From the NCBI GenBank assembly GCA_963720545.1, contig OY970399.1:3296001-3360000 (forward strand): 64,000 nucleotides of DNA, given 5' to 3'. Position 1 is the first letter of the stretch; every line of letters begins with the position of its first letter. Position numbers and translations under genes: made by a program. The notes below the pieces were generated by a model. It had not been told where the DNA came from. It did not search any database and saw only the letters and a program-made list of their open reading frames with translations. Of the stretch, positions 1-64,000 are shown piece by piece. This DNA comes from an uncultured Acidobacteriota bacterium (GTDB taxonomy: Bacteria; Acidobacteriota; Vicinamibacteria; Fen-336).

Positions 1-2
1 TC

Positions 3-521
3 GTCAGCTACAACACGCTCATCGCCGTGGACAACGTCGCCGGCGAGCTGCTACCGGGCATGACCGCAACCGTCTCGATCATCGCGCGCAAGGCGAGCAA
101 CCAGCTGCGCGTCCCGGCATCGGCGCTGCGTTTCCGGCCCGAGGGGTTCGAAGGCCGGCGGCGCGGCGGTGGCGGTGCGGGCGCACCCAGCGGTGGCGGA
201 GGCAGCGGCGCGCGCCAGCGCCAGGACGCTGCTTCGTCCGATGGCGCGCGTGGCGCGGGCAACGGCGCGCCGGCGGCAGTCAATGCGCGCGGGCTGGTGT
301 TCGTGCTCGGCACAGACGGCAAGCCCGCACCGATGCGCATCGAGACGGGCGTTACCGACGGCCAATGGGTGGAGGTCGTCTCCGGACTCAGCGAGGGCCA
401 GTCGGTCGTCACCGGCATCGACAGCGGCACCACGGCGGCCGTGCGGCCAGGCGCGCAGCCGACGCCCGCAGCCAACAACCCGTTCTCGCCGCAGCGGCAG
501 CCGACCCGCCGCACCCGCTGA
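3..521 (+). CDS. Efflux transporter periplasmic adaptor subunit (MacA/HlyD-like), 5' truncated by window edge
   Basis: C-terminal adaptor motifs LLPGMTATVSI, VPASALRF, IETGVTDGQWVEVVSGLSEGQSVV; directly upstream of ABC ATPase and permease. Confidence 0.85.
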   Translation, partial: VSYNTLIAVDNVAGELLPGMTATVSIIARKASNQLRVPASALRFRPEGFEGRRRGGGGAGAPSGGGGSGARQRQDAASSDGARGAGNGAPAAVNARGLVFVLGTDGKPAPMRIETGVTDGQWVEVVSGLSEGQSVVTGIDSGTTAAVRPGAQPTPAANNPFSPQRQPTRRTR

Positions 522-523
522 CG

Positions 524-1288
524 ATGGCCGACGCGGCCGTCATCCGCCTCGCCGATGTCAAGAAGTCGTACCTCGTCGGCGACGTCACGGTGCACGCGCT
601 GCGCCACGTCGACCTGAGCCTCGAGCGCGGCACCTTCACCGCCATTGTCGGCTCGTCGGGCAGCGGCAAGTCGACGCTCATGAACATCCTCGGCCTCCTC
701 GACCGGCCGTCGTCCGGCACCTATGCGCTCGAGGGCGTGGACGTCTCCAACTTCGACCGCGACGCGCGCGCGCAGTTCCGCAACCGCAAGATCGGCTTCG
801 TGTTCCAGAACTTCAACCTGTTGCCGCGCACCACCGCCACCGAGCAAGTCGAGCTGCCGCTGCTGTACGGCGGCCGCAACGTGCCGGCCGCCGAACGCCA
901 CAAGCGTGCCGAGGAGCTGCTGCGCGCAGTGGGCCTGGGCGAGCGGGCGCACCACACGCCGAACCAGCTCTCCGGCGGCCAGCAGCAGCGGGTCGCCATC
1001 GCGCGCGCGCTGGTCACCGAGCCCGAGATCGTGCTCGCCGACGAGCCCACCGGCAACCTCGACAGCCGCACCAGCATCGAGATCATGGAAATCCTGCAGC
1101 GGCTCAACCGCGAGCGCGGCCTCACCGTCATCCTCATCACCCATGAGCCCGATATCGCCGAGTACGCGCAGCGCATGGTGACGCTGCGCGACGGCAGGAT
1201 CGTCAGCGACTCTCCGGTGGCCAGGCGGCGCGACGCGGTCGCCGAGCTGCGTGCGTTGCCGGCGCCGGAAGTGGAGCAGGAAGCATGA
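524..1288 (+). CDS. ABC transporter ATP-binding protein (MacB/LolD family)
   Basis: Walker A GSSGSGKS, signature LSGGQQQRVAIARAL, Walker B VLADEPTGNLD, H-loop ITHE; ATG 2 nt after the upstream stop. Confidence 0.95.
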   Translation: MADAAVIRLADVKKSYLVGDVTVHALRHVDLSLERGTFTAIVGSSGSGKSTLMNILGLLDRPSSGTYALEGVDVSNFDRDARAQFRNRKIGFVFQNFNLLPRTTATEQVELPLLYGGRNVPAAERHKRAEELLRAVGLGERAHHTPNQLSGGQQQRVAIARALVTEPEIVLADEPTGNLDSRTSIEIMEILQRLNRERGLTVILITHEPDIAEYAQRMVTLRDGRIVSDSPVARRRDAVAELRALPAPEVEQEA

Positions 1289-2505
1289 GCCTGCGGGAGA
1301 CGCTGCGCATCGCCATGATCGCGATCCGCCGCAACAAGGTGCGCTCGGCGCTCACCATGCTCGGCGTCATCATCGGCGTCGCCTCGGTGATCGCGATGAT
1401 CGCGCTCGGCTCGGGTGCGCGCCAGGCGATCGACGAGCAGATCCAGAGCCAGGGGACGACGCTCATCTACCTGTCGTCCGGCAGCTTCAACCGCGGCGCC
1501 GGCGGCGTGCGCGGCGGCGCCGGCACCATCACCACCCTGACCATGGACGACGCGGTCGCGGTGTCGCAGCTGCCGCAGGTCGCGCACTGGACGCCGGTGG
1601 TGCAGGGGCGCGCGCAAGTGGTGGCGGGCAACATGAACTGGAACACCCAGGTGCAGGGCGGCAACGAGGACTTCCTCGCGGTGCGCAACTGGGTGATCGC
1701 CGACGGCCTCAACTTCACGGCGCGCGAGGTGACCACCGCCGACAAGGTGTGCCTGCTCGGCGACACCGTCACGCGCACGCTGTTTCCCGACGGCAACGCC
1801 GCGGGCCAGACGATCCGCATCAAGAACCTGCCGTTCCGCGTGCTCGGCACGCTCGCCGCCAAGGGCCAGGGGCAGTTCGGCCAGGACCAGGACGACTTCA
1901 TCATCGCGCCCTACACGACCATCCAGAAGAAGCTGCTCGGCATCACCTACCTGAACCAGGTGTCGCTCGCCGCGCACACCACCGACGACGTCGAGCCGCT
2001 CGCCACCGCCATCACGCGGCTGATGCGCGAGCGCCACCGCATCTCGAACCCCGACGACGACGACTTCAACGTGCGCACGGTCGAGGAGCTGGCGCAGACC
2101 CGGGTGCAGATGGCGCAGACCATGACCGGGCTGCTGATGAGCGTGGCCTCGGTGAGCCTTTTGGTCGGCGGCATCGGCATCATGAACATCATGCTGGTCT
2201 CGGTGACGGAGCGGACCAAGGAGATCGGGCTGCGCATGGCCATCGGCGCGCGCACCGGCGACATCCTCCGCCAGTTCCTGACGGAGGCCGTGGGATTGTC
2301 GGTGGTCGGCGGGTTGCTGGGGATGCTGCTCGGTATCGTGGTGTCGAAGGTGGTGTCGGAAACGCTCGGCTGGCCGACAGTGATCACACCGTCGTCCATC
2401 GCCATCGCCTTTGCCTTCGCGGCCGCGGTCGGCGTGTTCTTCGGCTACTACCCGGCGAAGACCGCCGCCAACCTCGACCCCATCGACGCCCTGCGCTACG
2501 AGTAG
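1285..2505 (+). CDS. ABC transporter permease (MacB/FtsX family)
   Basis: RSALTMLGVIIGVASV and GGIGIMNIMLVSVTERTKEIGLRMAIGA motifs, C-terminal LDPIDALRYE; ATGA overlap with ATPase. Confidence 0.95.
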   Translation: MSLRETLRIAMIAIRRNKVRSALTMLGVIIGVASVIAMIALGSGARQAIDEQIQSQGTTLIYLSSGSFNRGAGGVRGGAGTITTLTMDDAVAVSQLPQVAHWTPVVQGRAQVVAGNMNWNTQVQGGNEDFLAVRNWVIADGLNFTAREVTTADKVCLLGDTVTRTLFPDGNAAGQTIRIKNLPFRVLGTLAAKGQGQFGQDQDDFIIAPYTTIQKKLLGITYLNQVSLAAHTTDDVEPLATAITRLMRERHRISNPDDDDFNVRTVEELAQTRVQMAQTMTGLLMSVASVSLLVGGIGIMNIMLVSVTERTKEIGLRMAIGARTGDILRQFLTEAVGLSVVGGLLGMLLGIVVSKVVSETLGWPTVITPSSIAIAFAFAAAVGVFFGYYPAKTAANLDPIDALRYE

Positions 2506-2536
2506 CAACACGCTCACCACTTCGTGAGCGTGTTGC
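2505..2536. terminator. 13-bp perfect hairpin between convergent genes, probable bidirectional terminator or stabiliser
   Basis: GCAACACGCTCAC-cacttc-GTGAGCGTGTTGC directly after the stop; no U-tract. Confidence 0.55.
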
Positions 2537-2579
2537 GTATCCTGAGCCTAAGGTCGCTCGCTGGCGCGAAGGATCCCTC

Positions 2580-4241
2580 TTACTTGCCCTCGAGCGACTT
2601 CTTCCGCACCGCCTCGAACTCGTCGCCGGGCTTCCATGCGGGCGTCTTCACGGAATTCGCCACCCGCACGCCGACGTCGAACAGCAGCTGCGCGTCCTGT
2701 ACCGCGCCGGAATAGTCCCAGTCGGAGCGCACCTCGTCGCTCGGCTGGTGGTAGTCCTTTGCCTCGAAGTCTTCCTTCTTCTGCTTGCCGTATCCCGCCG
2801 GCTTGCCGATGACGTCAGTGCCGGTGTTGAAGTGCGAAGCCGGGATGCCGACCTTGGCGAAGTTGAAGTGGTCGGAGCGGTAGTAGAAGCCCTTGTCGGG
2901 GAACTGGTCGCCGACGATGGTGCGCTTCTGCGCCAGTGCCGCTGCCTTGACGAAGTCGTCGAGGCTCGACTTGCCGAGGCCGATGACGCCGAAGTCGCGG
3001 GTCTCGCCCATCATGCCGAGGCCGTCCATGTTGATGTTCGCGACGAACTTGCCCGCGGGGATCGGCAGGTGGTTCGAGAGGTATTCGGAGCCGAGGAGGC
3101 CCTGCTCTTCGGCGGCGACCGCCGCGAAGTAGATGGTGCGCTTCGGCTTCGGCTGGAGCGCCTGGAACGCGTCGGCGATCGCCAGCATGCCGGCAACGCC
3201 CGAGGCGTTGTCGATGGCGCCGTTGTAGATCGCGTCCTCGCCCGGCTTGGCGTTCGGGTTGATGCCGAGGTGATCGTGGTGCGCCGAATAGATAACGGCT
3301 TCCTTGGCGAGCACCGGATCGGCGCCCGGCAGCTTGCCGATGACGTTGGCGGTCTGCTTCTTCTTCACCTGGTTCTTGAGCAGCGCCGACAAGGTGACGC
3401 CGAGCGGCACCGGCTTGAAGTCGGCCTTCTCGGCAGCGGCGCGCAGCGTGTCGAGGTCGGCGCCGCCGAGCGCCGCGATCTTGCGGCAGGTGTCTTCCGC
3501 GCACCAGCCCTTGAGCGCCATCAGCTCCTCGCCTTCGGCAGGCGGGATCGAGAAGCGCTCGCCGGTCCACCCGCTCTGCACCACCGTGAACGGGTAGGCA
3601 GCCGACGGCGTCGTGTGGATGATGATGGCGCCCGCGGCGCCCTGGCGTGCGGCGCTTTCGTACTTATAGGTCCAGCGGCCGTAGTAGAGGCGCGTCTTGC
3701 CGCCGAAGAGGTTGGGATCGCTCTCCGGGTCGTTGTTCATCATCAGCAGGATCTTGCCCTTGAGGTCCACGCCCTTGAAGTCGTCCCACTTGTATTCGGG
3801 CGCCTGGATGCCGTAGCCGACGAACACCACTTCGGCGTCGTCGAGCTTCACTTCCTCCTTCGGCACGTCGGCGAACGCGATGAACTCGTCGTACGACTTG
3901 ACGGTGACGCTCTTGTCGCCCTTCTTGAAGGTGAACGTTTCGGGCATGGCGGTGTCGATACCGAAGACATCGAACGGCTGCAACCAGGTGCCGTCGGGCG
4001 CGCCGGGCACGAGGCCGGCGTGCTCCATCTGCGACACGATGTAGGCCTCGGCCAGCTGGTCGCCGCGAGTCGCCGGGCCGCGGCCTTCGAGGAGGTCGCT
4101 CGCCAGGAAGCCGATATGCGCCTTGAGCGTGTCGGCCTTGATTGCGGCCGACGCCTTCTGCGCGGCCGAGGGTGCGGGCGCCTGGGCGAAAACCGGGGCG
4201 GCCAGGGATGCGAGCGAGAGGAAAAGGGCGAAATGTTTCAT
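2580..4241 (-). CDS. M28 family metallopeptidase with PA domain, secreted
   Basis: Signal peptide MKHFALFL..AQ; SAHHDHLG, NGAIDNASG, AEEQGLLGS, NINMD, RSDHFNF, YHQPSD motifs. Confidence 0.92.
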   Translation of the reverse strand: MKHFALFLSLASLAAPVFAQAPAPSAAQKASAAIKADTLKAHIGFLASDLLEGRGPATRGDQLAEAYIVSQMEHAGLVPGAPDGTWLQPFDVFGIDTAMPETFTFKKGDKSVTVKSYDEFIAFADVPKEEVKLDDAEVVFVGYGIQAPEYKWDDFKGVDLKGKILLMMNNDPESDPNLFGGKTRLYYGRWTYKYESAARQGAAGAIIIHTTPSAAYPFTVVQSGWTGERFSIPPAEGEELMALKGWCAEDTCRKIAALGGADLDTLRAAAEKADFKPVPLGVTLSALLKNQVKKKQTANVIGKLPGADPVLAKEAVIYSAHHDHLGINPNAKPGEDAIYNGAIDNASGVAGMLAIADAFQALQPKPKRTIYFAAVAAEEQGLLGSEYLSNHLPIPAGKFVANINMDGLGMMGETRDFGVIGLGKSSLDDFVKAAALAQKRTIVGDQFPDKGFYYRSDHFNFAKVGIPASHFNTGTDVIGKPAGYGKQKKEDFEAKDYHQPSDEVRSDWDYSGAVQDAQLLFDVGVRVANSVKTPAWKPGDEFEAVRKKSLEGK

Positions 4242-4277
4242 GACCCGGTAGCATACCAAGCAAGCAACGGGTGACCG

Positions 4278-4772
4278 GTGAAACCTGAAAGAGTCGACGA
4301 AAAGGCACAACGAATCACCCGCGAGTTCCGCCAGACGATCCATGGCACGCCGGCGCAGGCGTTTCCCCTCCTGTGCCCGGTGCGCGAGCGCGACTGGGCC
4401 GAGGGCTGGGAGTGCGCCGTGCTTCACTCGGAGTGCGGCTTCGCCGAACAGGGCGCCGTATTCACGACGCCGCATCACGGCGAGAGCGAGACCGTCTGGG
4501 TCATCACCGGCTACGACTCGCCGCGGCGGATCACGTTCGTGCGGGTGACACCGGGTGAGACCGCGGTAGACATCGCGATCGACGTCGCACCGCTCGGCGA
4601 CAACGAATCGACGGTGGACATCCGCTACACGTACACGAGCCTCGGCCCGCGCGGCGACAAGCGTCTCGCTGCGATCACCGAAGAGGCGTGGCGCGCCGAC
4701 ATGGAATTCTGGGAGCGGGGCATGAACCACTACCTCGCCACCGGGGAGATGCTGCGCTCCGGCCACGAGTAG
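4278..4772 (+). CDS. Hypothetical protein, SRPBCC/START-like fold
   Basis: Clean ORF with AFPLLCPVRERDWAEGW N-terminus, beta-rich core and C-terminal helix (WERGMNHYLATG). Confidence 0.6.
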   Translation: MKPERVDEKAQRITREFRQTIHGTPAQAFPLLCPVRERDWAEGWECAVLHSECGFAEQGAVFTTPHHGESETVWVITGYDSPRRITFVRVTPGETAVDIAIDVAPLGDNESTVDIRYTYTSLGPRGDKRLAAITEEAWRADMEFWERGMNHYLATGEMLRSGHE

Positions 4773-4798
4773 TCCGCATCGCGGGCGGCGCGTTCGCG

Positions 4799-5395
4799 AT
4801 GGGCGACGACGCCGGCCGGCCGGACGAAGCGCCGGTGCACGAGGTGCGAGTCGCCGCTTTCGCGCTCGGCGCCACCGCCGTGACGAACGAAGAGTACGCG
4901 CGGTTTCTCGCGGCCGGGCTCGCCGCGTCACCGCCGTGGTGGGGCAAAGCCGGCTTCGACCACCCGCGGCAGCCGGTGGTCGGCGTCAGCTGGTTCGATG
5001 CCCAGGCGTGCGCGGCATGGTTCGGCTGCCGTCTGCCGACCGAGGCGGAGTGGGAGTTCGCGGCGCGCGACGACGGGCGCTGGGCGCCTCCAGACGTTCC
5101 GGCGGCTGCGCTTGACGGTCCATGGCTGGTCGGCCTTGGCAGCGCGAACGGCCTCGGCCTCTTCGACATGGGCACCGCGGTGCACGAATGGTGCGCCGAC
5201 TGGTACGACGCCGGCTTCTACGACATGTCGCCGCGCGACCACCCGCGTGGTCCGGCCGCAGGCACGCGGCGCGCGAGCCGCGGCGGCTCGTGGCGGCATC
5301 ACCTGCGCTACTCGCGACCCGCGGCGCGCAGCAGCCTGCCGCCCGAATCGCGCTACGCCGACTACGGCTTCCGACTCGTGAGTGACGTCAGTTGA
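4799..5395 (+). CDS. SUMF1/EgtB/PvdO (formylglycine-generating-enzyme fold) family protein; start uncertain
   Basis: VTNEEYARF, QPVVGVSWFDAQA, RLPTEAEWEFAAR, NGLGLFDM..VHEWCADWY, RGGSW, GFRL. Confidence 0.85.
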   Translation: MGDDAGRPDEAPVHEVRVAAFALGATAVTNEEYARFLAAGLAASPPWWGKAGFDHPRQPVVGVSWFDAQACAAWFGCRLPTEAEWEFAARDDGRWAPPDVPAAALDGPWLVGLGSANGLGLFDMGTAVHEWCADWYDAGFYDMSPRDHPRGPAAGTRRASRGGSWRHHLRYSRPAARSSLPPESRYADYGFRLVSDVS

Positions 5396-6065
5396 GCGTG
5401 AACTTCACAGTGACGCTCATCAGCACCGCCACCGGCACCCCCGAGAGCAGCGTCGGCGTGTAGCGCCACTGCTGCACGGCCTCGACCGCCGCGCGCTGCA
5501 GCAACTGCGGGCCGGACACGACCCGGGCATCGGTCACGTTGCCGTGCGGATCGATGACGCACTCGACCACCACCGTGCCCTGCACCCGTGCCGCGCGCGC
5601 GATCGCGGGATACACCGGATCGACCTGCCGCAGCTTCACTGGCGCCCGCACGTCGCCGCCCACGCGAATGAGCCGCGGCGGATCGGGCGCGGCCGCCATG
5701 CCGGCGATATCGACGCCAATGGTCCCGACGCCGACGTCGTCAACGCCGCCGCAACCAGCACCGCTACACACCTCGCCAACGCCCGCCGGGCCGATGCTTG
5801 CGTCGGCCAGCAGGTCTTCTGGCACGGGCAGCTCATCGGGAACAGCCACCGCAGTGGCGTTCGCCGGCGTCGTAGCCTGGCGAGAGCGGAGAACCCGTGT
5901 CGCAACCACGGCGCGCGGCGGTGCCGGCACCACCAGCACCGGCGTCTCCCAGATCTTGCCGGCGGCAGCGACTACCGGCAGCTCACCGCGCGAGAACCCG
6001 TCGCCAAACCACAGCCCAGCGATGGCGACAGCATGCACCAGCACCGAAAGGACCGCTCTTCGCAT
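5388..6065 (-). CDS. tonB: Energy transducer TonB family protein
   Basis: N-terminal TM with SVLVH, Pro-rich linker, TonB_C domain (PVYPAIARAARVQGTVVVECVID..AAVEAVQQWRYTP); SD GAGGAGG. Confidence 0.85.
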   Translation of the reverse strand: MRRAVLSVLVHAVAIAGLWFGDGFSRGELPVVAAAGKIWETPVLVVPAPPRAVVATRVLRSRQATTPANATAVAVPDELPVPEDLLADASIGPAGVGEVCSGAGCGGVDDVGVGTIGVDIAGMAAAPDPPRLIRVGGDVRAPVKLRQVDPVYPAIARAARVQGTVVVECVIDPHGNVTDARVVSGPQLLQRAAVEAVQQWRYTPTLLSGVPVAVLMSVTVKFTLN

Positions 6066-6085
6066 GGCCCCTCCTCATCGCTGGC

Positions 6086-6113
6086 TTGGACACCGCGCGG
6101 GAAGCGAGGTTCC
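6086..6113 (-). promoter_or_regulatory. Putative ECF-sigma (sigmaE-type) promoter of tonB
   Basis: Minus strand GGAACC-N16-GTCCAA, 20 nt upstream of the ATG. Confidence 0.55.
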
Positions 6114-6196
6114 GGAAAGACGTGCGGCATCACACCGTTGCTTTTCGACTGGAGAAAGGACGTGCGCGACGCGGACGGCGTCGCAGGTCTCCCGAC

Positions 6197-7471
6197 CTAT
6201 GAGATGGGTTTGGAATCCCTAGTCGATCTTGCGTCCTGCGCCAATGCTATGGCGGTTTCGTAGTCCGCGAGGCAGCGCGCCTCGGAATGCTCGACGGCGA
6301 CGTGGGCCGCGGCGGCCGTGCCGAGGCGGGCACGCAGTGCGCTGCTCGCAGCGAGGCGCAGGAGTGCGCGGGTCACCTCGCCTTCCTCGTCGGTGACCCG
6401 CACCTTGACCACCGCGTCGGCCGGAATTGCGGCGAAGTTGTCGAGGTCGGAGACGATGGTGGCGCGGCCCTGGGCCAGGACGCGCAGCAGCGCCGCCGAG
6501 GTTTCGCGCGCGGTGGGGTAGCGCAAGTGCACGGCGATGTCGGTGGCCGCGATGTGGGCGGGCAGTTCCTCGAGCGGCACGCGTCCCGTGACGATCGCCT
6601 TGTCCGCGATGCCGGCTGCGGTGAGTGCCGCGTCCAGACCACTGCGGTCGGGCACAGGGCCGACGAGCAGCAGGCGCAGCGGCGCACCGAGGCGGATTGC
6701 CCGGCCCACGGCGCGGGCAAGAACGTCCACTTCCTTCTCGGCGGTGAGCAGGCCGAACGTGGCGACGACGATCTCGGAGCCCCTGATGCCGAGGTGCGTG
6801 CGTAGTTCGTCGATCACGGACGCGCCGACCGGCGGTGGCTCCTGCATCGGCATGGCGAGCGGCGTCACCAGGGCGTCCGGCACCTCGGCGAGCACGCGGT
6901 CGAGAAGCGCGCGGTTGTGGCCGGCGATCACGTCCGCCGCGGCCGCGGGACCGCGGAAGAACGGATAGGCGTAGGGCAGCAGGCGGCCGGTGGTCTCGAG
7001 CTGAACATCGGCGAGCAGCGGCTGCGCTGGATACTCGGCGGCGAGCTCGGTGCGGTAGCGCTCGAGCGATTGGCGCGCGGCGTCGCGCAGCGCGGCGTTC
7101 GACGGATCGGCGCGATAGGCGACGACCGCGGCAGATTCGGTGAGCAGCCTTGCGCGCGCGTGATGCAGCACCAGGTCGTGCAGCACCAGCAGGCCGCCGA
7201 TGCGCTGCACGGCATCGAGAACGAACCGGTACTCGGTGCCGTTGCCGAGCTGATGGATGACGGCGTCGTACTCGAGGCCGCGTGCTTCGGCGGCGTACTC
7301 TTGAAACGGCAATACCCGCAGCTGCGGCAGGTTGAAGGCGGCCGTCTCGGGCTGGTCCACGAACACGTCGATCTGGTGGCGCGGCTCCAGCAGCCTCAGG
7401 ACGTCGGCGGCGTAATCGGCGACCCCGCTCGGCGCGGGCGGCAGCGGCGTGAAGAAGGCGAGCCGGCTCAC
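6197..7471 (-). CDS. Glycosyltransferase family 4 (GT-B)
   Basis: FTPLPPAPSGVADY N-terminus, LVLHDLVLHH, FGLLTAEK, LRYPTARETSAALLR acceptor/donor motifs. Confidence 0.85.
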   Translation of the reverse strand: MSRLAFFTPLPPAPSGVADYAADVLRLLEPRHQIDVFVDQPETAAFNLPQLRVLPFQEYAAEARGLEYDAVIHQLGNGTEYRFVLDAVQRIGGLLVLHDLVLHHARARLLTESAAVVAYRADPSNAALRDAARQSLERYRTELAAEYPAQPLLADVQLETTGRLLPYAYPFFRGPAAAADVIAGHNRALLDRVLAEVPDALVTPLAMPMQEPPPVGASVIDELRTHLGIRGSEIVVATFGLLTAEKEVDVLARAVGRAIRLGAPLRLLLVGPVPDRSGLDAALTAAGIADKAIVTGRVPLEELPAHIAATDIAVHLRYPTARETSAALLRVLAQGRATIVSDLDNFAAIPADAVVKVRVTDEEGEVTRALLRLAASSALRARLGTAAAAHVAVEHSEARCLADYETAIALAQDARSTRDSKPIS

Positions 7472-8754
7472 CGCGTCGCGAACAGCGCGAACTCCTGCGG
7501 CCCGTAGAGCAGGCCGTTGAGGCGGGCGATGTTCTCGTTCAAAGCCTGTGCGGCGAGCGGCGGCAGCCCGTCCGTCGGCACCGCCTGCAGCTGCGCCGCG
7601 GCCTCCACCGGCCGCAGGTATTCGACGCGCACGTCGGTGAAGCCGGCCGCCGCCGCAAAGAAGGCGAGCGTGTCGGGATGCAGCGGCTTTTCATGGCTCA
7701 GGTCGCGCTGGAACACTTCGAGAAGCCCGGTCACCGAGCGCACGTTCACTGTCTCGAGGATCAGCAGCCCGCCCGGGTGCAGCGCGCGATGCGCCTCGAC
7801 CAGCACACCGTGCAGCACGCCCGGCGCCAGGTGCTCCGCCACCTGCGCGGCGAAGATGCCGCCGAGCGATGAGGTGGCGACCGCGCCGAGAAAGCCGAGC
7901 AGGTCGGCTTCGAACGCCTGCAGGCCTTGCGTGCGGCAGGCCTGCACCGCCCGCGCGTTGGAGTCGACGCCGCGCGCCTCGATGCCGGCTTCGCGCAGCA
8001 GTTCGAGGAACTCGCCGCGGCCGCAGCCGAGCTCGACCACGGGCGCATGGCCTTGCAGCTGCGCGACGTAGGGCCGCAGCCGCTCGCGAATCTCGGCGGG
8101 CGCGCCGCGATACTCGTTCTCGAACGCCTCGTAGATCGCCGAATCCATCGCGCGGGCGGCAAAGCCCGCCATGTCGAACTCGAGCGGCGTCTGCTCGATC
8201 GAGTCGCGCAGCGCGCGCAATTGCTCGGAGGCGGTCTCGAGCCGCTGGCGCATTGCCTGCATGCCCTCGAGCCGGCGGCTCATTTCCTCCTGGCGCCGGT
8301 CGAACGTCTCGAGGATGAGCTCCGCGCGCGCGCTGGTGAGCGCCGACTGCATCCGGTCGCGCGCATCGACCATCGGCTGCACGCGCTGCATGTACGCGAC
8401 CACCGCCGCCACCAGCGCGCCCGAGCGGTCGTGCAGGCGCGTGGTCTCCTGCACGAAGCCGTTCAGCAGCTGCACCAGCACCGAGTTGAAGGCTTCCTGC
8501 CGCGCCATCGCCGGCTGTACCGCGTTCCACACGGCGCGGCGATGGCGGCCCGCGAGCCCGCTCCCCGCTTCGGGCTGCGGAACTTTCCACAGCTCCTGCA
8601 GCTTCGCGAGCTGCCCGGGCAGGGTCGTGAGCTTCTCGGCGAGCACCGGTTCGCCGGCGAGCGCGTCCACGGCGGCCAGCACCTGCGCGTACGCTTCCTC
8701 TTCCTGGGCGAGGCGGGAGCGCAGCTCGTCGAACGGCGGGGCGCTGTCGCTCAC
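7468..8754 (-). CDS. Class I SAM-dependent methyltransferase with N-terminal coiled coil
   Basis: YEAFENEYRG, motif I VVELGCGRGEF, QVAEHL, LHPGGLLILETVN; heptad-rich N-terminal half. Confidence 0.85.
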   Translation of the reverse strand: MSDSAPPFDELRSRLAQEEEAYAQVLAAVDALAGEPVLAEKLTTLPGQLAKLQELWKVPQPEAGSGLAGRHRRAVWNAVQPAMARQEAFNSVLVQLLNGFVQETTRLHDRSGALVAAVVAYMQRVQPMVDARDRMQSALTSARAELILETFDRRQEEMSRRLEGMQAMRQRLETASEQLRALRDSIEQTPLEFDMAGFAARAMDSAIYEAFENEYRGAPAEIRERLRPYVAQLQGHAPVVELGCGRGEFLELLREAGIEARGVDSNARAVQACRTQGLQAFEADLLGFLGAVATSSLGGIFAAQVAEHLAPGVLHGVLVEAHRALHPGGLLILETVNVRSVTGLLEVFQRDLSHEKPLHPDTLAFFAAAAGFTDVRVEYLRPVEAAAQLQAVPTDGLPPLAAQALNENIARLNGLLYGPQEFALFATR

Positions 8755-9080
8755 GCGCGCGGCGGCCGCTTTTCCAGGAACTCGAGGACCAGCCCGTCGA
8801 TCGACAGGTCTGCCGAGACCGGCAGCGGCTTCGGGTCGTACTGGCCTTCCTGCACCGAGCCGATCACGGCCTTGTGCTGGTCTTCCATGTAGCCGAGCAC
8901 CGCCTTCTCGTCCACGAGGTCGCGCAGCTTGTCGGCGACGTTCTGCCGCCGCGCGCCGAGGATCTCGCCGCCCTTGTAGACGAGGGTCTCGATCACCGGG
9001 TTCTTGGCGCCCTTGTACTCGGTCTGCACGTGGTAGGTCGTGCTGCGGCGCTTGACGTCGGTGTTGAAGCCCGAATTCAT
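8751..9080 (-). CDS. Conserved hypothetical protein
   Basis: GFNTDV..YHVQTE..ETLVYKGGEILG pattern; GTGA-coupled to the methyltransferase; typical codon usage. Confidence 0.7.
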   Translation of the reverse strand: MNSGFNTDVKRRSTTYHVQTEYKGAKNPVIETLVYKGGEILGARRQNVADKLRDLVDEKAVLGYMEDQHKAVIGSVQEGQYDPKPLPVSADLSIDGLVLEFLEKRPPRA

Positions 9081-9116
9081 CGCTGCGCCGTCCAGGTGCG
9101 GGGGTCCATTGACGCC

Positions 9117-9126
9117 ATCCTATAAT
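9117..9126. promoter_or_regulatory. Overlapping divergent -10 hexamers (TATAAT on +, TAGGAT on -)
   Basis: ATCCTATAAT between divergent starts; TATAAT lies 8 nt before ATG 9135. Confidence 0.55.
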
Positions 9127-9134
9127 GACGGTCC

Positions 9135-9263
9135 ATGGCGCGCGATGACGAAGACGGGCCGGTGCCCCTGTTCGGCACCTGGCGGGCCATCTACACCGCC
9201 GTGATCGTGTCCGCGCTCACCGTGATGGCCCTGATCTTCGCTTTCTCGAAGTGGCCGTTCTGA
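9135..9263 (+). CDS. 42-aa single-TM small protein upstream of the sodium:solute symporter (not in ORF track)
   Basis: MARDDEDGPVPLFGTWRAIYTAVIVSALTVMALIFAFSKWPF; GC-rich third codon positions; stop 4 nt before the symporter GTG. Confidence 0.75.
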   Translation: MARDDEDGPVPLFGTWRAIYTAVIVSALTVMALIFAFSKWPF

Positions 9264-9267
9264 GCCG

Positions 9268-10950
9268 GTGACGACCCTCGACTGGGCCGTCCTCATCTTC
9301 TACCTGGTCGCGATCGTCGCCTTCGGCCTCTACGCGGGGCGCGGCAACCGCAAGCTCGAGGACTTCTTCCTCGCCGGCCGCTCCATGCGCTGGTGGGCGG
9401 TGGGTCTCTCGGTGATGGCGACGCAGATCAGCGCAATCACGTTCGTCGGCACCACCGGCCAGGCGTACACCGACGGCATGCGCTTCCTGGTCGTGTACTT
9501 CGGGCTGCCGTTCGCGATGGTCATCCTGTGCGTCACGCTGGTGCCGTTCTTCTACCGCTCGGGCGTCTTCACCGCCTACGAGTATCTCGAGCGCCGTTTC
9601 GACGCACGCACCCGCACCCTCACCAGCCTGCTGTTCCTGCTGTCGCGCGGACTCGCCGTCGGCGTCACCCTGTACGCGCCGTCGCTGGTGCTGGCCGTGA
9701 TCCTCGGCTGGGGCGAGCGCTCCACCATCCTCGTCATGGGCCTCACCACCATCGTCTACGTGCTCTACGGCGGCAACAAATCGGTGATCTGGACCGACGT
9801 GGTGCAGATGGCGATCATCTGGTTCGGCATCTTCGTCTGTCTCGGCGTCGCCATCGCCAACCTGCCGCAGGACATCTCGCTGCGCGACGGACTGGCGCTG
9901 GCGCAGGCCACAGGCCGCACCCGCATCATGGATCCGTCCACCAGCCTTTCCACCCCGTACACGCTGTGGGGCGGGCTCATCGGCGGCACTTTCCTGATGC
10001 TGTCCTATTTCGGCTGCGACCAGAGCCAGGTGCAGCGGTACCTGTCGGGCGCGAATCTGACGCAAAGCCGACTGTCACTGCTGTTCAACGCATTTCTCAA
10101 AGTGCCGATGCAGTTCATGATCCTGCTGACGGGCGTGCTGGTGTTCGTCTTCTACCACTTCCATCCGCCGCCGCTCCTCTGGAACTCGCGCGCCGAAACG
10201 GCGATCACGAGCAACATCCCGGCCGCTGAGCTGGGCGCTCTGCGCGGGCGCTTCGACGCTGCGTGGAGCAGCCGCGAGCAAGCCACCCGGGCCTACCTGA
10301 AGACACGCGACGCGTCGCACCTCGCCGAATACGAAGCCGCGAGTGGCGCTCTCACAAGGGTGCGGGTGGAGACGCTTGGGCACCTGCCGCCCGCAGAACG
10401 TGCGGCTTACAACGACACCAACTACATCTTCCCGACCTACATCGTGTCGCAGTTGCCGCGCGGCATCGCCGGCCTGGTCATCGCCGTGATCTTCGCCGCG
10501 GCGATGTCGACGCTGTCGGGCGAGCTCAGCTCGCTCGCCACCGCGAGCATGGTCGATTTCTACAAGCGCTTCCTGAAGCGCGACGGCAGCGACCGCGCCG
10601 ACATCCTGGTGTCGCGCATTCTGACGGCGTTCTGGGGGCTGTTCGCCTGCTGCATCGCGCTGCGCGCCGGACAGCTCGGCTCCGCGATCGAGGTGGTGAA
10701 CCGCTTCGGCTCGTACTTCTACGGCTCCATCCTCGGCGTCTTCGGTCTCGCGGTGCTGACGCGCTGGGCGACGGCGCGCGGCGCCTTCTATGGCCTGCTC
10801 GCCGGCATGGCATCGGTCGCCGCGGTGGCGAACCTCACGCGCGTGCACTTCCTCTGGTACAACGTCGTCGGCGCCCTGGTGGTGTTCGCGGTGGGCGCCG
10901 TCATCAGCGCGGCGGACAACACGCCGTCGCCCACGGCGCGCGCCGCATAG
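9268..10950 (+). CDS. Sodium:solute symporter (SSS) family protein
   Basis: FFLAGRSMRWWAVGLSVMATQISAITF, YEYLERRF, VIWTDVVQ, DQSQVQRYL, AAAMSTLS; many TM helices. Confidence 0.92.
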   Translation: MTTLDWAVLIFYLVAIVAFGLYAGRGNRKLEDFFLAGRSMRWWAVGLSVMATQISAITFVGTTGQAYTDGMRFLVVYFGLPFAMVILCVTLVPFFYRSGVFTAYEYLERRFDARTRTLTSLLFLLSRGLAVGVTLYAPSLVLAVILGWGERSTILVMGLTTIVYVLYGGNKSVIWTDVVQMAIIWFGIFVCLGVAIANLPQDISLRDGLALAQATGRTRIMDPSTSLSTPYTLWGGLIGGTFLMLSYFGCDQSQVQRYLSGANLTQSRLSLLFNAFLKVPMQFMILLTGVLVFVFYHFHPPPLLWNSRAETAITSNIPAAELGALRGRFDAAWSSREQATRAYLKTRDASHLAEYEAASGALTRVRVETLGHLPPAERAAYNDTNYIFPTYIVSQLPRGIAGLVIAVIFAAAMSTLSGELSSLATASMVDFYKRFLKRDGSDRADILVSRILTAFWGLFACCIALRAGQLGSAIEVVNRFGSYFYGSILGVFGLAVLTRWATARGAFYGLLAGMASVAAVANLTRVHFLWYNVVGALVVFAVGAVISAADNTPSPTARAA

Positions 10951-10963
10951 GTCTGGCAGCGGC

Positions 10964-12316
10964 ATGCCCTCAACCGCATTCGACTCGTTCTACCTGAAAG
11001 ACCGCTTTGGCTCGAAGGCGATGCGCGCCGTCTGGAGCGACCGCGCCATGATCCAGGCGTGGCTCGACGTTGAGGCCGGGCTCGCAACCGTCGAAGGCCG
11101 GCTGGGAGTGATCCCGAAGAAGGCGGCACGGGAGATCGCCCGCGCCGCGCGCGTCGCAAACATCGACCTGCGCGCTATGCGCCGCGAGTTCGACCGCACC
11201 TGGAACCCGGTGGTGCCGCTGGTCGATGCCCTGTGCGCGCGCGTCAGCGTGGAGGCGGCGGGCTACATCCACTGGGGCGCCACCAGCAAGAACATCTTCG
11301 ACAGCGGCACCGCGCTGCAGATCAAGGCGACGTACGCGGTGGTGTTCGCCGACCTCGAGCGCGTCATGGCGGCGCTGGCGCGGCTGGCACGCAAGCACCG
11401 CGGCACGGTGATGGCGGGGCGCACCCATGGCCAGCACGCGCTGCCCATCACCTTCGGCTACAAGGCGGCAGTCTGGCTCGACGAGCTGCTGCGCCAGCGC
11501 GAGCGCCTCGAGGCATCGCGGCCGCGGGTGCTGGTGGGGGAGCTGGGCGGCGCCGTCGGCACGCACGCGGCGCTCGGCCCCGTCGGGCTGCGCGTGCAGG
11601 CCGCGCTGATGAAGGAGCTTGGCCTCGGCGTGCCACGGGTGCCGACCAAGACCGCCGGCGACCGCTTCGCCGAGTTCTTCATGCTGCTGCTGATGCTGTC
11701 GGCGTCGCTCGGCAAGATCGCGCAGAACATCTACAACCTGCAGCAGACCGACATCGACGAAGTGACGGAATCCCCGGCCGGCAAGGTCGGCAGCTCGGCG
11801 ATGCCGCACAAGCAGAACCCGGTGGTCTCCGGCTCCATCGTGTTCCTCGGCCGCCTGGCCCGCGCCCGCGCGGGCTCGGTGCTCGACTACATCCACGCCG
11901 AGTGGGAGGACGACCACCGCCAGGGCGAAACCGCCTGGTCGTTCGCACCCGAGATCAGCTTACTGGTCGGCGCGCAGCTGGAACTGACGAAGACGCTGCT
12001 GTCGACACTCGTCGTCAAGCCGAAGAACATGCTGCGCAACCTCGACCGCGCCGGCGGCGGCGTCGCCTCGGAAGCGGTGATGATGGCGCTCGCCGAAGCG
12101 ATGGGGCGCGAGCGGGCGCACGCGCATGTGCTGGCGCTGTCGCGCACGGCGGCCAGCGCGGGCGAGCCGTTCCGTGCGGTGGCCGCGGCAGACCCGCTGG
12201 TGAAGAAACACATAGGAGCGCGGCGGCTGGCCGCGCTCCTCGACTACCGGCGCTCCCTGGGACTAGCCGAGCGCTTTGTCTCGGATGTGCTCGCCGCGTT
12301 TGCGGCGAAGCGTTAA
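10964..12316 (+). CDS. Adenylosuccinate lyase / 3-carboxy-cis,cis-muconate cycloisomerase family (fumarase superfamily)
   Basis: HWGATS, MAGRTHGQHALPITFGYK, signature GSSAMPHKQNP. Confidence 0.85.
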   Translation: MPSTAFDSFYLKDRFGSKAMRAVWSDRAMIQAWLDVEAGLATVEGRLGVIPKKAAREIARAARVANIDLRAMRREFDRTWNPVVPLVDALCARVSVEAAGYIHWGATSKNIFDSGTALQIKATYAVVFADLERVMAALARLARKHRGTVMAGRTHGQHALPITFGYKAAVWLDELLRQRERLEASRPRVLVGELGGAVGTHAALGPVGLRVQAALMKELGLGVPRVPTKTAGDRFAEFFMLLLMLSASLGKIAQNIYNLQQTDIDEVTESPAGKVGSSAMPHKQNPVVSGSIVFLGRLARARAGSVLDYIHAEWEDDHRQGETAWSFAPEISLLVGAQLELTKTLLSTLVVKPKNMLRNLDRAGGGVASEAVMMALAEAMGRERAHAHVLALSRTAASAGEPFRAVAAADPLVKKHIGARRLAALLDYRRSLGLAERFVSDVLAAFAAKR

Positions 12317-13386
12317 TTCTTCGCGCCTTCGGCCGCCAGGAGCGCCTTCTTGCGCGCCACGCCCCAGCGGTAGCCGGTGAGCGAGCCGTCCTTGCCGACG
12401 ACACGGTGGCAGGGAATGGCGATCGCCACCGGGTTGGTGGCACAGGCACGCGCCACGGCGCGCACCGCCGAGGGCCGGCCGATCTGGCGGGCGATGTCGG
12501 AGTAGGAGCGGGTCTCGCCGGCGGGGATGCGCCGCAGCTCCTGCAGCACCTGCCATTCGAACGCGGTCGCCTGGATGTCGAGCGGCAGCTCCTTGTGCGG
12601 CGCGCGGCCGGCGGCGAGCGCCACCACCGCGCGGGTCCACTCGGCCGCCGGCCCCGGCTTCGCCTCGATCTCGGCGTTCGGATACTCCGCGCGCAGCGAC
12701 GCCACCAGGTCGCGGTCGTTCCTGCCGACGCAGACGGCGGACACGCCGCGCGCGGTGGCCGCCACCAGCACGCGGCCGAGCGGCGAGTCGGCGATGGCGT
12801 AGGAGAGCTTCATGCCGGCGCCGCCCTCGCCGTAGGCGCTCGGCGTCATTCCCAGGTGCGACGGCGTTCGCTCGTAAACACGGCTGCTCGAGCCATAGCC
12901 CACGGCATAGGTTGCTTCGGTCACGGGATCCCCCTTCTTGAGGCGCTCTTTGAGCGCGCCGAAACGGCGCGCGTCCGCGTATTCGCGCGGCGTGATCCCG
13001 ACGATGCGCCGGAAGGTGCGATGGAAGTGGTGCTGGCTGAGCCCGGCCACGGCGCTCAATTCCTGGAGGGACGGGCTCTCCTCGGAATGCGCGTCGATGT
13101 GGCGGCAGACCTGGCGCATGCGTTCCACGGCCGGATCGGGCGAGGCGAGCCCGCCCGGCCGGCAGCGGCGGCAGGAGCGGAAGCCCGCGGCTTCCGCCGC
13201 CTCGGGCACCGCGTAGAAGCTGACGTTGCGGCGCAGCGGCCGGCGCGCCGGGCACGAGGGCCGGCAATAGACCCCCGTGGTGCGCACGGCGAACACGAAC
13301 GAACCGTCGGCTTCCCGGCTGCGGCTTGCAACGGCCCGCCACCGGCTGCTCTCGTCTTCTTCCTTCCAGGGCATCATCGAGATCAT
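12313..13386 (-). CDS. ada: Bifunctional transcriptional regulator / O6-methylguanine-DNA methyltransferase Ada
   Basis: Zn domain TGVYCRPSC..CRRC, AraC-type HTH, active site PCHRV. Confidence 0.95.
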   Translation of the reverse strand: MISMMPWKEEDESSRWRAVASRSREADGSFVFAVRTTGVYCRPSCPARRPLRRNVSFYAVPEAAEAAGFRSCRRCRPGGLASPDPAVERMRQVCRHIDAHSEESPSLQELSAVAGLSQHHFHRTFRRIVGITPREYADARRFGALKERLKKGDPVTEATYAVGYGSSSRVYERTPSHLGMTPSAYGEGGAGMKLSYAIADSPLGRVLVAATARGVSAVCVGRNDRDLVASLRAEYPNAEIEAKPGPAAEWTRAVVALAAGRAPHKELPLDIQATAFEWQVLQELRRIPAGETRSYSDIARQIGRPSAVRAVARACATNPVAIAIPCHRVVGKDGSLTGYRWGVARKKALLAAEGAKN

Positions 13387-13429
13387 GCCCTGAAAGTACG
13401 CCAGCACGGGACCGATCACACTCCGCCGC

Positions 13430-13442
13430 TTGCGGTCGAAGT
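13430..13442 (-). promoter_or_regulatory. Putative Ada box
   Basis: Minus strand ACT-N6-GCAA (E. coli consensus AAT-N6-GCAA), upstream of a TACTTT -10 at 13393-13398. Confidence 0.45.
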
Positions 13443-13466
13443 CGCGGCGGTGAAATAACATCGGCC

Positions 13467-14861
13467 ATGACCTCGCTGCGCCACCGCTCTTTCTGGCTCC
13501 AGCAGACGATGGGCGACGCGCCTGATGCCGAACCGCTGCGCGGCGAGGCGCGGGCCGACATCGCCATTTTGGGTGGCGGCTATGTCGGGCTGTGGACGGC
13601 CATCCGCATCAAGGAACAAAGCCCGGGCGCCGACGTGGTGGTGCTCGAGCAGGACATCTGCGGCGGCGGCGCCTCGGGACGAAACGGCGGCTTCGTACTG
13701 AGCTGGTGGCCGAAGCTCAGCTCGCTCGCGAGGCAGTTCGGCGACGCGACGGCAGTCGGCATTGCCCGCGGCTCGGAACGGGCGATCGCCGATCTCGGCG
13801 ACTTCTGCGAGCGGCATGCGCCAGGCGCCGACTTCCGCCGCGGCGGCTGGCTGTGGACCGCCACCTGCCCGGCGCACCTCGGCGCGTGGGACAGCGTGCT
13901 CGCCGTCTGCGAGCGTGCCGGCAGCGACGCGTTCGTGCGCCTCTCGCCGGAGGAGGCGGCACGGCGCGCCGGTTCGCCGCAGCACCTCGGCGGCGTCTTC
14001 GACCGCAGCGCCGCCATCGTCCATCCGGCGCGGCTCGCGCGCGGGCTGCGGCGCGCGGCGCTGGCGATCGGCGTGCGCATCCACGAGCACACGCGCGTGC
14101 GCGGTTTCGACCGCGGCCGGCCGGTGGTACTGCGCACCGACAGCACAACGCTGAGCGCCGACACGTTGGTGATCGCGACCAATGCCTGGGCGGCGTCGCT
14201 GCGCGAGCTGCGGAATGCCGTGGTGGTGGTGTCGAGCGACATGATCGCGACCGCGCCGATCCCCGAGCGCTTGCGCGAGATCGGCTGGCACCGCGACCTG
14301 TCGATCACCGACTCGCAGACCATGGTGGACTACTACCGCATCACCGCCGACGACCGCGTGGCGTTCGGCAAGGGCGGCTGGACCCTCGCGCTCGGCGGCC
14401 GCATCGGCGCGAAGTTCGACCAGCACCCCGGCCGCACCACGGAAGTCACCGCCGATTTCCACCGCAACTACCCGAGCCTGCGCGACGTGCCCATAACGCA
14501 TGCGTGGTCGGGACCGATCGACCGCCCGCCCGACGGCCTGCCGCTCATCGGCCGTCTCGGCGGCTGCGACAACATCTTTTATGGCATCGGCTGGAGCGGC
14601 AACGGTGTCGGCCCCAGCGTCGTTGGCGGCCGCATCCTCGCGAGCCTGGCGCTGCGTCAAAAGGACGAATGGAGCCTGCATCCGCTGGTCGAGCGGCGCG
14701 TGGCGCGCTTTCCGCCCGAGCCGATACGCTTCATCGGCGGCCACTTCGTGCGCTGGGCGGTCGCCGCGAAGGAGGGCGCCGAGCTGCGCGGCCAAAAACC
14801 CGGCGCGGTCGCGAAACTGCTGTCGCGACTCGCCCCGGACGGCCTGGAAGACAAGCACTAG
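13467..14861 (+). CDS. FAD-dependent oxidoreductase (DAO/PuuB-like)
   Basis: DIAILGGGYVGL, GASGRNGG, VHPARLARGL, AWSGPID, GWSGNGVG. Confidence 0.88.
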   Translation: MTSLRHRSFWLQQTMGDAPDAEPLRGEARADIAILGGGYVGLWTAIRIKEQSPGADVVVLEQDICGGGASGRNGGFVLSWWPKLSSLARQFGDATAVGIARGSERAIADLGDFCERHAPGADFRRGGWLWTATCPAHLGAWDSVLAVCERAGSDAFVRLSPEEAARRAGSPQHLGGVFDRSAAIVHPARLARGLRRAALAIGVRIHEHTRVRGFDRGRPVVLRTDSTTLSADTLVIATNAWAASLRELRNAVVVVSSDMIATAPIPERLREIGWHRDLSITDSQTMVDYYRITADDRVAFGKGGWTLALGGRIGAKFDQHPGRTTEVTADFHRNYPSLRDVPITHAWSGPIDRPPDGLPLIGRLGGCDNIFYGIGWSGNGVGPSVVGGRILASLALRQKDEWSLHPLVERRVARFPPEPIRFIGGHFVRWAVAAKEGAELRGQKPGAVAKLLSRLAPDGLEDKH

Positions 14862-14911
14862 TCCCGGTTCTCCCGAGCGAGTGCGATTCAGCGCTCCAGG
14901 ACAACGCCTGG

Positions 14912-17812
14912 TTAGAAACTGATCTTGGCGCCTGCCTGCAGCTGGCGCTGCTGGTAGCCGGCGGTGCCCGGGAAGTTGAGGGGGTTGACCGGGTTGCCGA
15001 GCGGGTTCACCACCACCGTGCGGTTCACCGCGGCGACGTTCTTGGTGTTGAGGATGTTCTTGCCCTCGATGAACAGCTCGAAGCGAGTGTGCTCGTTGAC
15101 GTTCACGAAGCGCGAGTAGCGGGCGTCCACGTTCCACACGCGGCCGAGGCGGCCGCCGTTGCGCTCGATGCCCAGCGGCCGGTCATTCAGGACGCCGTCG
15201 CCGTTGAGGTCGGTGTTCGCGAGGATGTTGAACGGCAGCCCGCTGTTCGCCTGCAGGATGAAGCCCAGCTGGTTGTTGTCGAGGATGCGGTTCACCAGCC
15301 CGCCACCGCTGACGCGCGGCGCCAGCACGCTCGACAGCACGAACGTGTGCGTCTGGTTGAAGGGCACGACGCCGCGGTCGCGGTCGATGTTCGACGGGTC
15401 GGAGAGCCGGTCGTCGCCGCTGCCGACCGCGTAGGTGCCGGTGAGCGGGGCGTTGTCGGTGCCCTTCGCGTACGTGTAGACCGCCTGCATCTGTACGCCG
15501 TGGCTCATGCGCTTGTTGAGCGTGGCGGTCAGCGCGTTGTAGTTGGCGCGGCCGATGGAGCGGAACGTGTCGACGTGGTTGAAGGTCGGATCGACGCGGG
15601 TGGCCGCGGACACGGTGCCCGAATAGAGCGGCCGGCCGTCGCCGAGCGTGGGGCCGGTGGGCACCAGGTTGGTGTCGATCAGCACCGGCAGGTTGCGGCC
15701 CAGCGAGTTGACGTAGCCGATGGCGAACGACAGATCGTCGCTGAGCGCGCGTTCCAGCTGGATGTTGGTGAGCACGCTCCACTGCGTCTTGAAGTTGGAG
15801 TCGATGGCGACGATGCTCTGCACCGGCCGCGCGAACCCGGGCGGCAGCGACGACAGGTCGCCGGGGAACCCGGGAGCGCCGGCGGCCGTGGGGCTGAGGC
15901 TCACCGCGAGGAAGCGCGGGTCGCCGTTGCGCTGGATCGCATCTTCATAGAAATTCAGCAGCGGCGGCTCGTACATGATGCCGCTCGAGCCGCGCAGCAC
16001 CGTCTTGCCGGCCCGGTCGAGGGTCCAGGCGAAGCCCGCGCGCGGCGCGAAGTTGCTCTTGTCGACCGTGAACTTCTGCGAGCGCGGGTTGGCGGCGAAC
16101 GGGCGTGAATCGGGAATGTCGAACAGGTCGTAGCGCACGCCGAAGAGCAGCTTGAAGTTGGGTGTGAAGCGGATGTCGTCCTGCAGGAAGAAGCCCATGA
16201 AGCGCGAGTTGTAGTCGACCGCCGGGTCGCCGACGTCCTGGGTGAAGGTGGTGTAGCCGAGCGGGTTGCTGCCGTTCTTCGCGGCGAGATAGGCTGCGAC
16301 GTTGGCGAACGTGTAGATCTCGCGCAGCGTATTGAGGCGCTCGTCGTCGATCATCTGCACGTCGAAGCCGGCCTTGAAGCTGTGCGCTCCGGCGATCCAC
16401 GAGAAGTTGTCGACCACCTGGAAGATCTTCTGGTTGAAATCGAAGCCGGCCGACTGGCTGCCGTCGAGCGGCTGGCCGAAGGCGGCGATGCCGCTCACCA
16501 GCACCGCCGGCCCAGAGGTGGGCGCCGACTCGCTGAGCGTGCGGAACTGGTGGCGCTTCGCGTACTGCACGCGCAGCTCGTTGAGGCGGGTGCCGCCGAA
16601 CGACGACACCAGCTGCAGTGAAGCCGAGCCCATCTGGTCGTTGAAGTCGGTGGCGCGCTCGGCGGTGTTGATGCCGCCGCCGATGTTGAAGGGCGAGGTG
16701 TTCTTGAAGAAGTAGTAGCGCGCGCTGAGCCGGTGCTCGGGCGACAGCTCGGCGTCGATCTTGCCAAGTGCGAAGTGCACGTTCTGCTTGGTCGGGATGA
16801 CGCCGCCGTCGGGAATGGCGGCGGCCGACAGCCCCAGAATCGAGGCGTTCTGCACCGCCGAAGACTGGATCACCTTGCTCGCGTCGCGCAGGTCCTGGTC
16901 CACGTACTCGTAGCCGACGTAGAAGTGCACCCGGTCCTTGACGAGCGGTCCGCCGAGGGTGGCGGTGTAGTCCTTGAGGTTGTTGTCGGGCTTGGGCGCC
17001 GCCGGGTTCAGGAAGAACGGCCGCTCGGTCATGCCCGCGGTGCGCTTGCGATAGCCGAGCGAGCCGCGGAAGTTGTTGGTGCCGGACGGCGTGATGGCGT
17101 TGAACACCATGCCGGTCGTCTGGCCGAACTCCGGCGCGAAGCCGCTGGTGATGACCTTGACTTCCTGCACCATGATCTCGGATGAGGGCACGAGCCGCAG
17201 GCCGGCGCGGTCCTTCTGCGTGTTGGTGTTGCCGTCGATCTGGTAGTTGGTGTGCATCTGCGAACCGTTGGCGTTGACGCGCGCCACGCCGAACTCCTGG
17301 TTCTCGTAGCCGGTGACGTTCGCCTGCAGGAACGCGAAGTTGTACGGGTTGCGCGAGACCAGCGGCAGGTTCTTGACCTCGGCGTTGCTGATGGTGCGGC
17401 CGAGGTCGATCTTGCCGGGGTCGGCGATCGGCACGTCGCTGGTCACCGAAACCACTTCCTCGACGCCGCCCACCTCGAGCGTCACGTTGATGACCGCGGT
17501 GCGGCCCGCCACCAGAGTGATGCCGGTGCGTTCGGCCGACTTGAAGCCGGTGAGTTCCGCCTTTACGCGGTAGCTGCCGAGCGGCAGCAGCTGGAAGCGG
17601 TAGAGGCCGTCGGCGGCGGTGCGCGTCTCGCTCACGAGGCCGGTATCGAGGTTCGTCGCGGTCACCGCGACTCCGGGCACGGCGCCGCCCTGGCCGTCTT
17701 CGATGGTGCCTTCGATCGAGCCGTTGATCGCGTTCGATTGGGCAAGGGCCGCGGCGGGGAGCGCGAGTGCAACTGCAACGGCGAGCGCGAGAACAAAGCG
17801 GCGGACCAACAT
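14912..17812 (-). CDS. TonB-dependent receptor, Oar-like, with N-terminal carboxypeptidase-regulatory-like domain
   Basis: Signal peptide; GSIEGTIED..GAVPGV..GLYRF..LPLGSY; plug region NLPLVSRN, IDG, FAPEFG; barrel NFAPRAGFAW; terminal Phe. Confidence 0.92.
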   Translation of the reverse strand: MLVRRFVLALAVAVALALPAAALAQSNAINGSIEGTIEDGQGGAVPGVAVTATNLDTGLVSETRTAADGLYRFQLLPLGSYRVKAELTGFKSAERTGITLVAGRTAVINVTLEVGGVEEVVSVTSDVPIADPGKIDLGRTISNAEVKNLPLVSRNPYNFAFLQANVTGYENQEFGVARVNANGSQMHTNYQIDGNTNTQKDRAGLRLVPSSEIMVQEVKVITSGFAPEFGQTTGMVFNAITPSGTNNFRGSLGYRKRTAGMTERPFFLNPAAPKPDNNLKDYTATLGGPLVKDRVHFYVGYEYVDQDLRDASKVIQSSAVQNASILGLSAAAIPDGGVIPTKQNVHFALGKIDAELSPEHRLSARYYFFKNTSPFNIGGGINTAERATDFNDQMGSASLQLVSSFGGTRLNELRVQYAKRHQFRTLSESAPTSGPAVLVSGIAAFGQPLDGSQSAGFDFNQKIFQVVDNFSWIAGAHSFKAGFDVQMIDDERLNTLREIYTFANVAAYLAAKNGSNPLGYTTFTQDVGDPAVDYNSRFMGFFLQDDIRFTPNFKLLFGVRYDLFDIPDSRPFAANPRSQKFTVDKSNFAPRAGFAWTLDRAGKTVLRGSSGIMYEPPLLNFYEDAIQRNGDPRFLAVSLSPTAAGAPGFPGDLSSLPPGFARPVQSIVAIDSNFKTQWSVLTNIQLERALSDDLSFAIGYVNSLGRNLPVLIDTNLVPTGPTLGDGRPLYSGTVSAATRVDPTFNHVDTFRSIGRANYNALTATLNKRMSHGVQMQAVYTYAKGTDNAPLTGTYAVGSGDDRLSDPSNIDRDRGVVPFNQTHTFVLSSVLAPRVSGGGLVNRILDNNQLGFILQANSGLPFNILANTDLNGDGVLNDRPLGIERNGGRLGRVWNVDARYSRFVNVNEHTRFELFIEGKNILNTKNVAAVNRTVVVNPLGNPVNPLNFPGTAGYQQRQLQAGAKISF

Positions 17813-17908
17813 GAGGAGGGCCTCCTAAAGGAAGACTTTCGAGTATAGCCAAGGTACGATCCTGCGTCTTTTTCGTTTCACGAAAACGCAAGGAAGGGAT
17901 CCCGAAAA

Positions 17909-19687
17909 ATGAATGCACTGGTGCTCTTGCTCGCTGCCGCGCTTCCGATGTTCCAGGCGCCCAAGGCGGCGGCTGCGCCCGCGGCGGGCGACAAGGCCGC
18001 GAAGCTGAAGGCGCTTTACGAACAGTTCTGGGAAGAGACGCTGCAGCTCAACCCGGTGCAGGCGACCTTCCAGGGCGACCCGCGCTACAACGACCAGTTG
18101 CCGAACTTCCTTTCGGCCGCCGACCGCGACAAGAACCTCGACTTCACGAAGCGCTGGCTGAAGACGGTGCAGGACGTCGGCAGCGCCGGGCTCAAGGGCC
18201 AGGACCTGCTGAGCTACGAGATCTTCGTGCACGACGCGGAGAGCGCAATCGAAGGCAGCAAGTTCCGCACGTGGATGCTGCCCATCCACCAGATGGGAAG
18301 CTTCGCGAGCCTGTTCGTGCAGCTCGGTTCCGGCACCGGCGCGCAGCCGTTTGCGACCGTGAAGGACTACGACAACTGGCTGGCGCGCACAGCGAAGATG
18401 CCCGAGATCTTCGACACCGCGGCCGCCAACATGCGCGAGGGCATGAAGGCGGGCGTGGTGCAGCCGAAGGTGCTGATGACCAAGGTGGCGGGGCAGTTGA
18501 GCGCCATCATCAAGGACAAGCCGGAAGACACGCTCTTCTGGGGCCCGATCAGGAAACTGCCGGCGAGCTTCTCCGACGCCGACAAGACCCGGCTCACGGC
18601 CGCCTTCCAGAAGACGATCGCCGAGGGGCTGATGCCGGCGTGGACGCGGCTGCGCGATTTCATCCAGAACGAATACCTGCCGGCATGCCGCGACACCATC
18701 GCGCTCACAGCGCTGCCCGACGGCGAAGCCTGGTACGCGTACAACGTGCGCACCTCGACCACCACCGACCGCACGCCCGCGCAGATCCACCAGATCGGCC
18801 TCGACGAAGTGGCGCGCATCCACGCCGAGATGCAGAAGGTGATGACGCAGGTCGGCTTCAAGGGCACGCTGCAGGAATTCTTCAAGTTCATGACCACGGA
18901 CAAGCAGTTCGGCTTCGCTTCGGAGGATGCGCTGCTCGCGTACTACCGCGCGCTCGAGGCGAAGATCAACGCGAAGATCCCGGGCCAGTTCGCGCTCATC
19001 CCGAAGTCGCCGTTCGAGATCCGCCCGGTCGAGCCGTTTCGCGCCCAGGCGGCGGCTGCCGGCCAGTACTTCCCGCCGAGCGAAGACATGACGCGCCCCG
19101 GCATCTTCTACGTCAACACCTACGACCTGCCGACGCGCAAGACCTGGTTCGCCGAAGCGCTCTACCTGCACGAGGCGATCCCCGGCCATCACTTCCAGAT
19201 CGCGCTGCAGCAGGAACTCACCGACATGCCGAAGTTCCGCCGCTTCGGCGGCGAGACCGCGTTCGCCGAAGGCTGGGGGCTGTACGCCGAGGGCCTCGGC
19301 AAGGACCTGGGCGTGTACACCGATCCCTACAACTACTTCGGCCGCCTGCAAAACGAGATCTGGCGCGCGATCCGCCTCGTGGTCGACACCGGCATCCACA
19401 CCAAGGGCTGGACCCGCGAGCAGGTCATCAAGTACATGATGGACAACTCCGCCGAGAGCGAAACGCAGTCGACCGCCGAGGCGGAGCGCTACGTCGCCAT
19501 GCCGGCACAGGCCCTCGCCTACAAGAGCGGCGAGCTCGCGATCCTGGCGGTGCGCCGCCGCGCCGAGCAGGCGCTCGGCGCAAAGTTCGACGTCCGCGAG
19601 TTCCACGCCGAGGTGCTGCGCGACGGCGCGCTGCCGCTGAGCGTCCTCGACGCCAAGATGGACCGCTGGATCGCCGCGAAGAAGTAG
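17909..19687 (+). CDS. DUF885 family protein (secreted metallopeptidase-like)
   Basis: Signal peptide; HEAIPGHHFQ, FAEGWGLYAE, RLVVDTGIH, PAQALAYK. Confidence 0.9.
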   Translation: MNALVLLLAAALPMFQAPKAAAAPAAGDKAAKLKALYEQFWEETLQLNPVQATFQGDPRYNDQLPNFLSAADRDKNLDFTKRWLKTVQDVGSAGLKGQDLLSYEIFVHDAESAIEGSKFRTWMLPIHQMGSFASLFVQLGSGTGAQPFATVKDYDNWLARTAKMPEIFDTAAANMREGMKAGVVQPKVLMTKVAGQLSAIIKDKPEDTLFWGPIRKLPASFSDADKTRLTAAFQKTIAEGLMPAWTRLRDFIQNEYLPACRDTIALTALPDGEAWYAYNVRTSTTTDRTPAQIHQIGLDEVARIHAEMQKVMTQVGFKGTLQEFFKFMTTDKQFGFASEDALLAYYRALEAKINAKIPGQFALIPKSPFEIRPVEPFRAQAAAAGQYFPPSEDMTRPGIFYVNTYDLPTRKTWFAEALYLHEAIPGHHFQIALQQELTDMPKFRRFGGETAFAEGWGLYAEGLGKDLGVYTDPYNYFGRLQNEIWRAIRLVVDTGIHTKGWTREQVIKYMMDNSAESETQSTAEAERYVAMPAQALAYKSGELAILAVRRRAEQALGAKFDVREFHAEVLRDGALPLSVLDAKMDRWIAAKK

Positions 19688-19738
19688 TCCTGAGAGCTCC
19701 TTGCGCTTGCGCTCGTCATCGACGGATTGGCTGTTCGT

Positions 19739-19755
19739 TGCGTCCGGACGCAGTC
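19739..19755. repeat. Palindromic intergenic repeat, copy A
   Basis: TGCGTCCGGACGCAGTC identical to 57978-57994; 14-bp perfect palindrome core. Confidence 0.7.
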
Positions 19756-19820
19756 GATTGCCGATTGGTCCGATTCAGTCGCTCCCCAAGCAGTCGCGTG
19801 GCCGGGGAGGCTTTTGGTGG

Positions 19821-19847
19821 TGTCTAGCAGTACTTGACTGCTGGACA
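19821..19847. terminator. 11-bp hairpin in convergent intergenic region
   Basis: TGTCTAGCAGT-acttg-ACTGCTGGACA with one G-U pair. Confidence 0.4.
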
Positions 19848-20621
19848 GCTGAAACCGAACGGCCCGCGACCCTCGCCGGCCGCTATTATTGGTTCAGCAG
19901 GGCGGTGAGGGTCGGCCAGGTGGACGGGCTCGCGCAGCACGAAGCCTTCGCCGTAGCGGACGCCGATCGTCTGGCCGTGGCGGCGGGCGGCGAGTTCCAC
20001 GGCTTCGCGGAACGAGTCGAAGGGCAGAGGCACCGCATCGCCGCCCGCAGGCTTCTGGAACTGGCTCGCGAACGCGAGCATCGCCTCGATCTTGCGGTCG
20101 AACTCGGCGCTGATGTCGATGACGACGTCGGCCGGGCGCTCGGCGGCCTCGGTCATGGTGAGCGCGTACGCGATCCTTGACGGGCGGAAGGCGTCGCCCA
20201 GGTCCGGCCGGTAGTTGCGCAGGCCCGCCATGAAGCACGCGTCGTAGACGAGGCGGCTCGCGGCCGCGTGGTCGGGATGGCGCTGCTCCCAGTGCTGCGT
20301 GATGACGAGGCGCGGGCGCAGGCGCCGCACTGCCGCGACGATGAGGTCGCGCTGAGCGGTGCCCGGTTCGAGTTGCGCGTCGGGTAGACCCAGCGACTCG
20401 CGATGCGCCACGCCCAGGAGGCGCGCCGCCGCCTGCGCCTCGGCTTCGCGAAGCTGCGGCGTGCCGCGGCTGCCTGCCTCGCCGCGCGTCAGGTCCACGA
20501 TGGCGATGCGCCGGCCGCGGGCCGCCTCTTTGATGAGCGTGCCGCCCATGACCAGCTCGGCGTCGTCGGGATGGGCGCAGAGGCCGGCGATGTCGTAACC
20601 GGTCCCGGCCGGCGCGGTCAT
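19824..20621 (-). CDS. bshB1: Bacillithiol biosynthesis deacetylase BshB1 (true stop probably 19886; see frameshift finding)
   Basis: PIG-L motifs AHPDDAEL, DLTRGEAGSRGT, RHPDH; in operon with bshA and bshC. Confidence 0.9.
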   Translation of the reverse strand: MTAPAGTGYDIAGLCAHPDDAELVMGGTLIKEAARGRRIAIVDLTRGEAGSRGTPQLREAEAQAAARLLGVAHRESLGLPDAQLEPGTAQRDLIVAAVRRLRPRLVITQHWEQRHPDHAAASRLVYDACFMAGLRNYRPDLGDAFRPSRIAYALTMTEAAERPADVVIDISAEFDRKIEAMLAFASQFQKPAGGDAVPLPFDSFREAVELAARRHGQTIGVRYGEGFVLREPVHLADPHRPAEPIIAAGEGRGPFGFSCPAVKYC

Positions 20622-20630
20622 CGGCGTGTC

Positions 20631-20984
20631 CTAGCCGGCACGCGTGCCGTCGGGCACCGCGGCCTCGGGCTGCGCGAGCACCGGCGTCACGCCGTCCTCG
20701 TAGCCGATGTCGAACAGCATGCCGTCTGAGAGCATGCCCGCCATCCTGCGCGGCTCCAGGTTGACGACGAACAGCGCCTGCCGTCCCACCAGCTCCTGCG
20801 GGTCGGCGCGCTCACCCTTCATGCCGGAGAGGATGGTGCGTTCGTGGTCGCCGAACGAGACCACCAGCTTGAGCAGCTTGTTCGAACCAGCCACGTCGTC
20901 GATGCGGCGGATGGTGCCGACGCGGACGTCGAGCTGGTCGAGCACCGCCTTCGCAACCACCGGCTTGATGGGCGCCGGAGTCAT
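20631..20984 (-). CDS. tRNA-binding OB-fold protein (CsaA/Trbp111/MetRS C-terminal-like)
   Basis: LDVRVGTI, KLLKLVVSFG, RTILSG, VVNLEPRRMAGMLSDGMLF. Confidence 0.88.
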   Translation of the reverse strand: MTPAPIKPVVAKAVLDQLDVRVGTIRRIDDVAGSNKLLKLVVSFGDHERTILSGMKGERADPQELVGRQALFVVNLEPRRMAGMLSDGMLFDIGYEDGVTPVLAQPEAAVPDGTRAG

Positions 20985-22105
20985 CAGCCGAGGATCCGTT
21001 CGTAGTACTTCTCGTACTGCGTGACGATGCGCTCGGCGCCGAACAGCGACTCGGCGCGGCGCCTGCCGGCGGCACCAAGTGCCGCGCGCCGCACGTCGTC
21101 CTTCAGGATCTCGACGGTGCGCGCCGCCATCCCCTCGATGTCGCCGACCGGCAGCAGGAAGCCGGTCTCGGTGTGCTGCACCACCTCCGGCAGACCGCCG
21201 GCGTCGGAACCGACGACTGGCACGCCGCACGCCATCGCCTCGAGCGCCGACAGGCCGAACGACTCAAGCTCGGACGGCAGCAGCAGCACCTGCGCCATGC
21301 CCGCGATCTCCTCGATGCTTTCCTGCGTGCCGAGGAAGTGCACCTTGGACGCGATGTTGAGGCGGCGGGCGAGCGCCTGCGCGGAGGAGCGCTCGGGACC
21401 CTCGCCGACCATCAGCAGCACCGACGGTACCTCGCGCGCCACCCGCTCGAAGATGCGCACCACGTCGAGCACCCGCTTCACCGGCCGGAAGTTCGAGATG
21501 TGCAGGAGGATCTTCTCGCCGGCGGGGGCGAACGCCACGGCGTTGTTGTAGGCGCGCGACGGACAGTAGGTGGTGAGGTCGATGAAGTTGGGGATCACCT
21601 CGATCGGCCGCTGCACGTCGAACTCGTCGCGCGTCATCTTGCGCAGGAACTCCGAGACCGCGGTGACGCCGTGCGACTTCTCGATGCCGAAGCGCGTGAT
21701 CTCGAAGAACGAGCGATCCTGGCCGACCAGCGTGATGTCGGTGCCATGCAGCGTCGTGATCAATTTCGGCTTCTCCGGGCTGCCGAGCATCTGCCGCGCG
21801 GTCAGCCCGGCGATCGCGTGCGGGATCGCGTAGTGCACGTGCAGGATGTCGAGCTGGTGTTCGCGCGACACCTCGGCCATCTTCGCGGCGAGCGCCAGCT
21901 CGTGCGGCGGAAAGTCGAAGAGCACGTACGAAGAGACGTCCACCGGATGGAAGGCGATGTTCTGCTGGTAGTCGCCGAGGCGGAACGGCAGGCGGTAAGA
22001 AATGAAGTGCACCTGGTGGCCGCGCCGCGCGAGCTGCTTGCCGAGCTCGGTCGCAACCGCGCCCGAGCCGCCCACGGTCGGGTAGCAGGTGATGCCGATG
22101 TTCAC
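20984..22105 (-). CDS. bshA: N-acetyl-alpha-D-glucosaminyl L-malate synthase BshA
   Basis: IGITCYPTVGGSGAVATELG, HVHYAIPHA, TTLHGTDITLVG, HISNFRPVKR, ESFGLSALEAMACG. Confidence 0.95.
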   Translation of the reverse strand: MNIGITCYPTVGGSGAVATELGKQLARRGHQVHFISYRLPFRLGDYQQNIAFHPVDVSSYVLFDFPPHELALAAKMAEVSREHQLDILHVHYAIPHAIAGLTARQMLGSPEKPKLITTLHGTDITLVGQDRSFFEITRFGIEKSHGVTAVSEFLRKMTRDEFDVQRPIEVIPNFIDLTTYCPSRAYNNAVAFAPAGEKILLHISNFRPVKRVLDVVRIFERVAREVPSVLLMVGEGPERSSAQALARRLNIASKVHFLGTQESIEEIAGMAQVLLLPSELESFGLSALEAMACGVPVVGSDAGGLPEVVQHTETGFLLPVGDIEGMAARTVEILKDDVRRAALGAAGRRRAESLFGAERIVTQYEKYYERILG

Positions 22106-23742
22106 AGGCTCAGCACCTGGTGGCCGTGCGCCCACGGATCCATCCGCCGCGCCACCTCGGCGAGCGCACCGGTGCCGTGGCGCGCCACCATGCCGATGAG
22201 TCCGAGGCCGCGCTCCTGCAGCACCCCGCCGGGAAACAGCTGGTCGCGCGTGCGGCGCAGGCGGTCGGCGCGCGCCTGGTCCTTCTTCTTGAGCGCGCGC
22301 GTCGCCTTCTCGTGCAACACGCCGAGCGGGTGCAGCGCGCGGCCCAGCGCGGAGTCGGTGGCGGCGCGCAGCGTCGGGTCGAGGGCGGCGAGCGTCTCCT
22401 CGACCTTCTTCATCTCGCGGCTGAGGGCATCGCGTGCGCCCGAGAACGCGGCTTCCACTTCGGGGTAGCTTTCCTCGGTCCAGCGGCCGAACAGCGTCTC
22501 GAGGTCGCCCTGCAGGTCGGTGACGCGCAGCCCCTCGTTCTCCAGCGTGCGGCTGGCCGCCGATTCGACCAGCGTGAAACTCGGCCGCGGGATGAGTGCC
22601 GGGCGCTCGATGCCGAAGTGCGCATACGACGGGCCGATCTGCGCGTGGTAGGCGATTTCCGCCGGGCCGCCGATGTAGGCGATCGTCGGCAGCATGAAGT
22701 CCTGCGCCAGCGGCCGCAGCAGCGCGCCGGGGCTCCACGCGGCCGGCTCGCGCTCGAGGCGCGCCAGTGCTTCGTTCATTTCCAGGCGCCGGCCGATGCC
22801 GCGCACTTCGACATGACCGTTCTGCGAGCCCAGCGCGCGGCGCGCGCCGTCCTCGAACAGGAACAGGTTGAGGAAGCCGTCGCGCACCGGTACCTGCTGG
22901 TGATAACCGGCGGCCTTCAACTTCGCGGTCGTCTCGATCGCGAGCCGCGAGCTGGGCGAGCCTTCGGCGAGCTCGCGCCGCAGCACCGGCACCATCAGCG
23001 GCTTGAGCGCCGGGTCGGACGGATCGAGGACCACCATGCCGGGGAACAGCGACGTCATGAGGCGCGCGAATGCGGTGGACATCGAGGTGCCCGGCGCGTA
23101 GGCCACGCGCAGCTTCTCCAGCCACTCGTCGCGATGCACCGAGGGCGGCAGAGCGTCGCGCAGTTCGCCGAGCGCGGCGCCGATGTTGTCGTCGAGGACG
23201 ATGCGCGATGCCGGCAGCCCCGCCGGCTCGCGCCGCGGCGAATAGCGCACCGAGCGGATCTGGCCGGCTTCGTCGAGCACGCTGACGGTGCGGATCTCGG
23301 CGAAGTCGTGATCGTCGGACGCGATCCAGAACACCGGAATCACCGCGCGCCCGGACTTCGCCGCCACCGCCTGCGCCACTTTCTGCGCCGCGAGCGCCTT
23401 GTAGGCGACGTACAGCGGCCCGCCGAAGAGGCCGGCCTGCTGCCCGGTTGCCACCACCGCTGCGCCGGGTTCGGCGAGACGCCCCGCGAGTTCGGCGCTT
23501 GCCGCCGAGCCGCCGAACGCAAGCTGCTGCCGGCGCAGCACCTCGGCCACCTGCTGGTAAACGGCGGCGCTCTCGGGTGTGCGCTGTCTTACGGCGCGTG
23601 CCGCGAGGTCGTCGAGATCGTACTTGCCGCCGCCCAGGAAGCCGCCGGCTGCGCCGGTGCCGCCGAGGTAGTCGAGAAACAGGCGCGTGGGAGCCTGACG
23701 AAAGGCCCCGTACGCGATGAGCGTGTCGTTGTCGGCGGGCAT
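22102..23742 (-). CDS. bshC: Bacillithiol biosynthesis cysteine-adding enzyme BshC
   Basis: ATGQQAGLFGGPLY, PVFWIASDDHDFAEI, SPGALLRP, YIGGPAEIAY, LQER. Confidence 0.93.
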   Translation of the reverse strand: MPADNDTLIAYGAFRQAPTRLFLDYLGGTGAAGGFLGGGKYDLDDLAARAVRQRTPESAAVYQQVAEVLRRQQLAFGGSAASAELAGRLAEPGAAVVATGQQAGLFGGPLYVAYKALAAQKVAQAVAAKSGRAVIPVFWIASDDHDFAEIRTVSVLDEAGQIRSVRYSPRREPAGLPASRIVLDDNIGAALGELRDALPPSVHRDEWLEKLRVAYAPGTSMSTAFARLMTSLFPGMVVLDPSDPALKPLMVPVLRRELAEGSPSSRLAIETTAKLKAAGYHQQVPVRDGFLNLFLFEDGARRALGSQNGHVEVRGIGRRLEMNEALARLEREPAAWSPGALLRPLAQDFMLPTIAYIGGPAEIAYHAQIGPSYAHFGIERPALIPRPSFTLVESAASRTLENEGLRVTDLQGDLETLFGRWTEESYPEVEAAFSGARDALSREMKKVEETLAALDPTLRAATDSALGRALHPLGVLHEKATRALKKKDQARADRLRRTRDQLFPGGVLQERGLGLIGMVARHGTGALAEVARRMDPWAHGHQVLSL

Positions 23743-23871
23743 TAGTGATCTGGATCGCTCGCGACCATTGTATGCGAGCCCCGGTGGATGCTAGATTCCA
23801 TTCACCTTAGTGAAAACCCTCTTCGCCCGAAAACCCGAGGTCTCTCCGGTCCCTGGCGAGTTCCCAGGTCG

Positions 23872-26046
23872 ATGACCGAGAAGGACCAATCGGAAAAGAT
23901 GCCGGCCACCATTGGCCGGTACCAGATCCAGGAAAGCGTCGGATTCGGGGCGATGGGCGCCGTTTACAAGGCGTTCGATCCGCTCATCAAGCGGACCCTG
24001 GCGATCAAGACCATCCGCCTCGACATCCCGAAGCAGAGCGCCCAGTACCAGTCGTTCATCGAGCGCTTCTATCACGAGGCGCGGATCTCGGGCACCTTGT
24101 CGCACCCGCACATCGTCACGCTCTTCGACATCGGCGAAGAGCACGGCATTCCGTACCTGGCGATGGAGTACGTCCCGGGCGACACGGTTTCGGCCCTGCT
24201 CGAGCAGGGTCCGCGCTTCGCACCCGAACGCGTGGTGAGCGTCGTCAGCCAGGTGGCCTCGGCGGTCGACTATGCGCACGGCCGCGGCGTCGTGCACCGC
24301 GACATCAAGCCGTCGAACATCATCCTGCACGAGGGCGACAAGGTTAAGGTCACCGACTTCGGGATCGCCAAGCTCGCGAACGCCGACATGACGCAGTCGG
24401 GCACGCTCCTGGGCACGCCGTCCTACATGTCGCCCGAACAGGCGATGGGCGAGAAAGTGGACGGCCGCAGCGACATCTTTTCGCTGGGTGTCTGCGCCTA
24501 CGAGATGCTTTCGTCGCGCCAGCCGTTCCCCGGCAGCAACGTCACCGCCATCCTCTACAAGCTCGTCAACGAGGAGCCCGCGGTGCCGGCCGACCTCGAA
24601 GCCATCGGCCTGGTGCCCGACAAATGGCGCGAAGTCTTCGCCAAGGTGCTCGCGAAGAAGCCGGCCGACCGCTACGAAACCGCGGGCGCTTTCGTCGCCG
24701 ACCTCGAGTACTGCCTCGCCTCCTGGTTCGGCGGGTTGAGCGACGCCACCATGGTGGGCGCGCGTGTCGCCGGTCCCGAGGACGCAACGGTGGTGACCGC
24801 GGCAACCGCCACGGTTGCGCCGCCGGTCGCCGAGGACGCGACCGTCACGGTGGTCCGTCGCCCCGACGACAAGGCAGAGGGCGCCGACGCGAACGCGGGC
24901 GCGACCGTCCAGATTCCGCCGAAGGCGCCGCCCTCTGGCGACCCGGGAGCCACAGTGGTCACGCCGCCGGTGACCAGGCCGGTGGCGGCGCAGAAGCCAC
25001 CCGTCGGCGGCGCGGTCAAGGCGCCCGTCCCGCCTGCGCCCCCGGCGGCCGCGGCGCCGTCCAAGCCGGCTGCGCCCGGCAGCGCTCCGAAACGCAGCGG
25101 CCTGCCGGTGGTCGTGCTCGGCGCCGCGGCGCTGCTCGTCGTCGGCCTCGTCGGCTGGTTGCTGATGCGCCGCGCGCCGATCCCCGAGCCGACGCCGGCG
25201 CCGGTCGTGGCCGAGACGCCGTCGGCCGAGCCGACGGTTGCGGCGCCGGTCACCGGCACGCTGCACGTCGAATCCGATCCCGCCGGCGCCGCGGTGATGG
25301 TCAACGGCGAAGCGAGGGGCAACACCCCGCTCGACCTCACCGGCCTGCCGTTCGGCGACCTCGCGGTCAAAGTGGACCAGCGCGGCTACGAGTCGCAGAC
25401 GCAAACGGTCTCGCTGTCGGCGGCCGCCGCCGCGGCCGAGGTGAAGGTGACGCTCGCGCGGCGTACACCGACCACGGCGTCGATCGACATTTCGAGCACG
25501 CCGCTCGGCGCCGACGTGCTGATCAACGGCGGCATCGTCGGCCGCACGCCGATCCTCGACCTGAAGCTGCGCGCCAACAACTACAAGGTCGAGGTACGGC
25601 GCGAGGGCTACGAACCGTTCTCGACCAATGTGCGCCTCGAAGCCGGCAAGAAGGGCACCGTAGACGCCGCGCTGCGCGCCGTCGCGGCGGCGCCCGCGGC
25701 CACGGCGCCATCCGCCAGCCATGCCGCCCAGCCGGTGGACACGAGCCGGGTCTACGCCATCGAGGAAGTGGACAAGCGGCCGAACCGCATCGCCGGCGTG
25801 ACCGCGTCGTATCCATCCAACAAGCTTCCCAGGCTGCGCCAGGGCCAGGCCGCCTCGGTGACCGTCAGCTTCCTGGTGAGCGAGGCCGGTGCGGTGTCCG
25901 ACATCAAGGTGACCGAGTCGGGCGGCCCCGTACTCGACGAGGAAGTGGTGAACGCGGTGCGCGGCTTCCGCTACAGCCCGGGCGAAAAGGGCGGCCAGCC
26001 GGTCAAGGTGCGCCTCACCTTCAAGCAGACTTTCCGCGGGGCCTAG
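23872..26046 (+). CDS. Ser/Thr protein kinase with TM helix, two PEGA domains and C-terminal TonB_C domain
   Basis: GFGAMG, LAIK, HRDIKPSN, DFG, GTPSYMSPE; TM LPVVVLGAAALLVVGLVGWLLM; two S.P.GA.V..NG...G.TP repeats; TonB-like YP..VTVSFLVSEAGAVSDI..FRYSPG..GGQPV. Confidence 0.9.
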   Translation: MTEKDQSEKMPATIGRYQIQESVGFGAMGAVYKAFDPLIKRTLAIKTIRLDIPKQSAQYQSFIERFYHEARISGTLSHPHIVTLFDIGEEHGIPYLAMEYVPGDTVSALLEQGPRFAPERVVSVVSQVASAVDYAHGRGVVHRDIKPSNIILHEGDKVKVTDFGIAKLANADMTQSGTLLGTPSYMSPEQAMGEKVDGRSDIFSLGVCAYEMLSSRQPFPGSNVTAILYKLVNEEPAVPADLEAIGLVPDKWREVFAKVLAKKPADRYETAGAFVADLEYCLASWFGGLSDATMVGARVAGPEDATVVTAATATVAPPVAEDATVTVVRRPDDKAEGADANAGATVQIPPKAPPSGDPGATVVTPPVTRPVAAQKPPVGGAVKAPVPPAPPAAAAPSKPAAPGSAPKRSGLPVVVLGAAALLVVGLVGWLLMRRAPIPEPTPAPVVAETPSAEPTVAAPVTGTLHVESDPAGAAVMVNGEARGNTPLDLTGLPFGDLAVKVDQRGYESQTQTVSLSAAAAAAEVKVTLARRTPTTASIDISSTPLGADVLINGGIVGRTPILDLKLRANNYKVEVRREGYEPFSTNVRLEAGKKGTVDAALRAVAAAPAATAPSASHAAQPVDTSRVYAIEEVDKRPNRIAGVTASYPSNKLPRLRQGQAASVTVSFLVSEAGAVSDIKVTESGGPVLDEEVVNAVRGFRYSPGEKGGQPVKVRLTFKQTFRGA

Positions 26047-26080
26047 ACCACCTATACTGGCCTTCGGAGCCAAGGAAGAA

Positions 26081-26662
26081 GTGTCCGGCGTAGACGACGT
26101 CATCGGCGAACAGCGCGTGCCCCTGGTGGCGGACCACGGCCGCCGCGGCGCGTTGCGCGGCCTGCGCGAACTTGCCCAGGACTTCGCGGTCGCGGTCATC
26201 TTCTGCTTCTTCGTCATCACCTACGTCGCGCAGGCGTTTCGCGTCCAGGGCACGAGCATGCTGCCGTTGCTCGCCGACAACGAGCGCATCATCGTCAACA
26301 AGTTCATCTATCGCGTCAGCCCCATCGAGCGCGGCGACGTGGTGGTCTTCTATTTCCCCTCTGATCCGTCGGTGTCCTTCATCAAGCGGGTGGCGGCGCG
26401 TCCCGGCGACACGGTCGAACTGCGTTCGGGCGCGCTCTACGTCAACGGCCGCGCGGTGCGCGAGGACTATGTCGCGAACGCGTACCGCGACACCGGCAGC
26501 TTCGGCCCGCTCACGGTGCCGGCCGGTTACTACTACGTGCTCGGCGACCATCGCAACAGCAGCAACGACAGCCGCTCCTGGGGCGAGGTGCCCGAGCGCT
26601 ACATCTACGGCAAGGCGTTCGCGCGCTTCTGGCCGCTGTCGAAACTGGGCGCCATCCGCTAG
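26081..26662 (+). CDS. lepB: Signal peptidase I
   Basis: GTSMLP, FIKRV, LGDHRNSSNDSRSWG; one N-terminal TM. Confidence 0.93.
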   Translation: MSGVDDVIGEQRVPLVADHGRRGALRGLRELAQDFAVAVIFCFFVITYVAQAFRVQGTSMLPLLADNERIIVNKFIYRVSPIERGDVVVFYFPSDPSVSFIKRVAARPGDTVELRSGALYVNGRAVREDYVANAYRDTGSFGPLTVPAGYYYVLGDHRNSSNDSRSWGEVPERYIYGKAFARFWPLSKLGAIR

Positions 26663-26668
26663 GAAGCC

Positions 26669-27457
26669 GTGAACCGCATGAGGCCCCTCTATCTCGCACT
26701 CTCCGGCGGCGGCGCGCACGCGGCGTCGCATGCCGGCGTGATCAAGGCGCTCGAAGACAACGGCGTGCCCATCGCCGGCGTCGCCGGCGTCAGCGGCGGC
26801 GCGCTGGTGGCGGGCGCCTGGGCCGGCGGCGCCGACCTCGACAGCCTCGTCGACCAGGCCTCGCGCCTGCATCCGTGGATGTGGGTGCGCGGCTGGGGTG
26901 GGGGCCTCCTCTCGGGCACCCGGCTCGGCATGCTGATCGACCAGTTCCTGCCCGAGGCCACCTTCGAGGGGTTGAAGGTGCCGGTGCGCGTGCTCGCCAC
27001 CGATGTCGACACCGGCGAGGCCGTGGTCTTCGACAGCGGCGAACTGCGCGATCCGGTGCGCGCCTCGTGCAGCTTCCCGGGCGTGTTCCCGCCAATGGTG
27101 CTCAATGGCCGGAGGCTCTACGACGGCGGCATCACCGGCGTGGTGCCGGTGCGCATCGCGCGCGACATGGCGGGCGACCAGGGGGTGGTGATGGCGGTCG
27201 ACTGCAACAGCGGCACCAAGTGGCCCATCGCCGACTCGTTCGTCGCCATCGCGCTGCGCGCGGGGCTGACGCTGCTGCGCGGCCGCACCCGCAGCGAGCT
27301 GCTCGGCGCCGACCTGGTGATCGCGCCGTCGATGGGCGATTCGGGCTGGATGCGGCCGGCGAAGATCCCGAGCTTCTACGAAGCGGGCAAGGTGGCGCTC
27401 AACGACGCCCTCCCGGAAGTGCGGCGGCTGCTGCAGGCCGCGGCGATTGCATCGTGA
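26669..27457 (+). CDS. Patatin-like phospholipase
   Basis: LALSGGGA, nucleophile GVSGG, ASCSFPGVFPP, DGG. Confidence 0.9.
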   Translation: MNRMRPLYLALSGGGAHAASHAGVIKALEDNGVPIAGVAGVSGGALVAGAWAGGADLDSLVDQASRLHPWMWVRGWGGGLLSGTRLGMLIDQFLPEATFEGLKVPVRVLATDVDTGEAVVFDSGELRDPVRASCSFPGVFPPMVLNGRRLYDGGITGVVPVRIARDMAGDQGVVMAVDCNSGTKWPIADSFVAIALRAGLTLLRGRTRSELLGADLVIAPSMGDSGWMRPAKIPSFYEAGKVALNDALPEVRRLLQAAAIAS

Positions 27458-28058
27458 CTGCGAACGGCGACGCCGAGCGCGTGACCACGGCGATCGGCCG
27501 CTGACGCTGCCAGAACGAAGCCGGCACCGCACGCAGGTCGGGCTGCGGCAGGCGCGCGCCGCTCATCAGCGCGCGTAGCGCCGCGTTCAGCGGCAACTCG
27601 GACGGGGCGAGGAAGTCTTCCTTGCTGCCCTTGCGGTGCTCGATGAGCGCGGCGTAGCCACTCGGGAAGAGCCGCAGCGAGACGATGCGCGGCAGTGCTT
27701 CGCCGCCTGCATCGGAACAGGAGCGGATGTCGTAGGCGCCGCCGCGGCACGTGAAGACGAGGCACCCGCCGTCGCGGTCCGCGGCGCGCTGTGAAGCACC
27801 GTCCTCGCAAAGCGGCGGGGCATCGCCTTCCGCGGCGGTGGTGCAGGCCGACCACCACTCGGCCCACGGCTCGACCCAGTCGGTCGCGCCGTCCGTTTTC
27901 GGCAAGCCGGACAGTGCGTAGGTCCGCGGCGCGCCCGGCTGCCGGCCCGGATCGCACGACGGCTCGCCGCTGCGCCAGCCGGCGCCGGCGCGCGGCGCCG
28001 CTGCGAATGTCATGACTACCACGGCGGCCAATCCCACGACCTTCGCGCTTGCCAGCAT
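27399..28058 (-). CDS. Hypothetical secreted Cys-containing protein
   Basis: Signal-peptide-like N-terminus and six Cys; fills the gap between genes; 3' end overlaps patatin by 59 nt, so the end is uncertain. Confidence 0.45.
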   Translation of the reverse strand: MLASAKVVGLAAVVVMTFAAAPRAGAGWRSGEPSCDPGRQPGAPRTYALSGLPKTDGATDWVEPWAEWWSACTTAAEGDAPPLCEDGASQRAADRDGGCLVFTCRGGAYDIRSCSDAGGEALPRIVSLRLFPSGYAALIEHRKGSKEDFLAPSELPLNAALRALMSGARLPQPDLRAVPASFWQRQRPIAVVTRSASPFAVTMQSPRPAAAAALPGGRR

Positions 28059-28131
28059 GCCTTGCCTCGCTTGTACGGGAAAGCTAGCCGCGCTGCCTCT
28101 CGCGGGTCTTCACGAGTTGCTCAGGATTGGC

Positions 28132-29421
28132 TCAATTACCCTTGTAGACGATGCGGAAGATGCGGCCCGGCAGCTGGTCGGAGGTGACGTAGAGCGAGCC
28201 GTCCGGACCCTGCGCGAGGCCCACCGGCCGGTCGCGCGCGTCTCCCGGCAGATCGGTGCCGTTGCCCTGGAAGCCGCTCGCGAACGGCTCCCACGACACC
28301 GGCTTGTGGTTCTGGAAGTGGACGCGCACCACGTTGTAGCCGGGGCCCTGCGGGGGCCCGGGGAAGCGCGCCCCATGAAATGCGATGAACGCGTCGTTGC
28401 GGTAGGCCGCGGGAAACTGCGCGCCGGTGTAGAAGAGCAGCCCGAGCGGCGCCCAGTGCGCGGGAAGGGTCATTTGCGAATCGGCGACGTTGCGGCAGCG
28501 GCCGCGCTCCGTGCCGTCGCCGCCGTATTCGGGCGCCAGCACTTTGACGCCATCGGCGCCGAGGCGTGGATCCTCGTAACAGTAAGGCCAGCCGTTGTCG
28601 TAGCCCTGCACGATCTTGATCAGCTCTTCGGCGGGCTCGACCCGGTCGTCCTGCGGGGTGTACAGGTTCGACCAGTTGTCGTAGAGCTGGTCGCGGCCGT
28701 TCTGCACGCCCCAGAGGGCACCGGTGCCGGGCTGGAAGGCGAGCGCCGTCGCGTTGCGGATGCCCTTGGCGAAGCGCGTGCCCTGCGCCTGGTGCTGTCC
28801 AACCTGCAGGCTGAAGCGCCAGACGCCGGCGCGGGTGGCGAGCTCCGGGCACGGGTCGATTCCGGGCGAGTAGTCGCTGCGGTTATTTTGCTGGCAGGAG
28901 TTCGACCCCGAGCCGATGTTCACGAACAGGTCGCCCTGCGGGCTGAGCAGCACCGTCTTGGCGCCGTGGTCGCCGCTGTCCGGCAGGCCCGAGACGATGG
29001 TCGCCGGCGCGCCGACCGGCAGCAACTGGTCGGCAGCGAGCTTGTAGCGCAGCACGCGGTCGTTCTTGCCCAGGTACAGGCGGTTCTCCTGCGCGTTCAG
29101 CGCCACGCCGTGACCGCCGCTTTGCGAGATGACCACGGTGCGGTCCATGCGGCCGTCGCCGTCGTTGTCGTGCAGCGCGATGAAGCGGCCGTTGTCCGAG
29201 CCGTCCCACGCCGGGTTGACGGCGACATAGAGATCGCCGTTGCGGCGCACCACGATGTGGCGGGCGCGGCCGACGTTGCTCGCGACCACCAGCGCGCAGA
29301 AGCCGTTCGGCAGCGTCAGGCCGCCGTTGTTCGCGTCGCACCGGGGCGGTGCGGCTGTGACGGCCGTCGTGGTGAGCGTCAGCAAGGCGGTGCTTGAAAA
29401 GGCAAAGAGTTGACGATGCAT
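28132..29421 (-). CDS. PQQ-dependent sugar/sorbosone dehydrogenase family (beta-propeller), secreted
   Basis: LTLPNGFCA, NIGSGSNSC, FAKGIRN, NGRDQL, GWPYCY, PAHWAPLG, RPVGLAQGPDGSLYVTSD; SD GGAG. Confidence 0.88.
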   Translation of the reverse strand: MHRQLFAFSSTALLTLTTTAVTAAPPRCDANNGGLTLPNGFCALVVASNVGRARHIVVRRNGDLYVAVNPAWDGSDNGRFIALHDNDGDGRMDRTVVISQSGGHGVALNAQENRLYLGKNDRVLRYKLAADQLLPVGAPATIVSGLPDSGDHGAKTVLLSPQGDLFVNIGSGSNSCQQNNRSDYSPGIDPCPELATRAGVWRFSLQVGQHQAQGTRFAKGIRNATALAFQPGTGALWGVQNGRDQLYDNWSNLYTPQDDRVEPAEELIKIVQGYDNGWPYCYEDPRLGADGVKVLAPEYGGDGTERGRCRNVADSQMTLPAHWAPLGLLFYTGAQFPAAYRNDAFIAFHGARFPGPPQGPGYNVVRVHFQNHKPVSWEPFASGFQGNGTDLPGDARDRPVGLAQGPDGSLYVTSDQLPGRIFRIVYKGN

Positions 29422-29464
29422 GCGGGTTTCTCCGAGAAGGCAAGCGAGGAGCCGGCGTGACGAT

Positions 29465-29480
29465 AGCAAGCCGCGTGCCG
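29465..29480 (-). promoter_or_regulatory. Putative sigma54 (-24/-12) promoter
   Basis: Minus strand cGGCACG-cggc-TTGCT with exact GG-N10-GC spacing, 43 nt upstream of the dehydrogenase ATG. Confidence 0.65.
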
Positions 29481-29662
29481 CCGCGCGAAGCACGTAAATG
29501 GCGCTCATCTCCAGGCGCGGTCGTGGTTGCGGACCAACCGTTCTACAAAATGTCGGCCAAAGCGCTTTGAGGAAAGGCTGACCAGTCGCTCAGGACTCGC
29601 GGGCGTGTTTCCAGTTACCTTCCCGCTCGCCAAGCAACCCGTTTTTCGATCAGAGGTGTTCC

Positions 29663-30475
29663 ATGAACATGTCACGAGCCGGCTGTGCCGCGCTCCTGTC
29701 CGTGCTGGCCTTCGCATCGCTCCGTGGCGAGGCAGCGGCGCAAGTGCCTTTCGGCGCCTACTGCCAGCAGAATTTCGAGAACAGCTGGCAGAACAACGTC
29801 AACTACGTGTTCCGGCGCTGCGGCTGGTTCATGGACGAACTCGACGACACCGACACCCGCGCCTTCTATTTCAACATGGTCGACGCCAAGCCGTTCTTCT
29901 CGTCGTGCGACACCTGCAGCGGCGCCGTCGACACGGTGCGCCTCGTCTACGCCAGCACCCACGGCAGCGCCAAGGGCAGCGCCGACGCCATGCTCGCCAT
30001 GTGGAACCAGAACATGTGGGCATTGACGAAGACCGACTCGTGGCGGCTGGGCGACGGCACGCCCGAGCCGCTCGGCTTTCTCGCGCTCTACGCCTGCGAG
30101 ACGCTCAACAACGACGACAACAACATCTGGGGGCGATGGGGATCGGCCTTCAGCGGCGGGCTGCTCATGGCACTCGGCAGCCAGGACACCCTCAACGACG
30201 CGCTCACCACCGACGAGACCGGCGAGGATTTCGCCGACAACCTGCAGAAGGGTAAGTCGGCGAAGTGGGCGTGGTTCGACGGCAACGGCGACTGGGACGT
30301 CGACCAGGACGTCGCGGTGATGGCGACCGGAAGCTCCGCAACCGGCGCGCACAACGCGAGCGCCGACTGCGGCTTCCGCCGCGACACCCTCACCTGGCAG
30401 AACGCCCACCAGTACGCGCTCTGGCGCGACGGCCAGGCCGAGTGGTGGTGCGCGTCGAAGATCGACAACAACTAG
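29663..30475 (+). CDS. Secreted DUF6345-like protein with caspase-like His/Cys dyad
   Basis: Signal peptide; VDTVRLVYASTHG, LGD, FLALYACETL, WGSAFSGGL, GEDFADNL..AWFDG pattern; SD GAGGTG. Confidence 0.65.
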   Translation: MNMSRAGCAALLSVLAFASLRGEAAAQVPFGAYCQQNFENSWQNNVNYVFRRCGWFMDELDDTDTRAFYFNMVDAKPFFSSCDTCSGAVDTVRLVYASTHGSAKGSADAMLAMWNQNMWALTKTDSWRLGDGTPEPLGFLALYACETLNNDDNNIWGRWGSAFSGGLLMALGSQDTLNDALTTDETGEDFADNLQKGKSAKWAWFDGNGDWDVDQDVAVMATGSSATGAHNASADCGFRRDTLTWQNAHQYALWRDGQAEWWCASKIDNN

Positions 30476-30501
30476 TCGTGCGGGTAACCATGAGGAAGAC
30501 C

Positions 30502-31605
30502 ATGACCATGAAGAAGCCGCACGCGAACCAGGCCCTGGCACTCGCACTGCTGGCGCTCGCTGCCGCACCCCTGGCGTTCGCGGCGCAGCCGCGTGCGGGC
30601 CACTCGGAATATCTCGCGTCGCTCACCGCGCACGCCCTGGAGCGAGGTGTCGGCCGCGAGAGCGTGCCGGTTCTGTCTCCGGTCGTCGGCGCGGGACGCG
30701 AGGTCACGGCCCGCAAGCTGCTTGCACGGCTGGGCTCGGGCGGCCAGGGTTTCGGCGGGCGCCTGCAACTGGGCGCGCTCAGCCCGGGCCAGGCGGACAA
30801 GCGCATCGCGAGCTATTTCGGCAAGGGCGGATACGTCGACGTGTTCGCGGACGGCAGCAAGCTACGGGTGCGCGCCAACCTCGACGACCCCAAGGCGGTG
30901 GCGGCGGCGGGCGAGGTGGCGCTCGAGAAGGCGGAGCTCGAGACGCTCGGCCGGCGCTTCGTCAGCGGCGCCTTGCGCGACATCGTCAAGGTCTCGGCCA
31001 ACGAGTCGGTGACCTTCCTCGGCGTGCGCCACCTCGTGAACTACGAAGGCAGCGTGGACGGGCGCACGCGCGCCAGCCGCACCATAGCCAACATCGCGAT
31101 CTTCGGGCGTGAGGTCGGCGGAATTCCGGTCGTCGGCAGCGGCTCGAAGGTCGCGGTGTGGTTCGACAACGCCCGCCAGCCCGTCGGCTTCGACGTCGAT
31201 TGGCCCGAGTATCGCGCCGCCGGCGGCACACAACGCGTCCTGGGACAGCGGGAATTGGCCGAACGCGTGGCGAAGACCACGATTCCGCTCACCGGCGAGA
31301 ACGCGCCGCGCCGCTTCGAGTGCGGCTACGTGGACCTCGGCGCCACCCGCCGCGGCAAGTCGCTCCAGGCCGGCTGCGAGATCGCATGGGAGCGCCGCGG
31401 CAAGGACGGCGGCGTGTCCGCGCACGTGGAGTTCGTGCCCGCGGCCGTCAAAGTGCTCGAGGATCCGCGTTGGCCGCTGGCGGCGGCGATTGCCTCGGGC
31501 GAGACGCCGAACACGCTGAGCGCCGAGTTCGCGAAGTGGGTGGACGGTCCGAAGCCGCCGCCCGCCCCGGCCGCGAACTATGCCAAGGGCAAGGTGAAGC
31601 CCTAG
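30502..31605 (+). CDS. Hypothetical secreted protein, partner of the DUF6345-like protein (alternative starts 30490 and 30508)
   Basis: Signal peptide KKPHANQALALALLALAAAPLAFA; FGREVGGIPVVGSGSKVAVWFD..GFDVDW beta-motif; typical codon usage. Confidence 0.7.
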   Translation: MTMKKPHANQALALALLALAAAPLAFAAQPRAGHSEYLASLTAHALERGVGRESVPVLSPVVGAGREVTARKLLARLGSGGQGFGGRLQLGALSPGQADKRIASYFGKGGYVDVFADGSKLRVRANLDDPKAVAAAGEVALEKAELETLGRRFVSGALRDIVKVSANESVTFLGVRHLVNYEGSVDGRTRASRTIANIAIFGREVGGIPVVGSGSKVAVWFDNARQPVGFDVDWPEYRAAGGTQRVLGQRELAERVAKTTIPLTGENAPRRFECGYVDLGATRRGKSLQAGCEIAWERRGKDGGVSAHVEFVPAAVKVLEDPRWPLAAAIASGETPNTLSAEFAKWVDGPKPPPAPAANYAKGKVKP

Positions 31606-32453
31606 CGGTTGAGGGTCGACAGCGTCTTGGCGGCCCGGCTCGCCATCGGGCTGCCGGGATGCAGGTCGAGGATCTTGAGCAGCAGCGCCCGCGCCTGCGC
31701 CGGTCGGCCCCAACTGAGGTAGTTGATTGCCTGCAGGTAGAGAAGGCGCGGGTCGTATTCGGCCGACGGCCCAAGGTTCAATCCCTCGAGCAGGCGCCCC
31801 TCGGCCTCATCGTAGCGCCGCGAGGCGTTGGCGATGACCGCGAGGTCCATGCGCGCCTTCTTGCGGTACGACATCGGACTCTGCGAGTCGGACTGGATCG
31901 CGCGCAGCAACAGCTTCTCGGCGCCCGCGTAGAGCGCGCGTTCGAACAGGTGGTTGCCGAGCGCAAACAGGGCCAGCGCGTCGTCGTCGTTCTTCTCGAT
32001 GCTCGCCTCGTAGGACATCACGCGGTTGGCCAGGTCGCGCGCGGTCTCGAGCGTCGCCGGGAACTGCCCCGGACCCTGGAAGCCGTCCACGCGGTGCACC
32101 ATCGTGCCGGTCGGCGAGATGAAGATGATGGTGGGCAGGTCGCGCACGTTGTAGTCGGTGGCGATGCGCTGTTCTTCCTGCGAACCTTCCGTGTCCACCT
32201 TCACGGCGACGAACGACTCGGCGACGATCTCGGCCACCCGGTCGTCGCGGTAGGTGGTCTTGTCGAGGCGGTGGCACCAGCCGCACCACTCGGCGCGGAA
32301 GTCGATCATGATCGCGCGGTGCTCCTTCTGCGCGCGGCGCACCGCCTTCTCGTAGCTCTTCTCGAAGACGATGCCGGCAAACAGCGGCGACGCAGACGCG
32401 GTCAGCGTCGTCGCCAGCGTCAGCATGCCGGCCGAGGACCTCAGGCTCGACAT
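31602..32453 (-). CDS. Thioredoxin-fold protein with C-terminal TPRs, exported
   Basis: IDFRAEWCGWCHRL, cis-Pro LPTIIF, then helical TPR-like repeats. Confidence 0.85.
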   Translation of the reverse strand: MSSLRSSAGMLTLATTLTASASPLFAGIVFEKSYEKAVRRAQKEHRAIMIDFRAEWCGWCHRLDKTTYRDDRVAEIVAESFVAVKVDTEGSQEEQRIATDYNVRDLPTIIFISPTGTMVHRVDGFQGPGQFPATLETARDLANRVMSYEASIEKNDDDALALFALGNHLFERALYAGAEKLLLRAIQSDSQSPMSYRKKARMDLAVIANASRRYDEAEGRLLEGLNLGPSAEYDPRLLYLQAINYLSWGRPAQARALLLKILDLHPGSPMASRAAKTLSTLNR

Positions 32454-33169
32454 GCGGCCTCGCACGACTGGAGGAAGGCGGAAAAGAGCGGTGCAAACTC
32501 GTCGCCGTGCCCGAAGAAGCCTTCGGGATGCCACTGCACGCCCACCACGAAGCGGCGATCGGGCCGCTCCACGCCCTCGATCACCGAGTCGGCCGCGCGC
32601 GCGCTGACCACCAGGCCGGTGCCGAGGCGTGCGATCGCCTGGTGGTGGAAGCTGTTCACCGGCACCTGCGGGCGCTTGCCGAGCATCTCGTAAAGGCGCG
32701 TGCCGGCGGCCACCGCCACGTCATGAGCGTGGCCATGCCGCTCGCCGCCCGGGTCGTGTTCGCGGTGGCCTTTCACCTGGCTCGGGATGTCCTGCACCAG
32801 CGTGCCGCCGAGCGCCACGTTCAGCACCTGGATGCCGCGGCAGATGGCGAGGAGCGGCAGGTCCCTGGCGACCGCCGCCTGCGCCAGCGCGATCTCGAAG
32901 ACGTCGCGGTCGCGGTGGATGTCGGCTTCGGCCACCGCCGCGTGCCGCGGCTCGCCGAACAGCGCCGGATCGATGTCGCTGCCGCCGGTGAGCAGCACGC
33001 CGTCGAGGTTGTCGAGGATTTCGCCGACGTCGTTGGGCTTGCCCGGCGCGAGCCCGAAGACGAGGCCGCCGACCGCTTCGATGGCGCCGAAATACTCCTG
33101 GCGCTGCGCGAAGCGCTGCACCGTGCCGGCCTCATGGTGCGCGAGCGTGACGCCGATGCGCGGCCGCAT
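32441..33169 (-). CDS. Gamma-glutamyl-gamma-aminobutyrate hydrolase family (peptidase C26)
   Basis: GVLLTGGSDIDP, LAICRGIQVLNV, VNSFHHQ, GVQWHPE. Confidence 0.92.
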   Translation of the reverse strand: MRPRIGVTLAHHEAGTVQRFAQRQEYFGAIEAVGGLVFGLAPGKPNDVGEILDNLDGVLLTGGSDIDPALFGEPRHAAVAEADIHRDRDVFEIALAQAAVARDLPLLAICRGIQVLNVALGGTLVQDIPSQVKGHREHDPGGERHGHAHDVAVAAGTRLYEMLGKRPQVPVNSFHHQAIARLGTGLVVSARAADSVIEGVERPDRRFVVGVQWHPEGFFGHGDEFAPLFSAFLQSCEAACRA

Positions 33170-35109
33170 CACATCTTCTCCGGCAGCGGGATGCCGAGCC
33201 GCTCGAGGAGCCAGTCCATCTGCGCGACGAACAGGTCGACCACGTTGGCGCGCGCCATGCGCTCGACTTCGCTCGCGGCGTGCAGCACGGTGTGCGCCGG
33301 GTTCTGGTAGTAGCCGTGGAACGCCTGTGCCACCGCGAACGTGTGGCGGGCGAGGAGCGCCACTTCCTGGGAGCGCACCACCGCCTCGCAGACCTCGTCG
33401 GTGCGCGCCATCAGCGCGAACAGGTCCCACACCTCGGCGCCTTCGGCGGTGGCGAGGAACGCCTTCCAGTCGATCGCGGCGGTGGCGGCGCGGATGGTGG
33501 CGAGGCCGTGGCCGGCGCCGGACAGGCGCGCGAGGATGCTGCGCGCGCGCACCACGCTGTTCTGCAGGTAGGGGCCGGTCTCGCCGGTGAAGGCGAGCGC
33601 CTCGTCCATGTCGAAGACGATGACCTTGTTGCGCCCGTAGCGCACCAGGAAGTAGCGCAGCGCCCCCACCGCGATCGCGCGCGCCGAGCGCACCTTCTCG
33701 GCGCTGTCGCGCGTCGCACCCTCGTCGCGGGTGTCGATCTCTCTGAGCGCCTTCGTGACCAGAGCGTCGAGCAGGTCGTCGGCCTTCACCCCGAGGCCCT
33801 TGCGCCCCGACACCTTCACCGCCTGCTCCTCGGACACCTCGTAGCCCAGGGCGCGGGCGGTGGCGGGGGAGAGCACCACCTTCTCGTAGCCGAGGTGATG
33901 GCTGTGTTCGGCGCCTTCGGCATGACCCAGCGCGGCGACACCGGCGCGCACCACGCGCTGCGGATACGACTGGCCGACGTCGATGACGTTGTAGACGTCG
34001 CGCGCGTGGCCGAAGACGGGTGCGCCGCTGTCGCCCGGTGTCGACGAGGTCACCCAGACAGGCTGGCCGGCGAGTTCTTCGCGGCGGTAGTAGAAGTCCT
34101 GGCCGAGCTTGCCGAGCTTCCAGAGTTGGTAGGCGATGTCCTTGCCGGTGTACGTAACCGTGCCGTTGGAGCGCACCAGGATCTTGTCCTCGTCGTCGCT
34201 GTCGCCCTCCATCGCCAGCACCCAGCAGCCTTTTGCCTTGCCTTCCGCCTCGAAGCGGATGGCGCCGCTCTCCTGCAGCAGCTTGAAGGCGCGGTCCCAG
34301 AAGTGCAGGTGCAGGACGTCGCTCTCGTGGGCGACCAGGTCGTAGTGGATGCCGAGCCGCGCCATGGTGCGCAGGTGGCATTCGACGATGCGCCGCGCGA
34401 TGTCGTCGGCGAGGCTCGCCACCTCGCTGTCGCCGGCCTCGATCGCGTGCAGCACCTGCGCCTGCAGCGCCTTGTTGGCGGGATCTTTGGCATAGAACTC
34501 GCCGACCTTCGCGTACAGGTCCCAGCAGTAGTAGTCGAACTTGTCGTGGATCGCGGCCACCTCGGCGCGGGTCTTCTTCTCGAGGTGCAGGAAGCCCACC
34601 ACCACGTCGGCCACCTGCACGCCGGTGTCGTCGATGTAGTTCTGCACCACCACGTGGTGGCCGCGGGCGCGCAGCACCCGCACCAGCGTGTCGCCGAGGA
34701 CGGCGTTGCGCAGGTGGCCGATGTGCGCCGCCTTGTTGGGGTTGATGCTCGTGTGTTCGACGATCACCAGGCCCGGCAGCTGCTGCGGCGCGCGTGGCTC
34801 GCGCAGTGCTTCGACCAGCCGTGCAGCGAACGGTGCGCGCTCGAGGAACAAGTTGACGTAGCCGGCGCCGGCGACGTCCACACGCTGCACGCCGGGCACC
34901 GACTGCAACGCGGCGGCCAGCTGTTCCGCGATCTCGCGCGGCTTGCGCTTCAGCGAACGCGCCAGCTCGAAGGGCGCCGCGCTCGCCAGGTCGCCGAGCG
35001 CCGAGGTGCGCGGATACTGGAAGGACACCTGGTCGAGCTGTGCGTCGAAGGCGGCGCGAATGGCGTCTCGCACTCGACCGGCCAGCTGCTCGTGATAGTC
35101 GAGGATCAT
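33169..35109 (-). CDS. argS: Arginine--tRNA ligase
   Basis: EHTSINPNKAAHIGHLRN, YIDDTGVQ, VSGRKG, GETGPYLQ, C-terminal LGIPLPEKM. Confidence 0.95.
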   Translation of the reverse strand: MILDYHEQLAGRVRDAIRAAFDAQLDQVSFQYPRTSALGDLASAAPFELARSLKRKPREIAEQLAAALQSVPGVQRVDVAGAGYVNLFLERAPFAARLVEALREPRAPQQLPGLVIVEHTSINPNKAAHIGHLRNAVLGDTLVRVLRARGHHVVVQNYIDDTGVQVADVVVGFLHLEKKTRAEVAAIHDKFDYYCWDLYAKVGEFYAKDPANKALQAQVLHAIEAGDSEVASLADDIARRIVECHLRTMARLGIHYDLVAHESDVLHLHFWDRAFKLLQESGAIRFEAEGKAKGCWVLAMEGDSDDEDKILVRSNGTVTYTGKDIAYQLWKLGKLGQDFYYRREELAGQPVWVTSSTPGDSGAPVFGHARDVYNVIDVGQSYPQRVVRAGVAALGHAEGAEHSHHLGYEKVVLSPATARALGYEVSEEQAVKVSGRKGLGVKADDLLDALVTKALREIDTRDEGATRDSAEKVRSARAIAVGALRYFLVRYGRNKVIVFDMDEALAFTGETGPYLQNSVVRARSILARLSGAGHGLATIRAATAAIDWKAFLATAEGAEVWDLFALMARTDEVCEAVVRSQEVALLARHTFAVAQAFHGYYQNPAHTVLHAASEVERMARANVVDLFVAQMDWLLERLGIPLPEKM

Positions 35110-35268
35110 TGCGGGGCGCCTTGAGGGACCAGGGCGAGAAGGAAATTATAGCGAGCGCGCGGCGGCCCCGCTGCGAGGGTTGGTGGGCGCTTGCCAAATC
35201 ATGTAAAGGCCCGCGGTTGTGTGGCTTCCGCCACAGGCGGTCGCCGCGGCGCTGTTACGATCGATCTC

Positions 35269-35703
35269 GTGAAACGCCTGCTCGCCGCATGTCTCGCACT
35301 GCTTCCGGCAACCGTGCTGGCCGGGGCCAACAGCACCGACTTCTCGGTCAGCGCAACCTTCGTTGCAGCGAAGAAGAAGTCGTCGCCGGCGTCGATCTCG
35401 ATCCTGTTCAAGCCCGCGAGCCCCGACGTGCGCATCAACGCCGAGCCGGGGCCGCGCCTCAAGCTCGATCCCGGGCAGAAGGTGCTCACGTACACGCCGC
35501 CGCCGGGCGTCATGGCGCCGCCGAGCTTCGATCCCGCGTTCGCGAAATACCTCGACCTCAGCAAGCCGCTCAGCTTCAACGTCACGCACGCCCCCGGCAC
35601 CGGCAAGAAATGGATCGATGGCAGCGTCGTCTACTTCTACTGCTCGAAGAAAGAGGGTTGGTGCAAGAAGGGCACGTCGAGCTTCGAGGTGAGCGTCGAC
35701 TAG
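35269..35703 (+). CDS. Secreted Ig-like protein with C-x5-WC motif (DsbD N-terminal-like)
   Basis: Signal peptide KRLLAACLALLPATVLA; GSVVYFYCSKKEGWC; TGtTACGAT 7 nt before GTG. Confidence 0.65.
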   Translation: MKRLLAACLALLPATVLAGANSTDFSVSATFVAAKKKSSPASISILFKPASPDVRINAEPGPRLKLDPGQKVLTYTPPPGVMAPPSFDPAFAKYLDLSKPLSFNVTHAPGTGKKWIDGSVVYFYCSKKEGWCKKGTSSFEVSVD

Positions 35704-36320
35704 CGCGTGCCGTGCGGCGGCCGCAGGCGGTCGTAGTCGCCCGGAGCGTTCAGGTTCGCGAACAGCCGCACGGGGTCGCCAAAGCGGCGCAACACGTCCT
35801 CCTCCACCAGCCGGCAGGAAACCCCGGCCCAGAAATCGGTCATCCTGAACTGTCCCTGCGCCGCGCTGCGGCGCGCCGGCTCCAGGCAGGCGGTGCTGTA
35901 AGCCGCGCACAGGGGCTCGGGCCCTTCCGGGCCATGCGGCACCGCGATGTCTACGCCCAACCTGTCGCGCGCACGCGCTATTTCAAGCAGCAGCTCGGAG
36001 CCGGCGAGCGGCATGTCGATGCCCAGCAGGAACGCCGCCGCGAAGCCCTCGGCGCGCGCCGTTTCGAGAGCCGCGCAGAGTCCGCCGAGCGGACCGGCAT
36101 CTTTCGGGTCGTCGAGAACCAGGGGCGCGCCGTATTCCTCGTAGCGGCATTCCGAGCCCGCGAGGATCCGCGCGTCGCCGAACGCAGCGCGCAGGGTCTG
36201 CAGGGCATGGCCGAGGAGCGTCGTCCCTTCCCACGGCAAGAGCGCCTTGTCGCGGCCCATGCGCGTGCTGCGGCCCCCGGCCGCGGCGAAGCCGAGGATG
36301 CCGACGGATTCTGGTTCCAA
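35700..36320 (-). CDS. mobA: Molybdenum cofactor guanylyltransferase
   Basis: AGGRSTRMGRDKALL, GPLGGL, DMP, EPLCAAY, FANLNAPGD; TTG start inferred. Confidence 0.88.
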   Translation of the reverse strand: MEPESVGILGFAAAGGRSTRMGRDKALLPWEGTTLLGHALQTLRAAFGDARILAGSECRYEEYGAPLVLDDPKDAGPLGGLCAALETARAEGFAAAFLLGIDMPLAGSELLLEIARARDRLGVDIAVPHGPEGPEPLCAAYSTACLEPARRSAAQGQFRMTDFWAGVSCRLVEEDVLRRFGDPVRLFANLNAPGDYDRLRPPHGTR

Positions 36321-36351
36321 GTGCGTAGACCGAAGTCTATCCTCGGGCCAT

Positions 36352-36477
36352 ATGTGGCCCTCGATGCCGTACATGGCGATAGGCGCGATCGTGGTGATGA
36401 TCGTCGTCTTCCTGCTGTTCGTGCGCAAGCAGAAGCCGCCGAACGTCGGCGGTGGCGGGCGCCCCGACCCGCAGTAA
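36352..36477 (+). CDS. 41-aa single-TM small protein
   Basis: MWPSMPYMAIGAIVVMIVVFLLFVRKQKPPNVGGGGRPDPQ; TM followed by basic residues; TATCCT 8 nt upstream. Confidence 0.6.
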   Translation: MWPSMPYMAIGAIVVMIVVFLLFVRKQKPPNVGGGGRPDPQ

Positions 36478-36503
36478 TCGCACCGCAAGCGTTAGAGTGC
36501 GGC

Positions 36504-37331
36504 GTGCGCCATGCCCTCGCTGCCAGCTTCGAGTGCGCGCTCCTGCTCGCGGCAGCGGCCAGCACCAGCGCGCACGACCTGTTCTTTCGCGCGCCGGCCT
36601 ATGTTGTTTCTCCGGGGGCGAAGCTGTCGGTGGACGTGCTCAGCGGCACCTTCAGCAGGAGCGAGAATGCCATCACACGCGACCGGCTGACAGACCTGTC
36701 GGTCATGGCGCCTTCCGGGCGAGTGCGCCTGGAACAGTCGGCATGGAGCGAGGCGGAGCCGCGCAGCAGCGTCTCGGTCACCACCGCGGAGCCTGGCAGC
36801 TACGTGCTGGGCGCGTCGCTGCGCCCGATGATGCTGGTGCTGAACGGCGCCGATTTCACCGCGTACCTGAAGGAAGAGGGCATCGAGGAGATCCTCGCGC
36901 TGCGCGCGCGCCAGAAGCGCCAGGGCGAGGGTTCCCGCGAGCGCTACTCGAAGTACGTTAAGGCCATCGTGCAGGCGGGCGCGCTCGCGACCAAAAACGC
37001 CAGCGAGGCGCTCGGCTACGCGGCGGAAATCGTGCCGGAAACCAACCCGTACTCGCTGGCTCCGGGCGCAGCGCTCACGGTGCGCTGCATCGTGGACGGC
37101 AAGCCGTGGGCGCACAAGGTGATCTTCGCCGGCGGCCGCAAGGGTGCGAGCGACGTCCGCCTGCCGCAGCAGCGGCTCGTCACCGACGCCGCGGGGCGTG
37201 CCACTCTCAAGCTCACGGCCGCGGGGACCTGGTACGTCAAGTTCGTGGCCATGACCGAGATCAGCGACCCCGAGGCGAACTACGAGTCGAAATGGTCCAC
37301 GCTCAGCTTCGCTGTGGGGGAGAAGCCCTAG
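36504..37331 (+). CDS. DUF4198-like periplasmic protein
   Basis: Signal peptide ending SA-HDLF, FTAYLKEEG, RERYSKYVKAIV, EIVPETNPY, TDAAG..GTWYVK, SKWSTLSF. Confidence 0.8.
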   Translation: MRHALAASFECALLLAAAASTSAHDLFFRAPAYVVSPGAKLSVDVLSGTFSRSENAITRDRLTDLSVMAPSGRVRLEQSAWSEAEPRSSVSVTTAEPGSYVLGASLRPMMLVLNGADFTAYLKEEGIEEILALRARQKRQGEGSRERYSKYVKAIVQAGALATKNASEALGYAAEIVPETNPYSLAPGAALTVRCIVDGKPWAHKVIFAGGRKGASDVRLPQQRLVTDAAGRATLKLTAAGTWYVKFVAMTEISDPEANYESKWSTLSFAVGEKP

Positions 37332-37350
37332 CACTTCTATAATCGAAGCA

Positions 37351-39156
37351 GTGCCCCTCCCCGGACCCCTGAAGGACAAGCTGGAAACGCTGCCGCACCG
37401 GCCCGGGGTGTACCTCTTCAAGGGGCGCAACGGCGAGGTCGTGTACGTCGGCAAGGCGCGGGTGCTGCGCGACCGCGTGCGCTCGTACTTCCAGGCCTCG
37501 GCGGCGCCCAACCCATGGCGCGGGCCGATGATCGACGAGGTCGAGGATCTCGACCTGGTGATCACCGACAGCGAGATGGAAGCCCTGGCGCTCGAGAACA
37601 ACTTCATCAAGAAGCACAAGCCCCGCTACAACGTGCTGTTGCGCGACGACAAGAACCACCCGTACCTCAAGCTCACGCTCACCGAGGACTATCCGCGGCT
37701 GCACGTGGTGCGGCGGCCCGGCGAGAACGGCGACGCCTACGGCGGGCCTTACATCCCCGCGGTGCTCGGGCGGCGCACCGCGAACGTGGTGCACCGCGTG
37801 TTCGGCATCCGCTCGTGCAAGGAAACCCTGAACGGCAGGCGCGCGCGCCCGTGCCTGCAGTTCCAGATCCACCGCTGCCTCGCGCCGTGTGTCGTCGAGA
37901 TCTGCACGCCCGAGGCTTATCGCGCCGCGGCTGACGACGCGGCGCTGTTCCTCGAGGGCCGCAGCGACGAGCTGGTGGACAAGCTGCACGCGCAGATGGA
38001 CGATGCCGCGACGCACGAGCGCTACGAGGAAGCCGGCACGCTGCGCGATCACATCCGCGCGCTGCAGCGCCTGGAGGCGCCGCAGAAGATCACCACCACC
38101 GACCTCGAGGAGCGCGACCTGTTCGGCGCCTACGTACACGGCGAGCGCGCCGCGCTGCAGGTGTTCGCGGTGCGCGACGGCAAGGTGGTGTCGCGCGACG
38201 CCTTCCTGCAGGACCGGGTGGTGGAGCCGGAGCTGTTCCTCGCCTCCTCGATCCAGCAGTACTACGCCGCGGGCCGCTATGTGCCGCGCGAGATCCTGGT
38301 GGCGGACGAGCTGCCGGACCGCGAGCTGCTGCAGGCGTGGCTCACCGCAAGGCGCGGCACCAACGTGCGCATCCGCCAGCCGCAGCGCGGCGAGAAGGTG
38401 CGCCTGCTGGAGCTGGTGCTGAGCAACGCGCGCCTTTCGTACGACCTCGAGTGGCGGCATCCGCGCAAGCAGACGCAGGAGCTGCTGCGCGCGCTGCGCG
38501 ACCTGCTCGACCTCGAGGTGGAGCCGAAGCGCATCGAGTGCTTCGACATCTCGAACATCCAGGGCGCCGAGATCGTCGCCTCGATGGTGGTGTTCGAGGA
38601 CGGCGTGCCGAAGAAGTCGGAATACCGAAAGTTCCGGATCCGCACGGTCGTGGGCAGTCCCGACGACTTCGCCTCGATGCGCGAGGTGGTGGGGCGGCGC
38701 TACAAGCGCCTCCTCGAAGAGGGCAAGGACCTGCCCGACCTCATCATCATCGACGGCGGCAAGGGCCAGCTGGGCGCGGCGCTCGAGGCATTGAACGAGC
38801 TGGGGCTGGGTTCACAGAACCTCGTCAGCCTGGCGAAGCGCGAGGAGCTGATCCACGTGCCCGGCCGTCCGGAGCCGATCGCCCTGCCACATCACTCGCC
38901 GGTGCTGCAGCTCGTGCAGCGCGCGCGCGACGAGGCGCACCGCTTCGCCGTCGGCTACCACCGCAAGGCGCGTTCGGCGCGCACCATCGCCTCGGAGCTC
39001 GATGCCATCCCCGGCATCGGCCCCGCCAAGCGCCGGCGGCTGCTGTCCCGGTTCGGTTCGGTGCGCGGCGTGCGCTCGGCGTCACCTGCCGAACTCGCCG
39101 CCGCCGTGGGCCCCGCCATGGCGGGCCGCGTCCGCAAGCACTTCGGCCTGTCCTGA
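37351..39156 (+). CDS. uvrC: Excinuclease ABC subunit C
   Basis: GIY-YIG (PGVY..YVGKA), Cys cluster, RIECFDISN, IIDGGKGQL, RDEAHRFA, HhH; TATAAT 7 nt before GTG. Confidence 0.96.
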   Translation: MPLPGPLKDKLETLPHRPGVYLFKGRNGEVVYVGKARVLRDRVRSYFQASAAPNPWRGPMIDEVEDLDLVITDSEMEALALENNFIKKHKPRYNVLLRDDKNHPYLKLTLTEDYPRLHVVRRPGENGDAYGGPYIPAVLGRRTANVVHRVFGIRSCKETLNGRRARPCLQFQIHRCLAPCVVEICTPEAYRAAADDAALFLEGRSDELVDKLHAQMDDAATHERYEEAGTLRDHIRALQRLEAPQKITTTDLEERDLFGAYVHGERAALQVFAVRDGKVVSRDAFLQDRVVEPELFLASSIQQYYAAGRYVPREILVADELPDRELLQAWLTARRGTNVRIRQPQRGEKVRLLELVLSNARLSYDLEWRHPRKQTQELLRALRDLLDLEVEPKRIECFDISNIQGAEIVASMVVFEDGVPKKSEYRKFRIRTVVGSPDDFASMREVVGRRYKRLLEEGKDLPDLIIIDGGKGQLGAALEALNELGLGSQNLVSLAKREELIHVPGRPEPIALPHHSPVLQLVQRARDEAHRFAVGYHRKARSARTIASELDAIPGIGPAKRRRLLSRFGSVRGVRSASPAELAAAVGPAMAGRVRKHFGLS

Positions 39157-39187
39157 TAACATCGCCGCCTTGACCGGGACCAACTAA

Positions 39188-40558
39188 ATGCAGGACATGA
39201 CCTCGGGCCCGGTGCGCGGCCACGTCCTGTCGATGTCGGCGTTCATCGCCATGAGCACGCTGTTCCAGACGCTCTACTTCCTGGCTGACCTCTTTTTCGT
39301 CGGCAAGCTGGGGCCGCAGGCGGTGGCGGGCGTGATGCTCGGCGGCAACCTCATGATGTTCGTGGTGGCGCTGACCCAGTCGCTCGGCGTCGGTACCACT
39401 GCCGTCATCGGCCAGTCGCTCGGCGCGCGCGACGTGCCGCGCGCCAACACCGCCTTCAACCAGGCCTTCGTGCTGTCGCTGCTGGTCGGCGTCGCGTTCG
39501 CAGTCTGCGCGTGGGCGCTGCGCGCGCCGTACTGCCGGCGCCTGGGCGCCGACGATGCAACCGCCGCCCAGGGCCTCGCATATCTCTCCTGGTTCATCCC
39601 TGCTCTCTTCATGAACTTCGTGCTGGTGGCGATGGGCGCGGCGTTGCGCGGCATGGGCGACATGAAAGCGCCGATGCTGATCCAGATCGGCTCGGTGGTG
39701 CTGAACGTGATCCTGGCGCCGGTCCTCATGTTCGGCTGGCTGACGGGGCGCCCGATGGGCGTCGCCGGCACCGCGCTGGCCTCTTTCATCGCCGTCGTCT
39801 GCGGCGCCACCGCCTTCGCGCTGCTGTTCCGCCGCGCACGCACGATCCGCTTCGACCCCGCGCAGTGGACGCCGCAGCCGAGGCTTTGGTGGCAGATGCT
39901 GCGCATCGGCCTGCCTGCCGGCGGCGAGTTCGTGGTGCTGACGGCCTACCTGGTGTTCGTCTACGGCCTGCTCAAGCCGTTCGGCTCGATCGCGCAGGCC
40001 GGTTTCGGCATCGGCGGCCGGGTGATGCAGGCCCTCTTCCTGCCGGCGGTGGCCGTCGGCTTCGCGGCGGCGCCGGTGGCGGCGCAGAACTTCGGCGCGA
40101 AGCAGGGACCGCGGGTGCGCGAGACCTTCCGCGCCGCCGGCGTCATCTGCAGCGTCCTCATGATCGCGGCGACCATCGTCTGCCACATCGCGCCGCGCGC
40201 GCTCATCGGCGTGTTCAGCAAGGACGCCGCGGTCATCGAGTTCGGCGCCGACTACCTGCGCATCATCAGCTGGAACTTCCTCGCCACCGGCCTCATCTTC
40301 GCGAGCTCCAGCGTCTTCCAGGGCATGGGCAACACGGTGCCGCCGCTCCTCAGCTCGTTCACCCGCCTGCTGCTTTTCATGATCCCGGCGTGGCTCATGT
40401 CGCGCCAGCCCGGCTTCGACGTACGCCACGTCTGGTATCTCTCGGTCGGTACGGTGCTGCTGCAGTTGTTCGCCAACCTCTGGCTGCTGCACCGCGAATT
40501 CGAGCGCCGCCTGCGCTTTCCCGTGGCCATAGCACCGCCGGTGAGCGCCCCGGTTTAG
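39188..40558 (+). CDS. MATE family efflux transporter
   Basis: DMTSG, YFLADLFFVGKLG, LRGMGDMKAPM, GVAGTALA, AQNFGA; about 12 TMs. Confidence 0.92.
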   Translation: MQDMTSGPVRGHVLSMSAFIAMSTLFQTLYFLADLFFVGKLGPQAVAGVMLGGNLMMFVVALTQSLGVGTTAVIGQSLGARDVPRANTAFNQAFVLSLLVGVAFAVCAWALRAPYCRRLGADDATAAQGLAYLSWFIPALFMNFVLVAMGAALRGMGDMKAPMLIQIGSVVLNVILAPVLMFGWLTGRPMGVAGTALASFIAVVCGATAFALLFRRARTIRFDPAQWTPQPRLWWQMLRIGLPAGGEFVVLTAYLVFVYGLLKPFGSIAQAGFGIGGRVMQALFLPAVAVGFAAAPVAAQNFGAKQGPRVRETFRAAGVICSVLMIAATIVCHIAPRALIGVFSKDAAVIEFGADYLRIISWNFLATGLIFASSSVFQGMGNTVPPLLSSFTRLLLFMIPAWLMSRQPGFDVRHVWYLSVGTVLLQLFANLWLLHREFERRLRFPVAIAPPVSAPV

Positions 40559-40592
40559 GTGCTACGATCCGAGGCTTCGCGAAAGGACGCTT

Positions 40593-41258
40593 TTGAGTTT
40601 CGACCTGCAGAATCTGGCGAACGGGCTCGTCTTCTACGTCATCCTCCTCTTCAGCCTGTCGTTTCATGAGTCCGCACACGCCTGGGCGGCGCTGAAGATG
40701 GGCGACGACACCGCCGCGCGCCTCGGCCGTATCAGCCTCAACCCGCTGGTGCACATCGACCCGATCGGCACGCTGATCCTGCCGCTGGTGCAGATCCTGT
40801 CCACCGGCTCGCTGTTCCTCGGCTGGGCGAAGCCGACGCCCTACAACCCGGCGAACTTCGACCGCAGGCATTCGCTCGCCAAGGGGCACGTGCGCGTTGC
40901 CGCGGCCGGGCCGCTCTCGAATGTCCTGCTCGCTGTGATCTTCACGGTCATCCTCGCGATCATGGTGCGCACCGGCATGCCGCTCAGCAACTTCGCGCTG
41001 CGCGTGTTGACGATCGGCATCATGCTCAACGTCGGCCTCGCGATCTTCAACCTCATCCCGTTGCCGCCGCTCGACGGCTCGAAGGTGGCGCTCTACGGGC
41101 TGCCGCGCTCCGCCGGCGAGCTCTACGACACTTACATCTCGCCGTACGGCGCCTGGATCCTGCTGGCGCTGGTGCTGAGCGGCGGGTTGTCCTATTTCAT
41201 CAGGCCGCTGCAGTACTTCATCCTGCTCGGCGTGCGCGCGATCGCCGGCGCCGGCTAG
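40593..41258 (+). CDS. Site-2 protease family (M50)
   Basis: HESAH, AAAGPLSN, FNLIPLPPLDG; SD AAAGGA. Confidence 0.92.
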   Translation: MSFDLQNLANGLVFYVILLFSLSFHESAHAWAALKMGDDTAARLGRISLNPLVHIDPIGTLILPLVQILSTGSLFLGWAKPTPYNPANFDRRHSLAKGHVRVAAAGPLSNVLLAVIFTVILAIMVRTGMPLSNFALRVLTIGIMLNVGLAIFNLIPLPPLDGSKVALYGLPRSAGELYDTYISPYGAWILLALVLSGGLSYFIRPLQYFILLGVRAIAGAG

Positions 41259-41267
41259 CGGACGGGA

Positions 41268-42260
41268 ATGGCAAGGCCTCGCATCCTGTCGGGCATGCGC
41301 CCCACCGGCGCGCTGCACCTCGGCCACCTGGTGGGCGCGCTCGAGAACTGGGCGCGCCTGCAGGACACCTACGACTGCTTCTACTGCATCGTCGACTGGC
41401 ACGCGCTCACCACCGACTACGCCGACCCGGGGAACATCCGCGCCAACATCCTCGAGGTCACGACCGACTGGCTGGCCGCCGGCCTCGACCCCGACCGCTC
41501 GGTGCTCTTCATCCAGAGCGACGTCAAGCAGCACGCCGAGCTGCACCTGTTGATGTCGATGATCGTGCCGCTGCCATGGCTCGAACGCGTGCCGACCTAC
41601 AAGGAACAGCAGCAGAACCTCGGCGAGCGCGACCTCGCGACCTACGGCTTCCTCGGCTATCCCCTGCTGCAGACTGCCGACATCGCGATCTACAAGGCCG
41701 ACGCCGTGCCGGTGGGCGAGGACCAGGCGCCGCACATCGAGCTGAGCCGCGAAATCGTGCGCCGCTTCAACCACTTCTACGGGCCGGTGTTTCCCGAGCC
41801 GAAGACGCTGCTGACGCCGACGCCGCGCGTGCCGGGCACCGACGGCCGCAAGATGTCGAAGTCTTTCGGCAACGCGATCTTCCTCAAGGATTCACCGGAG
41901 ACGGTGAAGGCGAAGCTGCGGCCGATGGTCACCGACCCGGCGCGCAAGCGCCGCACCGATCCCGGCAACCCCGACATCTGTCCGGTGTTCGACCTGCACA
42001 AGGCGTTTTCGCCCGCGGCCACTCAGCAGTGGTCGGCCGCAGGCTGCCGCACCGCCGGCATCGGCTGCATCGAGTGCAAGGACCGGCTGGCGGTGCACGT
42101 GAGCGAACGCCTCGCCGGCGTGCACGAGCGCCGGCCCGGCTTCGAGGCGCGGCCCGATACGGTGTGGGACGTGCTGAAGGCAGGCGCGGTGAAGGCGCGC
42201 GCCGCCGCCGAAACCACCATGGCCGCGGTGCGCACCGCGATGAAGATCGATCACGATTGA
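41268..42260 (+). CDS. trpS: Tryptophan--tRNA ligase
   Basis: SGMRPTG, HLGH, VPVGEDQ, KMSKS. Confidence 0.96.
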   Translation: MARPRILSGMRPTGALHLGHLVGALENWARLQDTYDCFYCIVDWHALTTDYADPGNIRANILEVTTDWLAAGLDPDRSVLFIQSDVKQHAELHLLMSMIVPLPWLERVPTYKEQQQNLGERDLATYGFLGYPLLQTADIAIYKADAVPVGEDQAPHIELSREIVRRFNHFYGPVFPEPKTLLTPTPRVPGTDGRKMSKSFGNAIFLKDSPETVKAKLRPMVTDPARKRRTDPGNPDICPVFDLHKAFSPAATQQWSAAGCRTAGIGCIECKDRLAVHVSERLAGVHERRPGFEARPDTVWDVLKAGAVKARAAAETTMAAVRTAMKIDHD

Positions 42261-42267
42261 AGACGCG

Positions 42268-43131
42268 ATGACCGCAGCCGACGAAACGAAGCCCGTGCCG
42301 GAAGCCGGATCCGAGGACGAACCCCAGGCCGAATCGCAGGCCGAAGCCAGGCTGCCTTCGGGTTACGAACCGTCGCTGCCCGACGACTCGCCGCGCATCG
42401 AGCTGCCGCTCTTCGCGGGGCCGCTCGACCTGCTGCTCTACCTGATCCGCAAGCACGAGTTCGACCTGCACGACATTCCCATCGCGCCGATCACGCGGCA
42501 GTACATGGAATACCTCGACGTCATGCAGGAAGTGAACCTCGACGTCGCCGGCGACTTCATGGTGATGGCCGCGACCCTCATCCACATCAAGGCGAAGATG
42601 CTGGTGCCGGTCGATCCCACCGAGGCGCAGGGCGAAGATGCCGAGGATCCGCGCGAAGGGCTGGTGCAGCGCCTCCTCGAGTTCCAGCGCTACAAGGAAG
42701 CGGCGGGCGTGCTGCACCAGAAGGGCCAGATCCGCGCCGCCACCTGGACGCGCCCGGAAGGCGCGGTTCCGACCTTCGACGATTCCGGCGAAGAGATGCT
42801 GGAGGCGGGCCTGTTCGACCTGATCTCGGCCTTCAAGGAAGTGCTCGACCGGCGCAAGGTGCTGCTGGCGCACTCGATCGAGGCGCCGGGCAAGTCGCTC
42901 GAGCAGCGCATCGACGAGCTGATGGAAATCATCCGTGAAGGCGCGTCGGTTGAGTTCCTCGAACTCTTCTACGCGCAGGAAACCAAGGCCGACATGATCG
43001 TCACCTTCCTGGCGCTGCTGGAGCTGATCCGGCTGAAGCGGGTGAAGGTGTACCAGCGCGGCATGTTCGGCGGCATCCGCGTGTTCCGTCCGGTCGGGCC
43101 CGAGCCCGACGGCACGCCGCATCCCGTCTAG
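42268..43131 (+). CDS. scpA: Segregation and condensation protein A (kleisin)
   Basis: FAGPLDLLLYLI, ITRQY, FMVMAATLIHIK, VTFLALLEL. Confidence 0.94.
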   Translation: MTAADETKPVPEAGSEDEPQAESQAEARLPSGYEPSLPDDSPRIELPLFAGPLDLLLYLIRKHEFDLHDIPIAPITRQYMEYLDVMQEVNLDVAGDFMVMAATLIHIKAKMLVPVDPTEAQGEDAEDPREGLVQRLLEFQRYKEAAGVLHQKGQIRAATWTRPEGAVPTFDDSGEEMLEAGLFDLISAFKEVLDRRKVLLAHSIEAPGKSLEQRIDELMEIIREGASVEFLELFYAQETKADMIVTFLALLELIRLKRVKVYQRGMFGGIRVFRPVGPEPDGTPHPV

Positions 43132-43146
43132 GAGGAAATTAGCAAG

Positions 43147-43845
43147 ATGAGCGACGAAACCCCGGTCCTGCCGCGCCAGCAGGTGCGCGCCATCCTCGAG
43201 GCGCTCATCTTCGCGGCCGAGCAGCCGCTGCTGCCGAAGCAGATCACGGCCGTGCTCGGCGGCGTCCCCGCCGAAGAATGGCGCGAGGCGCTCGCCGAGA
43301 TCCGCGCCGACTACGCGCGCGACGACCGCGGCCTGCAGGTCGTGGACGTCGCCGGCGGCCTGCAGATCACCACCCGTCCCGAGTACAACGACTGGATCCG
43401 CGAGCTGATCGACCCGAAGGTGCCGACGCGCCTCTCGATCCAGGCGCTCGAAACGCTCGCGGTCATCGCCTACAAGCAGCCGGTGACGCTGCCCGAGATC
43501 ATCGAGCTGCGCGGCATCAAGTCGGGCGGCGTGCTGAAGACGCTGCTCGAAAAGCGCCTCATCCGCATCACCGGCCGCAAGGACGTGGTCGGCCGGCCCA
43601 TCCTCTACGGCACCACGCGCGAGTTCCTGCTGCACTTCGGCCTCAAAGACCTCACCGAGCTGCCGGCGATCGAGGAATTCGCCGAGGTGCTTGGCGAGGA
43701 AGTGGACGTGGCCGGGCTGAAGCGGGCCATCGAAGCGCCGACCCAGGCCGAGGCTGGCGAGCTCGTGGACGACAGCGAGAGCGAGGCCCAGGGCGGCCTC
43801 GCGTTCGAGAATCCGCCGGACAATCCGTCCGAGGACCCCAAGTAA
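43147..43845 (+). CDS. scpB: SMC-Scp complex subunit B
   Basis: LEALIFAA, LSIQALETLAVIAYKQPVT, GRPILYGTT..FL..FGL. Confidence 0.95.
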   Translation: MSDETPVLPRQQVRAILEALIFAAEQPLLPKQITAVLGGVPAEEWREALAEIRADYARDDRGLQVVDVAGGLQITTRPEYNDWIRELIDPKVPTRLSIQALETLAVIAYKQPVTLPEIIELRGIKSGGVLKTLLEKRLIRITGRKDVVGRPILYGTTREFLLHFGLKDLTELPAIEEFAEVLGEEVDVAGLKRAIEAPTQAEAGELVDDSESEAQGGLAFENPPDNPSEDPK

Positions 43846-43848
43846 TAC

Positions 43849-43878
43849 TTGACAGCGGTTTCAAGCGCCTCCTACCAT
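43849..43878 (+). promoter_or_regulatory. Putative sigma70 promoter of the lipoprotein gene
   Basis: TTGACA-N18-TACCAT, followed by SD GGAGG at 43892-43896. Confidence 0.65.
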
Positions 43879-43900
43879 GGCCACAAGCCATGGAGGTCGA

Positions 43901-44717
43901 ATGATGGGGGCGTACCGCGCATTGGGGTTGAAGGGACTTGGTCTGGCCGGGGCGCTGGCGCTTTGCGCCCTGCACCCCTCCTGCGGTCTGGGAGACGATT
44001 CGGCCGGCCCCTCCGAGCTGACGATCAAGCGCTTCACGGTGTCGCCCAATCGCGTGATCTCGGGAGGCACGGTGACACTTTCCTGGGCGGTCGACGGCGC
44101 CGAAAGCGTGTCGATCGACCAGGGCGTCGGCACCGTCGCGACCGACGGCACGAAGCAGGTGAACCCCACCGCCTCGACGCGCTACACGCTCACCGCGCGC
44201 AACCAGAGCAGCCAGTTGACGGCGTTCACCGAGGTGTCGGTCGAGGGCGGCACCGGCCCGAGCCCGAGCCCCACGCCCACTCCTACGCCGACGCCAACGC
44301 CAACACCAACACCGACTCCGACTCCCACTACCCACCCCCACCCCGGGTGCCACCTGCGGCACGCCGCTGCCGGCGCAGTCCACGATCGACAACTGCGGCC
44401 TGACGATCGAGCGCTCCAACCTCGCCCCGGCAGGCCAGTGCGTCGAACTCGTCGCGCTCAGCGTCGAGAACGGCTGCCCGGCGAACGTGAACAACCGCAA
44501 GGTCACGTTCAAAGTCAGCGCCAACACCAGCAGCAACGTCACCTGGCGCACCACCAGCGAGTCGCCGAGCACCACGAACCCGATGAGCGGCGACATCGCG
44601 AGCAGCGGCGAGACCACGGTGACGGCGGGCGAGAACGTCATCGGCGACTTCCTCAAGATCCGCATCGTCAACGACAACAACGACGCCTTCGTCACATTCA
44701 CGCTGCGGAACAAATAG
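43901..44717 (+). pseudogene. Putative lipoprotein (Ig-like domain, Pro/Thr linker, Cys-containing domain), frameshifted at about 44330; may be an assembly artefact
   Basis: Hydrophobic leader with Cys, FTVSP..GGTVTLSW..VSID.GVG.V..TRYTLTA; removing A44330 continues PTPT into a clean frame ending TAG 44717. Confidence 0.7.
44257..44345 (+). repeat. Degenerate 6-bp tandem repeat encoding a (Pro-Ser/Thr)n linker
   Basis: About 14 CCN-ACN/AGC units. Confidence 0.85.
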
Positions 44718-44754
44718 GGGAGCACGGCGCGCGGCGGTAACATCGCCGCAAACC

Positions 44755-45543
44755 GTGCAGGAAAGACTCCAGAAGATCCTCGCCCAGGCGGGGATTGCCT
44801 CGCGCCGCGCCTCGGAAGAGCTGATCCGCCGCGGCCGTGTGCGCGTCAACGGCGACGTCGTCACCGAGCTCGGCACCAAGGCCGACGCCGCTGTGGACGA
44901 GATCCGCGTGGACGGCAAACCGGTGCGCAAGGCCGCCGAGAAGGCGTACCTGATGTTGTTCAAGCCGAAGGGGTTCGTCACCACGCGCAGCGACCCGGGC
45001 GGCCGCGACACGGTTATGGGGCTGGTGCCCCGCATCCCGGGCCTGTTCCCGGTGGGCCGGCTCGACGTCAACACCGAGGGCCTGCTGCTGCTCACCAACG
45101 ACGGCGCCTTCGCGCAGCGCGTTGCGCACCCGAGCTATGAAGTGGCGCGCGTGTACCACGCCAAGGTGCGCGGCACGCCGGAGCCCACGACCCTGCAGCG
45201 GCTCGCGCAGGGCGTGATGGTGGACGGCAAGCGCATGGCGGTCGACCGCGCCGCCATCCTCGAAGGCGGCGCCAACGCATGGCTCGAGATCACTCTGCAC
45301 GAGGGACGCAACCGCGAAGTGCGGCGCCTGCTCGAATCGGTGGGGCATCCGGTGGCGAAACTGCGGCGCGTGTCGCTCGGCCCGCTGACACTGCGCGGCC
45401 TGCAGCCGGGCGGCTTCCGCTCGCTCTTGCCGGCCGAGATCGCGAAGCTGCTGGGGCCCGGCGCAGCGGCGCGGCGCCGCGGCCGCAAGCCCGCGGCGGC
45501 CGCTCGCAAGCCCGCGGCGGCGCGCAGGCAGGCGGCGCGATGA
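44755..45543 (+). CDS. rluB: rRNA pseudouridine synthase (RluB/RsuA family)
   Basis: S4 domain ERLQKILAQAGIASRR, catalytic VGRLD, EGRNREVRR; context scpB..cmk. Confidence 0.88.
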   Translation: MQERLQKILAQAGIASRRASEELIRRGRVRVNGDVVTELGTKADAAVDEIRVDGKPVRKAAEKAYLMLFKPKGFVTTRSDPGGRDTVMGLVPRIPGLFPVGRLDVNTEGLLLLTNDGAFAQRVAHPSYEVARVYHAKVRGTPEPTTLQRLAQGVMVDGKRMAVDRAAILEGGANAWLEITLHEGRNREVRRLLESVGHPVAKLRRVSLGPLTLRGLQPGGFRSLLPAEIAKLLGPGAAARRRGRKPAAAARKPAAARRQAAR

Positions 45544-46220
45544 GCGAGCGCCGCCTGGTCATCGCGATCGACGGACCGTCGGGTGCGGGCAAGTCGACGC
45601 TCGGCCGCGGGCTCGCGAAGGAACTCGACCTCACCTTCATCGACACCGGCGCCATGTACCGCGCGCTGGCGCTGAAGGCGCTGCGCACCAAAACGCCGGT
45701 GGACGACGAGGCGCGGCTGGCACTGCTTTTGACGAAGACGCGCATCGAGCTGGTGGACGGTGGGCGCGGCGTCATCCTCGACGGCAAGGACGTGAGCCGC
45801 CGGCTGCGCAGCCAGGAAGTGAGCCATGCGGCCTCGGCGGTGTCGCGCCATCGCGCGGTCCGCCGTGAGATGGTGGCACGGCAGCAGGAGCTCGGCCGTG
45901 CGGGATCGGTGGTGCTCGACGGCCGCGACATCGGCAGCGTCGTGTTTCCCGACGCCGACTTCAAGTTCTACGTCGATGCCGAGCCCGCGCGGCGCGCCGA
46001 ACGCCGCTACGAAGAGCTGGTCGCCGCCGGCGAGAAGGCGGACCTCGCGCAGATCGAGGCCGAGATCCGCGCCCGCGATGCCGCCGATTCGAGCCGCTAC
46101 GACTCGCCGCTGGTCCGCGCCCACGACGCCGTCTACCTGGACACGACCGCGATGGACGCGGCAACGGCGCTCGACCGCATGCTGCGCATCATCGGCTCGC
46201 GCACCCGGCCGTTTCCATAA
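45540..46220 (+). CDS. cmk: Cytidylate kinase
   Basis: IAIDGPSGAGKST, DTGAMYRA, DGRDIGSVVFP. Confidence 0.95.
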   Translation: MSERRLVIAIDGPSGAGKSTLGRGLAKELDLTFIDTGAMYRALALKALRTKTPVDDEARLALLLTKTRIELVDGGRGVILDGKDVSRRLRSQEVSHAASAVSRHRAVRREMVARQQELGRAGSVVLDGRDIGSVVFPDADFKFYVDAEPARRAERRYEELVAAGEKADLAQIEAEIRARDAADSSRYDSPLVRAHDAVYLDTTAMDAATALDRMLRIIGSRTRPFP

Positions 46221-46241
46221 GTTGTGATAGAAAAACTGCCC

Positions 46242-47354
<1,113 letters not shown>

Positions 47355-47397
47355 AACTGAAGCGCTCGCGCCGTCATCGTTTCCAAAGGAGCCAAGC

Positions 47398-47781
47398 ATG
47401 TACCCTGAAGACCTGCGCTACACCAAGGACCACGAATGGGTGCGCATCGAGGGCGACCGCGCCCGCGTCGGCATCACCGATCACGCGCAGGACCAGCTCG
47501 GCGACGTGGTGTTCCTCGACTTCCCCGAGGTCGGCCGCCAGCTCAACGCGCACGACCAGTTCGGCACGGTCGAGTCGGTGAAGGCGGTGTCGGAGCTGTT
47601 CTCGCCGCTCGCCGGCGAGGTGACCGCGGTCAACGAAGCGCTCGGCAAGACGCCGGAACTCGTCAACAGCGATCCTTACGGCGCCGCGTGGCTCATCGAG
47701 CTGCGCATCGACCCCGCGGCCGGCGCCGCGCTGATGGACGCTGCCGCGTATCAGGCCTGGATCCAGGCGGAGGGGAAGTAA
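47398..47781 (+). CDS. gcvH: Glycine cleavage system H protein
   Basis: YTKDHEW, GITDHAQDQLGD, lipoyl site ESVKA, VNSDPYG. Confidence 0.96.
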   Translation: MYPEDLRYTKDHEWVRIEGDRARVGITDHAQDQLGDVVFLDFPEVGRQLNAHDQFGTVESVKAVSELFSPLAGEVTAVNEALGKTPELVNSDPYGAAWLIELRIDPAAGAALMDAAAYQAWIQAEGK

Positions 47782-47787
47782 GGGCTG

Positions 47788-50655
<2,868 letters not shown>

Positions 50656-50676
50656 CGTCATCTGCGGATGGACGTC

Positions 50677-50717
50677 ATCGGCGGATGGGCTGCCGTTCCC
50701 GTCCCATCCGCCGATTT
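50677..50717 (+). terminator. 13-bp stem hairpin downstream of gcvP
   Basis: ATCGGCGGATGGG-N13-CCCATCCGCCGAT followed by a short T run. Confidence 0.5.
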
Positions 50718-50905
50718 CCGTTGCCGGAGGCTCGTTGCCGTTCCTTCGGCCATTCCATTGCCCTTCCTTCAACGTTCCGTTTCCGTTCCCCAGGAACTTC
50801 CGTTCCGCGACCGCCGACACTCGCGCTGCTGCTAGGAGGCCCCTCGCACCCACCCAACGCCATGCGGTGCTCGGGGAAACGGTCGTGGCCAACTTGTTCG
50901 GAACG

Positions 50906-50925
50906 AGTTGCCTCAGAACTTCGGG
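50906..50925. repeat. Intergenic repeat segment shared with 58019-58038
   Basis: AGTTGCCTCAGAACTTCGGG vs AGTTGCTTCAGAACTTCGGG (19/20). Confidence 0.65.
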
Positions 50926-50934
50926 GGCGACCGG

Positions 50935-52311
50935 CTACTTCTTCTTGTTGCGGATCAGCCGGGCTGCTTCCAGGCGGGCGGCGAGGTCGGGTTCGGCGCC
51001 GCGAGCGGTCGGCTGGTAATAGCGCCGGCCGGCGAGTGCGTCGGGCAGGCAGTCCATCGCCGCGACGCCCTCCTCCTCGTCGTGGGCGTAGCGATACCCC
51101 TTGCCGTAGCCGACGTCCTTCATCAACTTCGTCGGTGCGTTGCGGATCCAGAGCGGCACCGGCTCCGCGCGGCTCTCCAGCGCATCGCGCACCGCGGCGC
51201 CGTACGCCGTGTAAACGGCATTGCTCTTCGGCGCCGCGGCGAGATAGACCGCCAGCTCCGCGAGCGCCAGGGCACCTTCCGGCAGGCCGATGAAGTGCAC
51301 GGCCTGCTGCGCCGCCATCGCCACCACCAGCGCCTGCGGATCGGCGAGGCCGACGTCCTCGGAGGCGAAGCGCACCAGCCGGCGCGCGATGTAGAGCGGA
51401 TCCTCGCCGCCCTCGAGCATGCGCGCGAGCCAGTAGAGCGCCGCGTCGGCGTCGGAATTGCGCAGCGACTTGTGCAGGGCGCTGATGATGTTGAAGTGCT
51501 CCTCGCCGCCCTTGTCGTAGAGGAGCGCCTTGCGCGCGAACGCCTGGCGCATGGCTTCGAGGTCGACATGGCGCGTGCCGTCGGCGCGTGCCGCAGCCAC
51601 CGTCGCCGCAACCTCGAGCACGTTGAGGGCGGTGCGGGCGTCGCCGTCGGCGGTGTCGGCGAGGAAGCCGAGCGCATCGTCGTCTACGGTCACGCCGCCC
51701 ACGCCGCGCTCGGGATCGCGCAGGGCGGCTGCGAGGATGCTGACGATCTCCGCACGGTCGAGCGCCTTCAGCACCACCAGCCGGCTGCGCGAGAGGAGCG
51801 CCGAGTTCACCTCGAAGGACGGGTTCTCGGTGGTCGCGCCGATCAGCACGATGTCACCGCTCTCGACGTGCGCCAGCAGCGCGTCCTGCTGCGCCTTGTT
51901 GAAGCGGTGGATCTCGTCGATGAAAACGATGGTGCGCTGGCCGCGACGCTTGCGGCGCTCTTCCGCGGCCGCGAGCACCACGCGCAGTTCCTTCACGCCT
52001 GAGAGCACCGCACTCAGCCCCTCGAAATGCGCCTTGGTATGGTTGCGGATGACGTGCGCGAGGGTCGTCTTGCCGGAGCCGGGCGGCCCCCAAAGGATCA
52101 GCGAGCGCAGCGCGTCGCCTTCGATCAACCGCCGCAGCGGTGTGTTGGCGCCGAGCGCCTCCTGCTGGCCCACGATCTCGTCGAGCGAGCGCGGCCGCAT
52201 GCGGTCGGCGAGCGGGGCGTCGGCCCGCACCGCCGCAGAGCCTGACCCGGCTCCAACTTCCGGTTGGTCGCCGTCGTCGCCGAACAGCGAGCGCGTCTTG
52301 CCCGTGGCCAT
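50935..52311 (-). CDS. rarA: Replication-associated recombination protein A (RarA/MgsA AAA+ ATPase)
   Basis: [55 protein letters not shown]. Confidence 0.95.
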
Positions 52312-52313
52312 CG

Positions 52314-53117
52314 CTACCGCCGCTGCCGCGCCGCCTCGAACAGCAGCACGCCCGCGGCCACCGCCACGTTCAGGCTTTCGACCACCGGCTTGATCGGCAC
52401 GCGCACCGGCGCGTCGGCGCGCCGGACCACCGCCTCGTCGAGCCCGGCGCCTTCGTTGCCGACGATGAGCGCCGTCGGCCGGCGCAGGTCGGCTTCGTCG
52501 TAGGGAACCGGCGCGTCGACAGTTGCAGCGACGGTGCGGATGCCGTGCTGCTGCAGCCAGCCGAGCGCTTCGTCGAGGCTGAGCGAACCTCGGTGGGGAA
52601 GCCGGAAGGCACTCCCCATCGAGCCGCGCAGCGCCTTCCACGAGAACGGATCGGCGCAGCCGGTCGTGAGCAGCGCGCCGGTGGCGCCCGCTGCCTCGGC
52701 AGTGCGCAACAAGGCGCCGAGGTTGCCGGGGTTCTGCACCGCGACGCACACGAGCAGCAGCGCCGGCTGCGCCAGCAGCGCCGCGTCGTCGAAAGTCGGG
52801 CGGTTGGCGACCGCCAGCACGCCCGGACCGTGCTCCAGTTCGGAGAGCTGGCCGAGCAGGTCCTCGTGCATCAGGCGCACCTCGAGTCCGCTGTTCGAAG
52901 CCTCCTGGTGAAGGCGTGCGCCGCGCGCGCTCTCGAGGAAGCGCGGGGTCATCGCCAGGGACGCGACCGAGATCCCCGACGCGAGCGCCTCCTCCACGAG
53001 CTTCGGCCCCTCGAGCACCGCAAGGCTCTCGGCGTCGTCGGCACGATCGAGCAGGGCGCGGATCTTGCGGGCGAGCGGATGGGCGCGGCTGCGGATGATT
53101 TCGGAGCCGGGGAGCAT
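52314..53117 (-). CDS. TrmH/SpoU family RNA 2'-O-methyltransferase
   Basis: [40 protein letters not shown]. Confidence 0.93.
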
Positions 53118-53174
53118 GGGCCTTCGATGCTACACTCGCGGTTGACTGTAACCCCCACGTGAAGGCTGCTTGCA

Positions 53175-53648
53175 ATGGTCCTGGAAATAAAAAAACGCCT
53201 GCAGGACGAGATCAACACGCTCGACCACGAGCTCAAGGTCGCGCTGCCGAAAGAGATCCAGCGGGCGCGTGAATACGGCGACCTGCGCGAGAACGCCGAG
53301 TACAAGGCGGCGAAGGAGCGGCAGAGCTTCCTCCAGGCCCGGCTTGCGCAGCTGCACGTGCGCCTCGCCGCCCTCGCGATGATGAACCTCGACAAGATCC
53401 CGAAGGACAAGGTCGGGCTCGGCTCCACCGTGTCGCTCAAGGACACGAGCACCGGCGAGACCATCGTCTACGAAATCGTCACCCCCGAGGAATCGGATCC
53501 GCCGCAGGGACGCATCTCGCCGTCGTCGCCCATCGGCCGCTGCCTGCTCAACAACGCCAAGGGCGACACCGTCGAGGTGGTGGTGCCGAACGGCAGCAAG
53601 GAATACGAAGTCGTCAAGCTGGTGACCATCCACGACCTGGCCAACTAG
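53175..53648 (+). CDS. greA: Transcription elongation factor GreA/GreB family
   Basis: [28 protein letters not shown]. Confidence 0.92.
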
Positions 53649-55127
53649 GTGAAGGAGTACTCCCCCAAGCGGCGCACGGCCGCGGTGTTCACGGGCACCG
53701 GCGTCTCGGGCGCCTACCACGCGGGGGTGCTGAAGGCGTTCGAGGAGAGCGGCTTCAAGATCGACATCATGGTCGGCTCGGGGGTCGGCACCATCGCCGC
53801 CGCATTCGGCGCCGTCGCGGGTGGTGCGCGCTTGTTCTCGGCCGGCGGCTTCTGGCCGACGCTGCGCGGCGCGTCGCTCTATCGCCTGCGCCCGGAGGCG
53901 CGCGCGCTGCAGCTGCTCATGGGCGTGGCGTTCGGCGTGTTCGTGCTGCCGCTGATCCTCGCGGTGATCGCGGCGCTCTTCTTCCCGCTGATCCTGCTCG
54001 CCGACTTCGTCTCGCCCGGGGTGCTCGCGCGCTTCGCGGCGCCGTGGCCGTCGCTCGAGGTGATGCGGCCCGCCTACGTCGCGGCGCTGGCGCTGCCGGC
54101 GTTCCTGCTGTTCGGCGTCGGCGGCGCGTGGCTCCTTTATGCCGCGGTGCGCGATCGCCGCCTGCTGCTCGAACGCTTCGAGCACCTGGTGGACGCGTCG
54201 CCGGCGCGGGCGCTGCTGCGCGGCAAGTTGTGGGAGGTGGTGCGCGGCGCCGATGTCGCGCAGCAGCCGCCGCGCGACGCGGTGCTCGGCGAGCGCTACG
54301 TGGCGCTCAACATCGAGAACCGCGGCCAGCTCGGATTCCACGAGCTGATCGTGCGCGCGGCCGACCTCGACTCCGGCCAGGTGCACACCGCCGTCCTGCT
54401 CGGCGACGCGGCGCGCGACGCGTTCCTCACTGCGCGCGGCTCGCGGCGCGGCGGCGACGCCGTCTCGGGGCTTCTCGACCTCACGGCCACAGGTGCCGCG
54501 GGCACCCTGTTCCCGACGGTGCTCACCGGCCTGCTGCCGCCGCTCGTCACCCCGCCCGAACGCCTCGCGTTCCCGAAGGGCGCCACCCACGCCGGCGAAA
54601 CCCACCGCCTCGTCGAAGCGACGCTGCTTGGCGGCTGCGGCATCGCCGAAGCCATCGACGCCGGCGCGGAGCAGATCGTGGTGGTGGCGGCGGTGGCCGA
54701 GAAGCCGTCGCCGCCGCTGCGCCGCCGCGGGCCGCGCGCGCTTGCCGACGCGCTCCTCGAAAGCCTCGAGCGCGACGCGTTCGAACGCGAGCTGGCCGAG
54801 TGCGAGCGCTTCAATCGTCTCGTCGAAACGCTCGGCCATCGCCACGAAGGGGCCGGCGCTGGCCGCGCCTGGCAGGATCCCGCCACCGGCCGCCTGTACC
54901 GCGACATCTCAATCTACGTCGTCCGCCCGCAGGCGCGCTCGCTGCGGCCGTTCGACCACGAAGGCACGCGCGACCCGGCGACCGAAGTGGAAGAGACGCT
55001 GGGCGACCTGCTGCAGCGCGGCCACGCCGACGCGTTCCGCTTGTTCATCGAACCGGTCGTCGGCGCGGCGCCCGTGCCGAGCCGCGCGCCCGACCTCGAA
55101 GAAGAAGGACAGCCGATAGAACTCTAG
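53649..55127 (+). CDS. Patatin-fold membrane protein with degenerate catalytic motifs
   Basis: FTGTGVSGAYHAGVLKA, IDIMVGSGVG, central hydrophobic insert, AADLDSG, LVEA in place of DGG. Confidence 0.7.
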   Translation: MKEYSPKRRTAAVFTGTGVSGAYHAGVLKAFEESGFKIDIMVGSGVGTIAAAFGAVAGGARLFSAGGFWPTLRGASLYRLRPEARALQLLMGVAFGVFVLPLILAVIAALFFPLILLADFVSPGVLARFAAPWPSLEVMRPAYVAALALPAFLLFGVGGAWLLYAAVRDRRLLLERFEHLVDASPARALLRGKLWEVVRGADVAQQPPRDAVLGERYVALNIENRGQLGFHELIVRAADLDSGQVHTAVLLGDAARDAFLTARGSRRGGDAVSGLLDLTATGAAGTLFPTVLTGLLPPLVTPPERLAFPKGATHAGETHRLVEATLLGGCGIAEAIDAGAEQIVVVAAVAEKPSPPLRRRGPRALADALLESLERDAFERELAECERFNRLVETLGHRHEGAGAGRAWQDPATGRLYRDISIYVVRPQARSLRPFDHEGTRDPATEVEETLGDLLQRGHADAFRLFIEPVVGAAPVPSRAPDLEEEGQPIEL

Positions 55128-55138
55128 GCAGGGAACCA

Positions 55139-56323
55139 ATGAAGAAGACCCTCGCGCCCCCGCGCGCCTTCGCAACCCGCGCTGTCCACGGCAGCAGGAT
55201 GCCGGCCTCCGGCCCGCTGGCGACCCCCATCGTGCAGTCGTCCACCTTCGTATTCGAGTCGTCCGCGCAGATGCGCGACTACCTGCACGGCGATCCCGCG
55301 CTGCACCTCTACACGCGCTATTCGAACCCCACGCTCGCGGCACTCGAGGAATCGCTCGCGCAGCTCGAGGGCGGGGAAGGGGCCATTGTCTTTTCGTCGG
55401 GGCTCGCCGCGATGACCACTGCGCTGTGGTCGACGCTCTCGGCGGGCGACGAAGTGCTCGCGAGCTCGTCGCTCTACGGCGGCACCACCAAGTTCATCCG
55501 CAAGATACTGCCGCGCTTCGGCGTCGCGCACCGGATCGTGCCGGTCGCCGAGATGAGCCGCCTCGAGAGCTATCTCTCACCGAACAGCAAGGTGGTGGTG
55601 CTGGAGTCGCCGACCAACCCCAACGTGGACATCGTGGACATCGCGGCGGTGGCGCGCGCCGCGCACGCCCGCGGCGCCCTGGTGATCGTAGACAACACCT
55701 TCGCGACGCCTTTCAACCAGCGGCCGCTCGAGCTCGGCGCCGACCTCGTCATGCACAGCCTGACCAAGGCGCTCTCGGGGCACAGCGACATCATCGCCGG
55801 CGCGCTCATCGGCTCGGCCGCGCACCTCGAGCCGGCGCGCGAGCACCTGAAGGTGCTGGGCGGTTGCATGGATCCGCACGCCGCGTATCTCGCGCTGCGC
55901 GGCCTCAAGACCGTGCACCTGCGCGCCGCGCGCCAGGCGGAGAACGCAATGGCCGTGGTGCAGGCGCTCGCCGGGCACCCGAAGCTGTCGCGGGTCCTCT
56001 ATCCCGGCCTGCCGTCGCACCCGGGCCACGCGATCGCGAAGCGGCAGATGGCGACCTTCGGCTCGATGTTCGCGCTGTCGTTGCGCGGCGGCCTGGCGGC
56101 TGCCGAGAAGTGCTACGACGCGCTCGAGCTCGTGGGCCGGGCGGCGAGCCTCGGCGGCGTCGAGTCGATCGTCAGCCTGCCGGTGCACACGTCGCACCAC
56201 GGATATTCGGACGAGGAGCTGGCACAGGCCGGCGTCGATGCCGGCATGATGCGCTTCTCGATGGGCGTCGAGGACGCGCGCGACATCGCCGCCGACATCG
56301 AACAGGCGCTGGACGCTTCGTAA
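55139..56323 (+). CDS. PLP-dependent trans-sulfuration enzyme (cystathionine gamma-synthase / methionine gamma-lyase family)
   Basis: YTRYSNPT, ESPTNP, VDNTFATP, HSLTKALSGHSD, ASLGGVES. Confidence 0.92.
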   Translation: MKKTLAPPRAFATRAVHGSRMPASGPLATPIVQSSTFVFESSAQMRDYLHGDPALHLYTRYSNPTLAALEESLAQLEGGEGAIVFSSGLAAMTTALWSTLSAGDEVLASSSLYGGTTKFIRKILPRFGVAHRIVPVAEMSRLESYLSPNSKVVVLESPTNPNVDIVDIAAVARAAHARGALVIVDNTFATPFNQRPLELGADLVMHSLTKALSGHSDIIAGALIGSAAHLEPAREHLKVLGGCMDPHAAYLALRGLKTVHLRAARQAENAMAVVQALAGHPKLSRVLYPGLPSHPGHAIAKRQMATFGSMFALSLRGGLAAAEKCYDALELVGRAASLGGVESIVSLPVHTSHHGYSDEELAQAGVDAGMMRFSMGVEDARDIAADIEQALDAS

Positions 56324-56378
56324 ACGCAGCAGGTAGCAACTCAACCTCAACCACGATCTTTCGAATCGAAGGAGGCGC

Positions 56379-57971
56379 ATGCTCGCCAGTCTGGTCCTGC
56401 CGTTGCTGCTCGTCGTCGCCCCGCCCCAGGAGAAGGATGCGAAGCCCGCCGCGGCCGCGTCCGACAAGGCGGACAAGTCGGCGAAGTCCGACAAGGCGGA
56501 CAAGGCGGACAAGGCGGAAAAGAAGGATGCGGACGGCAAGTCCGACGAGACCGAGCCGGTGGTCACGAAGCACGAGATCAACGTCAACGGCAGGCCGCTG
56601 CGCTACACCGTCACCACCGGCATGATGCCGCTGCGCAACGACCAGGGCGAGAAGGAAGCCGACATCTTTTTCATTGCGTACACCGCCGAGCGCCCCGGCG
56701 CGCCCGACAAGCGGCCGCTGATGTTCTCGTTCAACGGCGGGCCCGGCTCGGCGTCGGTGTGGCTGCACCTTGGCGCCCTCGGCCCGAAGCGCGTGCAGAT
56801 GCAGGACGACGGCGCGATGCCGGCGCCGCCCTACAAGCTCGTCGACAACCCGCAGACCTGGCTGGCCGACACCGACCTCGTGTTCATCGACCCGGTCGGC
56901 ACCGGCTACAGCCGGCCTGCGAAGCCGGAGCTCGGCAAGAAGTTCTGGGGCCTGCAGGGCGACCTCGAGTCGGTGGGCGAGTTCATCCGCCTTTACCTGA
57001 CGCGCTACGAGCGCTGGACCTCGCCGCTCTTCCTGGTCGGCGAGAGCTATGGCACCACGCGCGCCGCGGGCCTGTCGGGGTACCTCGTGGACCGCTCGGG
57101 CATTGCCTTCAACGGCATCGTGCTGGTGTCGTCGATCCTCAACTTCCAGACCGCGCGCTTCACCAAGGGCAATGACCTGCCGTTCCAGTTGTTCCTGCCC
57201 ACGTACACCGCGTCGGCCTGGTACCACAAGAAGCTGCCGGCGGACCTGCAGGCAAAGCCGCTGCGCGAGGTGCTCGACGAAGCCGAGCAATTCGCCGGCA
57301 GCGAGTATCCGATCCTGCTCGCGAAGGGCTCGAGCCTCACCGCCGCGGAACGCGCCGCGATGGTGGACAAGGTGGCGCGTTTCACCGGCCTCAGCAAGAG
57401 CTACGTGGACGCGGCCGACATGCGCATCGAGATCCAGCGCTTCTGCAAGGAGCTGCTGCGCGCGGAGCGGCGCACCGTGGGCCGGCTCGACAGCCGCTTC
57501 GAGGGCATCGACGCCACCGCGGCCGACGACTCGCCCGAGTTCGACCCAAGCATGGCGGCCATCCGCCCGCCGTACACCGCCGCGCTCAACGACTACGTGC
57601 GCCGCGAGCTCGGCTACAAGTCGGACGCGCACTACTGGATTCTCGGCGGCGGCATCAAGACGCCCTGGGATTTCGGCGAGATCGGCTTCGGCGCCGCCGA
57701 CGTCAGCGACTCGCTGCGCCAGGCATTCGCGCGCAACCCGTCGATGAAGGTGTTCGTCGCGTCGGGCTACTACGACCTGGCGACGCCGTTCTTCGCCACC
57801 AAGTACACCTTCAACCACATGGGTCTCGACGCCACGCAGTCGAAGAACATCTCGACCGGCTACTACGAAGCCGGTCACATGATGTACATCGCCGTGAAGG
57901 AACTCGACAAGCTGAAGCAGGACGTCTCCGCTTTCATCAGGACCTCCTTGCCCTCGTCCGCATCGAACTGA
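56379..57971 (+). CDS. Serine carboxypeptidase (peptidase S10), secreted
   Basis: FNGGPGSAS, FIDPVGTGYS, GESYG, GYYDLATP, AGHMMY; SD AAGGAGG. Confidence 0.93.
   Translation: MLASLVLPLLLVVAPPQEKDAKPAAAASDKADKSAKSDKADKADKAEKKDADGKSDETEPVVTKHEINVNGRPLRYTVTTGMMPLRNDQGEKEADIFFIAYTAERPGAPDKRPLMFSFNGGPGSASVWLHLGALGPKRVQMQDDGAMPAPPYKLVDNPQTWLADTDLVFIDPVGTGYSRPAKPELGKKFWGLQGDLESVGEFIRLYLTRYERWTSPLFLVGESYGTTRAAGLSGYLVDRSGIAFNGIVLVSSILNFQTARFTKGNDLPFQLFLPTYTASAWYHKKLPADLQAKPLREVLDEAEQFAGSEYPILLAKGSSLTAAERAAMVDKVARFTGLSKSYVDAADMRIEIQRFCKELLRAERRTVGRLDSRFEGIDATAADDSPEFDPSMAAIRPPYTAALNDYVRRELGYKSDAHYWILGGGIKTPWDFGEIGFGAADVSDSLRQAFARNPSMKVFVASGYYDLATPFFATKYTFNHMGLDATQSKNISTGYYEAGHMMYIAVKELDKLKQDVSAFIRTSLPSSASN
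56463..56520 (+). repeat. 9-bp tandem repeat (GACAAGGCG) encoding a DKA low-complexity linker
   Basis: DKADKSAKSDKADKADKAE after the signal peptide. Confidence 0.7.
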
Positions 57972-57975
57972 GAGC

Positions 57976-58038
57976 ACTGCGTCCGGACGCAGTCCGTTCG
58001 GCGAGCATCGATTCGGGCAGTTGCTTCAGAACTTCGGG
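57976..58038. repeat. Palindromic intergenic repeat, longest copy
   Basis: 18-bp perfect palindrome ACTGCGTCCGGACGCAGT plus the 20-mer shared with 50906-50925. Confidence 0.7.
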
Positions 58039-58045
58039 AGGAAGT

Positions 58046-58074
58046 AGAACCTTACGGGCGTAAGCGCCGTCCTA
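58046..58074 (+). promoter_or_regulatory. Putative ECF-sigma promoter, leaderless
   Basis: AGAACC-N17-GTCCTA, 5 nt before ATG 58080. Confidence 0.45.
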
Positions 58075-58079
58075 GGGGC

Positions 58080-60494
58080 ATGGACACCATCTGGCGGGAC
58101 ATCGTGTATGCCGTGCGTGTGCTTGCCAAGGCGCCGTCCTACGCGGCCATCGCCATCCTCACGCTGGCGCTCGGCATCGGCGCCAACACCGCCGTGTTCA
58201 GCGTGGTGAACGCAGTCCTCCTTCGCCCGCTGTCTTATCCGCAGGCGGAAAGGCTCGTGCTCATCAGCGAATGGTCCGAGCAGGTTCCCGAGATGAGTTT
58301 CGCGATGTCGAACTTCAAGGACCTGCGCGACCAGAGCACGTCGTTCGAGCACCTCGCCGCCGCCAACCAGGCGAATTTCGTGCTCGGCGGCCAGGCCGAA
58401 CCGGAGCGGCTGCTCGCGCGGCAAGTCTCGAGCGACATGTTCGCGACGCTGGGGCGCACGCCGATCCTCGGCCGCGCGTTCACCGCCGCAGAGGACAAGC
58501 CCGGCGCCGCCGCCGTGACCCTCATCTCCGAGGGGCTGTGGGAACGCCGCTTCGGCCGCGACCCGCGCATCGTCGGCCAGAACCTGGTGCTGAGCGGCCA
58601 GCCGGTCACCGTCATCGGAGTCATGCCGAAGACCTTCCACGGCAGCTGGAAGCGCGCCGACCTGTTCATGCCGCTGCTGCGCCTCGAAGACACCATTGGC
58701 GGACCCGGCAACCGCGGCAACCACCCCGGCATCTACGTCACCGGCCGCCTCAAGCCGGGCGTCACCATCGAACAGGCGCGCGCCGACGTGGTCGCAATAG
58801 CGAAGCGCCTGGCCGACCAGTATCCCGACACCAACGCCAAGCAGAGCATGGTGGTCGACCGGTTCCTCGACGCCTACGTCGGCGAGCTGCGCCCTTCGCT
58901 CATGCTGTTGCTCGGCGCGGTGGCGTTCGTGCTGCTCATCGCCTGCGCCAACGTCGCGAACCTGCAGCTGTCGCGCGCGGCCGACCGGGCGAAGGAAGTC
59001 GCGGTGCGCATGGCGCTCGGCGCGAAGCGCGGCCGGCTGCTGCGCCAGCTGCTCACCGAGTCGGTGCTGTTGTCGCTCGCGGGCGCGCTGCTCGGCATCC
59101 TGCTGGCCTTCGGCGGCCTGAAGGCGCTGGTCGCGTCGCTGCCGCCGAACGTGCCGCGCGCCGACGAGATCGCGATCGACGGTCGGGTGCTGGTGTTCAC
59201 GCTGATCGTCGCCCTGGTCACCGGCGTCCTGTTCGGCGTGGCACCGGCGTGGCGCATCTCGAGCCTGCGCATCAACGATCCGCTGCGCGAGAACTCGCGC
59301 GGCACCGTCGGCCCGCAGCAGCACCGCCTGCGCAACACGCTGGTGGTCGCGGAGGTGTCGCTGGCGCTGACGCTGTTGGTGGGCGCCGGGCTGATGCTGC
59401 GCAGCTTCTACCGTGTGCTGACCGCCGACTCCGGCTTCAATCCGCACGGCGTGATGTGCGCCAACGTGCCGCTGCCGCAGGCGCGCTACGCCGACGACAA
59501 GGCACGCGCGCAGGTGGCGCAGCGCGTCCTCGAGGGCGTGCGCGCCGTGCCCGGCCTCGAGCATGCGGCGGTGACGCTGCCGCTCCTCGGCGGCTGGCAA
59601 AGCGGGTTCACCCTGCAGGGCCGGCCGGAGCCGCCGCCGGGACAGAACCCATCGGCCGACGTCGCGCGCATCAGCCCCGACTATTTCGCCACCATGGGCA
59701 TACGCCTGCTGCAGGGGCGCGGGTTCGACGAGCGCGACGTGCTCGACAAGCCAGCGGTCGCCATCGTCGACGAGACCTTCGTCCGCGAGCACTTCGCGAC
59801 GGAAAACCCGCTGGGAAAGCACTTCAGGTTCGGCGACGCGCAACACGAGGAACCGTGGCTCGAGATCGTCGGTGTCGTCAACCACGTGAAGAACTACGGT
59901 GTCGACCAGGAGTCGCGCGTGGAGGTGTACCTGCCGTATGCGCAAACCTCGGTCGGCTCGTTCACGCTGGTGGCGCGCACCAGCGGCGACCCGGCCGCGC
60001 TGACCACCGGCATGCGCGCGGCGCTGCGCGCCGCCGATCCGCAGCTGCCGATGTACGAGACGCGCACGCTCGACGCCTTGGTGGCCGAAGGCAACGCGCA
60101 GCGCAAGCTGTCGGTGCTGCTCATCGGCGTGTTCGGCGCGCTCGCCCTGGTGCTCGCCGCGGTCGGCATCTACGGCGTGATGTCGTATGCGGTCACCCAG
60201 CGCACCCAGGAGATCGGCGTGCGCATGGCCCTCGGCGCCGAGCAGGAGCAGATCATGAAGATGGTGCTGCGCCACGGCACTACGCTCGCCGCAATCGGCA
60301 TTGGCCTGGGCCTCGTCACCTCGCTGGGGCTGGCGCAGCTGGTGAAAACCCTTCTCTTCAACACCAGCACCGCCGACCCGCCGACCTTCTCGGTGGTGCC
60401 ACTGCTGCTGCTCAGCGTCGCCGCGGTCGCCTGCTACCTGCCGGCGCGGCGCGCCACGCGCGTCGATCCGATGGTGGCGTTGCGCAACGAGTGA
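58080..60494 (+). CDS. Duplicated MacB/FtsX-type ABC permease (ADOP-like)
   Basis: LTLALGIGANTAVFSVVNAVLLRPL, LLIACANVANL, GIYGVMSYAVTQRTQEIGVRMALGA, PARRATRVDPMVALR. Confidence 0.93.
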   Translation: MDTIWRDIVYAVRVLAKAPSYAAIAILTLALGIGANTAVFSVVNAVLLRPLSYPQAERLVLISEWSEQVPEMSFAMSNFKDLRDQSTSFEHLAAANQANFVLGGQAEPERLLARQVSSDMFATLGRTPILGRAFTAAEDKPGAAAVTLISEGLWERRFGRDPRIVGQNLVLSGQPVTVIGVMPKTFHGSWKRADLFMPLLRLEDTIGGPGNRGNHPGIYVTGRLKPGVTIEQARADVVAIAKRLADQYPDTNAKQSMVVDRFLDAYVGELRPSLMLLLGAVAFVLLIACANVANLQLSRAADRAKEVAVRMALGAKRGRLLRQLLTESVLLSLAGALLGILLAFGGLKALVASLPPNVPRADEIAIDGRVLVFTLIVALVTGVLFGVAPAWRISSLRINDPLRENSRGTVGPQQHRLRNTLVVAEVSLALTLLVGAGLMLRSFYRVLTADSGFNPHGVMCANVPLPQARYADDKARAQVAQRVLEGVRAVPGLEHAAVTLPLLGGWQSGFTLQGRPEPPPGQNPSADVARISPDYFATMGIRLLQGRGFDERDVLDKPAVAIVDETFVREHFATENPLGKHFRFGDAQHEEPWLEIVGVVNHVKNYGVDQESRVEVYLPYAQTSVGSFTLVARTSGDPAALTTGMRAALRAADPQLPMYETRTLDALVAEGNAQRKLSVLLIGVFGALALVLAAVGIYGVMSYAVTQRTQEIGVRMALGAEQEQIMKMVLRHGTTLAAIGIGLGLVTSLGLAQLVKTLLFNTSTADPPTFSVVPLLLLSVAAVACYLPARRATRVDPMVALRNE

Positions 60495-60515
60495 GCGTCC
60501 CGGCGCAGGCGCGCG

Positions 60516-62546
60516 TTACTCGCCGCGAGCGCCGAGCGCGCGCAACCGTTCCTTCGCCCGCGCATCGTCCGGGTTCGACCGCAGTTCCGCGCGATACGCA
60601 TCGGCGGCGGCGACCCGCCGGCCGAGTCGCTCCAGCGCCTGGCCCAGCGTGTACTGGCCGGACGGCACGTCTGCGTCGAGGCGCAGCGCCGCGCGCACCC
60701 GCTGTTCGGCTTCGGCAAAGCGGTGCCCGCGCAACGACACGCTCGCGAGCTGCAGCTGCGCCGGCGCCATCGCCGGATCGAGCTCGAGGGCGCGGCGCAG
60801 CGCGCGCTCGGCGGTGTGCACATCGCCCAGCTCGAGGCTGAGCGTCCCGAGGACGTACCACGCAGCGGGCCGCCGCGGCTGCGCGGTCAAAGCCGCCTCG
60901 AAGGCGGCGAGCGCCTCGCGCGCGGCGCGCGGCCGGCCCGCCGCGCGGCACGCCTCGACCAGCGGCATCAGCGTCGCGTCGTCGTCGGGACGCAGCGCCA
61001 GCGCGTGCTGGTAGGCGTCGATCGACTCGCCAAGCCGCCCCGCTTGCCGCAGCCAGTCGCCAAGCGCGATGTGCGCCTCCATTACCGCGGGGTCTGCGTC
61101 CACCACCTTGCGCGCCGCCGCGATGCCCGCCTCGAGCTGGCCCTCGACCGCCAGGCCCTTCGCCACCTCGAGCGCCGTGAACAGCGAGACCTTGTCCTTG
61201 GGATCCGGCAGCACCGCCGCGGGATCGGTGCGCAAAGCCGCGCTCGCATAGCCGAGAGCGGCGAGCCGCTCGCGCAATGCGGCATCGCCGCCGCCGCCCG
61301 GCACCGCGTCGGCGCGACCATCACCAGCCCCCTTGCGCTGCAGCGCGCCGCGCAGCTCGTCCGCGCGCGCGCCCAGGCTCGCATACATGTTGGCGCTCTC
61401 CGATGGATCCTTCGCGAGGTCGTAGTACTCCGGCCGCGGCGCCTCGATGTACTTCGTGGCTGCGGCGCGCAGCGAGCGCAGCTGCTGCCAGCCGAAATGA
61501 TTGCGCGGATACCAGGTCTCCGAGTAGGCGGCGTGGCCAAGCTCGACGCGTGGGTCGAGGAGCGCGCGCAGCAGCGAGCCGCCGTCGATATCCGGCTGCG
61601 GCGTCAGCGCCGCGAGGTCCAGCAGCGTCGGCAGGACGTCGACGCCCGACACCTGCGTGCGGCTGCGACCGCGCAGGCTCCAGGGCGTACGCACGATCAA
61701 CGGCACGGCCATGGTCGAGTCGTAGATGAAAAAGCCGTGGCCCCACTCGGAGTGCTCGCCGAGCGACTCGCCGTGGTCGGCCGTCACCACAACCACCGTG
61801 CGCTGCATGAGCCCGCGCGCCTGCAGGTGCGCAACCAACCGCCCGATCTGCTCGTCGCTGTAGGCGATCTCGCCGAGGTACGGTTCGGCCCGGTACCGCG
61901 AGCCCCACGGCTCCGGCGCGGCGTAGGGCTGGTGCGGATCGAAGAGGTGCAGCCACGCGAAGAAGCGACCCGCGCCAGCGCCAGTGACGGTGTCGATCCA
62001 TGCCATCGCGTCGTCCACCACCGCTGCCGCGGGCCGTTCGTAGCGACCAGTCTCGAAACGGTCCGAATACCGGTCGAACCCCTGGCCCATGCCGAAGCGC
62101 GACTCGAGCACCCACGCGCCGAGGAAGCCGCCGGTGGCGAAGCCCGCCTCCTTGAAGCGCTCCGCAAGCGTCTCGCGGTCCTGGCCGAGTGCCGCGGTGC
62201 CGTTGTCGTGGATTCCGTGATGCCCCGGCAGCAGCCCCGTGAGCAGCGAAGCGTGCGACGGCAGCGTCAGCGGCACGACCGCGGTCGATTGTTCGAACAC
62301 GACACCGTCGCTGGCCAGAGCGTCGAGCGCCGGCGTGGGCACGCCCTTGAAACCATAGGGGCCGATGCGGTCGGCGCGCAGCGTGTCTATGGTAATGAGC
62401 ACGACGTTGACGCTTGCAGGCGCCGGCGAAAGCCGCGCCAGCCTGCGGCGCGCTTGCTCCTGCGGATCGGCATGCGCCGACCGCCACAGCCAGGCGCCGG
62501 CCCAGGCCGCCAGCAGCAGCAGGCCGAGCTTCGCGGCGTTCGCCAT
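60516..62546 (-). CDS. Sulfatase-like hydrolase/transferase (alkaline phosphatase superfamily) with C-terminal TPRs
   Basis: NVVLITIDTLRAD, PLTLPSHASLLTG, HLFDPHQPY, TADHGE, EWGHG; TPR tail; N-terminal anchor. Confidence 0.9.
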   Translation of the reverse strand: MANAAKLGLLLLAAWAGAWLWRSAHADPQEQARRRLARLSPAPASVNVVLITIDTLRADRIGPYGFKGVPTPALDALASDGVVFEQSTAVVPLTLPSHASLLTGLLPGHHGIHDNGTAALGQDRETLAERFKEAGFATGGFLGAWVLESRFGMGQGFDRYSDRFETGRYERPAAAVVDDAMAWIDTVTGAGAGRFFAWLHLFDPHQPYAAPEPWGSRYRAEPYLGEIAYSDEQIGRLVAHLQARGLMQRTVVVVTADHGESLGEHSEWGHGFFIYDSTMAVPLIVRTPWSLRGRSRTQVSGVDVLPTLLDLAALTPQPDIDGGSLLRALLDPRVELGHAAYSETWYPRNHFGWQQLRSLRAAATKYIEAPRPEYYDLAKDPSESANMYASLGARADELRGALQRKGAGDGRADAVPGGGGDAALRERLAALGYASAALRTDPAAVLPDPKDKVSLFTALEVAKGLAVEGQLEAGIAAARKVVDADPAVMEAHIALGDWLRQAGRLGESIDAYQHALALRPDDDATLMPLVEACRAAGRPRAAREALAAFEAALTAQPRRPAAWYVLGTLSLELGDVHTAERALRRALELDPAMAPAQLQLASVSLRGHRFAEAEQRVRAALRLDADVPSGQYTLGQALERLGRRVAAADAYRAELRSNPDDARAKERLRALGARGE

Positions 62547-62548
62547 CT

Positions 62549-63826
62549 TCAATCGGGCCGCACCAGCCGCACCACCTGCACCGAGGAAAGCGTTCCGGGT
62601 GCCGCTGTTTCGAGGACGGGCGTCGTGTAGGCGATGTAGACCGCGTCGCCGATGCGGGCAGCGCGCGGCACGCCGCTGGACCGTGCCGGCAGGGTTGCGG
62701 AGACCGAAAGCGCCGCGCCGCGCCGGCCATCGGGAAACACCACGCGTGCGCGGATCTCGGCGTGTTCGGCGGCGCGCTCGATCCAGGTGACGAGCGCCGA
62801 GCCGTCGTCGAGCAGGACCACGTCCACCCTGCCGATGGCCCCGCCGTCATCGATCGGCACGGGCTTGCCGAAGGTCTCGCCGGCATCCTGCGAGAACGCG
62901 ACGAAGGCGCGCGCCCTGTTGTCGGCCATCGTGAACCACGCTGCGGCCACGGTGTCGCCGCGCGCATCGAGTTGCGGGCCGTTCACCGGGCAGGCGTTGA
63001 TTCGCCAGCCGTCCGCCGCCAGCGGCCGCGGCCGCGACCAGACGTTGTCGCGTTCGTAGACGAAACTGATGTCGCGCACGTCTTCCCCGGGCCCGCCGCC
63101 GGCGCCGTCGCCGTTGGTCCGATCGCGGTACGCGGCCACCAGTCCCTTCGCGGTGCGTGCCAGCGCCGTCTGGCAGCAGTCGCACACCCGCGAGTCGAGC
63201 ACGGTCTCGCCCGAGACACGGTTGCGCGCGTCGAGCGAGGCGAACATCAACATCATCGCGCCGCCGGACGCCGTCTTCCTTCCGTCCAGCCACGTGAGCG
63301 CCATGGTCCCGCCAGCGAGCGGTTGCAGCGAGACGAAGCCGTGTTCGGTGGGGGAGCGGTCGCTCGACACCAGCACAGGCTTGCTCCAGGTGCGGCCGTT
63401 GTCGCGCGAGCGAGCGGCGAGCACCTGATACGCATATTGCTCCTCCGACACCTTCTGCAACCATTGCGCAACCAGGGCGCCGTCCGCCGCTGCCACGATG
63501 GCAGGGAAGTCTGCCCAGTTCACGAACAGCCGCTCCGACCGCACCACCGTGACGGTCTTCGACCACTTTTCCCCGGCCAGCATCGCCATCCTCAAAGCAC
63601 CCGATTCAACCCATGACAGGATCAACCGCCCATCGCCGGTCGCCGACAGGAACGGCTCGGCCGCCCCCGGTCCGGCAGGGGAAACCACCGGCACGGCTCG
63701 CGGCGCAGGTCCCGCGTCCGAAGGCAAAGGCGTAGGCGTAGCCGACGCGGCGGACGGAGCACCGCCGCGCGAGCAACCGGCAACGGCGCAGAGCAGGAAC
63801 AAGGCGAACGCGGCGCGAACAGGCAT
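62549..63826 (-). CDS. BNR/Asp-box (sialidase-like) lipoprotein
   Basis: Lipobox VAGC; Asp-boxes SRDNGRTW and SQDAGETF; VNWADFP, CDCCQT, CPVNGP. Confidence 0.8.
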   Translation of the reverse strand: MPVRAAFALFLLCAVAGCSRGGAPSAASATPTPLPSDAGPAPRAVPVVSPAGPGAAEPFLSATGDGRLILSWVESGALRMAMLAGEKWSKTVTVVRSERLFVNWADFPAIVAAADGALVAQWLQKVSEEQYAYQVLAARSRDNGRTWSKPVLVSSDRSPTEHGFVSLQPLAGGTMALTWLDGRKTASGGAMMLMFASLDARNRVSGETVLDSRVCDCCQTALARTAKGLVAAYRDRTNGDGAGGGPGEDVRDISFVYERDNVWSRPRPLAADGWRINACPVNGPQLDARGDTVAAAWFTMADNRARAFVAFSQDAGETFGKPVPIDDGGAIGRVDVVLLDDGSALVTWIERAAEHAEIRARVVFPDGRRGAALSVSATLPARSSGVPRAARIGDAVYIAYTTPVLETAAPGTLSSVQVVRLVRPD

Positions 63827-63912
63827 CGGCCTTTCTACCACGCGCCCGCGCGCGCCTGTGACCCGCGCATTTCAGGCTGGAAAGCCGCCCGCGCTACACT
63901 GGCCGTTCTCCC

Positions 63913-64000
63913 ATGCCTGCCGCCAGGGCCGCAACCACCACGGCGCAGCCGTTCCTCGAGCGCATCCAGGAGGGCGTCGTCGTGTGCGACGGCGCCACCG
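63913..64000 (+). CDS. Homocysteine S-methyltransferase family protein, N-terminus only (3' truncated by window edge)
   Basis: MPAARAATTTAQPFLERIQEGVVVCDGAT matches the FL..L...V...DGA.G start of the family; TACACT upstream. Confidence 0.6.
   Translation, partial: MPAARAATTTAQPFLERIQEGVVVCDGAT

Follow-up and report, generated by a model that had tools for sequence, protein, structure and literature searches.

A Hanks-type Ser/Thr kinase with a predicted PEGA and TonB_C ectodomain, encoded next to signal peptidase I in a soil acidobacterium

The window, a 64,000-nt stretch of contig OY970399.1 (positions 3,296,001–3,360,000) from an uncultured soil acidobacterium, carries on its plus strand an open reading frame at 23872–26046 that translates into a protein of 724 aa. 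An alternative in-frame ATG at 23788 would extend the product to 752 aa, and a near-identical database protein (99% identity) has 723 aa. Pfam and NCBIfam searches, together with inspection of the translation, revealed a Hanks-type Ser/Thr kinase domain followed by a linker, one membrane helix, two PEGA domains and a C-terminal TonB_C domain. The gene is genuine and unstudied, and our searches of the literature for Pkinase, Hanks or PEGA in combination with TonB found no paper on any kinase-TonB_C fusion. The next gene, 35 nt past the kinase stop codon and on the same strand, encodes signal peptidase I (LepB; 26081–26662; Peptidase_S26, 160.8 bits).

The catalytic domain spans residues 17–269 (23920–24678, plus strand) and matched Pkinase (PF00069) at 171.8 bits, against a cut-off of 31.7. 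All of the catalytic motifs were present, with an intact G-loop (GFGAMG at 24), the lysine of LAIK (at 43), HRDIKPSN (at 142), DFG (at 162) and SPE (at 187), in agreement with the initial annotation, which had described an intact Hanks kinase. By profile and catalytic motifs the protein is a Hanks-type Ser/Thr kinase, and phosphotransfer is predicted. The domain was closest in type to PknB/Stk1: the NCBIfam model for PASTA kinases (NF033483, PknB_PASTA_kin) scored 310.2 bits over residues 15–316, below its 450-bit cut-off, and no PASTA family appeared in the Pfam output for the protein.

Between the kinase domain and the membrane lies a Pro/Ala/Thr/Val-rich juxtamembrane linker (residues 286–409; 24727–25098, plus strand), predicted to be cytoplasmic, in which we located five ATV motifs, at residues 305, 313, 323, 344 and 360. 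T[VIL] dipeptides occurred six times in this linker against 1.8 expected, and across the linkers of 20 orthologues we counted 134 against the 50.1 expected from shuffles. FHA domains favor a phosphothreonine pattern with a Met-, Leu- or Ile-type residue at position +3, and in the 20 orthologue linkers the +3 position of the T-V motifs was enriched in Met, Leu and Ile. In the protein studied here the +3 residues of the five ATV motifs are T, P, V, I and T, so that this position is less hydrophobic than it is in orthologues with a retained FHA partner. The linker T-V motifs would fit as candidate autophosphorylation sites at which FHA domains dock, and the earlier description of a Pro/Ala/Thr-rich region with repeated ATV motifs that might be phosphorylated stood up well, since T-V proved both recurrent and enriched among orthologues.

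The protein has one strong hydrophobic segment (residues ~410–433; 25099–25170, plus strand; Kyte-Doolittle hydropathy 2.7). This single predicted helix contains neither Ser nor His and so lacks the SxxxH motif of TonB, as the initial annotation had also stated. SxxxH was likewise absent from the three other kinase-TonB_C proteins of the genome and present in all four of its short TonB proteins. Because the studied helix lacks a motif that all four short TonBs carry, a non-energizing role is a reasonable inference, and the TonB_C tip looks uncoupled from ExbBD. A functional TonB energy transducer with a kinase attached would account for the TonB_C domain, but not for a helix that lacks SxxxH and sits 410 residues from the N-terminus; with four conventional short TonBs in the genome and no ExbB or ExbD family detected by Pfam among the 42 window proteins, we find this explanation hardly credible.

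Beyond the helix, PEGA (PF08308) matched in two stretches at 96.3 bits (cut-off 20.8). An AlphaFold2 model of residues 440–724 (mean pLDDT 89.7) rendered these regions as two all-beta domains, at residues ~461–527 (25252–25452, plus strand) and ~535–600 (25474–25671, plus strand; best Pfam stretch 537–602), which resemble the carboxypeptidase D/N regulatory domains 2nsm and 1qmu. Profile and beta-sandwich model thus agree with the two PEGA domains proposed earlier. A profile search with the ectodomain as query against 1.84 billion representatives returned 179,855 matches at E ≤ 1e-3, of which 6,001 reached E ≤ 1e-30; because its top 150 was dominated by multi-PEGA repeat proteins, it could not be used as an architecture census.

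The C-terminal domain with its N-terminal lead-in occupies residues ~627–722 (25750–26037, plus strand). Residues 656–721 matched TonB_C (PF03544) at 46.8 bits (cut-off 24.6), and the NCBIfam model tonB_Cterm (TIGR01352) scored 41.7 bits (cut-off 27.1). Over this domain the model exceeded a pLDDT of 89, and Foldseek placed it nearest to 6i97_D, with a TMt of 0.85, an rmsd of 2.2 Å and 27% identity; the solved TonB C-terminal domains 8rd6, 1u07, 6fip and 1xx3 were matched as well, and phmmer matched E. coli TonB (1xx3, 2gsk_B) at E about 6e-4. The YP motif of TonB_C is found here at SYPS, and in an alignment of 27 orthologues both the YP core with its lead-in and the last beta-strand (here VKVRLTFKQTF) were conserved. 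Judged from profiles and the predicted structure, the domain is a true TonB_C fold, as had been proposed. The initial annotation had suggested confirming the Pkinase, PEGA and TonB_C assignments with profile models, all three of which scored above their curated cut-offs, and had named a C-terminal domain of another fold as grounds for abandoning its reading; profiles, phmmer and Foldseek instead all pointed to TonB_C. Pfam detected no peptidoglycan-binding domain in the kinase protein.

The matches to solved TonB fragments also bear on the possibility that TonB_C serves as a self-association or localization module, which would dimerize the kinase ectodomain and sense no ligand. Several of the matched TonB C-terminal fragments (1ihr, 1u07) are dimeric crystal forms, and Hanks receptor kinases are commonly activated through dimerization. 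However, the free edge strand and YP lead-in are strongly conserved among the 27 orthologues, which suggests a conserved heterologous partner, and we consider self-association of this kind improbable.

The same genome encodes three further kinase-TonB_C fusions. The studied TonB_C domain shared 40, 36 and 34% identity with theirs (E 2e-16 to 1e-6), compared with ~30% for the canonical TonBs of the genome (E about 3e-6 or weaker), and on this sequence comparison the kinase-linked TonB_C domains are a sub-family of their own. The closest in-genome paralogue of the studied domain belongs to a 500-aa kinase (L071) that holds the PEGA-TonB_C module and has no detectable membrane helix. Because the module also occurs in this helix-less protein, a strictly periplasmic, receptor-reading role for it is weakened, and it may act in the cytoplasm or bind a target other than an envelope protein. 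A zf-HC2 anti-sigma-like protein of this genome likewise has a TonB_C-like tail, which at 23.2 bits scored under the Pfam cut-off.

The initial annotation had drawn attention to a receptor and a separate TonB in the same window. Both are present. The TonB (5388–6065, minus strand; TonB_C, 78.2 bits) has the membrane motif SVLVH and lies 18 kb from the kinase; the receptor (14912–17812, minus strand) matched CarboxypepD_reg, OMP_b-brl_4 and the TonB-dependent-receptor barrel. Pfam detected no Plug domain in this receptor at E ≤ 0.001, nor does it figure among the Plug-domain matches of the genome, of which there are at least 31 (26 over cut-off). A gene-context tie to the kinase, by contrast, did not emerge: five unrelated genes (DUF885, bshB, bshA, bshC and others) lie between receptor and kinase, a homologue of the window receptor occurred within ±7 kb of the kinase in none of the 20 orthologous loci, and no outer-membrane receptor was found among the conserved kinase neighbors. 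Among the 42 window proteins scanned there was also no ECF sigma factor, FecR-like anti-sigma factor or signaling-domain receptor, the window receptor having a CarboxypepD_reg N-terminal domain and no signaling-domain match.

These findings bear most directly on the proposal that the tip and TonB compete for the TonB boxes exposed by ligand-loaded TonB-dependent receptors, so that receptor occupancy would be converted into Thr phosphorylation, as cell-surface signaling based on a kinase. The fold fits, with its nearest structure, 6i97_D, being a TonB domain solved with the receptor FoxA; the edge strand with which TonB binds is present and conserved; the Plug matches suggest plentiful targets; the window receptor itself carries, judged by eye, a TonB-box-like VEEVVSVTS after its N-terminal domain; and the anti-sigma-like protein offers a second TonB_C-like tail in the same genome. 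Against this stand the lack of any linked receptor at the orthologous loci, the unrelated genes that part the window receptor and TonB from the kinase, and the helix-less paralogue with the same module, and we regard the proposal as rather unlikely. The earlier interpretation of the protein as a non-energized kinase that reads receptor occupancy is thus supported in part, by the TonB_C fold, the missing SxxxH and, as regards phosphosites, the enriched T-V motifs, but no receptor or TonB is linked, and the conserved partners are of a different kind.

In all 20 Vicinamibacteria loci that we compared (L031–L050), and in one further locus (L051), the kinase gene is directly followed by a gene for an FHA-zinc-ribbon-RDD protein; in these 21 loci no more than about 20 nt lie between the kinase stop and the start of that gene. 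LepB comes next in L051 and in 19 of the 20 Vicinamibacteria loci, the twentieth ending at a contig edge. In all three loci of another acidobacterial family (f27) the kinase abuts LepB directly, amid different flanking genes. The conserved partner genes thus encode signal peptidase I and an FHA-RDD membrane protein that the studied genome lacks, and the studied gene belongs to a kinase-signal-peptidase gene unit that is conserved in Acidobacteriota. Fourteen more loci for kinases with two PEGA domains, with or without TonB_C, from two other families, had neither LepB nor FHA adjoining, and for this reason we view the LepB link as specific to one orthologous group.

The studied locus lacks the FHA-RDD gene, so that LepB comes straight after the kinase; a scan of the junction found no terminator-like site between the two genes. 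No protein combining FHA and RDD was found anywhere in the genome, in which one RDD frame lacks FHA and holds none of the 12 FHA matches. The genome does encode a membrane protein with FHA (L074). An assembly artefact was rejected as the cause, since a contig from another soil run bridges 25836–26700. We also considered, and rejected, a link to the upstream bshCAB genes, as the f27 loci do not have bshC next to the kinase. An RNA run (X20) yielded only short contigs, of 94–97% likeness, over the kinase 5′ end and the start of LepB, which is no proof of expression, and peaks in read depth at 24205–24507 correspond to conserved kinase motifs from many organisms. A complex prediction for the ectodomain with the periplasmic domain of LepB returned a score of 0.00, which gives no answer and weighs neither way.

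The retention of kinase-LepB adjacency across two classes with differing flanks, along with the lack of a terminator-like site at the junction and the PknB/Stk1-like character of the kinase domain (310 bits), would suit an ectodomain in which TonB_C and PEGA bind the cell wall or the inner face of the outer membrane, serving either as an anchor or to monitor envelope integrity or secretion. By analogy with PASTA kinases, envelope biogenesis would then be under the joint control of the kinase and a co-transcribed signal peptidase I. Peptidoglycan binding by the C-terminal domain of TonB has reportedly been proposed, and our literature search found no paper on it. The missing peptidoglycan-binding domain argues against this explanation, and the LepB link could be mere co-transcription; we judge cell-wall or outer-membrane binding of this kind unlikely.

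The explanation that we favor, to which we give about an even chance, is a non-energized receptor kinase whose TonB_C tip docks on an exposed strand of some envelope partner. The gene product would be an inner-membrane Hanks Ser/Thr kinase of the receptor type, with its catalytic domain and Thr-Val-repeat linker on the cytoplasmic side, one helix spanning the membrane, two PEGA beta-sandwiches acting as a spacer and TonB_C forming the periplasmic tip. Lacking the membrane motif for coupling to ExbBD, the tip would transduce no energy; it would dock passively, by beta-strand augmentation in the manner of TonB, most plausibly on a TonB-box-like N-terminal strand. Such docking may alter the clustering or dimerization of the kinase, which would then autophosphorylate the T-V repeats of its linker, and the phosphorylated repeats would recruit FHA-domain proteins. 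Relatives encode a putative cognate for this step, the FHA-zinc-ribbon-RDD membrane protein, directly downstream. With this gene missing here, the signal would need another recipient, either one of the 12 other FHA-matching genes or different substrates, and the FHA read-out proposed from the loci of relatives might fail in this organism, its cognate gene being absent.

To our knowledge, TonB_C is known almost solely as the force-transmitting tip of TonB. Its occurrence on several kinases of one genome, and in a diverged form on the anti-sigma-like protein, suggests that signaling has co-opted it as a general periplasmic docking module, and if its partner is a TonB box, it would connect outer-membrane receptors with the cytoplasm by a second route that does not depend on ECF sigma factors. 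A broader possibility is a kinase-based form of cell-surface signaling in acidobacteria, in which TonB_C-tipped Hanks kinases (four in this genome) and a TonB_C-tailed anti-sigma-like protein would dock energy-free on TonB-box-like strands exposed by envelope proteins, with the resulting phosphothreonine read by FHA domains and, in this lineage, the signal tied to signal peptidase I and export; we put this forward as a doubtful generalization. As far as we know, signaling in soil Acidobacteriota is almost unstudied, and the conserved kinase-signal-peptidase pair offers a concrete, testable tie of Ser/Thr phosphorylation to protein export. The studied genome and family f27, which naturally do without FHA-RDD, offer a natural contrast to relatives in which the system includes this partner.

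Compared with TonB of E. coli, P. aeruginosa and Salmonella (PF03544/TIGR01352; 2gsk, 2grx, 6i97, 1u07, 1xx3), the studied domain has the fold, the YP motif, the conserved Gly, the Trp/Phe-x-Tyr-x-Pro motif and the C-terminal edge strand in common. It differs in following a cytoplasmic kinase-linker part of 410 residues, where TonB has a short N-terminal anchor, in having PEGA domains in place of a Pro-rich rod and in belonging to the kinase-linked TonB_C sub-family; the N-terminal SxxxH anchor by which a functional TonB engages ExbB/ExbD is lacking. A precedent for TonB_C-like domains outside nutrient uptake is the Myxococcus gliding machinery, where those of GltG and GltJ (AgmX) have been proposed to recognize a TonB-box-like segment in a partner protein (PMC9389320, PMC8262864); these proteins are coupled to the AglRQS proton motor and come without a kinase. 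The model for the AgmX/PglI C-terminal domain (NF033768) gave the studied protein a weak score of 15.3 bits, where the cut-off is 40 bits.

With the PASTA kinases (PknB/Stk1/StkP) the protein shares the order of kinase, juxtamembrane linker, one helix and repeated small extracytoplasmic domains, whereas it has no PASTA repeats, falls short of the whole-protein model (310.2 versus 450 bits) and carries two PEGA domains and TonB_C as its putative sensor, in a diderm envelope. Pairs of a kinase and an FHA membrane protein are known from M. tuberculosis (PknF-Rv1747), and the 21 orthologous loci with FHA-zinc-ribbon-RDD after the kinase, together with the repeated T-V linker, would resemble them; the studied window departs from this arrangement in that the kinase abuts LepB. 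With FecA-FecR-FecI, finally, the shared concept is the coupling of an outer-membrane receptor to a cytoplasmic response, the intermediary being an inner-membrane protein that bears a periplasmic docking domain, but here no ECF sigma factor, FecR-type anti-sigma factor or signaling-domain receptor is linked, and the output would be phosphorylation.

The gene at window positions 23872–26046 (plus strand) is an open reading frame encoding 724 aa; an alternative in-frame ATG at 23788 would extend the product by 28 residues, and a database protein that is 99% identical to it is 723 aa long. The initial annotation had described an intact kinase, a linker with ATV repeats, a membrane helix without SxxxH (the TonB membrane-anchor motif), two PEGA domains and a TonB_C domain, and we recovered each of these elements using Pfam, NCBIfam and motif searches. 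Pfam placed Pkinase at residues 17–269 (171.8 bits; cut-off 31.7), PEGA in two stretches (96.3 bits; cut-off 20.8) and TonB_C at residues 656–721 (46.8 bits; cut-off 24.6). The NCBIfam tonB_Cterm model also matched (41.7 bits; cut-off 27.1), and the NCBIfam PknB/PASTA model covered the kinase part only, scoring 310 bits, below its 450-bit cut-off. The catalytic motifs of the kinase domain are complete (GFGAMG, LAIK, HRDIKPSN, DFG, and SPE). The linker comprises 127 residues, is rich in Ala, Pro, Val, Gly and Thr, and contains ATV five times, and the single strong hydrophobic segment, at approximately residues 410–433, has neither Ser nor His and therefore no SxxxH.

The periplasmic part of the kinase (residues 440–724) was aligned with 26 orthologous segments, and an AlphaFold2 model of the same residues (mean pLDDT = 89.7) displayed two all-beta domains, a 30-residue disordered linker and a C-terminal beta-beta-alpha-beta domain. 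When the PDB was searched using Foldseek, the C-terminal domain matched the C-terminal domain of Pseudomonas aeruginosa TonB solved with the FoxA receptor (6i97_D; TMt 0.85, rmsd 2.2 Å, 27% identity), with further matches to Salmonella, Escherichia coli and P. aeruginosa TonB (8rd6, 1u07, 1xx3, 6fip), while the PEGA domains resembled the carboxypeptidase N and D regulatory domains (2nsm, 1qmu). Using phmmer, we also matched E. coli TonB chains, some of them from structures with BtuB and FhuA (E ~6e-4 to 2e-3), in an alignment beginning at the YP motif and ending with the final strand. These matches to solved TonB structures thus bear out the assignment of the C-terminal domain to the TonB_C fold.

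The window's genome (4.09 Mb, a single contig), which the source names of close homologues assign to Vicinamibacteria (Acidobacteriota), contains 13 TonB_C matches in 11 open frames. Four short TonB_C proteins (225–317 aa), including the TonB at window positions 5388–6065, have SxxxH in their N-terminal helix. Another four are kinases according to Pfam: the studied protein; L069 (590 aa, Pkinase-PEGA-TonB_C); L070 (G000:C1:1050269–1052335, 688 aa), a kinase-like protein that matches Pkinase partially and combines a membrane helix with an Ala/Glu-rich stretch and TonB_C; and L071 (G000:C1:770280–771782, minus strand, outside the window; 500 aa, Pkinase-PEGA-TonB_C). SxxxH is absent from all kinase-TonB_C fusions of the genome. 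By blastp within this genome, the nearest relatives of the studied TonB_C domain were the three other kinase-linked ones (40% identity for L071, then 36 and 34%), and the canonical TonBs ranked after them at ~30% identity. We also found a zf-HC2 anti-sigma-like protein (L072; G000:C1:438007–438723, minus strand, outside the window) that has a single membrane helix and ends in a TonB_C-like region. This region scored 23.2 bits with Pfam, slightly short of the cut-off, and 25.6 bits when the genome was searched; the protein resembles an anti-sigma equivalent of the kinase fusions. A further protein outside the window (L073; G000:C1:1056864–1058258), ~4 kb from L070, carries three TonB_C domains in tandem (126 bits over three stretches).

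The initial annotation proposed that the TonB_C tip reads receptor occupancy, which the kinase converts to Thr phosphorylation without energizing transport, and we found this to be partly supported. The tip has the fold of TonB and, as in TonB, a free and conserved edge strand; the genome encodes further signal transducers that carry TonB_C; and with at least 31 Plug-domain matches in the genome (26 above cut-off), targets are plentiful. The lack of SxxxH in the membrane helix argues against energy coupling, so that, judging from sequence, the kinase probably does not energize transport. However, the receptor and the TonB of the same window are not linked to the kinase. The receptor (14912–17812, minus strand; an N-terminal CarboxypepD_reg domain and a large OMP_b-brl_4 barrel) is separated from the kinase by unrelated genes, namely a DUF885 gene (17909–19684, plus strand; 595 bits) and the bacillithiol biosynthesis cluster bshB (PIG-L), bshA (GT4) and bshC (19824–23742, minus strand), which is divergent from the kinase; a homologue of the receptor was found within 7 kb of the kinase in none of 20 orthologous Vicinamibacteria loci. 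Moreover, Pfam detected no Plug domain in the receptor at E ≤ 0.001, although a TonB-box-like VEEVVSVTS was seen by eye. Many of the genome's weaker Plug matches also sit in frames of similar length (~925–1285 aa), so plugs of a divergent type may be frequent in this genome. Also speaking against the occupancy reading, the conserved neighbors of the kinase are cytoplasmic-membrane proteins rather than receptors, and no membrane helix was detectable in the close paralogue L071 (best 19-residue hydropathy 1.31), whose “periplasmic” PEGA-TonB_C module may work in the cytoplasm. Two long ORFs overlap on opposite strands at window positions 17825–19687; the minus-strand ORF overlapping the DUF885 gene (17825–19606) matched no Pfam family and is probably spurious.

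Using the periplasmic part as query in a word-indexed search, we obtained 27 proteins, annotated at source as “TonB family protein” or “serine/threonine-protein kinase,” and 12 of these combined Pkinase, PEGA and TonB_C. In a class-wide sample of 101 genomes, 99 gave some match at E ≤ 1e-5, with full-length matches concentrated in the window's own family and a few others. Across the phylum, 15 of 301 sampled genomes (the window's own included), representing four families, matched PEGA2-TonB_C in full (E ≤ 1e-25), and in all 18 loci fetched from outside the class sample a kinase domain lay upstream in the same orientation. Our literature search found no paper on kinase-TonB_C fusions. The PEGA2-TonB_C matches of two relatives (G089:C2:1951112–1951936, locus L026, and G033:C308:8229–9050) each contain one in-frame TAG and may be pseudogenes or sequencing errors.

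ORF clustering placed bshC divergently upstream of the kinase in 19 of the 20 Vicinamibacteria loci (20 with the window added). Downstream, a gene for an FHA-double-zinc-ribbon-RDD membrane protein (FHA-RDD; identified using Pfam on two loci and tblastn on all) started no more than ~20 nt from the kinase stop in 20/20 loci, followed by signal peptidase I (LepB) in 19, the remaining locus stopping at the contig end. The same kinase, FHA-RDD, signal peptidase I order was found in a further, unclassified acidobacterial genome (L051, one of the 18 loci from outside the class sample). In three loci of another acidobacterial family (f27), signal peptidase I directly followed the kinase without an FHA gene (gap of 4–8 nt in the two examined with Pfam); there, bshC did not lie beside the kinase and the flanks were unrelated, with neighbors including beta-helix, sulfatase and acyl-CoA dehydrogenase genes. 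Neither FHA-RDD nor LepB adjoined the kinase in 14 loci of families f41 and f49.

In the window, LepB (26081–26662, plus strand) begins with a GTG 35 nt after the kinase stop at 26046, no terminator-like site was found between the two, and a patatin-like gene comes next. Two ORFs of coding-like composition, at 27399–28058 (minus strand, 219 aa) and 30265–31602 (plus strand, 446 aa), had no Pfam family. We did not find the FHA-RDD gene in the window's genome: two orthologous FHA-RDD proteins used as tblastn queries returned nothing but separate FHA-only and RDD-only hits, the sole RDD frame lacks FHA, and 0 of 12 FHA matches fall inside it. We ruled out that the direct kinase-LepB junction is an assembly artifact, since a contig of 1,068 nt from a different soil metagenome run spans 25836–26700 with eight differences and no gaps. 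This genome retains only the kinase and the peptidase of what is otherwise a conserved kinase-(FHA/RDD)-signal-peptidase unit, and kinase-LepB adjacency persists through changes of both flanks. The best tblastn match to the missing partner, over its FHA part only, is a 283-aa protein with an FHA domain followed by several hydrophobic segments (L074; G000:C1:3777628–3778479, minus strand, outside the window), which could be a substitute reader of the kinase.

Repeated (E/D/P)-(A/E)-T-V-(V/L)-(M/L) motifs are present in the cytoplasmic linkers of 19 orthologues and of the window's kinase. Over 20 linkers, we counted 134 T[VIL] dipeptides versus 50.1 expected from composition-preserving shuffles, and in 14 of the 20 the observed count was reached by no more than 17 of 1,000 shuffles. 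FHA domains usually prefer a hydrophobic residue three positions after the phosphothreonine, and in PknB-type kinases juxtamembrane phosphothreonines recruit FHA proteins. Together with the enrichment across orthologues, this makes it plausible that the ATV repeats are phosphosites, as had been guessed, and we treat them as putative. In the window's ATV motifs, the +3 residues (T, P, V, I, and T) are less hydrophobic than in orthologues retaining the FHA partner.

Our results confirm the architecture originally observed and partly support its interpretation. The likeliest reading is a non-energized receptor kinase that would use its TonB_C tip to dock onto a strand exposed by an envelope partner and would signal through phosphothreonine repeats of the linker. 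GltG/GltJ of Myxococcus offer a precedent for TonB_C-like domains that serve outside nutrient uptake (PMC9389320, PMC8262864).
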